This document shows, in pieces, positions 1-64,000 of a DNA stretch of 64,000 bases (positions within the stretch are counted from its first letter, which is position 1; every line of letters starts with the position of its first letter). The stretch comes from Blasia pusilla. Its lineage: Eukaryota. The notes beneath the pieces were generated by a model. It was given only the letters and a program-made list of their open reading frames with translations, was not told the origin of the DNA and did no database searches. The position numbers and the translations under genes were made by a program. The DNA lies in the NCBI GenBank assembly GCA_050084515.1, contig CM114271.1, forward strand, positions 19,592,001 through 19,656,000, given 5' to 3'.

Positions 1-48
1 CATGTATTGGGCATTGTCTCCGGAACTTGACCAAGTAAAACTCCTTAC

Positions 49-1026
49 AGCTCCCACAGATAATTTGAAGCCTCGTGGTTACCTCCCACAAAAACGGTGG
101 GGTATGGTGCGATCTCCTTTCCTGAATAGTACTTCCAAAAGCTCCCCATAGCTCGGTACTTGACTGGACAAGCAAGGGATTCCAGATCGTTCTGGTTTCG
201 TATCGCCTGCATCAAGAAAAAGCGATTGTTGAGAGGTTTTCCTCTAGAATGTAATGAAGAACCTCCCCTAAAAGTTCACTGACAATTCAGGCCAAACATG
301 ACAAGCTGAAAATGTAGGAAGAACACCTGAAAGTCCCCGCAGCAGATCAAGAGGTCAATTTTCGTGTTCTCAACGCGCTCCAAGTGCTGCAAGGTTGCGT
401 AGATGTTCTCAAGGTCACCGTGAGCGCAGCCTTCCACTGCTATCTGTTGGATACCCAAATAAAGAAAGATGGAACGTAGAGTTCTCGTGTTAAGCAACTA
501 GTACAGCTACCATTCCATTCCCCTTCGTATCCCAAAGCATCTGATAGCCATTCATCGTCAAGCATTTCCCCAAAACCACCCTCTGCCCTGTTCAACTCTA
601 CCGGGAACACACCACATTTAAAAAGAAGAAGAAGAAGAAGAAGAAGAAGAAGAAGAAGAAGAAATAGCCCCCAACTGAGCTGTGTGCTGGTGAACGACAG
701 GTTTTTGATGAAACGGCCTTCTGTCTGCTGCTTCATGAACTAAAGATGATGGTCATCGACATAATGGTGCACACATTCAGTACCTCCACATATCTACCTC
801 TATCAATGGGTATGCATTGTCGGCGACTTCTGTGGAGAGAAAACCGACTCTCCACAGATGTCGCGAATCGATTCTTCCAGTCAACCAAACAGGTCAGCTC
901 AAGATCATCAGCCTCTGAAACCGAATTGAATTAAACTCGCCATCTTGTCGCAAGGTGCTCGCAAATGGTATGTTCACATCCGGAAGAATCAAAGTCGGGG
1001 CAAAAATACGAGGAACACACCTTCAT
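49..1026 (-). CDS. DBR1: Lariat debranching enzyme, 5' coding exons (gene continues off the left edge)
   Basis: GT-AG exons 1026-1021 (ATG AAG), 443-327 and 206-49 join in frame to [94 protein letters not shown]. This carries the GCxHG, GDFQ and GGNHE metallophosphoesterase motifs of Dbr1. Confidence 0.95.
623..663. repeat. (AAG)n microsatellite, about 13 units, in DBR1 intron 1
   Basis: Uninterrupted aagaagaag run; it explains the poly-Leu in ORF 440..736. Confidence 0.95.
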
Positions 1027-1500
1027 CTTGAGAAGAAGCTTGGGTAACGGCTGCACTTCAAAATTCTGCTGTCTCTCACAGAAACCCTCGTGAGTTGCTC
1101 CTGCGTCCTTCCATCCCCTTCTCCATACCTTTCACATCACCAGACACAACATTCATTCTTTCATTCATTCATTTACCCACTTCCTCACATCCACCTCGAG
1201 TCTGTCTAGTGTTGGGAACAAGGGAACCCTAAGCTCCAAACTACATAATCGGCGTCCAGTGGCACTTTGTGCCACGTGCAGTCTTACTATTCGTGTGTCC
1301 CAATTTCCTATGTGGGTTCGTTGTTATTGTGACGTATCTCTAGCCTCCACGTGGAAGGACGCTCTCCTTGGGGACGTGATGAGCTGCAAGAGCTGGAAGA
1401 CAACGCTTGTTGTGTTTGCACACTCTCGATAGAGTGCCTGGTGAGTGGAGTTTGCTGATAATCCTCTGGGGTGTAAAAAGGCGCATTGATCGATTTGTGG
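1027..1500. promoter_or_regulatory. Probable shared bidirectional promoter and 5'UTR region of DBR1 and PSMG3
   Basis: Divergent start codons at 1026 and 2018. Telobox-like AACCCTAA near 1225 and a G-box CACGTG near 1274. Transcription starts are not visible in the sequence. Confidence 0.5.
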
Positions 1501-2017
1501 ATGTGGGCCATGAGCAGACAGGAGTCCAAGAGATCAGCAGAGAATGGCCAGGTGGTGTTCTGGGGTTCACTGTCTTGGGTTTTTTGGGATTCCTGTCTAC
1601 GTTTCGTGATTTTGTTTTGGTGTAGAGTGAACTGAAATCGATTTTTTTGGTTTTGGATGAGAGCCTCGACCAGACTAGGTCGTAGGTTCTAATCTGACCG
1701 TGAGTGCTTCCCATGGGACCGAGCACTGAAGAATAATCTAATGCAACAGCTTTGGCCGATCGCAAGCCGCAAGGACCCCAAGGGTTTATTGGTTCTTTTG
1801 AGAATTTCCGTTGACTGAAGCATGCGCTTGGATCGTCTGTGGGGTAGCGTAGGCTCCGTCTGTGGGGCTTTGTTGGCTGCGTGTCGACTATGCTGGAGAT
1901 TTTGTTTTGGGCTCAGTCGTGTCGATTGTGTGCTTGGGGTTTCGAAACAGAGTCTGATCAGTTGAGAGAGGGAAGGAGGAGATTGTGGTTCTGACTTGGC
2001 CAACATTGGCGCCCTCG

Positions 2018-4796
2018 ATGGTATTCCCTGTGACGTCCAAGAAGGTTACGACCTCCATTCAGGTGAGGTCTCAGGCAGCTCTGTCTGTTAACAAGAGCTG
2101 CACTTTCTGAGCATCTATTGAAATTTGGAATCTACTCTATTCCTCTCATAGTGCAGTTTTGGTGGTGCTGGTTTGGCATGCACTGTTTCTGGAAGCTTCA
2201 GAATTTCAAGTCCCATGGTACTCTTGGGTCCCCATGGACAATAAACTATAATCTTTCTCATGGACATCACTCCTAACCAATCAATTAAGTCGACCTGAGG
2301 AGCCATTAAAATTTGGGACTTTCTCTCTTGCGATGGTGATGTTGGGGATGAAACCTTAAGGCACTATCTGGTCACCGGTTCGAAATTTACAGCACTAAGA
2401 GCAAAAACGTACTCTGAAATTGATAGGCTGGTACTACCATAGCTGTGGTCACGTTCAATTGCCTAGAGCCACTATCCAAAGCTGCTGCACTAGCATGTAA
2501 TGCCTTTTGGGAATCATAATCAAGTAAGGTAGACACTGTTGGAAGGAGTTTTTTAGGTCTACACCAACACTTTGTGTGCTAAGCTCTCACACTGTATGAG
2601 GAAGTTTCCCTCCTCTCATATGGTACTTTCTTATTTTCAGCCCTCCTCTGTCTCTAGCTTCCCAAACTATGGCGGGCAGTCTACGGCTACGACAGCCATG
2701 TTTTAATAAGAAGTCTGGGGAATATCTCTCTAGACCTATAAATTTGTAAAGTCATGTCTGTCTTGCCTCTAGAGGGAGCACCTTCCCTTTACTTGGATGA
2801 GGCTACCACACAGAGTCTTTCTTCAGTCACCCTTTCAGCAGTAATAATTGGCCTTTTGGGTCCTCTTGGTTTCTTTGTTGATGGTCTCCCAATATCTTTC
2901 CATGAATGGATTTTTTTCTTCTTTCTAAGAAAGAATCTGTACTGTCATTCCTCCTGATATGAAAGCCTTTCTTTTGGGATGGGGATTGTTTTGGCAGGAT
3001 GTGAAAACGGAGCTGGTCCTTTGTGGATATGATGACTCAATTCTTGTAAGTTCTTGTGCTTTTTCCAAGAAGAAATGTCAAATGGGTGCGAGCTCCTAAT
3101 GCTACAATTGCTTGGCCACTGGAAATGATCTATTATGAGGATCCTAGTTTGGTGGCGGCAGGAAGGAGCCCATTCAGAAATGCTATTTTCTTGGACGGCA
3201 ACTATGGCCATGATTCGCTGCTGGAAATCACATCGCAGATACGCCTAGGATCTCTTGTGAATGGAAATGACAAGTTGGTGCTGGCTTGCAGGTAGTTGTT
3301 ACCCAAATTGGGAAGATGGGCACCCTGATCCATGCCAGGTGCATCTACTTATGGCTAACTCCCCTCCAAAAACTTTCAGCCGTCCTTGCTTGTGTTGTCT
3401 TCAAGTGAAGGAGTTTTGAATCTTGATGTCAATTCTGGACCTACTTCGATTCCAAGGGCTGGAGACAGAGTAGCCAACTCTGTCATGGCAGGTCGTTGGC
3501 AATTCAAACTGCAACGTCCACTTACTTTCAGTAGATATAATTCTGGCATATGTCACATGCTGTGGGTGCTAACATGTGCTGGATCCTTTGGGCTTCAGGA
3601 AAGAGGAGACCTATGGCGGAGGACCTACATTCAATGTGCAGATACTATTGGGCAAGAGAGATGAGGTACTTTTGGCTTACTCTGACTTTCACGCAATTGT
3701 CATGGTACTGAACTCCGGGTTGTGCACTTCAGGATCAATAGTCAACGTTCTCCTGCATGTTTCAATCAGTATTCTCTTACACTGACACGCAAAGGTCAGA
3801 TGTAATGACTCTGCTTTCCACCACCAACTTGGTTTGGAAATAGACGATGTTTGCTCAAATCTTCACTCATTTACAATTTGGTTGACTATGGCCGTTTTCA
3901 TCCAATCAGCGTCACATAACAATGTCACCCTTACTCACTGCACGGAATATTTGTGTTGACAGCCTTTGTTGGTGGCTTGTGCAAGACAAATCATTGAACA
4001 TATGAGGTATGTATTACTCACCTGCAATTGTCCATTACGCATGGAGCAAATTCTCACTTCGTTTTTTCAAGATTTTCAATCTGTATGCTAATAAGCATGT
4101 GGTTACCCTTTGTGAGTTTATTCTAGATCCCTTGGTTCTGAATCCATGAATTCCACATAAAGAGAAACAGATTTCTTGATCTCTTTTTGCCATTCTAGTT
4201 CACAGAGCCAATGATCTTTAAACTCGTGTGCTCTCTGCCTGCCTTTACACCACATTCCCTGAAATATAGTTTAATATATGGAGGCAAACTCATGGATGTG
4301 TTTCATTCTATAATGAACTAGACTGATCTTGCATCAGTTTGTGTCACAGTGATAGCGGTGCGACACGACCTCTTGTTCTCTCAATGGGCTTGAAAGACCA
4401 TTCTCGGGTAAGAAAGTGAACATTGGTCTTTTTCTAGTCAGTGCACTTCACTTGATCACACACAGACCTGAAGATGCCCTCTCGACTCTTGCGTCATGAG
4501 GGCATTGTTAACTACTATTCATTTGTGAACAAGCGCTCTTCCATGTGGAAAGTTGTGTCTTCCAGGTCGGCTGTTTTTATGACATTCATCCAGGGATAGT
4601 TTTACAAAGCTGGTAGATACTTGTTTGTCATGTGATTACTGTTTCTTGAAGCAAACAATGGGTGGATGCTTCCCTTTTGCCAAGAGTTTGCCAAAAAGGT
4701 TGAACAAGCATTTAATGATTTCTCCAAACTTGTGGATGACTGCAGGAAACTCTGAAGAGCATTGTGGAGTTCATTCTTGCCAACAAGATATGGTGA
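2018..4796 (+). CDS. PSMG3: Proteasome assembly chaperone 3 (PAC3), 7 coding exons, 119 aa
   Basis: GT-AG exons 2018-2062, 2998-3045, 3292-3338, 3599-3665, 3963-4006, 4350-4407 and 4746-4796 join in frame: MVFPVTSKKVTTSIQDVKTELVLCGYDDSILVVVTQIGKMGTLIHARKEETYGGGPTFNVQILLGKRDEPLLVACARQIIEHMSDSGATRPLVLSMGLKDHSRETLKSIVEFILANKIW*. TQIGKMGT, LGKRDEP and SMGLKD are PAC3 motifs. Confidence 0.93.
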
Positions 4797-5563
4797 TCGC
4801 TCTTCATTGTTTCCTTTCTCACAAGTCTTTTGGCTAACTGACAAGTTCAAACATTTCATCATTGCTGTCAGCTCCCTGTAATCTTAGCAAAAGCAGAAGG
4901 GCATGGACAGCAGAGCTGCAATGGTGCTGTGCGTCAAACTTGTTGTCCAGGGGTAGGAGGTTATGGATGTACTGAGCATTCAGTGGGTATGATAGGTCTG
5001 GTTCAGCTTGTACGAGGATCATACATGTCCTGTCACTGCTTGTGGACATATACTCAGCCTAGTCTTTTGTAGCACTCCAAACTAGGAAATTCTCTACAAT
5101 GCTGCACCTCACAAAAGATGACAGCAGGTCATACCACAGATGGTTCCATCAAATGCCCAGAATGTATTCATTCATGTCACATGAAAGTAGTGTGGCATTG
5201 AACTTCGAATTGAGAACGTGATCTCAATGGGGATCAATCTCTAAACAAACAAATAGGCTGCTCGCAACCACCGCTCCAAATGAAAATCATAGCTCAGAAT
5301 TTATAAATGCAGACTGGAGTGTCAAGAATCCCGCCTTCACCTACACATGCTCTGCAGTGCTATGTGGGCAGTTCAGTTGTGATTGTCTCAAGTTTCCCAT
5401 TCCTAAAATCTGTTGCAGATGATTGTATCAGAATTCGCTCATTTAAGGAAACGACTATCCTCTTCCTGGAAAGCAAGAGGCAGGAAGTTCTTGACTGACA
5501 TGGGTGAATGGATCCTTACCTGCTTTCTGTTGAAGGTGCTGATTGTTACTAGGGACCCCTGCT

Positions 5564-5687
5564 TTTCAAATGGATAGGAGATCTACTGTGACTGAATAAC
5601 ATCATCTTCGTTTCAAATGGATGCGAGATCTACATTGACTGAAAAACATCACATTTGTTTCAAATGGATGCGAGATCCACAGTGACT
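5564..5687. repeat. 47-bp tandem repeat, about 2.6 copies
   Basis: TTTCAAATGGAT recurs at 5564, 5611 and 5658. Confidence 0.85.
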
Positions 5688-6974
5688 ACAGGTGCCCAAG
5701 ATCACTTCAGCACGGAAAAGACAGTAGTTGCGGTGGTCACTCGAGAGCATAACATCAAATTCCCAAAATTCATTTTACTGATCCAAGTCCAGAAAAAATG
5801 ACAGTCGATTGGTGGGATAAAAGCAAGCTCCGATCACATGCAGAGTTGTTGAAGTTGCAGAACTTCCCACTATTGCTATCTCTCAAATCCACCAGTGGAA
5901 AAATGCTCTGGAGAGCCAAGTTCAGAATACCCAACTAAACAAGTGCGAGCTCCTGCTGCAAGAGATGGGCATGAGCTCGAACATCGCACTGTTTGCTTCT
6001 ACAGTTCAAGCTTCCATCAGCTCAAGTGAGACTGCTACAAAATTTAAGTGAACTTTCGTTCCAGACTAATTTCGAAGCTACAGACAAAATCCTGGAGGAG
6101 GAGATTGAATTCTAGTTCTCCAAGAGGAACTCCATCCTCTCCCCTTCCCCACCAAAGTGGGAGAGGTAGGGTTTGCCCACTCTCTACTGCTATGGATTCG
6201 CAAGCAGCTCCAAGCTCTTGGAGCAGGCAGGTGCTGCTGCTTCTGCGGCCACCATATGTAGTTTTTTGAGAATAAAATAGTTGAGAAATATTCATTAGAC
6301 ATTATCACGTATTGAGTGGATTATGTGAAATGAGAGGAAGAGTTTTACGTGGGCACATGAGAGTTTGGCAGCTGCATTGGACAAAAACAGTGACTAGTGG
6401 ATCAAGAGATTAAGATGGAACACCACTACCAGATGCACATTTAAGAAGAGGTAGACCATAGGACAAACCCTTAATTACTTCATAAAGTTGGAACTACTAT
6501 GAACTTAGAATACTTTCTTGTCCAATGTCTTCATGTTCTGAGAAGGTTGCAACCGATTGGAATTTGATTACATCACCACAAGATTTTACAAACCTCAAGG
6601 CTTACAAAACTCACAGCGGTCTCTGAAAATCTCTGCAGCTCAACAACAGACAGAGAAAGGAGGAATGTGACAAGAGCGAGTAAGTGCGGAAACCTCATTT
6701 CCAGACATGCATGCTGCGCTTCGCTGCCATGTTCCAACCTAATCCCACCCTGAATCCCACAATCGACAGGCGTGCTGCAAAACGCGCAAATACCATAACC
6801 GGAGTCCAAAAACGGGATCCGATTGCGCGCCATTCTCATCCAAGCTGCAACCACAGATTCAACCTCTCTTCAAAGACGCGACAAAAAGTGACATCTGTAG
6901 CATTCTTTCGCCGTTGCAGACCAATCTACCCAGACCTGGAAGCTCAAAGCGGACGACAGCAGTCCGCTTATGCA

Positions 6975-8055
6975 GAGAAAAATAAAACAAAAGTAGTGAT
7001 GAGCTTCTTCAAACTGTCTTCACAGAGACATAAGCAAAACTAAAATAGAAGCAGAACAGAAGAGACGAGCTTCTTCAAACTGTCTTCACAGAGACAAACA
7101 AAAATCAAACAAAAGAAGAAGAGAAGTGATGAGCTTCTTCAAACTGTCTTTACAGAGACATAAACATAAATAAAACAAAAGCAGAACAGAAGTGATGAGC
7201 TTCTTCAAACTGTCTTCACAGAGACATAAACAAAAATAAAACAAAAGAAGAACAGAAGTGATGAGCTTCTTCAAACCGTCTTCACAGAGACATAAACAAA
7301 TATAAAACAAGGCAGAACAGAAGTGATGAGCTTCTTCAAACTAACTTCACAGAGACATAAACAAATATAAAACAAAAGCAGAACCGAAGTGATGAGCTTC
7401 TTCAAACTGTCTTCAGACATAAACAAAAATAAAACAAAAGCAGAACAGAAGTGATGAGCTCCTTCAAACTGTCTTCACAGAGACATAAACAAAAATAAAA
7501 CAAAAGCAGAACAGAAGTGATGAGCTCCTTCAAACTGTCTTCACAGAGACATAAACAAAAATAAAACAAAAGCAGAACAGAAGTGATGAGCTTCTTCAAA
7601 CTGTCTTCACAGAGACATAAACAAAAATAAAACAAAAGCAGAACAGAAGTGATGAGCTTCTTCAAACTGTCTTTACAGAGACATAAACATAAATAAAACA
7701 AAAGCAGAACGGAAGTGATGAGCTTCTTCAAACTGTCTTCAGACATAAACATAAATAAAACAAAAGCAGAACAGAAGTGATGAACTTCTTCAAACTGTCT
7801 TCAAAGAGACATAAACATAAATAAAACAAAAGCAGAACAGAAGTGATGAACTTCTTCAAACTGTCTTCAAAGAGACATAAACATAAATAAAACAAAAGCA
7901 GAACAGAAGTGATGAGCTTCTTCAAACTGTCTTCACAGACACAGAAACAAAAATAAAACGAAAGCAGAACAGAAATGATGAACTTCTTCAAACTGTCTTC
8001 ACAGACATATAAACAAAAATAAAACAAAAGCAGAACAGGAGATGAGCTTCTTCCA
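6975..8055. repeat. 66-bp minisatellite, about 17 copies (some 62-bp variants)
   Basis: Unit GATGAGCTTCTTCAAACTGTCTTCACAGAGACATAAACAAAAATAAAACAAAAGCAGAACAGAAGT repeated head-to-tail with few substitutions. Confidence 0.97.
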
Positions 8056-8526
8056 TTTGCCTTCACGGAGACGAATTGACACTCCATTGAAATGTTCTCG
8101 AATCTTGGGCAGCAGCTTCACTATGAAGAGAGCTGGAGAAGCAATTCTCCAAACAAAAACTTTTTGTAGCTAACAAGCGCCAACTGCAGAAGTTGCTGGA
8201 TTTCTTTTTGCATTTCATCTGGTCATGTTTGGAAAACCAAATCATGATTCATGTCTCTAAGATTCCTTTCCCATACAGCCTCAAATCGGCCACTTTAGTT
8301 TGTGGTAGAATCCATCTTTCCTACACAACCCACAAATCCTGCTGGCGACCTCATTCTGAGTGCTGATCTCACCCCAACTCCACATCTCTCACCATGAATA
8401 GAACTAGAAAAGGAACTCCAAATACAACAACTATTTTGGAACAATCCTCCTCCACATTCTCCTCATCCATCACAAGAGTGGGCACAGTCTCACCCCTCAT
8501 TATACCTTCACCCCTAAAGACTCCCT

Positions 8527-9154
8527 TGTCGTGCGCATACATATCGCTACACAACCCACATCGCTGGTCACATCTACATACCACATAACACCGATCTTCC
8601 CCAACATACGGGTAGATCCACACATAAATGAAACATAATCACGCATATACACTAGGACCCCACAACAAAATCAAGAGTAGTAAAAATGGCTCACCTGGCC
8701 TAAAACTCCACTCATGAATCTACAACGGCATATCAAACCACATCCACCCTCTGCTATGAGGGAATCCGGACGCTAGTACCCTAACTCCTACACATCCACA
8801 CACGTCTATGCAAGAGAGGTGCTCCTAAGGCTCAACATGAGAAAGATGGCTTGAGAAAGCCATCTCTCTCACTCTTATGCCCTTGGGAAGAGCCAAAAGG
8901 CTCTTCCCCCAAAACTAGCCCTCCCAACGGTAACCTGCATGCACAGGTTACCGGGTGACCGTTGACTCGGTCAACAAGTCACCTAACGGACTAAGACCAA
9001 AATAGGGAAATTTCCATAAACAACGTTTCATATACAATAGACCTGTCGCCAACCTCATCCAACATCTTAGGATGAAGTTACATCCAAATAGCCGGCTGAC
9101 TCTCTATACCGTCGACGCGATAGAACTCTACCTACGTCAAACTAAGATGTGAAA
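8527..9154 (-). mobile_element. 3' LTR (628 bp) of a gypsy-type retrotransposon
   Basis: Begins TGTCGTGCGCATAC on the + strand and ends AAGATGTGAAA (decayed TGACA). Both termini match the LTR at 59060-59702. Confidence 0.75.
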
Positions 9155-9156
9155 AT

Positions 9157-10670
9157 TGTCGTGCGCATACACATTGCTACACAATCCACATTTCTGGTCA
9201 CATCTACATACCACATAACACCAATCTTCCCCAACATATGGGTAGATCCACACATAAATGAAACATACTCACGCATATACATTAAGCGTGGTTAATGTAT
9301 ATGCGTGAGGTTGCCCACAACCGCCCCCCTACCTGGAAGTTGGATCCCCCCCACTCCAGATAGCACACTCATATGCACCCAAAAAGATCTCTATCCTATA
9401 CACATCTAGCACCATCCGTGTCGTCATCCCCGCAACACTACCATACTGCAGCAACGTGTCGTGTTGATCCCTCCGAAGAGATCTAACACTCTCGTACCTT
9501 GCTCCAAACATAGACACGGCTCCACACATGCCTCACGAGCTCGTCTGCACTCCACATATCTCACCGCTCGTCCCCATCAATAATAACCAAGCTCCGCACC
9601 ATGGAAAGAGACACCGTGGCGTGTCTCTTCGTGAGACTATATGCTATAGGAATGTCCTCCGCATGTGTCCTCCTCTCCCCAAACCCTCATGATCAGAGAA
9701 TACTACATGTGAATACTGCCAACGTGGTCATTGTATCCTCACATGGTCGACTACCACTACTCCCTGCAAACTACACCGCTAGATGGCTCACCCATCCATC
9801 ACCTAATCGCCACTGTGGCCGATAAGAAATTGTCTCCTCCCAAAAATCCAGAATGAAACCTAGAGGATACAACACCGTACTCCCTACCAACACATCATAT
9901 GACTCTGTCGGTGTTTAATCGCCCGAGTGCGCACCATCGCACTATCCATCAGGAGTTAGTGATTAGACTCAACTTTGGCTAGAGTCTAATCACTAACTCC
10001 TGCCGAGTCATGTACTGCGTGGGTGATACACCCCCAATAGAGGTTTGTATCTGAAAGGAACAACATTCAATGTCGCCTTTCCTTAAACCCAATGCCAAAC
10101 ACGCCGCTGTCCCTAACGTCAAGGATTGCCCTCCTGAATCAAGTAAGACGCGATGCGGGTGGTACACCGTACCTGTGGGACTAACCAAGCAAAAAGCTCT
10201 TGCTCGATTATCCAACAACACCACACCTGGTGTGATCATAGCTCGCTCTATCGCTGGCCTAGCTGACACATCTACCAACTTTGCCGCCGCAACATGCCAT
10301 GACTCAGTGGGGAATGTCTCGAGCACATGCTCCAAGGGAAAGTCCACCACCTCCTCAACTACCTCTAAACAAGAGGCAATCACCTCTCCACGCTCACACA
10401 AAGTGGCGGCCAGCCGGAACACATCCGCTCGTCCAACTCCCAATGTCACCAACTCCATGGAGGAAAAAAACATAGCGTGGCTCACCCTAGTGGCCACCTC
10501 CAACAACATGGTCGACACTGGCTCCTCTTGAGCTGGCATAGGAGTTGTCTCTCCAACTCCTTGTGACATCGACGCACATATCCCACTTATTGGTACTACT
10601 GGTTTTCTAGGCACCATGGACGATATATGTAGTGCCTCTCACAACGTGAACGATTGGGGAATCCTAGCCT
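9157..10670 (-). mobile_element. Internal region of the same LTR element: LTR-end copy, polypurine tract and degenerate gag-protease; no RT seen
   Basis: ORF 9979..10617 has the aspartic-protease motif VLLDSGGQ and continues past a stop/frameshift as YDVLVGSTVLYPLGFILDFWEE. A C-rich tract at 9321-9329 reads as a purine-rich PPT on the minus strand. Confidence 0.75.
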
Positions 10671-10676
10671 ATTGTA

Positions 10677-11031
10677 TGAAAGACCTACAGTCATAAAACA
10701 CGTATAGAATCACATACAATCAAGCCAAACCCACTCCACAATGGGAGAATCTAGGTCGAAGCTTGCGGGAAACACCATAGCCAAGGGCTCTACTCACTAC
10801 CAAGGCTAACTCCCAACGCACAGGCTCAACTCAAAGAATCGATGTTCTTTGAGTGCACTCCACCTTATATCCTCCAACCTAAGAGCGGGCCCTCTTGGGA
10901 AAGTCACCCCAACCGAGTAACCCCAACCCTATGTATGAAACCGCATCTCTACCAAGCCACTACGGTCCTACATAAGGAATGGCCTCTACTAGCACACTAT
11001 ACTCTACGACATAATCCGTATGGTCATGACA
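10677..11031 (-). mobile_element. LTR terminal fragment of the same family as 38276-40169
   Basis: Highly similar to about 39810-40169 and ends in the same GGTCATGACA terminus, directly abutting copia RT sequence. Confidence 0.85.
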
Positions 11032-12460
11032 GCGAAAGCTCTATACGGGCTCAAACAAGCTCCAAGAGCTTGGTATGGCAAGATTACATACGTCTTACAA
11101 GAGTTGGGTTTTAGGGTATCTGATTCTGACTCCTCATTATATGTCTTAAGAGGACAAGATCAGACAGTTCTCATTGTGTTGTATGTTGATGATCTCTTGA
11201 TTAATGGGAGTACTAAAGAAATGTTACAACAAGTGAAGCTTAAGTTACAAGCAGAATTTGATATGAAGGACTTGGGAGAACTCAAGTACTTCCTTGGTAT
11301 TGAGTTTATCAAGGTTGGAGAGAGCATGTGGTTATTACAACGACAATATGCTCTTCATATGCTTTCAAAATATGGTATGACGGCTTGTAAGCCAATCTCT
11401 ACACCGTTGGACCAGAGCGTGAAGCTAAGAGTGGATGAAGGAGAGTTGCTTGCAGATTCTAATATGTGCAGGCGCATGGTTCGAAGTTTGATCTATCTTA
11501 CTATAACCAGACCAGATTTGAGCTATGTTGTTGGCCTAGTGAGCTTGTTTATGCAAGCCCCTCGAAAACCTCACCTTGATGCTGTGAGGAGGATTATGCA
11601 GTATGTGAAAATTCTCTATTCTATTTGGGCTTCAATTTGAACCTTCTCCGAGTTTTCAATTACAGGGATTCACAGATGCTGATTGGGCAGGAAGCGTGTT
11701 TGATCGAACTCCACATGTGGTTATTCATTTACTTTGGGAAGCGCAACTATAAGTTGGGCTTCAAAGAAGCAACCTACAGTTGATTTATCTTCAACAGAGG
11801 CTGAGTACAGAGGAGCAACCAATGCAACATGTGAGGCGGTGTGGCTTCATCGATTACTTGTTGAGATTGGTGTTAATAACTTAGGACCTAGTATAATATA
11901 TGCAAACAATATTAATAGCATCAAGCTTGCTAATAACCCTGTGTGTCATACTCGTACAAAGCATGTTGAGGTGCACTATCATTTTATCAAAGAGAAAGTG
12001 CTTGCAGGAGAAATTGATTTTGTGTATATAGGTACAGATCAGCAAATTGCTGACATCTGTACAAAGGCATTGTCTAGAGATAAGTTTGAGATGTTTAGAA
12101 AGGATTTAGGCATTAGAGATATCGATATGAGCTTGAGGGGGAGTATTGAAGATTGAGTTACAGTCAAGCTCATGAGACACTTGAACTGCTACATTTGGTA
12201 CTTACACAAAGTAGGGAAGCTTAATCTTGGTTAGTCAGTTAAGCACGATTATCTTAACTAAGGTTAGTTAATCACAGTTAGTCTAACTCGAGACTATGGT
12301 TAAGGGTAGGTTTAGGGTTGATTGTACATACCCTATATAATTGAGAAGAAGACCAGCCTCCACTCATTCACTCATTACAAATTTCGTTCTCCATGGTGGT
12401 GTGTGTGTGTGAGCCGTTTTCCACCAGTTATGCTTGTTTAGTAGTTTTCCACTCCTATAA
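11032..12460 (+). mobile_element. Ty1/copia retrotransposon remnant (RT, RNase H, PPT and start of 3' LTR)
   Basis: KALYGLKQAPRAWY, LYVDDLL, TRPDLSY, DADWAG (frameshifted), SSTEAEY and [14 protein letters not shown] motifs. PPT GAGGGGGAG at 12135-12143, then TG at 12147. Right boundary is approximate. Confidence 0.93.
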
Positions 12461-12660
12461 ACCCTAAGGAATTCCAAATGAGAGGCCCTAGTAGAGCCTA
12501 AGGACTTCCAAATGAGACTTCCTAGTAGAGTCGTGGGTCTTCCAAATGAGATGTCCCTAATTGGTTCTACATGACGGATGGCTATTTCACCTGCGGTCAG
12601 GTGAGGTGTGCCGGTTTGCCACGAAGAGAACCAACGAGATGAGATGATGCGCGAGATAAA

Positions 12661-13889
12661 GTGGAGTGTTCAAATCTCATGGACAGATATGACGGAGAGT
12701 TAACCGGGTATCGGCAGTGACGTGAACGGTGGAATCCTTCCCCAACCAAAGATGATCCTTGCTATTTCACCGCGATTTTACGACACATGAGGATCAATGA
12801 CTACTCTTTGGTCCCCTGAAATCTGAACCGTCGGATCTTCATCGACCATATAAAACCTCCATGGGGACCCACCCCAAGAGCTTCCAAAACGCCCCTAATA
12901 GAGCCATAGGACTTCCAAATGAAACGCACTAATAGAACCCGAGGAGAATTGGGGAGAATGACTTCGCTATTTTTCTCGTTAATTGGCCTCAATGTGCTTC
13001 TTGTCCTACTTCTTACGATTATTTGTGGCATAAGTTATTTAGGGGTGGGGTTTAGGGTTTAGGGTGGAGTGTTCAAATCTCATGGACAGATATGACGGAG
13101 AGTTAACCGGGTATCGGCAATTCTGTGAACGGAGTGGAATCCTTCCCCAACCAAAGATGATCCTTGCTATTTCACACCGCGATTTTTACGGCACATGAGG
13201 ATCAATGACTACTCTTTGGTCCCTGAAATCTGAACCGTCGGATCTTCATCGACCATATAAAACCTCCATGGGGACCCACCCCAAGAGCTTCCAAATGCGA
13301 CGCCCTAATAGAGCCATAGGACTTCCAAATGAAACGCACTAATAGAACCCGAGGAGAATTGGGGAGAATTCAGACGACTTCGCTATTTTCCTCGTTAATT
13401 GGCCTCAATGTGCTTCTTGTCCTACTTCTTACGCTGTTCGCTGTGGCATAAGTTATTTAGGGGTGGGGTTTAGGGTTTAGGGTGGAGTGTTCAAATCTCA
13501 TGGACAGATATGACGGAGAGTTAACCGGGTATCGGCAATTCTGTGAACGGAGTGGAATCCTTCCCCAACCAAAGATGATCCTTGCTATTTCACACCGCGA
13601 TTTTTACAGCACATGAGGATCAATGACTACTCTTTGGTCCCTGAAATCTGAACCGTCGGATCTTCATCGACCATATAAAACCTCCATGGGGACCCACCCC
13701 AAGAGCTTCCAAATGCGACGCCCTAATAGAGCCATAGGACTTCCAAATGAAACGCACTAATAGAACCCGAGGAGAATTGGGGAGAATTCAGACGACTTCG
13801 CTATTTTCCTCGTTAATTGGCCTCAATGTGCTTCTTGTCCTACTTCTTACGCTGTTCGCTGTGGCATAAGTTATTTAGGGGTGGGGTTC
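12661..13889. repeat. Tandem triplication of a ~403-418-bp unit immediately upstream of mS35
   Basis: Units start GTGGAGTGTTCAAATCTC at 12661, 13064 and 13482. Units 2 and 3 are almost identical. Confidence 0.95.
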
Positions 13890-14172
13890 GTGTAATGAAT
13901 GATACGCCCTGAGGATTCCAGACGACGAGAGTGTGATACCCGTACTCTCCAATAATTCTTTTTTTTTCCTCTTTCCTTCTTCTTCTGTTTTCTTGTACCC
14001 TGTGACAGGTTTTCCAGGAGTTGGAGATTGCGTGATGAGCGATCTGTATCTGGTCGGGGTCACGAGAGCAGAGCCGCGTTAGTCAGACGGGCGGTGGAGG
14101 AGGAGAGGCGAGGCGGCTGAGCAGTGGTCTAGTGATCGGTTGATTGATTGGCAACGGAGGACGAGTGGAAAA

Positions 14173-16947
14173 ATGCAGAAAGCTCTTGCAGCATTTATCG
14201 GTCGCTCATCCCGCAGCCTGTCAGGTCAAATTCTCGGTCACTCTGCATCTGGCTACGGCCACGGCTACTCGTCCTCCGTTGCCCGGAGATTCGCCAGGCA
14301 TTTTTCGGCCAGCGATGGGACGGAGGTTGGTGCATCTTCAGGTCAGATTCCCACGCTTTTCAATTCTTATGTTACCTATTGGGTTTGAGATGAGAAGCGA
14401 TGGAGATCGGAAGCTGCATGGAGAGGTTCAATAAATTGCACCAGCAGACAGTATGGAATTGCAGGGAATGATATCCTGGTTCGGGAGAGGCGCCTCAGAA
14501 TGCTGTAAATGGGATTCCGCCAATTGTGAAAATGCGATGCAGTGTTGTGTTGACTGCGTTTGGAAAATTGCTGGCTTGCTGAGTTATTCTAGAGTTTTGC
14601 AGTTGTGATTGTCGCTTGTGTTGTTTAGCCGTGCACCTTCTGAGTTTGTGGAGGTGGACTGGCATTCGTTCAGTGGAGGGTGAGAAAGCAGAGGCGGAGA
14701 AACCAGTGAAACGGAAGAAGCTGAGTAAGAAAGAGCGCTTCGGTCGATATGATCAGGAGTTTGAGGACGAAATGGCGCAGATTCCAATCGATAATAGCAT
14801 AGAACATCTCTACGACACGAGACCAATCGTGGAGAAATGGATGGGTCACCCAACATTTTATGATATGATTTCAGGTTTGAGTGTACCTGGCCTTTCTCTG
14901 TACATTCTGTCACAGCTGTGACACTCTACACCACCGGAGTATTAGCTAGCCATCTTGAGGCACCAGTCTACAGCCATCGCGTTTCCTGATCCAACTTTAG
15001 CTTGTGCACTCAATCTCTTTAGTAGTAGCTGAGATCATTCTCTAACTGAGGAAACTTTCCTGTTTACATAGTGTCCTTTTGGTGACTATTTTATACTCTA
15101 GGATTTTAATTACTGAAGGGCCTCTCAAGAAGAATGGAGTGAGTTTTCAATACCTGGTACTGCCAGTGTCGGGGTTCCCAGCCCCAAGGAACTGGTTTTC
15201 CCTACGTTGGAAGTTCAGATGTGAACAGGAGGACAGCTGCAAGGACTAATTCATTATAATCTATAGTAGTGTGAATCATTCATAGAGAGGCACGGGTTTC
15301 TCAGCCATCCGCAGCTTGTAGGAACAGAGCAAGAGGTTTCTCCAGAATGCATTATGGGTGCAGCTCACTCTTGTGGAGATGGGTCGAGGTCTGTTGTTGG
15401 TTGGCAAATCAGGGGTTTGGATGGGAGAGACACGGATATTGTTGAACATTCAGGACTCTAGACTGACCTTTAATTGCAGAGAAATAGTAAGCAAGGCGAT
15501 AGAACAGCATGCATCTGTAAAGAATGTGAGATGCAGCAAAGAGCGGATCAGAGTAGCTCTTTAAATACACCGGGCCCTCTATTGTGCCCTTCCTACAACA
15601 GAAAACGTGTCCTACCTAATGTAAATGCAATTCACGTCCAGGAGTGCTGAGTCACTGACAAGTGACACCTGTTCACCAACACATTAGAGGTGAGTCACAA
15701 GAATGACCTGCCTGTCCTATTATACCTGCGGAGGTGGCTAGGCATGGTGTCAATAGAGGAAGGTGGCCGGTAATCAGCTACCTGCTGATATCTAACAGAT
15801 ATGACATGTAATCCTGTGGTGTGAACCAAGTCCTCAATCAAAGACTAACCGATGCAGCTTTCGTAGAAGAGTAGATTTTTGGGAACTGAAAGAATCCACT
15901 TCTTAGTCTCGAGAGATCAAAACTTATGATGAGTGGGACTCCTATCAATTTGAAATCAGAGGAACAGTGCCTCATCTCCTCTGTGCTCTCTGCGTCTAAT
16001 TGTGTTATTTGTCCTCAATCGTCAATGTGTATTATAGACTGAGTGAATTATTCTAAAACCCTACAACCCTACTCAGGCCATGACCTGTGCGTACTCAAGA
16101 GAACACATACCTTGCGTTTGCTCCTGAGTGGGAATCTTGGAAATCTAGGGCCTGGAACCAATAAATATCCATCAAGCAGAGGCCAAGCTTGAAATCTAGT
16201 GCTGATAGGGTTCAATGAACCGAAGGGGTCAATTGTTTCATCTTCCATGTATGCATTGTAGGTGCCCACATATATAGCGTAGTGCATTACATGCTTTATG
16301 TGGATAGAATACTCCCAGGTTTCCTAATTGCTTTCTCATTTCTTGAAGTGTTCAGACATTCTCGTTCTTACTTATGTAATTCATCTTTGGATGCAGAGGA
16401 TGCATATCCAAGAGGAGGAGCTCCCAATGATGAACCTCCTGGGGAAGGTCCAATTTTGAGGTGGGAGACAAGGGTAGTACTGAGCCCTGGAGGAGAAGCT
16501 TATCATCCAGCAAATCGCAAGGTTAAAGTATCAGTCTATGTGAAAGAGCTGAACCTTTCTGCTGCAGAAAAGGAACAGCTTTTGGCAATGGTGGGGAAAC
16601 GCTACAACCCACATAAAGACGAATTGACCATAGTCAGTGAAAGGTACTGTCAAACACATGGCATATTTTAACAGTGAGATTTCTTGTGAGCATATGTAGA
16701 GACACTGTTGTGATGAGGGTACAAGTTTCCAGATATGACATAAGGCTGGTTGGGGCAAACAAACTCAAATGTAATGCCAACTGTGTCCCTTGTAGGGTTG
16801 TGGAAAATTATGCTCCTCACTCTGAAATTTCTGTACAGATTTGAGCAGCGGGAAGAAAATAGGAAGGATGTTCTGAGGATACTATTATCTCTGATCGAAG
16901 AAGTGCAGAAGAAAGAGGAAGTTGTCGTGGAGGCTGAGCAAGCATGA
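14173..16947 (+). CDS. MRPS35: Mitochondrial small ribosomal subunit protein mS35 (S24/S35 family), 4 coding exons, about 241 aa
   Basis: GT-AG exons 14173-14341, 14674-14874, 16397-16643 and 16839-16947 join in frame. The N-terminus is Ser/Arg-rich like a presequence. PILRWETRVV...HPANRKVKVSVYVKELNLS...VGKRYNPHKDELTIVSERFEQREENRKD is typical of plant mS35. An extra small exon in the 1.5-kb intron is not excluded. Confidence 0.88.
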
Positions 16948-18754
16948 ATCTGATTGAAGAGGGATTCAGCTTCATGAACTAGGGTTTATCAGATTGCCCG
17001 CAATTTTGATTCCGTTGTCGTAAAGTTCACACTTCTACAGGTATGACTGAGAAAGCTCAATCTTACCGTGGCAAATTAGTGGAATTTGTAGGAAGTGGTT
17101 GTCTGCTTGGCCATAAGAGGGGACTACCATGCAAACCATTGATTCAAGGGCACATCAGCAAGCTATCCATAAATGCGTTATCTCTGGGAATTCAAAGAGG
17201 AATCTAATGACTGATGGTGTCCATGGTTTCTAGTGGGCCACCCATGAATCTTTTGGATTCTCACGTGTCCTGGAAAATTTTGCCAGGCTCTCAACCACTC
17301 CTGACCTGAGAAGATCCAACTAGCCTCGGATGCACATGTCAAAAGAAGAGGACTCCAGTAACTGCAACCAGATCCTGATTCCTCCAAAGCATAGAGTGAG
17401 AGTATTATACTCTCTTTTACGGCTTTTTAAATTGGATGTGAACTTGTTTTTACTATTCATTGCTTGAAACAAAGCATCTCCCAGAAAGCACGACGGCTGC
17501 AAAACCTGCCTTTTTTGCACCCAACCTAAGGAAGTGGAAGATAATGTGGAAGATAATGAATCATTTCTGTTTTTCAGGGCTCACCGGAACATGTAGTGTA
17601 ATTGCTGACAATAACCGGAGAGGTTTGAGGATGTGATGGAAAAGCATTAGACATTTATCATGAGATGAAATAGCTTGTAGTTATTTCAGATGGTGATGCA
17701 TCAGTGCTCGTTCTTTTTCATGAATGCTTACCTTGTCCCCATTTTGACCCGCCACTTCCTTCTCATTTGAAATGAATGCTCTTTATGGTCAAACATGTTT
17801 CTATCTGCGATCGACAATGTGTTACTTCGGCTGCAAATCTATTTGCAGATGGATGGATCTTTGTCTTCGCTGCACTGGAAATTGTTCCGTTTACGGTATG
17901 TGTTACAAGAAAGAAGTCAGGGCCTTTCACAGTCATAGAGGTGTCTCCACATCCCTCCGGGTAGTTCCCTTATGGGAATCTGTGTCCACGGCCCTCTCTA
18001 CTTCAGTCAAATTGCCCCAGATCTAATTTCTCCAGGAATAAGTTAGTGTGCCAGTGTCTGATGGCACCCGAGGGCTGCTGTGTAATAGATGTCCATGGAC
18101 GAGACTGATATACAATGATTCATGCTAATTCAACCACCTGTCTCTTTCCTGGGGAGTCGCGGATGTGCACCTGGTGTGGATCCCCTTTAGATGAGTGACA
18201 TTACCTGGACTGTTCTAGGGATAAGGTCACATATGCAGCTCGGTCTGCATTACCCTAGTCCACTGCTTCTCGGATATGCACTTGCTGTGGATGCAGTTTC
18301 TGATGATGGCGTAATGGTGGCTTTCTTCCATCTGAACGCCTGAACTGTCCATGTTCTTCCATTGCATCGGACCTTTCACTCACACCATCAAGACTAGAGT
18401 CTGCAACACGATCTCTGGAAGAGTACTTGGAAAGAGACCTGGATGCCGTTGTAATCCATGTGCAAGGACATACCCCTCCAGTCTCGGATACCGAAAATTT
18501 TCTTATTTCCTGCAGCCAGGAGTCCATCCCTTCTTTCCAAAGAGTGGAAGCGCCACAGTTTCCATCCGGAGCTCTCCACGGAGGAGATCAATGCTCGAAC
18601 AGAGCGGGACAGTCTCCAGCCATGAAATCACCATGTGAATGCACACATCTGTGAGTCCTCTGTCAACCGCACGAATTGCGCAGTTCCATCTCCAAAGATC
18701 GGAGCACTCGACGACCTTCATCAGTTGGTGTAGCAGAAGCAGTTCGCATGGCCG

Positions 18755-19516
18755 AACGGCTCCCTGCGATCTTGAACCCAAAGGATCACGACCAGTTCGT
18801 CAAGAATCTATCGGCGGGAGTCCGGAAAGATTATGCATCCCCCAAAGCGTTACTTCCGTCGTACGTCTTGCCCCTCCGCTTCTAGAAGTCCGCAGCTCTT
18901 GCAAGACACGTCAATTCCGAGCATGACTTCTCAACGGTTACCCGTGATCTTGTTGAACCTCGAGATTCCTGACCTGTTCATCAAGAATCAGTCAGCGCAA
19001 GTCCGGAAAGATCATGCATCTTCGAAAGCGGTACTTCCGTCCGCTTCTACCGGAAAAGATGCACTTCGATAAAAACAAGTGATGGAAAACCCATCGGAAG
19101 TACAAAAGAGGGGGACTCAAAGAGTCAAAACCTGAAGGCCACAACAAGACCAGAAAAGGAAGAAGGGGGCATTCCCCCCAACGACGAAACTCACCAACAG
19201 CAGAGACAATATCAGCAACAACAAGAGAGTTATGACTACTACTAAGTGGGCCTCTAGCGCCGGCGTCTCCCACAACCGCTTCTACAACTCCGCAGCCCTC
19301 GCGAGACACGTCAATTCCGAGAATGATTTCCAAACGGTTCCCCGCGATCTTGAACCCCAAGCATCGCGACCACTTCTTCAAGAATCTAACAGCGCGAGTT
19401 TGGAAAGATTATGCATCTTCAAAAGCGTCACGTCCGTCGTACGTCCTGCCTCTCGGCTTCCAGAGTCCAGACGTCCGCATCTCCTGCTACACGCGTCAAT
19501 TCCGAGCATGATTTCC
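18755..19516. repeat. Diverged ~178-185-bp repeat, about 3 copies with an interruption
   Basis: AACGG..CCC.GCGATCTTG(A) at 18755, 18933 and 19333. GTCAATTCCGAG recurs near 18910, 19310 and 19495. Confidence 0.85.
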
Positions 19517-19661
19517 TCCATAGCCGCAATTCAAGATGTCAACTCCGCGCACAGCTTCAGCATCGCGCTCATTCCAGAATCTAGCACAATTCAAGCACAA
19601 GCCTCCTCCCGCAGGACACGAAGGGCAGAATTGCCGTTCAAGCGACTGCCTCTGTCGCAAC

Positions 19662-19847
19662 CAATGCTCGGCAAGAACCGGCATTCTTCGTTAAACCAGC
19701 CGATTGAGAACGTGCGATTTCCGACGAGAAAAATGAGTTTTCTTTGTTAAATTTAAAAGAAACCGGCTAGAATGGAGAAATTACCGACTACCTTGAGAGT
19801 TCTCTCGGAAAGCTACCGGTGTGCATAAAAATCCTTGCCGAGCACTG
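19662..19847. mobile_element. hAT-type MITE (186 bp)
   Basis: Terminal inverted repeats CAATGCTCGGCAAGAA and CAGTGCTCGGCAAGGA (14/16). Flanks GTCGCAAC and ATCGCAAC form a 7/8 8-bp TSD. A second copy lies inverted at 49695-49900. Confidence 0.85.
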
Positions 19848-20101
19848 ATCGCAACAACTCTGATCTTCGGGCGCTCCCATGCTCCATCCGCGAAACGGCC
19901 AAGAGGGAGGGCGTCCGTTCCACCTTCCGAGCGACTATGATGATTCCGATCGCGAGAACCCGGCGAAGGCGAAGATCAGAAGTCAAATGGAAGCATCGGT
20001 GCATTCCCACGTTCTGTTTTATGCTAAGAATCTTTTCTTGTCATTAATTTAAATTTCATTAAATGAGAGAAAAAGAATGCTAATAAAAAATTAGGTGGTA
20101 A

Positions 20102-23100
20102 TCTATATAATAAGACAAGATAGCGGGACAAAAGAAAAATAGGCATCATTTTTTACTTTTGTTGCTTTAGCCCATTAGATCGCCTCGTATATATCCATTT
20201 TATTATAAAATAAACCTCAAAAGAGGACAAACAAAGGTAATAACATCTAGAAAAAGGAGTCAAAAAATGCATAAAAGAATGCAAGAATGGAAATGGCAAC
20301 TAGCCAACGCAAACACCGACCCAACGAGTTACACGATTGATAGCCTGAAACAAATCTGACAAGAACAAGAGTGGTTGATCAGACGTGAATGGACGACGAG
20401 GCGAGCGACCCCCACCACCTCCGCACGACGAATCAATATCAATGCTTGTGCACGTTGTAAGGCCACTGAAATGCATTGCTGAAAATAAGTAGTAACTACA
20501 AAGAGAGAAGGACTACGGGAAGGGGCAAGGTGATGATTCTCGAGGGAGTGGTGAGCACAAGTTTTTAGGAAAGTATCAAAAGACACATGTAAATGACCGA
20601 ATACTTCCATTGCAAAAGGAATAAATCCATCAGTCGCATGTCTCACAGCATAACTTAACTCCTTGATTCTTGTTGCAGCTTCAGGCGCCAAACCTTTGGT
20701 ATGTGCGACTCGACACACCAAGTCAAAACGTGTTGGATCAGCAACCACCACATCACCTAGTGTCCGGAATCCACCTCGAGACATAACAAGATCCACTCTC
20801 CGACGAGAGGTAGGACATGGAGTTGCTCTTGCCCAACGGTGTATCCTGCAGTACGAGCCATCGATGCTACCGCCTCTCTAATGACATTATGTGTGGCCGT
20901 TCGTTCTCCACCATGTGCACAACGTAGAATATGGATACCCTTGGCATCAATGGGATCCCCGCATACACAATTCGGCACACCTAACAGAGAAGGATGGGGA
21001 AGTCCCAGACGTAACCGCAAAGCTGTCGAGAATACACTTCGAGGAAGACGAAATGGAAGAATAAGAGGATTTGCAATAAGCCACGCCCCCGCTCTCGTAC
21101 CCGCACTTGAACGCAAACAAGTTCGATGAGCGTCAGAGGATGCCTCGGAGAGAATGCTGGAAAAGTTCATTTGATGCAGATTCTTGGAGATATGCTCTTG
21201 AAGTCGATCAAGCCCTTCCGTAATCAATTGACTGAAAGGGTGTAGAATTGCTTGTGTAGCAAGAGGAAGAAGAGCTTGTGCAGATCTCAGTTGTTGTTGA
21301 AATAACAAGTCCCCCTCCTCTACATGGACGATATGATCCATCAAGATAGGTGTATCTCCTTGGAGAAACCTTGAAGTCATAATCGGTGCTACCAACGCCC
21401 AACTCCCCAAAAAGGCTGCAGGAGCAGATGCGACTATGGAGGACAGTCCCACCCCTCCAAAAGAAATAGGAAAGATAGCTTGTCGTGAAGCAAAGACACC
21501 ATCCTCTCCCTCAAAGGTACTCGGGCCAAGAAGTTGACCAAAAGTTGCCCAGATAGAAGTATCAAAAGATATAAGAACCTTGAAATGGGAGGACAAGTGC
21601 GAAGAAGGTAGGAGGGACATGGTAGAAAACATTGGGAGAGAATCCCATAAGCCTCTTGGGGATGGAAGCCATTCCACGTCTTTCAAAAGGGCCTCATCCA
21701 AGAACTTTGAGACATAGTCAATGAAGCAATTGGGACCCCAAGAACCCTAATCGCTTCAATGTAGATGGGAAAATCAGGAGTAGGTGGGGTGAATGTTGAG
21801 GGAAGGCATGAAGGAGACCATACTCCACATTTACTAGGTTGGACTTTAAGGTTTAAGAAAGACAGTTGCTTCACGAAATGGGTATAAGCAGGAACCACTT
21901 CAGAAGGAGGACTTATAACGTGAGTGTCATCAATAATAGAAGGGAAAAGACAAGATGGAAATACTTGCGCTGATGCTCGGAGGGCACAAAAGTGGGCAAT
22001 GGCAAAGAGTGGGCCACCCATGGGATCACCTTGACGTGTGCCACAAGTCGATTGTAGATTACTATATTCCCCGGAAGTAGCATGATGGGAATAGATAATG
22101 GGCGTATCATAGGCATAGAAGGAGCGAGCGAATGGAATGAGGCTCGCAAGTTGTCCTCTTGCACAACTTAATTCCTCAGAGATGGCCGCACGAGAAACTG
22201 AATTGAATGCGTTAGCCATATTGACTTGAATTGTTGCCCAATCTGGATGAATATCAAGAGTGGAGCGAATCTTATGCACCACAACCTCACAACCTCTAGG
22301 AGTTGCCACTCCAAATTGATGAGGAAATAAATGGGCACTAAAGTGAGGACGAAATTGCAAGCATAGGGATCGACTAACCAAGCGGTATAAAACATCTCCA
22401 ATAGCCAAAGGGCGCACATTTGAAGGAGGCTTATCCATAGCCAACAAATGACAAGCCCCTAAGAGCCTAGAGATAGAGAAAGGGAGACGTCATGCCGCCA
22501 TATGTGTACACACCTTATATAGAGAGACAAAGCCACTTGCTGAATCTGCCACGATAAAGCAATTGCGGAGATGCGAAAAAACCATCCATAATTAGATGGA
22601 TAGAAATAAAACAAAAGAAACGAATAGGGATTTGAATGGAATATATATTAATCATTAAGTAATTAATTTAATAATATAATGGGTGATTGTAAATATTAAT
22701 AAAATATGATAAATAACCAAAATTTTAGAATTTTTACCTCGATTGATATTTGATGGAAAAAGGAGATAAAAATTGAATGGAAGAATAGATTTTATTTAAA
22801 TTTTATGGAAAGATAAAATTACTTAGTGTATTGGTATATCATTTAAATTTGAATGGAAGATTGTAATTACTAAGAACAGTGAAATATTATTACTCTTCTA
22901 AGATTTTAGAAAATAAAAATCATATTTAAAATTTGAAATAAGTAAAAAAATCATTTTTTGAAATAATTTTATTAATTCACATGTTAAATATTGGGAAAGA
23001 AAATTGAATTTGAATGGAAAAGGAAAACAATTTCGTAAATTAAAATTAACTAAGATTTTAATTAGTGAATGTTATTTTGGTGGGAAGAATGGAAGGGGGA

Positions 23101-23446
23101 GAATAGTTATTGTTTGAGCTTGTACGGAGGAATGAAATTATTTATAGGAGATGGGTGTTATTTAAAGGTGAAATTTTCTTACTCTTTTAAGATTCCCAAA
23201 AAAAAATTTATTTTGAAAATTAAATAAAATTTGAAAATTGCAAAAATAATTTTAAAAAACTGTTATTGACACGTATTGTTTAAGGCCCTATTGACATGTG
23301 GTAATTGAACAAGAAAAAAATGTTTCACATGTTATGGCCTGAAAGAAAAAATTTTGAATTTGTGTGCATCATCATTAATCCCTTCACTAACAAAAGTTCT
23401 TCAAACAATTTTTTTTTTTCCATGCATCGCATGAGTACCTTACTAG
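20102..23446 (+). mobile_element. Probable non-autonomous Helitron hosting the LINE insertion
   Basis: A|TCTATATAATAAG 5'-type end at 20102. A CATGC-ATC-GCATG hairpin followed by CTAG|T marks a 3' end at 23446. Pairing the two ends as one element is inference. Confidence 0.5.
20200..22590 (-). mobile_element. 5'-truncated, frameshifted non-LTR retrotransposon with RT, Zn knuckle and restriction-like endonuclease (CRE/Cnl1-like)
   Basis: RT motifs RPLAIGD..RL, HQFGVA...GCE, MANAFNSVSR, GTRQGDPMG and IDD. C-terminal CVCG...HILRC...RTATHN, then DLV...GDVVVADP...KE..Y...FIPFAMEVFG, the RLE layout of R2-superclade elements. Confidence 0.85.
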
Positions 23447-23456
23447 TCATAAAAAA

Positions 23457-23980
23457 CTAGTAAGGTGTCCTTGCAATGCATGGAAAATAAAAAAAGTGTT
23501 TGAAAAGTTTTTGTTAGTGTATAGCCTGTGAAGGAAAGGAACTAATGAAGTTGTAAACAAAAAAATTCTTGCTTCATGTAGCATGTGAAACATTTTCTTG
23601 TTGCCCGGTTATCACGTGTCGCATAGAGAGGTTTTTGCAAATCCAAAAGACACTCTCCCATAATCATATAGATTAGTATGCCCTAATTAAAAAAATGTGT
23701 AATTTTGAATTATCCACCCAAGGTGTACAATTGAATTTGATTGAATCTATTGGCTTAGAGTGATCCTTTAAATTAAAAAGGACATATGTCAAGAGGAGAG
23801 ATTTTTGCAAATCTAGTGTGCATCTTATGCCATGCACGGAAGTATAAGGACTAATCGTGATACGCACAATTTCTTTTTTTAATGCTCGTAGAATAGGAAA
23901 CATTTTCTTGCCGTCTTGTTGCGACATGTCAATCAGAGATGTTTGCAAATCAAGAAAACAGTCTCCAATAATAATATAGA
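23457..23980 (-). mobile_element. Non-autonomous Helitron, tail-to-tail with the preceding one
   Basis: Minus-strand hairpin plus CTAG end at 23457. TCTATA-type 5' ends at 23672 and 23980. Homologous to 50790-51092. Confidence 0.7.
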
Positions 23981-25623
23981 TAATATATAAGATAGTTTTC
24001 CTTAAAAATTGAAATATCTTATCATTTATTTTAGAGATGAAACAAAGTGAATCATTCATTTCTATGTTACTCTACATAAAACTTCAACAACACATCATAT
24101 AGAGCATTGAATAATTTTCTATATTTTATTACTTTAGAAAAAAATTTAATCAAAATTTAAAAATATAAATATGAGGTGTTTCTTTTTTTCTATAATTGAA
24201 ATATCTTTGGAATAAATTTTAAATAAAATATCAATACTTTTTTAAAATTTGAAACACATGTATCATACTAAAGTTGACATGTGTCAATGATATCGTGATT
24301 GTATTGTGTGTAGAATCTAAATCATGTAACTTTATTAATGGAAAAAAAAATTGATTCTATTTAATGGTTACATATTAGGATTATAAGGAAAAAATCACGT
24401 ACTATGAAAAGAAAATTTGCTAGTTATCCATAAAAGTCTTTTTTGGTTATGAATGTTATCCTAGCCTAGTGACAAGTATCAAGGATGAATCAAGATTCAA
24501 GAACTCATTTTGTCGTAACATAGTAGAGTTTAACCCTTTAACTACTCAAATTGCATTCCACTTGCAAAGTAGTAGTTCATATCAAAATGAGACTCAAAAA
24601 TAACTTTAGGAATTCCCTTATCCCTAGTATCAAAAGGATATAGGTCAAGCTCAAGGGAGACAATTGATATAAATGCTCAAGATAACTTATGTACTTTTGA
24701 ACATTGATATTTAGAGTGGTATGTAAGAAAGTGTCAATTTCTTATGTTGTAGGTGACATGTAGAAATATTATCTAGAATACGCTATAAGTCTTTTATATG
24801 GATTATGAGAAAATACCCATTGTCCCTACCTTTGTCTACATCATCTTACTAGAAACTATTTCAAGATTGGAAGAAAATATGTATGTAAGCTATCGAGACA
24901 TGCTTATTTCCATCATTTTTCTCGCTTGGATGATGTATCAAGAGTTGTGTGGCTCAAAAAACATGTTAGTAATCAAGCAAGATATTGATCACAAGCACAA
25001 TTAACTTCTTGGAAAACTACTTTGGTAGCGTATGTTTCATGCAATTATATGAGGAAAATTGCATAAATCAAATGGAATCGTTTGCAACATTATTCATAAA
25101 CTCTCATAATGTCGAGAGCAGTTAGCTATTTTGGCTAATCAATATGGACCACCATATTGCAACATGCCTATGGATAGATAATCACATGGTCGCATTATTT
25201 TCTACATCTACTCTGCCCGTGACTATAAATACTCGTATTATTCATTGGGATAGGATTCCCCAAGGGTATGTGGTAATCCTTGCTAGACCTATATTCTTGG
25301 AATATCAATATGAGAGGTATGGCCATGCAGGATCAACTTTCACTTGCATACTCGACCTAAAAATGTTGGCATCATTTGTTTAGGTTTGCATTTGACAATC
25401 CACTAACACAATTACAAAAAGTATGGTGCATGTTATGCAAGAGTAGAGGATGTAATATTTGGTCATATAAATATTTTTACTTTCTATTAGGGACAGTAAG
25501 GTAGGTAATCGGGGTAATAAAGATCACATAGACATGAGGATGTGTCTCCAATCTTTCATTATACGTTGAAGTCGAGGAATTTCTATCATGAGTCGAATAT
25601 GGATATGCACCTCGTTTTCTTGT

Positions 25624-25955
25624 CCAAGGTGCAATTAAGGGCGTGCATTTGTGAATGGGTTCTTGTTTTGTTACTCATCAAAAGCATGATGATTGTTGTG
25701 CAAATCATTCTCATGCCAATTGTGGTGAGCAACACAATAAAATGAAAGAGGATAAGAAACGAATAGTTGCTCAATCATTCTTGAGATGGTAGTTGATCAA
25801 TTATTAAGAATTTAACATGCCTTATCTACCTTGCCTAAGTTCTATCCTTGTTTTCTTCCCCAAGGTGCAAGGGTTCACATATATGTGTGGGTTCTTGTTT
25901 TGCAACTCATCAAAAGTATGATGAGCATTGTACATATTAATCTCAAGCCAATTTC
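25624..25955. repeat. Diverged ~100-bp direct repeat (25624-25725 and 25860-25955)
   Basis: Both copies share CCAAGGTGCAA, TGGGTTCTTGTTTTG and ACTCATCAAAAG. Confidence 0.75.
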
Positions 25956-27219
25956 GGTATGTGGTGCCATACAATCAATGGGGGTAGGAAGCAAGTGGAT
26001 GAAACAAGAAAGGCTATGAGGATTCCAAGCACCATTTATGAGGACTTCTCTTTAGAGTTTTACCATAATGGTTTTTCGTTTAAACAATGGAATTTTTTAA
26101 GATGGAACTCGTCATTTTGAAGGCTTAATGCCCACCTACTTCACTATTGGGTAGGTGCCAATGGTGCCATATACAAAAGCCAACATGTTACATAATAATA
26201 TGTGTTGACCGAGAAACACACTCTTGCATATCCTCCTTTTGTTACAATAACTGAATTTTATTATAACCCTTTCTCTTCCAAGGGTTCCTTCCTCCAAAAA
26301 AAAATCGATGCCCCACCTAAGGAAAGATCCTTGCTTCAAATAAAGGGAAAAAACTTAGAAATTTTAGTGAGAAAATATGAAGGATAGTGGCAAGGTAAAG
26401 GGGATTTTATTACTCACGTTTGCATCTTTGTAAGAATTCAAAAATGTTTTGCAAATTTTTTTTACAAGTTCATGCAAGTATTTTGCAAGTGGTTTTTGGA
26501 TATGAGGACTTGCAAGAGAAATGCAAAGAACTTGTAGATGACTCACAAAATATTGGATCCCTTATGAGTGCTCTGCAAATTTATATTGACAAAATGAACT
26601 TGCAAATGACTTGAAAAATTGCTCCACTTGCAAGTTGATGTTGGTGTTGCAAGCACTTGAAACAAGACCTGCACAATACATCCTATATATATATATAACA
26701 CTTTCCATATTTTAAGTGACCAATCCAAATATGACACATGTGTAGTAATAATTAATATCATGCTAGTTGTAATTTAGTGAGTAGATAATGAGCTATATGT
26801 TGTTTGGAGTAGATAGCGGACCAGCAAGACCATTGCATTAGATCACCCTGACCTACAAGAGGAATTTGAATGGATACAAAAATGCCTAAAATATAGATGT
26901 AAGGCGGAGAAGGTCTTAATTTCAACTACGCAAGGGTAGAAATGAAATATTTAGCCATCTTCAATGGAAGACAAGAGGTGGGTATCAGAGCAACAAGTTA
27001 GAAAAGAGGGCTAAAAGTGTACAGAAAATAACGTGAGTCCCTGCACTTTCAATCTTCAAGTCTTGTGCGCCCTCCATTGGCTTTGTTTTGTATTCTAAGA
27101 CTCAAACTTTTAAACCCTTTCTACAAACCAGACCTTATTTGTATTCTTCGGCACTTCCTTTGTACTCTTAAGGACACTTCAACCCTTCGTAGAAACCTGA
27201 GTCCATACCTTCAGTCATG

Positions 27220-29410
27220 GAACATGACAATAATAGCCCTTTAGATAGACTTTAACCATCAAAATCTAAGAGGCAAAGAAGCCTCACAGATCTAAGGTTC
27301 AACAGAAGGGCTAAAGCACCTTCTCAACCAACACTTGCCTCGTGTGATGAAACACAAATAAACGAACGTTTGTGTGACTCTAAGATTGAAGAGAACCAGA
27401 AGTTATGGAAGGATGCTTGGTATATCGCATTTTACTGGATACACTTTGAGCCCCACACTGGTAGAGTATTTTGCAAGGTGTGCGAAGGATCAAAGGGTAA
27501 ATCTATCTTTGCCACTTCATGAGCAGTAAACATAAACATTTCAACCTTTGTGGACCATAGCAAGTCGAAAGAGCTCTATAGGCTAGCTTGGGCTCAACGC
27601 AAGGGCAAGAAGACAATGGAAAAAGCCATTGCTTCAACTAATTGAATATGTGACAAAGCTTTGTTGAACCTATTCCGTGTTGCTTATTTTATAACAAAAG
27701 AGAAAATTGATTTCAAAACCTTCCCAATCTTATGTCAATTATTGAAGCTTGTTTCTGTCACCTTGACCCAACACTTTTATCAAGATGAGAAATCTTGTGC
27801 TGATATTATTACATTCATTAGTTCACTTTTACATAGGGGAGTGTTGCAGACAATAAAGGCTAGTCTATTTTATGGACTCATAGTTGATAAGTCAACTAAC
27901 ATTTCAGTGACAGGCCATCTAGTGGATTTTGTGACCTACTTAGAAGAAGGGCAGGTTGAAACATCTTTTATGGGGTTGATTAAAATTGATAACAAAAATG
28001 CGGAGGCAATATCATACTTTTCGGTTTTCTTACTAAGAGAATGGGATTTAGACTTTGAAAAATTAGTAGGGTTTGGTTTGGATGGGGCAAGTAGCATGAT
28101 TGGGAGACAAAATGGTGTTGCTTCTCGATAGAAGAGGAATGTGAATCCATTCATGACTAGTGCGCATTGTGTAGCATATAGAACCAACTTGGTTTTCCTT
28201 AGTACAGCTAAAAGTCCTTCTTGCAAGTCCATTTGTGATGAAGTGGACAATCTCTTGAACTCCGTTGCCTTTTATTTCAAGAAGAGTCCTAAGAGGAAAG
28301 CAAGTCTTTCTTCTTTGCAACTAGAGTTTAATGACTCGTGGAGATGTATGAAACGATACCAACAAGTGAGATGCCTCAGTAGGTGTCAAGCCGTGGCATG
28401 TCTATGTGATAGTTTAGAATCTGTTCTTGTTTATTTTTTCAGGGTGTTGATGGTTAAGAGGAAGATGGCATGGCAGCTTCTTTTTTTAAGAAGTTTAAGT
28501 CCTTCAAGATGATCTATTGTCTTTATTTTTTGGATGATACATTGCATGAAATGTTTAGATTGAGTAAAGTCTTTCAATTCAAGTTTATCAACATTACGAC
28601 TTTAGCGTCTTTAGTTGTGATAGAGATAGTTGATATAAGATTTATATGAATGCTCAACTGGTTTCTGCGACTACTGATTTTCATTTACTCCCACATTATG
28701 GGCCTCTAGACGGATACATGAAACGATTACATTCAGAAATTAGGGAAGAATTTTCCATTCCATACAAATAGAAAGAGATATCTTGTGGAAAGACCTTGAA
28801 GAAATAGTTTTCTTTCAGAGAAATTTTGCAGAGGCATTGTGTAAAAGTTTGAGTGAACAATTTGAAGATAATGATATCATTGGGGCTTTCAAGATCATGA
28901 ATTTATTGCACATACCTTCTCAAATGGTAAGGTTGAGGGATTGGGGAGTGAAAGAGTTGGACATTTTGTGCCAGTATTATGGTGTAGAAAGTTCTTTACA
29001 TGGTTGTGGTAAACCAGATTTGGTTGAGGTTGCAGCATTAAAGAGTGAATTTCTTTCATTTAAAATTCAGACAACTACAGAACGAAAGGACAAATCCTTC
29101 AAAGATTTATGGCTTGCGGTTTCTTGATGTTCCATTTTGAATTTCAAGTATTCTAATTTTTTTAATTTTAGGAGACATAGCCAAGGTAAAATATGTGAGC
29201 ACTGCAATGCGTGAGAGAGCTTTCAGCATCCAAAATATGATTAAGAATAGACTTTGAAATTATTTAGGCACTAAACATGTGGATGCACTTTTGAGGGTAA
29301 ATATAGAAGGGTCCTCTAAGAGTTATGAGGATGTCTTGACGGAAGCTATCCATCTTTGGAAAAATTCCAAAGAATTCACATATTTGTATGCTAATCCTAA
29401 GTTGCACTTG
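27220..29410 (+). pseudogene. hAT transposase relic (ZNF862/C17orf113-like subfamily) with many stops and frameshifts
   Basis: YGLIVDKSTNIS (first catalytic Asp region), GFGLDGASSMIG, HCVAYRTNL (CxxH-derived) and STAMRERAFS (dimerisation domain). A possible right element end lies at 30417. Confidence 0.85.
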
Positions 29411-32389
29411 TGATATGCTTTGGAGGATCATGTTTCAGATCAAAGTAGGATTGCATCTACCCCTTCTTGTGATGAGTAGTTTTAATTAACTCCTAAATCC
29501 TTTCTACAAAAGGTATGTGTAATAGCATAATTTTTGTAAAAGGGGTTTTGAGACCTCTGGCCCCCAATAGATGGGGGATACTTCAGGTTTAATCCCTGCC
29601 AGAGGTATCTGCCTTTGTATTACTTTTGCAGTGATGGTTTCTAAGGTCTCCTTATCTTGTGCAAGTGCGATCGAAAGTCAAAGGTATGGGGATAGCAAAA
29701 GTAGGAGCTCTATCATAAACCTATGTCGGCTCAAATCTATCCTTCTAGGTAGATGGTGTCAAATGTATCAGAAAGCATGCCTTTCCTTCTTGATGTGGAT
29801 TAAGTCTTTGTTGCAACCATAGTCTGGTCCAGTGGGTTGTGTCTCTTGACTTGTACAGTCGGCTTGTGTTTGCAGCCATGGGATCTAGCGGATGCGTGGT
29901 TCATCTAAGTTAGTAGACTTGTCTGTTTTCAAAGATTGGCGAACTTCTCTTTATATAGGAAAGCTACTTGAGTTATCGAGGAGCCTAGAATAAAAATCCA
30001 TGGTACAATCAAGCAATATTCGTTTTGAAGAGTTGTTTTGGGTGGAAGCGTAAGATTGGAATAGAAGAGATCCATCCATTTGCTGCCCACAGTAGTGGTG
30101 TTTACCATGCGCACTTGACATGCTAGTGAAATAGGGTTTCTTTTGATCACATATTATTAGTTTTTGAAATTTGAAGAGAAACCAAAAATTGGGAAAGGTC
30201 TTAGGAAGAAAACTAATTCTTCCATACAAGCACGGAAAAAAACCGGGAGATGGAAAAGATGTAAAGGAAAAAGATGGATTTAAAAGAAACCAAGCTAGAA
30301 GAAAACGGGTAGTTTTTATAAACGTCAGATGAAAACTGATTCAAGAAAACAACTGTTTAATAATTTTTGGGAACCGGAGAAAAACCAGGGAAACCCCAAA
30401 ATTCTATGCGCCCGCTGGTTAGCCCATTCTGAAGGATGTTGCTCTTCTTACCACCGTGTCCAAATGTAATTGGTAAAGTAATGTCTTTTTTTATTGGTCA
30501 ATTTTGAATGGGAGTAAGATTACCAATAAATCATTTCAAAAATATTTTAGTTCTCATACGCACAAGGAGTGACATGTATCATAGTGCTCATAATGACTTT
30601 AGTTTGCCCATTATCAGTTAGAGTATTTATTATTTTGGGGAATTGCCATTTTTGTTCCCGATCATATTGGTACTAATGGACAGATTTTATCCGTGGCCAC
30701 AACCATAACATTACTGATAATTTATTATCTGCATTCTCACTTGTCATTGGATGGGTTTGTGGGCTTTTCCAAATAGGGGCTATTCATTTTCGGCTAGACC
30801 TTTGAAACTGTCAATTAGTGTCATGAATGAGTCGTCTATGGAGGTAGCCCTTTCATTTTGTAATGGAAAATTTGGCGCATTCGACACTTTGGAGGACTAC
30901 TGCTTACAAAATGTCTAGGGAGATGGGGATCTTGCAGTCTAACCAGAACATCTACCTCCTGGTATAGTGTGCGATAGCAGACATTGTGAATGCCCGTATA
31001 TGGACCTTTCTTATTGTGGGTCATTGTGACATGTACTTGCAGGTTCACTTGCTGATTTAACTTTCTTCTACTACAAACATTTGAAAGGTAAATGTGAACT
31101 CACTCATTCACCAAATGCTTTATTAAAAAATACAGGGTATACAACAATCTGCAAGTAATGCTTCTTGACTATTCACTTGCCTAGCTTCAATCATATTCAA
31201 GTGTCTCTCCTCAACCTCAAGCCTCTAATTGTCTTTCTATTCCATGAGGGAGTACTAAACGCCATCTGCAGTGTTGTAAGTGATTTCTACCATGTCTACC
31301 CGACAGACACCTAGAAAGTCTACAATTTCAAAGTGAAAAAGCATTCTGAGGACTCAAGCTTCTCCTCACTTCAAACGTACCCACCATGAGGCCAATAAGC
31401 TTTCACCGTCGTTGTAGAAATTGCGAGAGAGATTGTTCTATGTAGGAGAATACAACCAAGAAACCACTCCTAAACCCACAGTACCTCATGTCCACACTCC
31501 TTTATCTCCAAGTGTTCCCGACTCCACAAAGAGGATGGAAGATGAAGATGAAGATGAAGATGTTCATCATTTCACCACTATTGATGGTGATTGTACGACA
31601 TATAGCAAGGATATCTGTTTCACATTGGTTGAAGAAACACTTTCCTTTGAAGACTATGGAGAATACTATCCAACACCTCATGCACTAGATGCAGAGGATA
31701 CCCAATTTTTGGAAGCAGGAGCATTTGGATACTCCACCTTTGATACAGAATCTAAAAGGAATAAAATCGAATCTTCCAATCGGCGTACATCCAAGAAGGA
31801 CCAAGATGTCCTTATTCTTGCCTTCCTAGATATATCAAGTGACAGTTTTGGAGCTGACATATTTTGCATGACATCATATGCAAGCTCAGAGATATCAAGT
31901 TCAAATGCAGACAATGGTAGTGAGCCAAAGGATGATGGTCATGATTGTTCCTGTGACAGTATATTGTACTAATGTCAGTGCTTCCATGTCTCTCCAGAGC
32001 TAATAAATTGACATGTATTATTTTGTGTAACTTTCTACTCTCTATGTAGGATACTCCTACATATCTCAAGTAGCCGAAAACTTAGAGTTCACACTTCTGT
32101 GTATAATCTATGTTCAATTTACACACAAAAGTGTGTTTATGCACACACAAGTTTATGTGTGCATAAACACACTCCATGTCAAAACGGACTATTTACAATG
32201 TACGTACCCAAGGGCAAACCCTTGCACAACAAATTTCTTTACTTTTTTTTGTTTCAAAAATCAAGGAGATATTTTCAAATAAGAAGTTTGTGTCTCATCT
32301 ACATTACTAATGAGTTGTATGTGTAATGTACAACACTATATATGATTTATTCATTTTTAAAATTCTGTTATTACCTTCTCCTTCTCCTC

Positions 32390-32392
<3 letters not shown>

Positions 32393-32434
<42 letters not shown>
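32393..32434. repeat. (CT)n microsatellite
   Basis: About 21 uninterrupted CT units. Confidence 0.95.
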
Positions 32435-32437
<3 letters not shown>

Positions 32438-33914
32438 CTTTATGTTAGGTCCCTTCTTTTGACATAACTTAATTCCTTGCTTTAAACATGCACATGTCAA
32501 AAGGAGAGGAGATCTCAAAGGACATGTGTCAACAACATGGGGAGGGATTTTGTAAACCTATCCTCTCTTAATAGTGTAGATAATGAGCCATATCCCTTTG
32601 AGCAACAAACACCTATCGGCTTGATGCCAGTCCTCTACGGTGATCCCTCACTATGACATCAATCCAATCTTACTAGCTTTGAGTGAATGGGTATATAAGT
32701 AATACATGGAATGGTATGTTAATCGTACTTCTAATTCTTGAGTTCACTTGGGGGTTAGTTGAGTTATTGGGCATTTTAGGAAAATGATGGATGATTTAAA
32801 TAATCTATCATTTCTAACATGTGCATCACATGGGCATCGACTAGTGATAGTATAGATGGAGAATCTATTGGAACACCAAGGAAAAAAAAAGAAAAAGGGG
32901 GGACTCCTATAGGGTATATATACGAGTAATAATCCTTGATCAATCCAAAACAAATAATATAGATTTGTTAGAAATCACTAGAAGCTTGTGAAAGGAATCT
33001 AGATATGAACCTCATTCAAAATCAATCTTCAATTTCCCATCCCTACCAAGTTACTTTCACTTACGATACTATCTTGGATATTGTAAATCCTTAAATAGAA
33101 AAAAGAATATCAAGTTGTCAATTCTATATAAAGATCGGTAGCTCTACCTCGAATATATATAACTTTATTCATTTATCTCAAAGCAATAACTTAAGAGAGT
33201 CAAATTAAAATATTTTTTAGGATAAAAAAATGGATGGTATATATGATTAAACTCAACTTACTCTGATTCCATATCAAACATCGATGTCCCTCTGAACACA
33301 CCTCGTCCCCTCCCGTCTCATTTTGAAACTCAATTTGGTAGATATTATTATCTATTGGAAGGAATTAATATCACTTATCATTAGGTGTTGAATAGCATCT
33401 ACCTTCTCCATAAATGTGAGTCAACTTTCTCATGGGAGCCAACTTTAGAAAAAAAAAAGATTCCTCTAAAGAAGAGACAGTTGGACATCTCACCCTTATG
33501 TGTATATTAGACTCCTAGTTTTTTTATTTCCAAGGTCTTATGGATTCTCTATGCCCTATTGTGTTTCTCCATATTCTTTTTTACGAGTCTAGAAATACAA
33601 CCTAACTCTAAAAGAATTTGGGCCCCACAAATTGATGCTCCTTGTTTATCAATTCTTGATATTTTTCTCTCTTCTGCTACCCTTATAATTTTCTCAATAG
33701 TATTGCGGATCTACGCATGGGCTTGCAATCTCTAACCCCAAGCCTCCTCATATTATGATTCCTACATCATCTGCATGAACATAGTTGAGCCAAATTGATC
33801 TCCTTTGATCTTTTCATAGTAGGGGCAAGTTTATAAGTTTTCGCATATGGCTTGAGCATTGAGACTTCTTTCTTGCAATTCCAAGTGAAGACATAATGAG
33901 ACTCTTAATAGCTA

Positions 33915-36900
33915 CTAGTAAGATGCTTGTGCGATGCACGGGTGAAGTAAGGTAGTATAAAAGCAAGATACGTTTTATAAAATTTATTTCATCTTAATAT
34001 TTCTTTATGCACTATATTTCGCATGTAGTTACCTTCTTTATTTGAATGTTCATCCCTTCCAATGGTAATGCGGATGGAACTTTTCTTTCCTACTCTAGAT
34101 AATGCTACATACAATTGACCATGAGAAAATACAGGAGTAGGCAAGTAAATGCCAACCTTTTGCAAAGTTTGACCTTGAGACTTATTAATAGTCATAGCAA
34201 AAGCCGACCTAATAGGGAATTGAAATCTACGTAAATCAAATGGCAAACCGGAATCTGATGCAATCAATGGAATACGTGGAATAAAATGCGCTCTCCAATA
34301 TTCTTCCCAGTGATAATTTCAGCATCGATGCAATGTCTCATAAATCCACGAATCACCAATCTTGTCCCGTTTGGTTGTCCATGTGATCCATTCATGTTTC
34401 GTAAGAGCATAATTGGTGCACCAATCTTCAAACACAAACGATGCGGAGGAAGTCCAGAAGGCAAGCATGTGTTCAAGAATTTAGTTGGGTAGATATGACT
34501 CATCCCCTCATTCGGAATAGAATCCACGCTCTCATAAATAAGCTCCTATACACAATGTGTAATGAATTAGTGAGAAAATGTAATATTAGAATCCAAACTT
34601 CACTGACCACATATTGATAGAAGTACAAAGGAGATAAGTCTAAAGGATTATCTCTCCAGGGAACCGAGACATAACGTCTGTATTTATGTCATCAACATCT
34701 TTATTTCTTAGAGTTAAAATAGCCGTATCTCTTATGAAATCAATGTCATGGAATCGGCTATGAAAATTGCCATACATCAAATCAATAAGATCACATATCT
34801 TGTTACTATTAGTAATAATTTCAAATGATAATCGTATGAAGTCTTCTCCCAAATGAGGATGTAAAGGTACACGAACCTCTCCCACTTCCAATAACCAATC
34901 AACAAAAGTTTTTTGTTCATCACGCAAATGACCATCCAACCTTTGAACTCTCATGTTTGTTTTCAACTTCATGACCCTTACATTAGACCAAAGAAATGAT
35001 CTTGTTATGGTGGCTTGGATGATTTGCGGCCGATCCCCATGGCGAATAACGGGGAAGACTTGACGAAAATCTCCACCAAATACCATAAGTTTTCCACCGA
35101 ATGATAATTGCCGTAAATCATCCAAAAAAACTTCCATGATATCCTATAAGGTTCGATTCACGGCCTCAAAGGCATGACGATGAGCCTTAGGTGCCTCGTC
35201 CCATATAATGAGCATTGCCTCACAGATTAAGCACGCTCCATCACTATCGACCGATAAACTACCAGGAAAAAGGGAAGAAAATTAGAAGCTGAAATAATTT
35301 GAGTAATTAAATTATATTTGATGTATTAATATGATTGAACCTAATTAGAACAACTTATGGCACTTACTTGCAAGTAGAGCTTTCATGAAGATTAATGGGG
35401 ATCTTGAAGCGCGAATGAGCAATACGTACTCTGTCTAACAATAGGGCAACTATACCAGATGATGCTACAGCCAAAGCTATACCTCTAGCGCTCCTTACAC
35501 TTGCAAGGAGAAGATTATATAATTTTTTTTTCTAGTTCCACCCGGACCATCGATGAAAAAAACTTTTGGAGATGGTGGAGCATTCGCGCATATTTGATCA
35601 AGCTCATCATGTATAGCGTCCCATATTATGCGTTGTCCTTCGTTTAGACATGCTTCTCCCAATTGCACTTGCTCAAATAATTCTTCCGTGTCATATGATA
35701 GCTCTTGTTCCTCCAAATATGAGTGTGAATGAAGGCTTTTGAAATTAGCTTGGGGCATATTTGGGAAGTCAGATAGTCTCTTTCCTTGATCTTGTAAATA
35801 ATAATGGACTTCTAATAATGCGATATTAATGATAGCATCATTAATAGGAAGATTGGGAATTCCTGTTTTTTGTAATGGAAGAGTTCTCAATATAAGTAAG
35901 ATGGAAAATATTTATACTATTAGGAAGAAAAAAATTTATGTAAGGAATGTTAGTATTGGATTCTTACCTGACGTCGTTCATATAAGAGATCTTCTACCAA
36001 CGGAACCAAGAACTGACTCCATAATGTTGCAAGTTGGGCAGGTGTGTTGTAAGCTAGAATGATTGCAAAGAGACGGCGTAGTGAAGAACTCGTACAAATT
36101 ATGGAAGCTTCTTCAAAGCAGGTAAACATCTCCCTATCATCCTTGAGAAGTCCCAATTAGATAGCAGCCTCCTTGAATGTTGGACATAATATCCCATGAA
36201 CAATTCTCAAGCTTTCATATGGAGTTGCTCCTCGAACATGATGGAGGAGTAATCTCAACCAAGGTTGTTCTCCTTCGCATGTGACAAAGTGAGAAAAATT
36301 AGCTCAACTATCTATATATAAAAGAAAATGGGTGAGGCTAGTAAATATATAAGTAAAAGTAAGTGTATATAGCCAACTTTTAAGTATTTACAAGGATGAG
36401 TAAGGTATTAGCGGCCAATGGGATGGCCACAATCATCAAATTTTTTTACCCGAGGAATCCATCTCTTATTACTCCAACGATAATATGAAGAAAACTCTAT
36501 ATATAGATATGGTCGAGTAGTGGAGTCAGATAGATTGGTTGCAAACCATCGCGTCAGAGTTGTCTCTCTATTTAGTTGTAAAATATCTTGAGGAAGGTCA
36601 ACATCATTGAAGTAGACTATTTGTTGCTTCAGAAGATGAACTGCTAATCTCTCAATACTTGGAAGTTCAACATGTAGAGAAAACTTGAAGAGACGCCAAC
36701 ATGCTTCTAAAGAAGATATATATCTGGAATTTTTTTTTTCGAAAAATTCAAGTAAGGAGAATGAACATGATGGATAAGTAATAGAATATAATACATAACA
36801 TCAATGAAGTAGCGGAATCATACCGTGCATCAAGATATGATGTCTCGTCAACAACCTCAATTGTATTAGGTGTATCCATGTCCTTTGAAAACTTAAATGA

Positions 36901-39900
36901 CACCGCATCTGATCCCTTATAAACGTATTTGTAGAAGTACTCGACGGCATAAATTATACTTGTGATTTCAAGATTAATGTGACAATCAAAGAGGGTGCAT
37001 AACGTAGGATTATATGGCACAACCCAACAGTTATCCAATGAATGTTGGCTCTTAATTATCGCCCTCCCATTCTCCAATCTACAAAAACATGGTAACAAAA
37101 CATGAATATGCTTTCCAATACTACATGGGCATCATATGCCTTACAATAATAAAGATAAACCAAGATTAAAGAATCCTTACTTGCGATAGATCGGATAATC
37201 ATCTTCTGTCTCTGTAGAGTTCGCCGCAAAAGCCTTAGGATAGCCTTTGGTACATTTTTTTGTTTCCTTATCCATACATGGTGCATTTGGATTTAATGTC
37301 CAAATGGACCATGAACCATACAATTCGCAATAGTAGAATACAACCTTGGATGGGTGTATTGATCAAGGATTTTTGCTGAAATAATACGATCATAATCATG
37401 TGTGGTACGTGGTTTATCCTCCCGTCCTAATATAATAAGAACATGCACATGCGACAAACCTCTTTTTTGGAATTCCACCGCATGGATGCATCCTCTAACT
37501 CATCCCAATATTTTCTTCTTGATGATAAGTCTTAACAACTCCTTCTTCTTTTTCTCAAAAACTCGCATGACCAAATCTGGTCAGTCCGCAACTGATTGAC
37601 CAGGTAATAAGGCTGATGTAATCTCCTCCCACTTTGGATTGCATATCATAGTAAAAAATTAGTCTGGCTTCCCCAAATGTCTTACAATTACCATTGCATC
37701 TTGATACAATTGATGCATGTGACGTGACTCTCCAGTAAAAGAAGAAGGTAATATAATACGCTTCCCGAACCTCCGACTATCCACATCATGTCGATGCATG
37801 GCATCTTTTACACCTTGATATAATTCAGCCCTTAACTCCTTTTGATTCAAGCAAACCCACGACAATCGTTGCATCTCTATAGTGGCATAGAGGTCAACTA
37901 TATATTCTTGAGTAAGTCGACCAAACCGTAATAAGCGATTGTCATCTTCACCTCCAATCTGCGTTTGAAGTCCAAAACATGCAAATTGCAAGGCTGTAAC
38001 ACTCTTTGTTTTCCTTTCCTCAAAAATATCACCATCAACTCTTTCCTCATCCATCCAATATTTTTTGAGGTTGCAGGTGTCCCTCCTCATGAATAATCGG
38101 CCCAATCGATCAAATTCTCTATGGCCTTCAATCCTCCCAAAGGGTATTCCAGGACGCCAACCTGCTTCACCATAGATAAATAGTAGAACAAAATAAAGTG
38201 GAATCTATGCTTCATTGAGGTCTGATATACGCTTCACTCCTCCTCCATGTAGTCCTACAATTATATCACGATAGTTGTCGTGCGAATCCACATCGTCATA
38301 CAACATACATCTTTGACATACCATACTCACATACATACATAACATAGACGAGAGCATCCACAAACACAAGTGTACCACAACTGAAATCCGTGAAAGACCT
38401 ACTGTCATAAAACACGTATAGAATCACATACAATCGAGCCAAACCCACTCCACAATGGGAGAATCTAGGTCGAAGCTTGCGGGAAACACCATAGCCAAGA
38501 GCTCTACTCACTACCAAGGCTAACTCCCAACGCAACAGGGTCAACTCAAAGAACTAACTGTTCTTTGAGTGCACCCCACCTTATATCCTCCAACCTAAGA
38601 GCGGGCCCTAATGGAAAAGTCACCCTCCACTGAGTAACCCCCAACCCTATTCTAACGCAATAGCTACTCCGCCGCGGGTTGATGACATGCTAATCAAACT
38701 TGCAGCACCTGAAAATATCACCTGCATGGAGAGGCTACACTATACTATGCTCTACAGGTCCATCAACCAAAAACCTGAGATGCATAAAGTGCCTAACACC
38801 TCTCCCAACAGCACCAAATGAGCTACAACAGTGTGTACACTAGCATAGTTAAGAACTCAACAGTTAAGCGTCTTCCAAGCAGAATAGCCCAAAGATGGGT
38901 GACTAGTTATGCAACACTCAAATCACAAATCCTGCAAAAAATGCCTCACGCCCAAGCTTGCTTGCTTGCTTGCTCCTTGCTCCTTACTCCGCCTCTCACG
39001 CCCACTCGCCCCGAGCTACCACGAGTTGCCTCGAAGCCTCGAAGCCTCGAGAAATGCTCGAGACATGCCCCGTTCGCCGTGCTTCACTATGGAGAGAGGC
39101 CCAACCAGGGCGCCCCCAATGGGATAGGCGTCTCCAACAATGTACGAGTCACCAACCAACCAGCCCCTCCGATCCGCTATCCACCATAGCCAGACCTTGA
39201 GCTAGTCCGCGAAATTTTGATCAGCAATTACTCCGCAAATCCTCAACCAAAATGGAATCTATTTCAACCAGAATTCAATTGACCACCACAGCTATCTCTC
39301 CACAAAAAATCAGCTATAACCAAACTCTTACTCCGAGCTAAAAATCAGACAAACTTGCTGTCCATACATCTCCAGAATCGCAAATCCGACAGCGCTTCCG
39401 CCCAGTTTCATGCACGCAGAAATCCGCAACGCTCCACACACTCAAGCAGACAGCTTCACATGAGATCACAATACAAGTAGCAACAAGAACCTCTCACCCG
39501 ATCTGGATGAACTTCAACAGAGCTTCCGCACTCCAAGCTCTCCACATCAGAAAACCGTCGAACACAAACCAGAATCTTCAATCCTTGATAATTTCCAACT
39601 CCCTTGACGAAATCCGGCAATCTAAAGTGTGTTGGAAAGATCTCAAAAAGACGTTTCTTTCCCAACCAACCACGCACCAGATTCACACCTCCAAAATAGG
39701 CCACAAGCCATGAACATCCACGCCTGAGTACACAATCAGCCCTAACCAGATCCTACTGATCCACAATCGAAGCTACAATCGATCTACGTCAGTTCTTTGA
39801 GTGAAATCCGTGAAAGACCTACTGTCATAAAACACGTATAGAATCACATACAATCGAGCCAAACCCACTCCACGATGGGAGAATCTAGGTCGAAGCTTGC

Positions 39901-41450
39901 GGGAAACACCATAGCCAAGAGCTCTACTCACTACCACGGCTAACTCCCAACGCAATAGGGTCAACTCAAAGAACTAATTGTTCTTTGAGTGCACCCCACC
40001 TTATATCCTCCAACCTAAGAGCGGGCCCTACTGGAAAAGTCATCCTCCACTGAGTAACCCCCAACCCTATGTATGAAATCGCATCTCTACTCAGACACTG
40101 CGGCCCTACGTAAGGTATGGTCTCTACTAGCACACTATACTCTAAGACATAATCCGTATGGTCATGACATAGTCAACATCTTCACTACTATCACTCGACA
40201 AAATAGCCGCAACCTCATATGCAATTGGTAAGTTATAACGCTTAGCATTGAGACCTCTCTTACTTGCCTTGAGGATGATCCTCATATTAAGGTCAGTTGC
40301 TTCATATGCCATATGACAAAAGATCTTGACATATGGGTTGCATTCATGTAACGTGTCTTGTAGCCCTCTCAAAATATCTATATTAAGATTATAAAATCTA
40401 GACATAACTCTTCCACGATTCTCCAATTCATTTGTAGTATCATGGATATAGAGTTGAGCAAATTGGGGATGACCCCCTATATCAGAATGTAAGGGTCCAA
40501 TAGAATGATAGATTCCGTTTGGACCCTAAAGTGACCAGTGCCACCTATTTGTTCATTTACATACACTCCAATAGATGCAAGTTGAAGCGCAGAATTATAA
40601 GCTCTAGCATTTGCAAGGAAATGAAGAATTCTAGGACCAACATTTGATATCAAGGATTCCACGAAAGGAGGAGATGATTTCAAAAGTGGTAAATGTATTC
40701 TCCCATGGCCACAACACATGCCATATGGTGAGTCACTAAACTTGATACCTTTCACTCTTTCACATCTTAAACGTAAAGCATGACATGATGGACATATCTC
40801 TGTCATGGAACCCAAGGTATGACGACCGGTGATACGATTTAAACTCCCTCGTAATCTCAACTTCTTAATGTCACTTTCTTGGAAATTGGGTCTTCTTACA
40901 AGATTCAGTAAGGTATTTAATCTTACAACCCTCTGAACAACAAACAACGTAGCAAGGAGGAGTTCATCTTCAACTTGTGTTTGTTGTGCTAAGATTTCCT
41001 TGCGACCGGCACGCCTTTTTTGTTGTGCGTTTGCACGCATCAATCTTCGGAATTCGTGCAAATCTGGAGGGTTTGATGGAAGAGGAAGTGTGTGCAACAA
41101 ACAGGGCATTGCATAATTAAAAATCTAAACATGCATCATCGTGTAAATAGAAATAACGCACAAAACAAAGGTGCTTACATTAGAGATGTGTTCTTCGATC
41201 CTACAATTTGGATCCCCGTGATCGGTTGCAAAATTGGTATATTTGTGATAACATCTAGTGGCCGTCTCTCTATGTTTGGTAATAATCGGCCCATACTCCC
41301 CATCTACATCACACACGGAAAAACTATGAATTAAACTTGAGAAGAGAAATGAAGTGAAATAAAATATTAAAAATAAAATTTTAGAAATTGAAGGTGAAAG
41401 GTATAGATTGAATGCAAAGGAACAATGAAAAAGAGACATTCGTACGCCGC
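33915..41450 (-). mobile_element. Degenerate autonomous-type Helitron (RepHel); 5' end not located
   Basis: N-terminal CPSC...CC, Rep motifs LPSSFTG, EFQKRGLSHVH (HUH) and YFYKYVYKG, and Pif1 helicase motifs IDGPGGT, IIWDEAP, GGDFRQ, FAMTINKSQGQTL and HGQLYVALSRV. The 3' end is a GTGC-ATC-GCAC hairpin plus CTAG|T at 33915. Confidence 0.95.
38276..40169 (-). mobile_element. Solo-LTR-like insertion (1894 bp) inside the Helitron ORF
   Basis: TGTCGTGCG...CATGACA termini flanked by TAGT on both sides. Removing it restores the Helitron frame (SSEDVDYRDII). It contains a ~270-bp internal direct repeat (about 38382-38650 and 39802-40070). Confidence 0.9.
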
Positions 41451-42039
41451 CCTCTTTTTTTGAAATTATTTATTTTAGAATAAATAAAAAAACAGAAATA
41501 ATTCAAACAAAATTTGTCACATTCAAACAAAATTTGGAAGACATATAATGAAAAATTTTACGAAATACAAAGCTTGGAAAGGAAAAATTGCTACCCTAAG
41601 GAAAAGAAATGATGAAAATGAAACTAGCAAAAATTAGATGGGTCTATTTCTCATTTTTTTCAAAAAATAAAAAATAAAATAGAAGAGATAGAAAATTATG
41701 AAAATTAAATGGGGAAAAATGGGGAAAATTTTTTGATGGGAAGAAAAAAGGGAAAAAGGGGGTAAATTTGAGAAAATTCAAAATTTTAAATGGAAAATTT
41801 TAAATATATGAAAATTAAATTACAATTAGGTTAGGGATAGGTTCGGTGGCCCAAACCTAACCCTACCCTAACCCCAACTCCCGACCCTACCGGCCGCTGC
41901 CTCCTCTGCAGATCGTACGGAGGAGGCGGCGGCGAGTAGGGTCCAACGGTCCACTTCGTGTGGACCGTTAGATATGTCCTTGGACGGCTGGGGTCAGGCC
42001 AGCCGCCGCCCATGGCTCCTCCCTCCTACCCCCTTCGAC

Positions 42040-42545
42040 TCTCCCGCTCCCACCCTCCCTCGCCCGCACTCTTTTTCGCCTTACTCTCCTCCGCTCTGTC
42101 TCCCCCGCCCTCTCTTACCCCTCCACTTTTCGCACACTGGATGGAAACAAGCTATGGGTTTGTTGAGGCACTTGAGTGCCTCTCGTGCTCTCTTGCTCTC
42201 ACTCTCCCCCGCTCTCTTTTTCGCCTTACTCCCTCCGTTGTGTCTCCTCCCCTCTCTCTCCCCCGCCCTCTCTTACCCCTCCGCTTTTCGCACACTGGAT
42301 GGAAACAGGCTATGGGTTTGTTGAGGCACTTGAGTGCCTCTCGTGCTCTCATGCTCGGCTCTTCGTGCATAGTTTGGCCTTACTCTCTTCCCCTCTCTCT
42401 CCCTTGCTCTCTCTTACCCCTCCAATTTTCGCACACTTCCCCCCACTTTTCCTTCGTGCACTCAAGGAGGCTATCGTTGGATCGAAACATGCTATGGGTT
42501 TGTTGAGGCACTTGAGTGCCTCTCGTGCTCTCTTGCTCTCATGCT
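42040..42545. repeat. CT-rich tandem repeat, 3 copies (periods 158 and 182 bp)
   Basis: GCTATGGGTTTGTTGAGGCACTTGAGTGCCTCTCGTGCTCTC at 42151, 42309 and 42491. Confidence 0.9.
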
Positions 42546-42945
42546 TGGTTATGATGTTCTACCCTTGAGTGCCTCGTGCCAAGATCTTGGCTTCTGGGTT
42601 CGTTTCGTGCACAGTTCGGAGCAGGAGCAGGGCTTCAAGCATAGTTCGTCTTGGGAGGGTGGCTTAACATTTACCCTTCTGTGCGCGCTTTAGGGTTTAG
42701 TATGTGTAGCTGGAATGGAGCGGGAGTTTAGTTGGGTTCCCATCTTGCAATTTTTGTTGCTGGCTTGTGATCGTGCTCTAGTGTTCCGGGTTTCTTACTA
42801 TGAGCGCGCCTAGTGCCATCGCTTTATGTTTTCAGTTCAGGGTTTCTTAGTATGAGCACGCCTAGTGCCATCGCTTTGAGATTTCAGCTTAACAATTTCA
42901 ATTTATGTCTCTATATTAAGTTCGGCCCCTGATTTCACGTCAATG

Positions 42946-43936
42946 TCTCTTGGGTTTCAATGGAGAAAGGGGCCCCATTTCTGTGCTAAAATCGCAGCAA
43001 ACCTAGTTCCGCCAACAACCCTAAGTGTGCTCTATAGCTTGCTGAAGGCTCTTCTCTATCTCCCTTCATCCCGGACTTCACTTCTACCAATAGTCCATAG
43101 CGCGCTCTCTAGTGCGCTTACAGCTGTACCCCCGGATTTTGATCTCAACCGCGGCCTTCCTACTTAGTGTCTCAGCCCTGGCCTTCCTGCTTAGATTTAG
43201 ATCAGGTGATACAAGCCATCATTCGCGGCTTTCCTTTGAAGGTAAGATTCAAGTGCTTCGTCCGACAGGGATGGCAGAAGTCGCCTACAAATTGTCTCGT
43301 GTTTTAAGGTTCAAATGCTTTCTCCGTGGTCTGATTGGGCATGTCTATTTCAAGACGTTCTACCTATTAACTTTACTATCTGTGGGAACACTTTTAATGT
43401 TCTAACGCGAAAAGGGACTCTGGTCATGGAGCATCAAATGTAGTCCGAGCTAATATATGGGCATCATGAGTGCGCCTTTCCCGTCCGGGATGATAATTTG
43501 GATCAGCCTGCTTTAGGTAGGACTTCTTAGCCTAGCTCACGGACCTCTCGTACACTTTCGGATGTCAGAAATTTGTGTCTCCCCTTGGGTATACTAATCT
43601 TGCCATTTGAACTTCCGAGCTGCCACCATCTCTCTCGGGTTTCAATGTAGAAAGGGGCCCCATTTCTTTGCTGAAATCGTAGCAAACCTAGTTCCGCCAA
43701 CAACCCTAAGTGCGCTCTATAGCTTGCTGAAGGCTGTTCTCTATCTCCCTTCATCCCGGACTTCACTTCTGCCAAAAGCCCATAGGGCGCTCTCTAGTGC
43801 GCTTACGGCTATACCACCGGATTTTGTTCTCAACCGCGGCCTTCCTACTTAGTGTCTCAACCGCGGCCTTCCTGCTTAGATTTAGATCAGGTGATTGAAG
43901 TCATCATTCGCGGCTTTCCTTTGAAGGTAAGATTCA
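42946..43936. repeat. 306-bp direct repeat (42946-43251 and 43631-43936)
   Basis: Colinear, highly similar copies that both end GAAGGTAAGATTCA. Confidence 0.92.
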
Positions 43937-44802
43937 GGTTGGGTCCATGACATTTTACATGATAGGCTAGAGTACTCAAGCGGAGTACTTTGATAGTGAA
44001 ATATGACAGTCGTACACATCTTCAAATTCATCTCAAGTTGCTTTCATTTTCAAGTAAATCTTACATGTCAGAGGTCCTCAAAGAACTCATGAACTATATC
44101 TGATTGAATCTACCCAGCAACAAAATCAGAGCATACATAGATATTCACTACTACACCTTTCCCCTTTTTCATTTTTTGAGTCAATTTCTCTGTAGCTTGG
44201 GGATCTGAAATCGGTGAAGTAGGCACATCAAGGCTGATCGGAAATCTTCTATGAGATGGCAAGCTGCGCCCTTGATGATTGGGGTGTGGCGTCCTCTGAC
44301 GTTTCAACCTAGACTCTCCCTCCATCGTGTATCTTCTTTCGTTGGTGGGCTTTCTCAGCTGATATGGGGGAGTCCCTTGGACGTCGAATAGGACGTCTTT
44401 TCTGGATCCCCCCACCCGATTTGGAATGTACCCTTTGTCGGATGACGCAGGGTGTTCTCGAAAAGGAAGGGAATCTTTTATTGCACCCTCGAAGCCAGGA
44501 GCGTACACGGGTGTTAGTCTTTCTCCCCTAGGAGGACTATTGTGGAAGTACGATTTCTTCCACCTACTCAAACACATGCAATCCTCTTGGGAAATGGGAG
44601 ACCACTTCGAACACTCCAATACATGGAGATCTGATGATTTCACATCGTAGTGTTTTTTTGATGATTTGCTCTTTGATACATTCTTTCCCTTTGCTTGTGT
44701 GGACTTCTTTGCTATGATCCAAGTTGCCATTCTGCTTCGTTCTATGTTGTTGAGGTTGGGTGCAGGGTCGAGCAGTCGGTGCTAAAGAGAGAGGAGTACT
44801 TC

Positions 44803-45408
44803 GAGAACTTCGGAAGCTATTGCCGAAGCTAAACTCGCACTTTGACAGACACTTGAAGAGCTGAAGCCGAAGTTGAACTCGCGCACCTGGACATGTAGTT
44901 CAAAAGCTAAAGCGGAAGCTATACTCGAACTTGGTCGGGAACTTGAAAGTAGGGGTTTTTGCCGATGGAGGTGGACTCAAGTTGCTAGACTTAGCAACTC
45001 GAGTCTTCAGGAGATGAATCCAAAGTTCAACCCGACTTCAAAGACTTGAGTACCTGGACTGCAACATACATATCAACATAAGTAGAACTTTGGAAGCTAT
45101 CGCCGAAGTTAAACTCGCACCTGGATAGACACTTGAATAGTTGAAGCCGAAGCTAAACTCACGCACCTGGACAGACACTTGAATAGCTGAAGCCGAAGCT
45201 AAACCTCACGCACCTCGACGAGCACTTGAAGAATTGAAGCGGAAGCTAAAATCGCACTTGGACAGGAACTTTAAAGCAGGGGCTTTGTTGACAGAACTGG
45301 AGTCGAGTTGGTAGACTTAGTAACTCGAGTCTTCAAGAGCTGAATCCGAAGTTCAACCCGACTTCAAAGACTTGAGTACCTGGATTGTAGCATACAGATC
45401 AACATAAT
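44803..45408. repeat. Higher-order tandem duplication (~280 and ~325 bp) built from ~40-bp GAAGCCGAAGCTAAACTCGCAC monomers
   Basis: Blocks start near 44803 and 45084, and both end in GAGTACCTGGA...TCAACATAA. Confidence 0.85.
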
Positions 45409-46197
45409 TAGTAGTTGCACCTCTATTGGAATAGTATACAATAGAGCACAATAAGAATATTGTAGTAGACAATGGCACTTTGAGCTGCCTTGTAAGTGAG
45501 TTAACAAATCAATAAATCCCAGCAGCTAAAGCCTCCGTAACAATTCTATGGAGCCTGAAAGCAAACGTCACCTAAGCAGGGGTTGGAGTGTGCAGAATGA
45601 ATGGACTTTGTAATTTTCCATGCAAGCAATAAATACGTTGTTGCCTAAGCTTCTAAACCCTAAGAGCAGACAATGACAACCCTTCGAGGAATGAGAGGGT
45701 AACCTCATCGACGGCTGCCGCTTGTCAGACCGTATCTGTCTAAGTACAGAGTTTGAAAGCATTCAAAAGAAAACCGTTATAAAAATGCGGCGGATCTATG
45801 AAAGCCCTAAGACGTGGAGAAGCAGCCCGACACTCATCCACACGTGCAAAAATGCGATTAGTGTATACCCTCATAAGCGCAAAAGGCCACGTGTCAATAG
45901 CATAAGCGTTTGCCCAGCGAGAATGCATTCGCCCATAATAGTAAGGATGATGGCCCCACCGCTTTCCGCGGGGGTTTCAGGGTGCAAACCTAACGGATGT
46001 TTGACGCCAATCTTGGGTGTCTTGAGTGGTGGATGCCCTCTCTCCTTATGCGAAACTGTCTTGGACTCTGACGCAGTGGGATTGGTTGCAAATGGTTTTG
46101 GAGGTGTTCTTTTGAGTAAGCAGGTGGAGATCATCGTGCAGAGTGCGGGCAGAGGGGGGATTCTCGCGGGGTCTCAGAATGTGAGACTGCAGCGTAC

Positions 46198-48160
46198 ATG
46201 AAGGGGAAGCGCGATTTGAAGGCGCCCTGGCGTTCGCCCATGCCTGGGCATGCGCGAACGCCAGGGCTTCCGCCAACGAAATTTAAGCCGAAGAGCAGAA
46301 AGAAGCTTGGGGGTGGAGGTCTGAGCCTGGAGGCGTTTGTTACTGCGAAGAGCAAGCCTGCCGTCAACCCTGCGGCGATACGTAAGTGGACCGTTTTGCA
46401 GGCCTCATTTATCTTCCGAAGTGTGGTACCCTGAGCGTCGATTTTATTGGACGTGGAGTCGTGGATGCATTTGTACCTATCGTGTCTGGATTATCAAGAC
46501 ATTCGCAGCCTTGCGCAATCGTGGAAAGAGAGTCTTGCTTCATAGAGATAAAAATTTTCCACCCAAGCTGTAAAACTGTGGACTTCAGAATGAGAGTCCA
46601 GTCCGATCTCATACAAACCTTCACCATTTTTGTCATGAGGATGGAGTTTCGTATGTTTGAACATGGTGTTTTTCACTGGTTGGTGTCTTGTATGGTCCGA
46701 TTCATGTAGGATTCCATTTTCCCATACATCAGAAGCTTGACGGTTCATCCCTAAATTTTCATTTCTGCTGTCATTCAGATGCTCCATGGCTGTCATGCAT
46801 TCTTTCTTGTCAAATGGGGTAATTTTCGTATCTGGAAGCTGTTGTGTATTTCTGAGTTTCAACTTTATGCTGCCATTCGTCAAGAACTGCAGGAGAGCAT
46901 CGGGAGTTTTATCAAAACGCGAAGAAGGTCAACAAGTATAAGAAACTTGTGAAGCGGCTTAATCAGGGAGATGGGAGCTCTGAGTCCCCGGTTAACGAAG
47001 TTGCCGAGAAGCAGGTATTTTCTCTCTATGCTGTTGCTTTCAAGTTCCTCTGCCATAGTTGTCACAGCTTCTAGTGAGCTGCAAACTGCAGGCATTCTGT
47101 GATATCCTCTTAGGCCATCCTAGCTCCTTGCACTGTCTATACAGGGCATGGGATGGTTTATTGGATAGCCAAAACGGACACTTCTGTATGAGGTCGATGC
47201 TCTCTTATTTGGCTCCTCTAGCTATCATCCGTCCGTCTTGTTCTGGTGCTTCCGTGCTACTGATTTTCAAATTTCTTTCATTCATAATGTCACAAAATTT
47301 CGTCCTCTCTGCCTGTTCTCACAAATCCCTGACATGTGTCGGAAAATCCGAAGGTATTGCTTTAGAATGGATCTGATGTCGTCAAAAGCGCTTTTGACTG
47401 ATTCAGGAGATGCTAGGTTGCTTTAACATCAAACTAACAGGGTTTCAAAGCCATATATCACAATGTTATCTCTTGATCCACTTCTCTCCCCCTCTCTGTC
47501 TCTTTTGTTGTAAGCCTTTTACCAAGGCCAAATGTGGACCAGACTTTATACTCAGCACAATTTCAAAGAAGAGGCTGCATAGTTGAAAGCTTAAGGATTC
47601 AGTCCCCTGCAGTATCAGTTACTCTACTTTAGCCCTGGTTGAAATCTCTGAATCGCTTTTGGATAAGGGACTGAGATGAAGTTGTGAATTTCTGAATGTT
47701 TTTCAGTGGAATCTATTTTTCCTCACCCTTTCTGCTGGTCTAAATTGATTCTAATGTGCTGGCTTTGTCTTTTCAGGCTGAAGAACGCTCCGATGATATT
47801 GGGCTTGACATCAGTGTCCCCAAGAAAACACAAGTGTTTAAAAGAGTACCATTTTTCAAGGATAACCAGAGTCTTCAATTCAAGGCTCTTAAGAAGTTTG
47901 AGAAGCAACAAAAGGGTGATGCACCTTCACGTTTGGAAAAGCTGAGGGAAGAGTTTAAAATGAAGAAAGAGGAAGAAGAGCAGTTGAGGAAAGAGAGGGA
48001 AGAGCTCTATACGTCACAGCGAGAGGCAAGAGAGAAGGCGCAACAGCAAAGGAAGGATGTGCAATCTAAAATGAGGAAGAAGACAGGTCGAGGCCAGCCT
48101 GTCATGAAGCACCGAATGCAGAACATCCTCGAGATGCTACAACGGGAAGCTAGTTGCTGA
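46198..48160 (+). CDS. rRNA-processing protein, FYV7/TAP26(CCDC59)-like, 3 coding exons, 229 aa
   Basis: GT-AG exons 46198-46381, 46893-47014 and 47777-48160 join in frame. Motifs LGGGGLSLEAF, REFYQNAKKVNKYKK, a charged coiled coil and C-terminal KKTGRGQPVMKHRMQNILEML. Confidence 0.88.
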
Positions 48161-49694
48161 CACTCTACATAGCTAATGCTTTCACAAAGTCCACGGAAAC
48201 TTATATTCAAAGAGGAACTGCATCCAATCTTACCTATCCAACTGAACCACAGAGGTGGGGAAAGAGGACCACAGGTTCTGATGGTTCTCTTTTGCATTAT
48301 GGAGGCATCCCTGTGAGGGAACCCAACCAAACATGTGGGTTATCTGTGACAGGCAAGTGCTAGTGCACAATGTTCTCGTCACAGGAAGAGGTTCCTTGCT
48401 GCATGGACTGAATGCAGTATTTGAGATGCTGAACATGTGGATGGACTCGTCCATTGTGCTGGTCCTATACTGTGACGAGTATTCTCAATTACAAGGTTAT
48501 CAGTAGGTGTGGTCTAGCTCAGTGGTATTTGAGGGTTCATTTGTTACACCAATTGGGATACTGAGAATTTCACGATTAACAGGCCTTGCCAATAGAGCAA
48601 GAGTGGTGCTGGGATGGGAAAGGTCATCTTTCCAAGCATAGACATCCAAGTTGGTGACCAAATCACCAAATTTTGTATTGAGTGTAAAGTTATGGAAGAA
48701 TTTCAATCTCCTCCCAACAAAAGTCCAAAGATACTATTTCAGCTTCTGGTTTGCTTGCAGTCTCTGGGCAAGCCAAATCCAATGGGCCTGAAGTCTGAGT
48801 TCAAGGTCAGTGCACTTTTTCTACTTGGAACTTGTTGTATTCCTGGTAGGACTCCACCTGATTATGGACTGGAGGTTTGGGTAAATTTTACCAGGAAGGT
48901 TCTATGTTCTTGTGTGGTCATGAAGACGGGGAGGAAAGCATGGCAAGCCCATCCGGAGTTTATCAATGCATCTCTAGTCCTTGACTAGGCTGTAACTGGA
49001 GCAAGCATTTCAAGGAGCAAACAGATATGTTACTATGTCTGAGGTGGATCTAGCTCCCACAGGTGGGGCAGCCTAAAGGAATCTTGTTTGTTCGTAGCCC
49101 AGGCAAGTTTCCTAAAACCTGGCTTCATTCTCCGGAAATCTCTGTATGCACTGTTGTACCCTCCTGATTTTCTGACAGTACTGGATAACATCCAGTACTG
49201 GGTGTGATTGTGACAATAGATTAATATAGAACTACTTGTTCACTCCCAACTTTCTGACAGTACTGATCACATGAAGAATGCTTGTGACATTAGATGAAAG
49301 TGGAAATACTCATTTCTTCTCGTACTGAAAATCAGGGTGATGTGATCATTTCTTCTCCGCTTTCTCAAAAGCAAGGCTCTACAACTAACTCCACGGTCGA
49401 ATCCCCAGCCGTCATTGTACAGTTTGTAACGGGAGTGACTCGCTGGAAATGCTCGAAAGTCGAGTGACATAAATTCGGATTCTCGTGGTTATGGAGGCTC
49501 ACAACATTCCTCGCCACGAATCTTCCAATTTTTCAAATCTCGCGGTCGTGGGAGTCAGGGACGATGGGGTCACATGAACCCACGCATTAGAGGTCGTTCG
49601 GTGATTCGTCCGTGTGGCACCTAACAGTACTTGTCAGGTCGGTGACGAGTTTCTCTAGAAGCAACCGATATAGCCCTCCCCAGTCCCACGAGGC

Positions 49695-49900
49695 CAGGGC
49701 TCGGCAAGGATTTTTATAGCTTCCCCAGAGAAATTTGAAAGTAGGTGGCAATTTCGCCGTTGTAGCCGGTTTTTTAAAAATTAACAAAGAAAACCAAGTT
49801 TTTTCGTTGGAACTTTTCCAGAATTTTCAGATTTGAACTGAAAATCACACATTTCCAACTGGTCGCTTTGACAAAGAATGCCGGTTCTTGTCGAGCATTG
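49695..49900. mobile_element. hAT-type MITE, second (inverted) copy
   Basis: Exact reverse-complement matches to 19662-19847: GCTCGGCAAGGATTTTTA and AAGAATGCCGGTTCTTG. TIRs are retained; the TSD is decayed. Confidence 0.8.
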
Positions 49901-50789
49901 CCCAAGTCTCGGCCCTGTTGTGTAGAAATGGGCAAGGATCCCAACGAAAACCATTGGCACCAGCAGGGCATTGCAGTTTTGCCACTATGAGCGATGGATC
50001 TCATAGCGATAGAGTCAAGTCGTGGCGTTGTTGAATTTCTTCCGTTCGAAAATGGTGATTTCATAGTTGAAAGATTGGATTATGGGAAGATACTCTCAAT
50101 GAAAATCGGATGATGGAATTGAAAAAAAATAAAATTCAAGTAGTGTGTGGCCACTACAATGGGTGGAGAAGAGAGTAATTAACATATACGCGCATGTGAC
50201 ACGTGGATAGTCTAGATGACATAGAAAAAAAACAACGAGCACTTGTAGAGGCCGTAAAGAGTAAGTGAAGGTCACAATCGGCTCGGAAAAAGGAAAAGGG
50301 GCAACTCCTTACCGACTAAACTCACAAACAATAGAGACATCATCGGCAACACCTGGAGAGATATGACTATCGGGAAGATTATGGAATGTTTTTTTTTCGT
50401 GAAATTAGTATGTGCCTATGCCAAGCAAGGGTTAAGAAGGATCCTTCTTGCACCCTTTTCCTGTATTAGTCAAATGAACGTAAATTATTAGAGGCGACAA
50501 GTTTCATAGTAGGAGGTCATCCCAAGGATGTGTGTCAAATAAGGGGATGTTTGTTACTGAGACGTCTGTCGCTAATAATAGTATACATGAGTTTTGGTGT
50601 TATCCGTTTGAAAAAAATTAGTCGTTATGACCAAGACAGTCGTCCATGGGTTGTGGCCATGAAAGTTGACACATCGGATGGACCAGGTCTGCTATACAAA
50701 ACCCTCTGGCTATTGATTCCAAATGCGGTTGGTGTTTCTTGACTAATGGCTAGTTTTCATCACACCAACAATGACATATATCCATACTA

Positions 50790-51092
50790 CTAGCTGGCGC
50801 TCGTGCAATGCACAGATGTATAATTTTTAATTGCCCATCCTAAATGTACAATTAAATTCGAGCAATCTTATTGGCTTAGATAACGAGCGATTCTATTGGC
50901 TAAAAGGACATGTGTTAGCCATAAATTCATTTTTTTTCTTGGTGCTCGTAGAATGTGAAATATTTTCTTGCTGCCCAATTATCACGTGTCAATCATAGAA
51001 GTGTTTACAAATCAAGAAGGCACTCTCCCATAATAATATAGATTAGTAAGGTGTTTGCAAATCAAAAAGGCACTCTTCCATAATAATATAGA
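50790..51092 (-). mobile_element. Small non-autonomous Helitron with a duplicated 5' end
   Basis: CTAG at 50790 plus a GTGCA-A-TGCAC hairpin. The 5'-type end TAATAATATAGAT occurs twice, 50 bp apart (51042 and 51092). Confidence 0.75.
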
Positions 51093-53764
51093 TTAAGATA
51101 AATTTTTGGTTGAATATTTTTGTAAAATCTAACATGAAATGTTGAAAGCCTTTATTGGAAAAATAAACCTTAGTATCTCTCATCATTTTGAAAAATAATT
51201 CCCTTAATAAATTATTTTTCCAAAAGATAGTTAATTTTTTTTTTCTCAAAAAAGCTTGTTCGATATATATATATATATTTATATATATATATATATATAT
51301 TTGAAAAAGTAACTAAAAATCAAATCCATATTCCCTTGTTCCATTTTATTCTTGGCTTAGTATAGGGTAATATTAAAAAAAGTTCTTGTGTGTGTGATTC
51401 ATATGTGGCATGCAAAGCAAAGAAAGTTTGTACAAAAGACGTTAATACGAATAACAATATGATTTTCATTTGGTTATTTTACCCGAAGTTTTGGTAGGCA
51501 AGTGTTAAGGGTGTTTCTTTTTTAAGCCCTCAATTTCATTTTGGGAGAAAGGGGAAGTGGGTTCACGGACTTGGATATTGTGAGATTTGGTAGCTTACTT
51601 CCCTTACCTAAGAAATGAAGAAGTGGGTTTATTTTAACTTATTTTAGATGGGATGGGGTGTTTCTATCCTAAATTATATTCAATTCCCTCTCCCAAGAAG
51701 TGGAGAAGTAGGGGTTAGTTTAGAGCGAGTATGATCTTTATTTCAGCATTAGATTAAGTTCGAGTGAAAAAGAAAAATACAAGTTTTTATCGGGATCAGA
51801 AATTATTCACTTAGGTTGTTCATTTAAAAAGGGAATGTTAGAACATTTTCAGACTATTGGAAATAATTGACCAACATCATGGTTGCAAAAGAAAGGACAA
51901 ATTCGTCAATGTTACTTGCACCTCATCTTAGGATTTCTTGGAAGGAGGTAGAGTAGGGAGTCTAAATCGTCTAAGTCAACATTGGAGCGGAAAATAAAGC
52001 TTGCATGACTGCATAATCCAAGGTCATCATGAATTTTTTTATGTCTCTTAGCTCAATTGGAGTTGTTTCTTCTATCCTCTTTCGATGTTTAATCAGCGTG
52101 CAATTCCTTTCAGAGCGGAAGAAATCCACATATGTGGGAAGAGATTGTAAGTGGTGAATGGTGAGTGGATTCCAGGTGGATAGGCTTAATGGAGAGGGGA
52201 AAAAAAGTTTTCAGTAGACATTGTAGAGGCCATAAATTTTGTTCACTAGCTTCCAAATTTGTGATTTTAAAAAAAAGTCCAAATATGATAACCCCAATCT
52301 AGATAATCCATTTTGGAGTAAAAAAATACACTTTTCAGGTCAATCATGCATCTACCAATCCAAAGCCCATCAAGTTTTAGTTGCCTTACTAGGTATATGT
52401 GAAAGATCTCACTATCTATATTATTAAAACATAGTTGAGACATCATTACACAACAAAATGATCAAGACATTAAGAAAATTTCTCTCACCATGCATTGCAT
52501 TTCAAGGGGACGTTAAGGGAAATTAAACGAGGTAGTGGGCAATTAAGGAGGTTCTTCACTACTCTTAAATATGGTTTATGCATATAAGCTATACTCCAAT
52601 ATGAATTAACCCATGCGTAGCATGATCATACCCCTAGTGTTTGTTGTGTCAATAACTTTAAATTACATAAATGACTTGGGAGATATATGTTGAAAAAAGC
52701 ATTCCGATTGAGTGGAATGCAAACCATATAACTAGGAATGTAACTCTCTATAGATTGATAATTAGAGCATTTCTTGCTAATCTTTCTGGTCTTTGGAGAT
52801 CTACACATACAAAATGCTTTCAAAAGATTTTGATGGAGGATGTTTTTCTTCCCATTTTTCTCTCCCCTCCCTAGAGTGATTTGATCCCCCATGCTCATAA
52901 GTTGATATTCTACAACTACACCATAGTCTCCAACACATCCTTAGAGGGAGTTTTTTTTAATTATTTACAAATGGGCCATTTCCTCTTTCCTTGATGCACA
53001 TTCTATCCCATGAGAGATAAAGAAGCGTTGTGAGTCTCAAGTGTATCTCAAGGTTGGATATATAGATGTTAAAAAAAATTTGGTGCATTCCACAAAACCA
53101 TGTGAGTCCTATGCACTAAGTGCAAGGAATGAAAATCTGCTGCATGCATGTGGAATGGGCATCATTAATCATGCTAAACCTTTGTTCTTTGTTTGTTAGT
53201 TCACTTATGCATGTTTGTTGAATTTTGCAATTGAGTTGAATTTTTGAATTGGGAGTGTCTTCTTGAGCTTAGAAATTCAACTAGCAGATTAGGGCATCTG
53301 TGACATGGCAATTTGTTTCTACACGGCAAAAATTTTAGTTGCTTTGGAGTTGGAGTTCTCATGTAGAGGGATTTCACTCCATATCCATGGAAAATTATGA
53401 ATCTAAAGCTCTTCATATTCCTTGGATAATGGGGGAACATTTAAATATTTTGTGAAATATTAGCGACTATGCAAATCAACATGATAAGAGGAGACATCTT
53501 GCTTTAATACAAAAATCTTTGCCATATTAGATGGGTAAATATTTTAGGTCTCATCTTACCATATAGAGGGCAATACCTCTTTTTGTGTAGTGGAATAGAG
53601 TTATTCCTAGAGTAATGCTATTTGATTTCGAGGTGGACTAGTTATTTTATACTCTCAATTTTCATTGCAAGAACAATGTAGAGTAGGTTTTTTTTTCTAT
53701 GAGAAAATTTGAAAGCTTTATGTGAAAACCTTTTGCTTGCTGACTTTTCAAAATTTCCAACACC

Positions 53765-54150
53765 GAGGTTGCACACGGACAAAGTCCGTGTCCGTGGACA
53801 TATATGTCCATGTCCACGGACTTATGTCCGTCCCTAGGACAGACATGTCCGTGTGAGCACGAATACCCACGGCTTGCCCCTCCCGCAATGTAGATCTAGG
53901 CTTGGCCAGACAACACCCAGTCTAGGAATCGGACGCCCATTCTTGCCACCCGTTTGGTACTCTGCACCAAGCTTGCATCAAGCTTGCTTGGTATGTTCTA
54001 AGCTCGTAGTGGCCCACGACTAGGCCTTGTATAAGGCCCGCATTGGGCGGGCTCAAGGCCGAGGTTGTATGAGGATAAAGTTTGTGTCCATAGACATATC
54101 CATGTCCGTGGACTTACTTCCATCCTATAGAAGGACTTGTCCATGTGAGC
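53765..54150. repeat. Cluster of GTCCGT/ACGGAC-type motifs in both orientations, resembling DNA-transposon subterminal repeats
   Basis: For example CACGGACAAAGTCCGTGTCCGTGGAC and TGTCCACGGACTTATGTCCGTCC. Confidence 0.6.
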
Positions 54151-54295
54151 CCCATCTCCCCCTTCTTTCTTATCCCTCCCACTTGCCTTCGTGATCCACA
54201 CTTTCTCCTTCCTTCCTCCTCCCACCTCCACTTCCTCCGTCCTTATTGTCCCGCCCACCCTTGCTTTGCCTTCCGCCATCAACTATATGTGTGGA

Positions 54296-55255
54296 TGTCA
54301 TGACCCTCATAACCAAACATGCGCTAATGCAAAACATCCAGATCCTAGTAGGCTCTCTAGGATGGATGCGTGTTGAAGAAGCAATCTCTTGAAGGAGACA
54401 TGAGACGTCAGACGCGAGTAAGGTTGAGCGTTTCATGTGTTAATAGTTGCAACTTGGGAAACCTTAACCAAACATGAACCAAGACTTGAGAATAGTCAAG
54501 TGTAAGAAGAGTCGGTTGCCAAAAAGGATGAGAACCGGAGTTGGAACTTGACAAGCTTTTGGGGTTTTTTTGTGTTTTAGGTCATAACGGCTAGACTTGA
54601 GATGCGTTCTAAACAACTAAGGTGGCATTGGAAAGCTTATGCAAAGCCAATTCCAACACATCAAAGATCTAGAAAAATGAATAAGTAAAGATTGAGAAAT
54701 TTCCTCTAAACTATCAGATGGATAGTTGGATTGAGGGCCAAAAAGAGTGGTCCGAGAGTACTTTCCCAAAGGTAGGTAGTTGAAGGTCGAAGAATCCCAT
54801 CAGTATATATAAGTGGGAGGATTTCCAAGGGTGCTTAGGACCTGAACTCCACTCTGGGGAGCCATTTGGCAAACCAAGTGCACATAATGGATTGGGAGGT
54901 TGGCGTTGGGATGTGAGCACCAAGCCAAGTCTAATGAAGAAAAATTTGGAGGTCACCCTTGGATTCCAACCTATGACTCAATTCTTGGGTCCCAGTTAGG
55001 GACTCATGCGGAGTTCATTGGATAGTTGGGATCGCTAGGCGTGCGAGCATTATCCATAAAGTTTGTCGCAAATCTGGGAAGACTTGTTGTGTTGGGAAGA
55101 GAGGAGTTAGGACCTGTTGCACTTGATGAATGGCCTAAGTTGGGAACTCAAGGGGTTGGAAGGCTGGTTGACCCAAACCAAGACTAGTGAGAGTGTGTTT
55201 GGGTGTAGATATCAAGAGAGTGAGCGTGTTCTATTGAATGTATCCTTCCGCAACA
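54296..55255 (+). mobile_element. Probable solo LTR (960 bp)
   Basis: TGTCATGACC...CGCAACA termini, and a related truncated copy at 56052. No clear TSD. Confidence 0.6.
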
Positions 55256-55329
55256 TTTAAGTTTGACGTTCAAGAGGAATAGATGCATGACAATGGGCGC
55301 CACCTTTTGCAAGATGTATGGTTCTCTAC

Positions 55330-56051
55330 CTTTGATTGGATAAGATTTGAAACTCATACAAGACGAATATTTCTACAAGGTATGAAGGGAATCTAGAGTA
55401 AAATTAGCCTTTGCCATTCATAGCACTATCAACGTGAAGATTTTTGCCTTTTTTATTACAGGGCGTCTAAGGAACATATTATTTTGAGATGGGCTCATCA
55501 TAGTGGTAAGAAGAAACTCAAGAAGGCCATTGCAACCTCAAATAGAAGTTCTGATGACGCTTTTTTTAACTTTATTTCAAGAAGCTTACTTTGTAGCTAA
55601 GCAAAATATTCCATTCATAAGATTTCCTACCTTGTATGAACTTCTGAAAGTTTTTTTCCACCAATATGACAAAGACCATGTATAAAGATGACAAAGCATG
55701 TGCATGATAACATTTATAAGATAAGTATTGCAAAGAAAAGTTTTAGAAAGAGTGAGACATAGTTCATTTTTATGGAATTATGGTTAATGAGTCTATCGAT
55801 GTCTCTATATCAAACCATTCAGTGGCTTTTGTACACATATAGATAAGTAGTTACCTCTTTCCTAAGTTAAATTTTGGTTGATACAATAGATGGAGAATCT
55901 ATTTTGGATTATATAGTATCTTTATTAAGGGAATGTGGACTCAAATTTGATAAAATGATAGGATTTGGCTAGGATGGAGCTAGTACTATGATTTGATCTC
56001 AAAATGGGGTAACTTCTCGTTTTAAAGGGAATGTGAATCCTTTTATGAATG
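55330..56051 (+). pseudogene. Second, more decayed hAT transposase relic
   Basis: Colinear with about 27430-28160 (AYFVAKQNIPF, YGIMVNESIDVS, GFG*DGASTM, NVNPFM), cut by an LTR at 56052. Confidence 0.75.
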
Positions 56052-56435
56052 TGTTGCGACCCTCATAACCAAATGAATGCCAAGCGAAACATCAAAATCT
56101 TAGTTTGCTCGATCACGCTAGGATGGCTGAGCTTTGGAGAGGTCTCTTAGAAGAGTCGCAAGAGACAAAAAATGCAAATAGATTTTGTGCGTTTTATGCG
56201 TTTATGGTCACGACCAAGAAACCTGGACTAAACGTGAACCAAGACTTTAGAGGAGGTGAGTCTAGGAAGGTTGGTTGCCAAAAAGTTGAGAACCAGATTT
56301 GGAACCCAACCAGCGTTTGGGGTTTTGACTATGTTTCGGGCCATAATGTTTAGTCCCAAGATACGTTTGGGACAAGTAAGGTGGCGTTGGAAAGCTTATG
56401 CAAACTTGGTTCTAACGTACAAAGATCTTAGCAGG
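56052..56435 (+). mobile_element. Truncated LTR related to 54296-55255
   Basis: TGTTGCGACCCTCATAACCAAA start; shares AACCAAGACTT and GGAAAGCTTATGCAAA blocks. Confidence 0.7.
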
Positions 56436-58201
56436 TAATTTGCAAAAGGTGGCATTGGTGGTTCACTATTGACCATGGCAACAACTCATCAAGGAGGGTT
56501 TAAGACATTGAAATACATGTGTGATTGGTTTTTAACTGTTTTCTCTCTAAGCATAAGCTAGGTGGTAAGTAATGTAGTTCTTAATCTACTAAACTACCCT
56601 CATACAGTATGCACACTCCATATACAGTGCTTTGCACCTCTTTAGATCCCTCTCTCTGTTTTCTTACAATTTCCTCCTCATGTCTCCTTCTTCTCTTCCT
56701 CTTTCAAAAATATAATCACTCACTCATTGATTCTCTCTCTTTCCTCTGCAAAGCATCAGTCGGACATGGTTGAGAGACATACAACGGAACCATAGACTTG
56801 GGGTAGATGTAACCTGGAAAGGAGCTCATAAGGAGGCCAAGGGATAGGGAAAATTGGGCAGAAGGAACATGCTTGGGTAGAAATGTCTAGAATTGAGATC
56901 AAAGACAAATGAGTGTTAAGGATCAGTACTAGACCAGTTTAATGCTTCCCTCCTTAAGAGAAAACAACATCAAAGAGTGGATGAGCCAGAAGATTTAACA
57001 CTGGGGGCATTCAATACTTTATTGCAGCAACATCCTGGTAGAAGTTGAGTGCTTCACAATGCAGCAGATAGCACTGACTAAACAGAGCAAGAAGTTGGGC
57101 ATATATACTAGTGGCTTGGAAGGGAATGAGAGAAAAGAAAGAGAAAGGGGGCAGCGTCTGGTTGCATAGCTAGAGGGAGGCTACCCTAAGATATTCCAAA
57201 AAATGGAGCCAACAAACTTGTTCCTCTGTAACGGCTGTTCCTAAACTTAGAAGAGACTTGAGATATAACTATCTATTTATGCCTATCTTCCTATTGCACT
57301 CGATTAGGGCAGGGGAAATTACACTCCATATCCTTTGCCAATCATAGTTCCTAGCTTATTTCTATACACAATACAATCCATATGTCTTGTGTTTGAATGT
57401 ACTGCATTCTCAATGCAGCACACCAGGGTCAAGCTAACTCATCAAGAGCTAACAAGAATAGTGAAGCAATAATCACCAACCTAACTAAAGTGATAGTCAT
57501 AACCATGGCAACTTCCGAGTATACGAGAGACTGCAATTTCTTCTCGACAACTGCAATATTGAGGAGAAATCATACAATTTCCTTGAGCCATAACCCCATT
57601 CTTTGACTCTCTTTTGACTAGCAAGATGAGTGTTCCACGGTAGTGGTTGCACACATTGGAGTCAAGCTACTCTCCACATTTCAAAGTGGAGCTCTACACC
57701 ATCAGATCCGTTGGAGACTGGCAGGCAATAAGCGCAGGGCATTCGTGGCCCTCTTCTTTGAACTGCCTAGCAAGCTATATGCTGTCCACGATGACCACAA
57801 ACAGAGTCCAAACAGGAATAAGCAAAAGCCCAAGAGATTAGTCCTTGCCTTTAGTTCCCTCAATTGATCTCCGTGTTCCAAGCTGAAGAGTTCACTCTAA
57901 CAATGCGGATGATCACTACTGCAACAAAACTCAACTAGCCAAAGAAGAAAATTTCTAAGACTATCAGGATAATGATGTGGTAGAACCTGAGGCATGTCGA
58001 TATGCGTCAGTTACTGCCCATACTTCTCTACCTACAATGTACAGAATGTTACAAAATTCACTGCCCGCATAAAGCTAATTAGTTGTCATACCCCAAGCCA
58101 TATGAGTGACCACACTTGCCCACATTCCAAGTTATGTTGCAAATCAGAATTTAGAGAGAGAAACGAGTGGGCACACTTGTCATGGCTCAGAATCAATTAG
58201 C

Positions 58202-58228
58202 AGAGAGAGAGAGAGAGAGAGAGAGAGA
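58202..58228. repeat. (AG)n microsatellite
   Basis: About 13 AG units. Confidence 0.9.
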
Positions 58229-59059
58229 AGCGAGGAGTGACCACCGTTGTTCTTGCTCTGAAAATCAAGCTGTATATTTAAGAAATTCGAAATAGAGCAG
58301 CAACTATCCAAAATTAAAACCCCCACTCCAATTTTCGTCTAAAGATGTCATCGTTCCTCAATTCAAAGGAACGGACACTGAACTTCAAATTGCACAAGTA
58401 TAAACGGCCTCTTGGCAATCACAATCCATATGAAAGTCAAGGACCCCCTGCGCATTGGAAAATCGGCTTCAACGCCATTTCAAACATAATAAGAATGAAC
58501 ACTCAGACCACAGACCTTCAATTCAAGTATGATTTCAACCTTTGAAGACAAATGAGAGTTGTGCATTACTTGGAAAGGTAATCTCCAAACGTCTCCTCAT
58601 TCTACTACTTGTGATCCAATGCAAGTGTCCATTCTATCCCCGCACGTTTGAGTCCTGGATGATTCAATAAATTGCCACCTGTAGAGCTTTACACCTTCAA
58701 ATGTTTTCCCCTTTGGATGCACTTTACAATCTTGTTGCTCAGTAAATCTTCGGCAACTGCGTACTCATTATTCTGAAGTTTTTCACTCGCCTGCACATTT
58801 CAGCAAAGCGCACTCTCTCTCCTCCATTTTCTAAACCTTCAAAATCGTTTTTCCCTCGTGTTTAGGGTTGCTTGCATTTTTCCCTCGTATTTAGGGTCAC
58901 GTAAATCAAACGGTCTGTAGTCTTCTTACATGCTCTACAGTTTAGGTGAGCTATGCAGTCTCAGTGCGGGCATCCTTCTCGACCCGACCCTTGGGCTCTT
59001 GCGCCTCTTCCTGATCCTTGGCGCCAAACCAGAAATCCTATAGTCCACGCCATACCAAA

Positions 59060-60851
59060 TGTTGTGCGCATACATATCGCTACACAACATACATTGTTGT
59101 CACCGAACACACACACAAACATGCACGATCCCATGCTAACTCATGACATCCAAACAATGAGACAAGAAGTACCAAAATATCTCCAATCAATCAAGATCCA
59201 GTCTCTCTCAACTCCATACCTCTTATATGTGTACACTCTCACATGTCTCTCTCAATATCAAACCAAACCCACTCTCCTAATGAGAGGCTTGGGTTACACA
59301 CACAAGGCAAGCAAGACCATAGCTCCGCCGCCTCATGCCAAGAGGTTCAACAAAGAGAGAATAAACTCTCAAGCTCTCTCTCCTTGAGGTATACCCCTCC
59401 CCTCTCCCAAGCTCTCTCCATGGTAATCTATGCTGCCAAGTCACCTCCTTGGCTCTTGACCTGATGTAGGAGCTCAAGGGACACTTACCAAAAATAGGAA
59501 TTTGACCATATACTCAAAATGGCACTTACCTAAAATAGTAAGTTCCTCAATATGGCTCAAAATAAGCCAAAACGAGGGGGAAACCTGCTCTCTCAGGTTT
59601 CCTAGGGATTCAGCAGGTCATCCTTAACCTCCCAAGCCTCTCCTCCACTACTCGCGAAGGCGCTTTATCACATCTCATCGATCTATCCAAAAAGATATGA
59701 TAATTATCGTGCGCATACACATCGCTACACAACATACATCGCTATCACCGAACACACGCACAAACACACACGATCCCATGCTAACTCATGTCATCCAAAC
59801 AACAAGACAAGAATTACCAAAATATGTCCAATCGCCCCCCTAGTTGGTGGTTAGGTTCCTCTAACTCCAGATAGCCATCTATCCCTACCTACCATGACAT
59901 ACATCTCTTGGACGCTAAGAGCAAGAAGTCCGGGTGCTCATGTGGCCCCATCGTTAGTCGCCTTCTTGTCATCCATATTACAGACACAAGTTGGAATGTA
60001 GAACTACCTATGCTGTGTACATCTGAGACATATCCATTGTCCCTCAGCAACCCTAGTGGGAGGTGGTGTCAAACATGCCATATGCCATTCTCTCGAACAT
60101 CCATCACAGACTAGCATAGTGGCTGCACCGCGGGCAGAACCACACAACATACATCGCCAACCTGCAGGAACTACTGCTAAGCTCGGGTCAACTGTATCGT
60201 CCATGTTTGGAAGGTGACATGGCGCACAATTACGCACATGGTCCTTCCAAACCATACCATCGCGTCCCTCTAGTAAGAGAACACCTGATGGAAAAACCTC
60301 ACGCACTCTCAAGATGGTGCGCCCTGCAGTCACATCCAACGTCGTGGATGCCGTCTACTGCAAGTAGACATAGTCTCCTTGATGAAACCTCCAGATAATA
60401 GGTTGATAACCACCTCCCCATACAGTCACATACCTCAATGTATCTCGATGCTGCGCAATTGCCAAATTCTCAAATGCCATAGGTATCACTCTCCGAAACA
60501 ATTAAGCCCTCTGAGAACATGATTGCATCCATACATCAAGGTCATCAAGGTTTAACACCTCACCGACATCTCAATGAATGGACGCAGGTAAATCTGGCTC
60601 TCGGCCATACAAAAGCAAGTACGGTGAGAAAGACCCTAAGGATGCCTCCTTGCTGAATCTGTATCCCATCGCCAACCACGGCAACTGGAGGTCCCAATCT
60701 CCTAAGTGACCTCTCTGCAAGCCATACTTGTGTAGTCCTCTCTTCACCGTCCGCACAACTCGCTCCGCTAGTCTATCCGCCTCAGGATGATCTTGCGAAG
60801 TAGTGTTGTGTCGATCAGTGCCTCATCACACAAGGCCTGAAACTCCCCACG
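59060..60851 (-). mobile_element. 3' part of a gypsy-type LTR retrotransposon: integrase, C-terminal PHD finger, PPT and 3' LTR (59060-59702)
   Basis: Integrase core GEFQALCDE...HPEADRLAERVVRTVK...W...L...YR...SPYLLLYGREP. PHD finger CMLC...LVCDGCSREWHMACLTPP...GQWICLRC. C-tract at 59835-59840. Truncated by a CACTA end at 60852. Confidence 0.9.
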
Positions 60852-63800
60852 CACTAGAAGAATTGTGTGGTTTTTATGACTAGGCTTTAAATGACTTGCC
60901 AAAAGAATGACTCAAAGTATGACTAAAATGGTTTAGTCCTAAAATTTAAGGTTGCACAACTCACCTAGTCATGTACTTATTACTAAAGTAGTTATCAATA
61001 CCCTTTAGTAAAGACTAGTCGTACTTCTTTCACTTGCCTAGTAATATAGAGTCATAAATAACGACTAGTGTGTTTTTGTGTTCTCATGCTCCAATGGTAA
61101 CGTGTTTTTTTAATGTTGTTGGGATATATAAATAAATATATATATGCCTTATGTTCCTAGGATTGGGTTGCCCCTCAGGAAAAAAATTGAACATTCTTGC
61201 ATCCTTGGTTCAGGCGGAAACGTACTAAAAGAGGGCTTACGTATGAAGAGAAGGTTCCACGTTTCTCTGCCATTTTCATGTCATCATGGAGTTGAAAAAT
61301 TTGTCGCATCTTTGGATGGCAGTGAAAGTTAACACAAGCGAAGGTCCTAAATCCTTCCACTGCTTCAATGGTTCAGATCTTCCAGTTAGCTCTCCATGCT
61401 CAAACCAAAAAGGAAAGACCACTTTACGGTTCACGATTTTTAATTCCATGTGTCAGTGATCATTTGAATTTTTTTCTCTTGCCCTCTGTTCCACGGTAAA
61501 GGGTACACTAGTAGGAATATTTTCATGATTTTAGGGCCCCTTATGGAGGGTGGAGTGTGGAGGGTACAAAAAGACACGCCTAGAAGAAGGAAGAGCGCCT
61601 TGAGTAGGATTGTTTCGAGTCCTGATGGCATTTTCATGTTATCATGCAGTTAACTTTTTCTCCAAACCTTGGATGGTGATGACACCTAGCCCTTGAATCC
61701 CTCCACATTTTGAACGGTTCAGATATGCCACTTAGCTCTCCATGCTCAAACCAAAAATGAAAGATTAGTTTTGGGGTTTACGATTTTTAATTCCATGTGT
61801 GAGTGTTCATTTGAAGTTTTTTCTTTTTCCCTCTCTTTGAGGGTAAAGGATTGACTAGTAGGAATATTTTCTTGATTTTTGGACCCCATGTGGAGGGTGG
61901 AGGGTACAAAAAGCAACGCCAAGAAGGAGGAAGAGGGCGTTGAGTAGGATTGTTTTGAGTCCAGATGGAAATTTCATTGTATCATGAGTTAACTTTTTCT
62001 CCCACCATAGGATGGTGATGAAACCTGGCACACACCAAGGCCTTAAATCCCTCCACATCTTGAACGGTTCAGATCTTCCAGTTAGCTCTTCGTGCTCAAA
62101 CCAATAATGAAAGATTGCATTTAGGGTTTATAATTTTTAATTCCATGTGTGTGTTCATTTGAAGTTTTTTTCTTTTTCCCTCTAGTCAAGGGTAAAGGAT
62201 TGACAAGTAGGAATATTCTCTTGATTTTTGGGCCCCATGTGGAGGGTGGAGGGTACAAAAAGCGACGCCAAGAAGGAGGAAGAGGGCGTTGAGTAGGATT
62301 GTTTCGAGTCCTGATGATATTTTCATTGTATCATGAAGTTAAATTTTTCTCCCACCATTGGATGGTGACAAAACCTGGCACACACCAAGGTCTTCCATCC
62401 CTTCAAATGTGCCAGTTAGCTCTCCGTGCTCAAACCAATAATGAAAGATTGCATTTAGGGCTTACAATTTTTAATTCCATGTGTGAGTGTTCATTTGAAG
62501 TTTTTTCTTTTTCCTTCTGTTCCTGGGTTAGGGTTTCCATCTAGGAGAAAGTTTTATGATTTTTTGGCCCAATATGGAGGGTGGAGGGTACAAAAAGCGA
62601 CACCAAGAAGGAGGAAGAGGGCGTTGAGTAGGATTGTTTCAAGTCCTGATGGCATTTTCATTGTATTATGAAGTTAAATTTTTCTCCCACCATTGGATGG
62701 TGATGAAACCTGGTACACACCAAGGCCTTACATCCCTTCAAATCTTGAACGGTTTAGATCTGCCAGTTAGCTCTCCGTACTCAAACCATTAATGAAAGAT
62801 TGGATTTAGGGTTTACAATTTTCAATTTCATGTGTGAGTGTTCATTTGAAGTTTTTTCTTTTTCACTCTGTTCCTGGGTTAGGTTTTCCATCTAGGAGAA
62901 AGTTTTATGATTTTTTGGCCCCATGTGGAGGGTGGAGGGTACAAAAAGCGACACCAAGAAGGAGGAAGAGGGCGTTGAGTAAGATTGTTTCGAGTCTTTG
63001 TGGCATTTTCATTGTATCATGAAGTTAACTTTTCCTCCCACTATTGGATGGTGATGAAACCTGGCACACACAAGGCTTGAAATCCTTCCACATCTTGAAC
63101 GGTTCAGATCTGCCAGTTAGCTCTTTGTGCTCAAACCAATAATGAAAGATTGGATTTAGGGTTTACAATTTTCAATTCCATGTGTGAGTGGTCATTTGAA
63201 GTTTTTTTTCCTTTTCCCTCTATTTTTGGGTTAGGATTACCATCATGGAGAAAGTTTCATGATTTTTGGGCCCATGTGGAGGGTGGAGGGTACAAAAGGC
63301 AAGGCCAAGAAGGAGGAAGGGGGCGTTTAGGGTTATTTTTGTTTCGAGTCCTTGTGGCATTTTCATTGTATCATGGAGTTAACATTTTCTACCACCATTC
63401 GATGGTGATGAAACTTGGCAAACACAAAGACCTTCAATCCCTCCACATCTTGAACGGTTCAGATTCACCAGTTAGCTCTCCATACTCAAATGAAAAATGA
63501 AAGATTTGTTTTAGGGTTTATGATTTTTAATTCCATGTGTGAGTGGTCATTTGAGGTTTTTTCTTTTTTCCTCTGTTCCTAGGTTAGGTTTGCCATCTAG
63601 GAGAAAGTTTTATGATTTTTGGGGTCCATCTGGAAGGTGGAGGCTATAAAAAGCAAGGCCAAGAAGGAGGAAGAAGACGTTGAGTAGGATTCTTTCGAGT
63701 CTTTGTGGCATTTTCATTGTATCATGAAGTTAACTTTTTCTCCCACCATTGGATGACAATGAAACCTGGTAAACACCAAGGCCTTAAATCCCTCCATATC

Positions 63801-64000
63801 TTGAACAGTTTAGATCTGCCAATTAGCTCTCTGTGCTCAAACCAATAATGAAAGATTGGATTAAGGGATTACGATTTTTAATTCCATGTGTGAGTGTTCA
63901 TTTGAAGTTTTTTCTTTTTCATTCTGTTCTTGGGTTAGTTCGCCATCCTCGAGAAAGTTTCATGATTTTTGGGTCCCATGTGGAGGGTGGAGGGTACAAA
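60852..64000. mobile_element. CACTA/En-Spm element end (continues off the right edge)
   Basis: Starts CACTAGAAGAA exactly where the integrase frame is cut. It is followed by many ATGACT/AGTCAT-type subterminal motifs in both orientations. The other TIR is not in the window. Confidence 0.75.
61150..64000. repeat. ~350-bp tandem array, at least 8 copies
   Basis: GGGTGGAGGGTACAAA at 61895, 62244, 62579, 62930, 63281 and 63985, with a variant near 63635. Copies are more diverged toward the left end. Confidence 0.95.

Follow-up and report, generated by a model that had tools for sequence, protein, structure and literature searches.

The retrotransposons analysed here belong to a Ty3/gypsy-type clade encoding protease, RT, RNase H, DDE integrase and a C-terminal PHD finger. 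We show that their integrated layout is TSD (4 bp), B1 (starting TGTCA), PBS, gag-pol, polypurine tract (PPT), A' (ending TGACA), NN, B2, A (ending TGACA) and TSD, with the domains of pol in the conserved order RT-RH-IN-PHD. Block A is absent from the 5' repeat, which makes the two ends a set of split direct repeats (B ... A' B A). The best explanation of this structure is probably cleavage by the integrase at an att site that lies within ends-joined or over-length cDNA and resembles a circle junction. The analysis covered the window (the whole 64,000-nucleotide stretch of Blasia pusilla DNA), 80 related loci on contigs from metagenomes, and raw reads from the same species as the window.

Two truncated elements in the window

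Two elements on the minus strand, e1 and e2, carry a duplicated terminal repeat (families D12 and D13), as the preliminary description had reported. In the present comparison 8526-8651 recurs at 9156-9281 in e1 (93.7% over 126 nt), and 59064-59188 recurs at 59709-59833 in e2 (90.4% over 125 nt). The order that it gave for both 3' ends was likewise found: the PPT is followed by an A' of ~125-165 bp, 2 nt, a B of ~490-515 bp and A, and the 2 nt between the inner copy and the rest are AT in e1 as well as in e2. The features of e1 are as follows.

9979..10638, minus strand: internal remnant, an ORF matching the protease region of the clade's ORF1, with an LLDSGGQ motif
9323..9336, minus strand: polypurine tract, CCAGGTAGGGGGGC on the minus strand; the motif occurs again at 59834
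9157..9322, minus strand: block A', the inner copy; begins directly after the PPT and ends ...CGCACGACA
9155..9156, no strand: 2-nt spacer AT, part of a decayed att palindrome ...GACA-NN-TGTC...
8667..9154, minus strand: block B2; reads depart from the window at 8667
8527..8666, minus strand: terminal block A; 3' terminus of the element, ...CGCACGACA, at 8527

The full extent of the e1 repeat is 8527-8666 / 9157-9321. Its A' copy is split by a 32-nt palindromic insert at 9282-9313, which makes a perfect 18-nt hairpin with 9266-9283 and is passed over by reads of other copies (93 reads going from 8603 to 9316 and 16 from 8658 to 9314). Since this insert is specific to e1 and skipped by reads, the PPT of e1 adjoins A', as in e2. 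Within B2, a TATA region lies near 8865-8880 in the U3-distal part, and R-U5 runs from the PBS-complementary site (8835-8848) through to 8667. Read depth falls from ~1630 to 0 to the left of 8527. The remnant ORF aligned with residues 553-769 of ORF1 of the related locus L001 (BLASTP E 1e-19) and gave no Pfam match; RT and IN of e1 have been deleted. A single element spanning 8527-11031 was considered and rejected, as this interval is without TSD, has unrelated end blocks and contains a read breakpoint at 10677.

The features of e2 are as follows.

60571..60822, minus strand: C-terminal part of the integrase core, 74-86% identity to liverwort proteins
60004..60354, minus strand: C-terminal PHD finger (Pfam PHD, E 6.2e-11)
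59834..59847, minus strand: polypurine tract, directly adjoining A'
59705..59833, minus strand: block A', the inner copy (repeat comparison, terminus motif)
59703..59704, no strand: 2-nt spacer AT (sequence)
59189..59702, minus strand: block B2, with no second copy within the window
59060..59188, minus strand: terminal block A (repeat comparison, terminus motif)

The liverwort proteins matching the e2 integrase carry rve, Integrase_H2C2 and PHD. In agreement with the preliminary description, e1 and e2 have the A blocks and the PPT region alone in common, with matches of at most 79 nt. With up to 3 mismatches allowed, the window has 6 matches to the terminus motif TGTCGTGCGCATACA against 0.73 expected, a number reached by 0 of 100 shuffles; the matches are at 8527, 9157, 38276, 59060 and 59705, together with an unrelated-looking one at 43108. 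The purine tract GCCCCCCTANNTGG (minus strand) was found at 9323 and 59834 only, with 0.15 expected. The junctions 'AAGATGTGAAA AT' and 'AAGATATGATA AT' of the window are decayed versions of ...GATGTGACA-NN-TGTCG..., which is the consensus derived from 2068 reads at the A-start boundary; at the e1 spacer, the read consensus is GATGTGACA+G(T/C)+TGTCG. Both elements represent the B ... A' NN B A form with a truncation at the 5' side.

Nested repeats fill the window, e1 itself being chimeric at 10677, and what survives of pol in it is limited to the tail of IN, a PHD finger and a remnant of PR.

A complete element of a sister family

Sister family X is represented by a complete element, e3, and by a truncated block.

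38276..40169, minus strand: e3, complete non-coding family-X element with a 4-bp TSD on both sides (TAGT on the plus strand)
39802-40169, minus strand: B1 of e3, family X
39791-39801, minus strand: PBS of e3, pairing with 39965-39975
38651-39790, minus strand: internal region of e3, non-coding
38382-38650, minus strand: partial B2 of e3
38276-38381, minus strand: block A of e3, with the terminus motif at 38276
10677..11031, minus strand: truncated B block of family X, not e1 proper; 5' terminus TGTCATGACC at 11031

e3 is a complete copy with an internal deletion that took away the PPT, A', NN and 99 nt at the start of B2. The family-X B block is broken at 10677, where it adjoins a Copia RT gene and where 1169 reads continue otherwise (agreement 0.75), matching the context of e3. 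Family X has the same junction: past 11031, 663 reads as well as contigs (agreement 0.97) continue with NN+TGTCGTGCGAATCC. The related termini that had been pointed out at 11031 and 40169 are genuine 5' termini of this sister family, the one at 40169 belonging to the TSD-flanked element.

The 3' layout is inherited

The 3' layout was assessed in the 61 of 80 loci with at least 700 bp after pol. The arrangement PPT, LTR-end copy, 2 nt and a repeat with that block again at its end was present in 31 of them, at ~17 insertion sites; it is inherited, as had been suspected from e1 and e2. A clean A'/A pair was seen in 28 of the 61 loci, to which L030, L031 and L040 were added later: out of 34 candidate pairs, those of these three loci and of L055, L056 and L069 were discarded as tandem or low-complexity artefacts, but the true pair of L030, L031 and L040 lies farther downstream. 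All 28 pair-bearing loci have exactly two copies of A. The junction ...GACA-NN-TGTC... with a 2-nt NN was found in 23 of the 30 loci examined, the other 7 being without a match to the pattern used, and NN varies among relatives (AC, AT, GT, GC, AA, TC). The sequence AAATAGGGGGGC, homologous to the PPT of e1, precedes A' in relatives. In both contexts 0-2 nt lie between the PPT and the start of A, and B2 stops at the same point as B1. The A'/A block is 88-165 nt long and the distance from the PPT to the TG of B2 is 90-165 nt, the PPT adjoining A' and not the TG terminus.

A second form, B-int-A, is also common (18 loci). The pair was absent from 27 of the 61 loci, in 18 of which a single A is followed by the end of the element; these 18 ends could equally have arisen by later recombination between A' and A. 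In five no-pair loci (L005, L022, L044, L046, L079) no A was found after pol. All copies are old, with identities of 72-98% for A'/A and 79-87% for B1/B2, the latter being the lower in 3 of 4 full copies. Locus L028 shows no more than a junction-like motif after pol, L054 has undergone a palindromic rearrangement, and metagenome contigs can be chimeric.

The 5' end consists of block B alone

None of the 80 loci has block A upstream of pol. B1 followed by the PBS, without A, was seen at six independent 5' ends (L033/37, L047/68, L070/71, L007, L046 and e3 of the window), and the extra copy at the start of the 5' end, which the preliminary description had named as evidence against its own reading, at 0 of 6. 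Its picture of the 5' repeat as a full LTR minus the extra copy is wrong, block A being wholly missing there. Upstream sequence of at least 5 kb was present in 11 loci with the pair; 5 of these have B1 (L033, L037, L047, L070, L071), which was not found in L016, L020, L035, L045, L078 and L080. L001 has no usable 5' end. All 5 sites showing both ends have a 4-bp TSD (TTTG, AGGT, CATA, TACA, TAGT), and the integrated termini, TGTCA...TGACA, are of the TG...CA type. The two ends of the element are not equal LTRs: the 5' end is B and the 3' end is A'-NN-B-A.

Probable self-priming and the LTR defined by reverse transcription

The 11-16 nt after B1 are complementary to a stretch within B, 124-181 nt short of its end. 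Perfect complements starting from the first base after B1 extend over 13 nt in L071, 11 nt in L033 and 16 nt in L068, lengths reached by 0 of 3000 control positions in each case. The PBS of L047 pairs over 13 nt with its own B2 and over 8 nt with its own B1 (reached by 165 of 3000 control positions), and that of L007 over 6 nt (1058 of 3000). In e3 the complement is 11 nt, with an invalid control because the control region contains a second B copy and palindromes. The pairing shows covariation between L047 (..TCCAAAAAA) and L068 (..TCTAGAAAATTG). A PBS directly from the first base after B1 was found at five sites in three families, as well as in reads of e1's family: 704 reads depart from e1 at 8667, the end of B, and bases 2-15 of their consensus are the exact complement of 8835-8848. 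Read depth is ~1264 in B versus ~715 in the bin 8591-8687 straddling the B/A boundary, which fits with roughly half of the B ends continuing into A.

The preliminary description had set tRNA priming beside self-priming; a complement was found inside B, and no tRNA-type PBS (TGG...) was seen by eye after B1. Judged by complementarity, the putative PBS is probably of the self-priming, Tf1-like kind. Pairing of the PBS with the start of A was rejected, as it is not conserved in L033. The PBS-paired site probably marks the transcript start, which is predicted there because a TATA box lies ~25-30 nt upstream in the read consensus. According to PMC6317226, elements of the Tf1/sushi group prime themselves, and plant Tcn1 is predicted to do so. 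In those elements the PBS pairs with the start of R rather than with a tRNA, and the present elements may be alike in this; they differ in having a PHD finger instead of the chromodomain at the integrase C-terminus.

Since the putative self-priming PBS lies directly after B1 and the PPT directly before A', reverse-transcription logic gives A-NN-B as the LTR, with the CA-NN-TG palindrome inside it, which corrects the LTR of the preliminary description. In the B2|A joint, the cDNA end on the PBS side is linked to that on the PPT side.

Coding capacity and placement of the clade

ORF1 of L001 contains Asp_protease_2, and ORF2 contains RVT_1, RT_RNaseH, Integrase_H2C2, rve and PHD; the Ty3/gypsy order PR-RT-RH-IN, a DDE integrase and the HHCC zinc finger are found in L001 and the homologues. 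Among solved structures the best match is Ty3 Gag-Pol (7q5b, E 4e-98), and the closest proteins of the clade are from liverworts. Neither of L001's two intact ORFs showed a tyrosine recombinase domain, nor did the Pfam lists of 65 homologues, and neither ORF1 nor ORF2 of L001 matched Phage_integrase at E<=0.001. In the window's species the clade is very abundant, reaching ~600-2100-fold depth with reads that make up roughly 1% of one run.

With Ty3/gypsy elements (Metaviridae), the present elements have in common the RT-RH-IN order, the HHCC and DDE integrase, the aspartic protease, TG...CA termini and short TSDs, which in that group measure 4-6 bp. They differ in their unequal repeats, in an att site internal to the RT-defined LTR, and in that A' intervenes where the PPT is expected directly upstream of the 3' TG. 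Gypsy-7a_cRei of Chlamydomonas reinhardtii is an active green-lineage Gypsy element with a PHD finger; compared by description only, it has an asymmetry of the same sign, of 8 bp versus 88-165 bp here, its PHD lies between RH and INT, and the available passages on it do not mention an inner copy.

A proposed route of integration

Textbook LTR retrotransposons and retroviruses integrate linear cDNA, the tips of which are the integrase sites. The positions of PBS, PPT and integrated termini in the present elements cannot be reconciled with such tip-directed integration. By the standard scheme of reverse transcription, synthesis of the minus strand would begin with the final base of B and that of the plus strand with the initial base of A', so that each end of the cDNA should bear the LTR A-NN-B. 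The tips of this cDNA, GGTTTGG... and ...TTTTG, would not be integrase ends. In the route proposed here, the integrase would recognise TGACA-NN-TGTCA within the LTR A-NN-B and cut after CA on both strands, leaving recessed CA-3'OH ends with 2-nt 5' overhangs. Normally processed retroviral ends are recessed CA-3'OH ends with a 2-nt 5' overhang. The replication-competent form would be B ... A' NN B A, which, because the B-end|A-start joint lies inside it, would come from an ends-joined (2-LTR-type circle or concatemer) or over-length molecule, opened at one att site. Two att cuts, or the cutting of a 1-LTR-type circle, would give the second form, B-int-A, which should be dead on arrival because the 3' R is missing. 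Random opening of a 2-LTR-type circle predicts a mirror form (B A NN B int A); none was seen, which counts against the circle route, but the single-A loci with a visible 5' end were only two, L007 and L046. The cutting of a pre-formed CA-NN-TG junction, as put forward in the preliminary description, is retained from the structure as our own best explanation, with the true joint of cDNA ends now placed at B2|A. We give about even chances to the more general reading that a green-lineage Ty3/gypsy clade moved its att site inside the RT-defined LTR, the integrase excising at a templated palindrome; with the att site there, the integrase would have to act as an excising endonuclease on a circle-junction-like palindrome in ends-joined or over-length cDNA.

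The circle junction as a retroviral integration substrate is an old idea that was abandoned. Palindromic LTR-LTR junctions are cleaved by the integrases of PFV and HIV-1, according to PMC1180852, PMC1905944 and PMC4372172, and in their 2-LTR circles a CA-N(n)-TG cut gives integration-competent ends, as proposed here. The retroviral junction arises only from joined finished cDNA ends and is a side or rescue route, whereas in the present elements the palindrome is templated in every copy and is apparently the sole place of integrase ends.

Alternative explanations

The extra B-A could be made during reverse transcription, in an over-length linear cDNA trimmed at internal att sites with no circle involved; for example, the growing minus strand might switch from A' to the identical A in a read-through RNA tail. 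We consider this unlikely, although A'/A, at 88-165 nt, is long enough for homology-driven switching, B-int-A (18 loci) is the product expected of two att cuts in plain linear cDNA, and no mirror form was seen. It requires transcripts ending past B2 as well as a particular choice among several att sites, and it leaves unexplained why the B2|A joint falls exactly at the PBS- and PPT-side boundaries, as is natural for joined finished ends. A DIRS/Ngaro/PAT-like cycle, with a tyrosine recombinase acting in trans or missed, would account for the repeats, since elements of the DIRS order (Ngaro, PAT-like) have the same arrangement with a built-in end-to-start junction, typically A-coding-B-A-B, for which B-coding-A-B-A stands here (figure legend in PMC5890265). 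Such a cycle is nevertheless very unlikely: DIRS elements use a tyrosine recombinase, and the present ones have no recombinase domain in the ORFs of L001 or the Pfam lists of the homologues, a DDE integrase with the HHCC finger, 4-bp TSDs and TG...CA inverted termini, the last two at 5 of 5 sites. Tyrosine-recombinase elements are not known to make TSDs.

More ordinary structures fare no better. An element with a longer LTR, A'-NN-B-A, repeated over ~125 bp at both of its ends and with a canonical PPT, was the initial reading, and the PPT does adjoin A'; it was rejected on the 5' ends and TSD placement and is now scarcely credible, as six independent 5' ends have a repeat made up of B alone, A lies upstream of pol in none of the 80 loci, and the TSDs bracket B1...A rather than A'...A. 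A canonical LTR B+A at both ends, with A duplicated at the 3' end only and the 5' A lost by decay or deletion, would suit the TG...CA ends with their 5-bp inverted termini and the age of every copy examined. It is highly improbable in view of the conserved, putatively self-priming PBS from the base next to B1 (five sites in three families, and reads of e1's family) and of the implausibility of identical, independent A deletions at all sites. An assembly artefact, nesting by chance, or a short B-A unit inserted in tandem beside an element might be suspected from the nested repeats throughout the window, the chimeric e1 (10677) and the rearranged L054. Yet order, 2-nt spacer and exact boundaries recur at ~17 insertion sites in several diverged families, the layout is present in the genome assembly (window) and in raw reads too, and tandem insertion should leave a 4-bp TSD, not 2 nt, which makes this extremely unlikely.

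Significance

TOC1 of Chlamydomonas is a DIRS-order element with split direct repeats. In the abstracts and text passages available, the literature on 'split direct repeats' concerned tyrosine-recombinase elements or consisted of general reviews only, and no published description of an architecture such as the present one was found. If the proposed route is true, this would be the first retroelement lineage with a circle-junction-like palindrome as its obligatory integration substrate, and its enzyme would be a natural DDE integrase obliged to cut an internal palindrome, much as a cut-and-paste transposase does when it leaves the donor. Split direct repeats would then be convergent in DDE-integrase and tyrosine-recombinase retrotransposons, and would no longer be diagnostic of the latter. 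LTR-finding software that expects equal LTRs, a PPT by the 3' LTR and TSDs by the repeats would mis-annotate or miss the clade.

Structure of the elements and their surroundings

The window is repeat-rich eukaryotic DNA, and the following coding features were located in it:

10993-11640, Copia RT
21683-22489, second RT
34640-38204, minus strand, Helitron with PIF1 helicase and Helitron_like_N domains
60822..60571, minus strand, integrase C-terminal ORF of element e2, just upstream of the purine tract
60354..60004, minus strand, PHD finger of e2 (Pfam E 6e-11), shortly upstream of that tract
10638..9979, minus strand, protease-region remnant ORF of element e1, homologous to ORF1 of an intact relative, locus L001 (E 1e-19), and the only coding remains of e1

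The repeats noticed in a preliminary description at 8527 and 59060 are real, with 93.7% identity in e1 (8526-8651 vs 9156-9281) and 90.4% in e2 (59064-59188 vs 59709-59833). Both elements lie on the minus strand, and their 3' ends read, in element orientation, PPT, A', AT, B, A, where A is the terminal block and A' its inner copy. The terminus motif and the purine-tract motif, both common to e1 and e2, occur far above chance frequency in the window; apart from these, the two elements have only short matches in common. An insert of 32 nt, specific to e1 and missing from reads of other copies, lies where A' meets the PPT and forms a perfect 18-nt inverted repeat (CTCACGCATATACATTAA / TTAATGTATATGCGTGAG) at 9266-9310.

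A 66-bp satellite (6979-8061) lies ~470 bp left of the e1 terminus, and e2 is truncated upstream of the integrase remnant by a ~350-bp satellite array (61300-64000). A third minus-strand element, e3 (38276..40169), apparently interrupts the Helitron (34640-38204 and 40142-41124). A near-perfect tandem duplication (spacing ~403-418 bp, identity 96-100%) occupies 12661-13888, and ORF fragments at 16219-16671 (mitochondrial ribosomal protein S28, E 9e-10) and 47744-48160 (rRNA_processing, E 4e-8) are possible host gene remnants.

Relatives and their proteins

The e2 integrase fragment, used as query, retrieved 65 proteins, of which the named ones are from liverworts (Marchantia, Calypogeia and Riccia; 74-86% identity). 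These homologues carry rve, Integrase_H2C2 and PHD domains, and the full-length ones RVT_1 and RT_RNaseH too. With an alignment of 11 of the 65 proteins, 80 metagenome loci (L001-L080) were retrieved. The ORFs of L001 are intact: ORF2 encodes RT, RNase H, HHCC, DDE core and PHD, and ORF1 (gag/protease; L001:976-5085) an aspartic protease together with an unexpected C-5 cytosine DNA methylase domain (Pfam PF00145, E 1.8e-13). PMC5890265 describes a Klebsormidium Gypsy element that bears a Dnmt3 domain. The nearest solved relative is Ty3 Gag-Pol.

The two ends are unequal

Among the 61 loci in which pol is followed by 700 bp or more, 34 showed a candidate short direct repeat just downstream of it; six were set aside as tandem or low-complexity artefacts (three of them with a true pair further downstream) and 28 were kept. 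A was present exactly twice in all 28. The boundaries are sharp, running AAATAGGGGGGC(A/G), A' ending in GACA, a 2-nt spacer NN, the 3' copy B2 from TGTCA to TTTTG, A ending in GACA, and flank. NN was 2 nt (AC, AT, GT, GC, AA, TC) in 23 of 30 loci examined, the junction being unmatched by the search pattern in the other 7. Judged by flanks, the pair-bearing loci represent ~17 insertion sites, which bears out the early suggestion that this 3' layout of PPT, extra copy, 2 nt and a repeat ending in the same block is inherited. In L054 (1282-1798), A'-NN-B continues into a second, inverted occurrence of the first ~180 nt of B, with the internal palindrome CTCAAAGAAC..GTTCTTTGAG as pivot, so that the element ends in a second ...GGTCATGACA terminus.

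The 5' repeat B1, where present, matched only the stretch between A' and A (L033/37, L047, L068, L070/71, L007, L046 and e3; L068 is the same insertion site as L047). A in + orientation upstream of pol was found in none of the 80 loci; L023 and L079 hold A inside the span reported as pol match, and L018 an inverted B-A adjoining pol. None of the six independent 5' ends begins with the extra copy. At all five sites with both ends visible, B1...A is flanked by 4-bp TSDs (TTTG, AGGT, CATA, TACA, TAGT). Of the 11 pair-bearing loci with 5 kb or more of upstream sequence, 6 yielded no B1; these copies may be truncated, or their 5' end may lie beyond the locus.

Self-priming PBS

The bases that immediately follow B1 form a perfect complement to a site within B, 124-174 nt before its end, an arrangement of Tf1 type.

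PBS complements and control positions
L071: 13 nt, perfect; 0/3000 reach 13 nt
L033: 11 nt, perfect; 0/3000
L068: 16 nt, perfect; 0/3000
L047: 13 nt to B2, 8 nt to its own B1; 165/3000 reach 8 nt
e3: 11 nt; control invalid
L007: 6 nt; 1058/3000, not significant

PBS differences between L047 and L068 are matched by changes in B, and the PBS of L046 is identical to that of L071 and L033. Among plant elements, Tf1-type priming is a published prediction for the Tcn1 and TAR lineages (PMC6317226). In family X, the sister family of e1 that includes e3, the PBS-complementary site (39965-39989, 38545-38575) forms one half of a palindrome within B, and the predicted transcript 5' end could therefore fold into a hairpin.

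Raw reads from Blasia pusilla

From ~2 Gb of raw WGS reads sampled from run X10, 18,735 reads were placed on 8300-11200 at 85% likeness. Depth was 0 left of 8527 and ~1630 on A; depths of 600-2100 from ~1% of one run point to a copy number in the thousands. At the B/A boundary (8667), 704 reads diverge with the consensus TACATGAGAAAGATGTCAGGGGGC in element orientation, bases 2-15 of which are the exact complement of 8835-8848 inside e1 B; thus B ends running into a self-priming PBS exist in e1's family too. They make up about half of its B ends, since depth was ~1264 in B vs ~715 in the boundary-straddling bin. The read consensus restores a TATA box near 8865, about 25-30 nt upstream of the PBS-complementary site. 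Where A starts, the consensus of 2068 reads is ...GATGTGACA and G(T/C) ahead of TGTCG; 'GTGAAA AT' in the window is therefore a TGACA-NN-TGTCG palindrome in decayed form, and B begins with TG.

The terminus at 11031, earlier noted as abutting target DNA without the extra copy, is a real 5' terminus of family X. Beyond 11031, 663 reads and also three contigs (agreement 0.97) continue with NN and TGTCGTGCGAATCC; family X and e1's family share this junction. The interval 10677-11031 was considered as the 5' end of e1 and rejected as a broken family-X fragment, because 1169 reads at 10677 (agreement 0.75) continue as e3 does. Read-vs-window differences across 8300-11200 were mostly C>T and G>A (296 and 215 places in X10, vs 18-115 per other type), as expected for methylated repeats.

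Comparison with known systems and a proposed integration route

The terminal repeats have the same arrangement as the split direct repeats known from the DIRS order (PMC5890265). Unlike DIRS elements, these have a DDE integrase and make TSDs, and no tyrosine recombinase was found in the Pfam domains of the L001 ORFs or the 65 homologues. Their protein set and self-priming fit Ty3/gypsy. Two structural features that define LTR elements, equal LTRs and a PPT adjoining the TG terminus, are both absent. Of the published elements we came across, Gypsy-7a_cRei of Chlamydomonas gives the nearest hint of such asymmetry: the final 8 bp of its right LTR are missing from the left (PMC9940879). Our searches, of literature accessible in part, found no description of this split-repeat architecture with a DDE integrase.

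With the minus-strand primer right after B1 and the plus-strand primer right before A', the standard scheme would give the cDNA [A-NN-B]-PBS-int-PPT-[A-NN-B]. Its tips would not be TG/CA, and its sole integrase-type ends would be the two halves of the palindrome (att site, TGACA-NN-TGTCA) inside each LTR. The integrated termini and TSDs sit exactly at these halves, and the B2/A joint of the integrated copy is the PBS-side tip joined to the PPT-side tip. A 2-LTR-type circle or concatemer would hold such a joint, and opening it at the att site upstream of B1 would yield B1-int-A'-NN-B2-A. Cleavage of CA-NN-TG after CA on each strand would produce ends with a recessed 3'-OH and a 2-nt 5' overhang, resembling normally processed ones; junctions of this kind can be cut by retroviral integrases (PMC1180852, PMC1905944). 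We infer this mechanism as a whole, from cDNA form to circle or concatemer opening and att cutting, from sequence. The earlier idea of an integrase cutting a pre-formed junction is supported, with two corrections: the 5' repeat lacks A altogether, and the LTR expected from the reverse-transcription scheme would be A-NN-B with an internal att site.

A live alternative is an over-length linear cDNA arising by template switching between A' and read-through A. Random opening of a circle predicts a mirror form as well, of which none was seen, just two single-A loci showing their 5' end. All copies are old. Besides the paired form, there are 27 loci that show no pair; 18 of them end in a single A with unique flank beyond it, and L007 is a complete example, B-int-A with TSD TACA. 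This form has three possible sources, namely two att cuts in linear cDNA, a 1-LTR-type circle and later A'/A recombination; it is without the 3' R and should not replicate.
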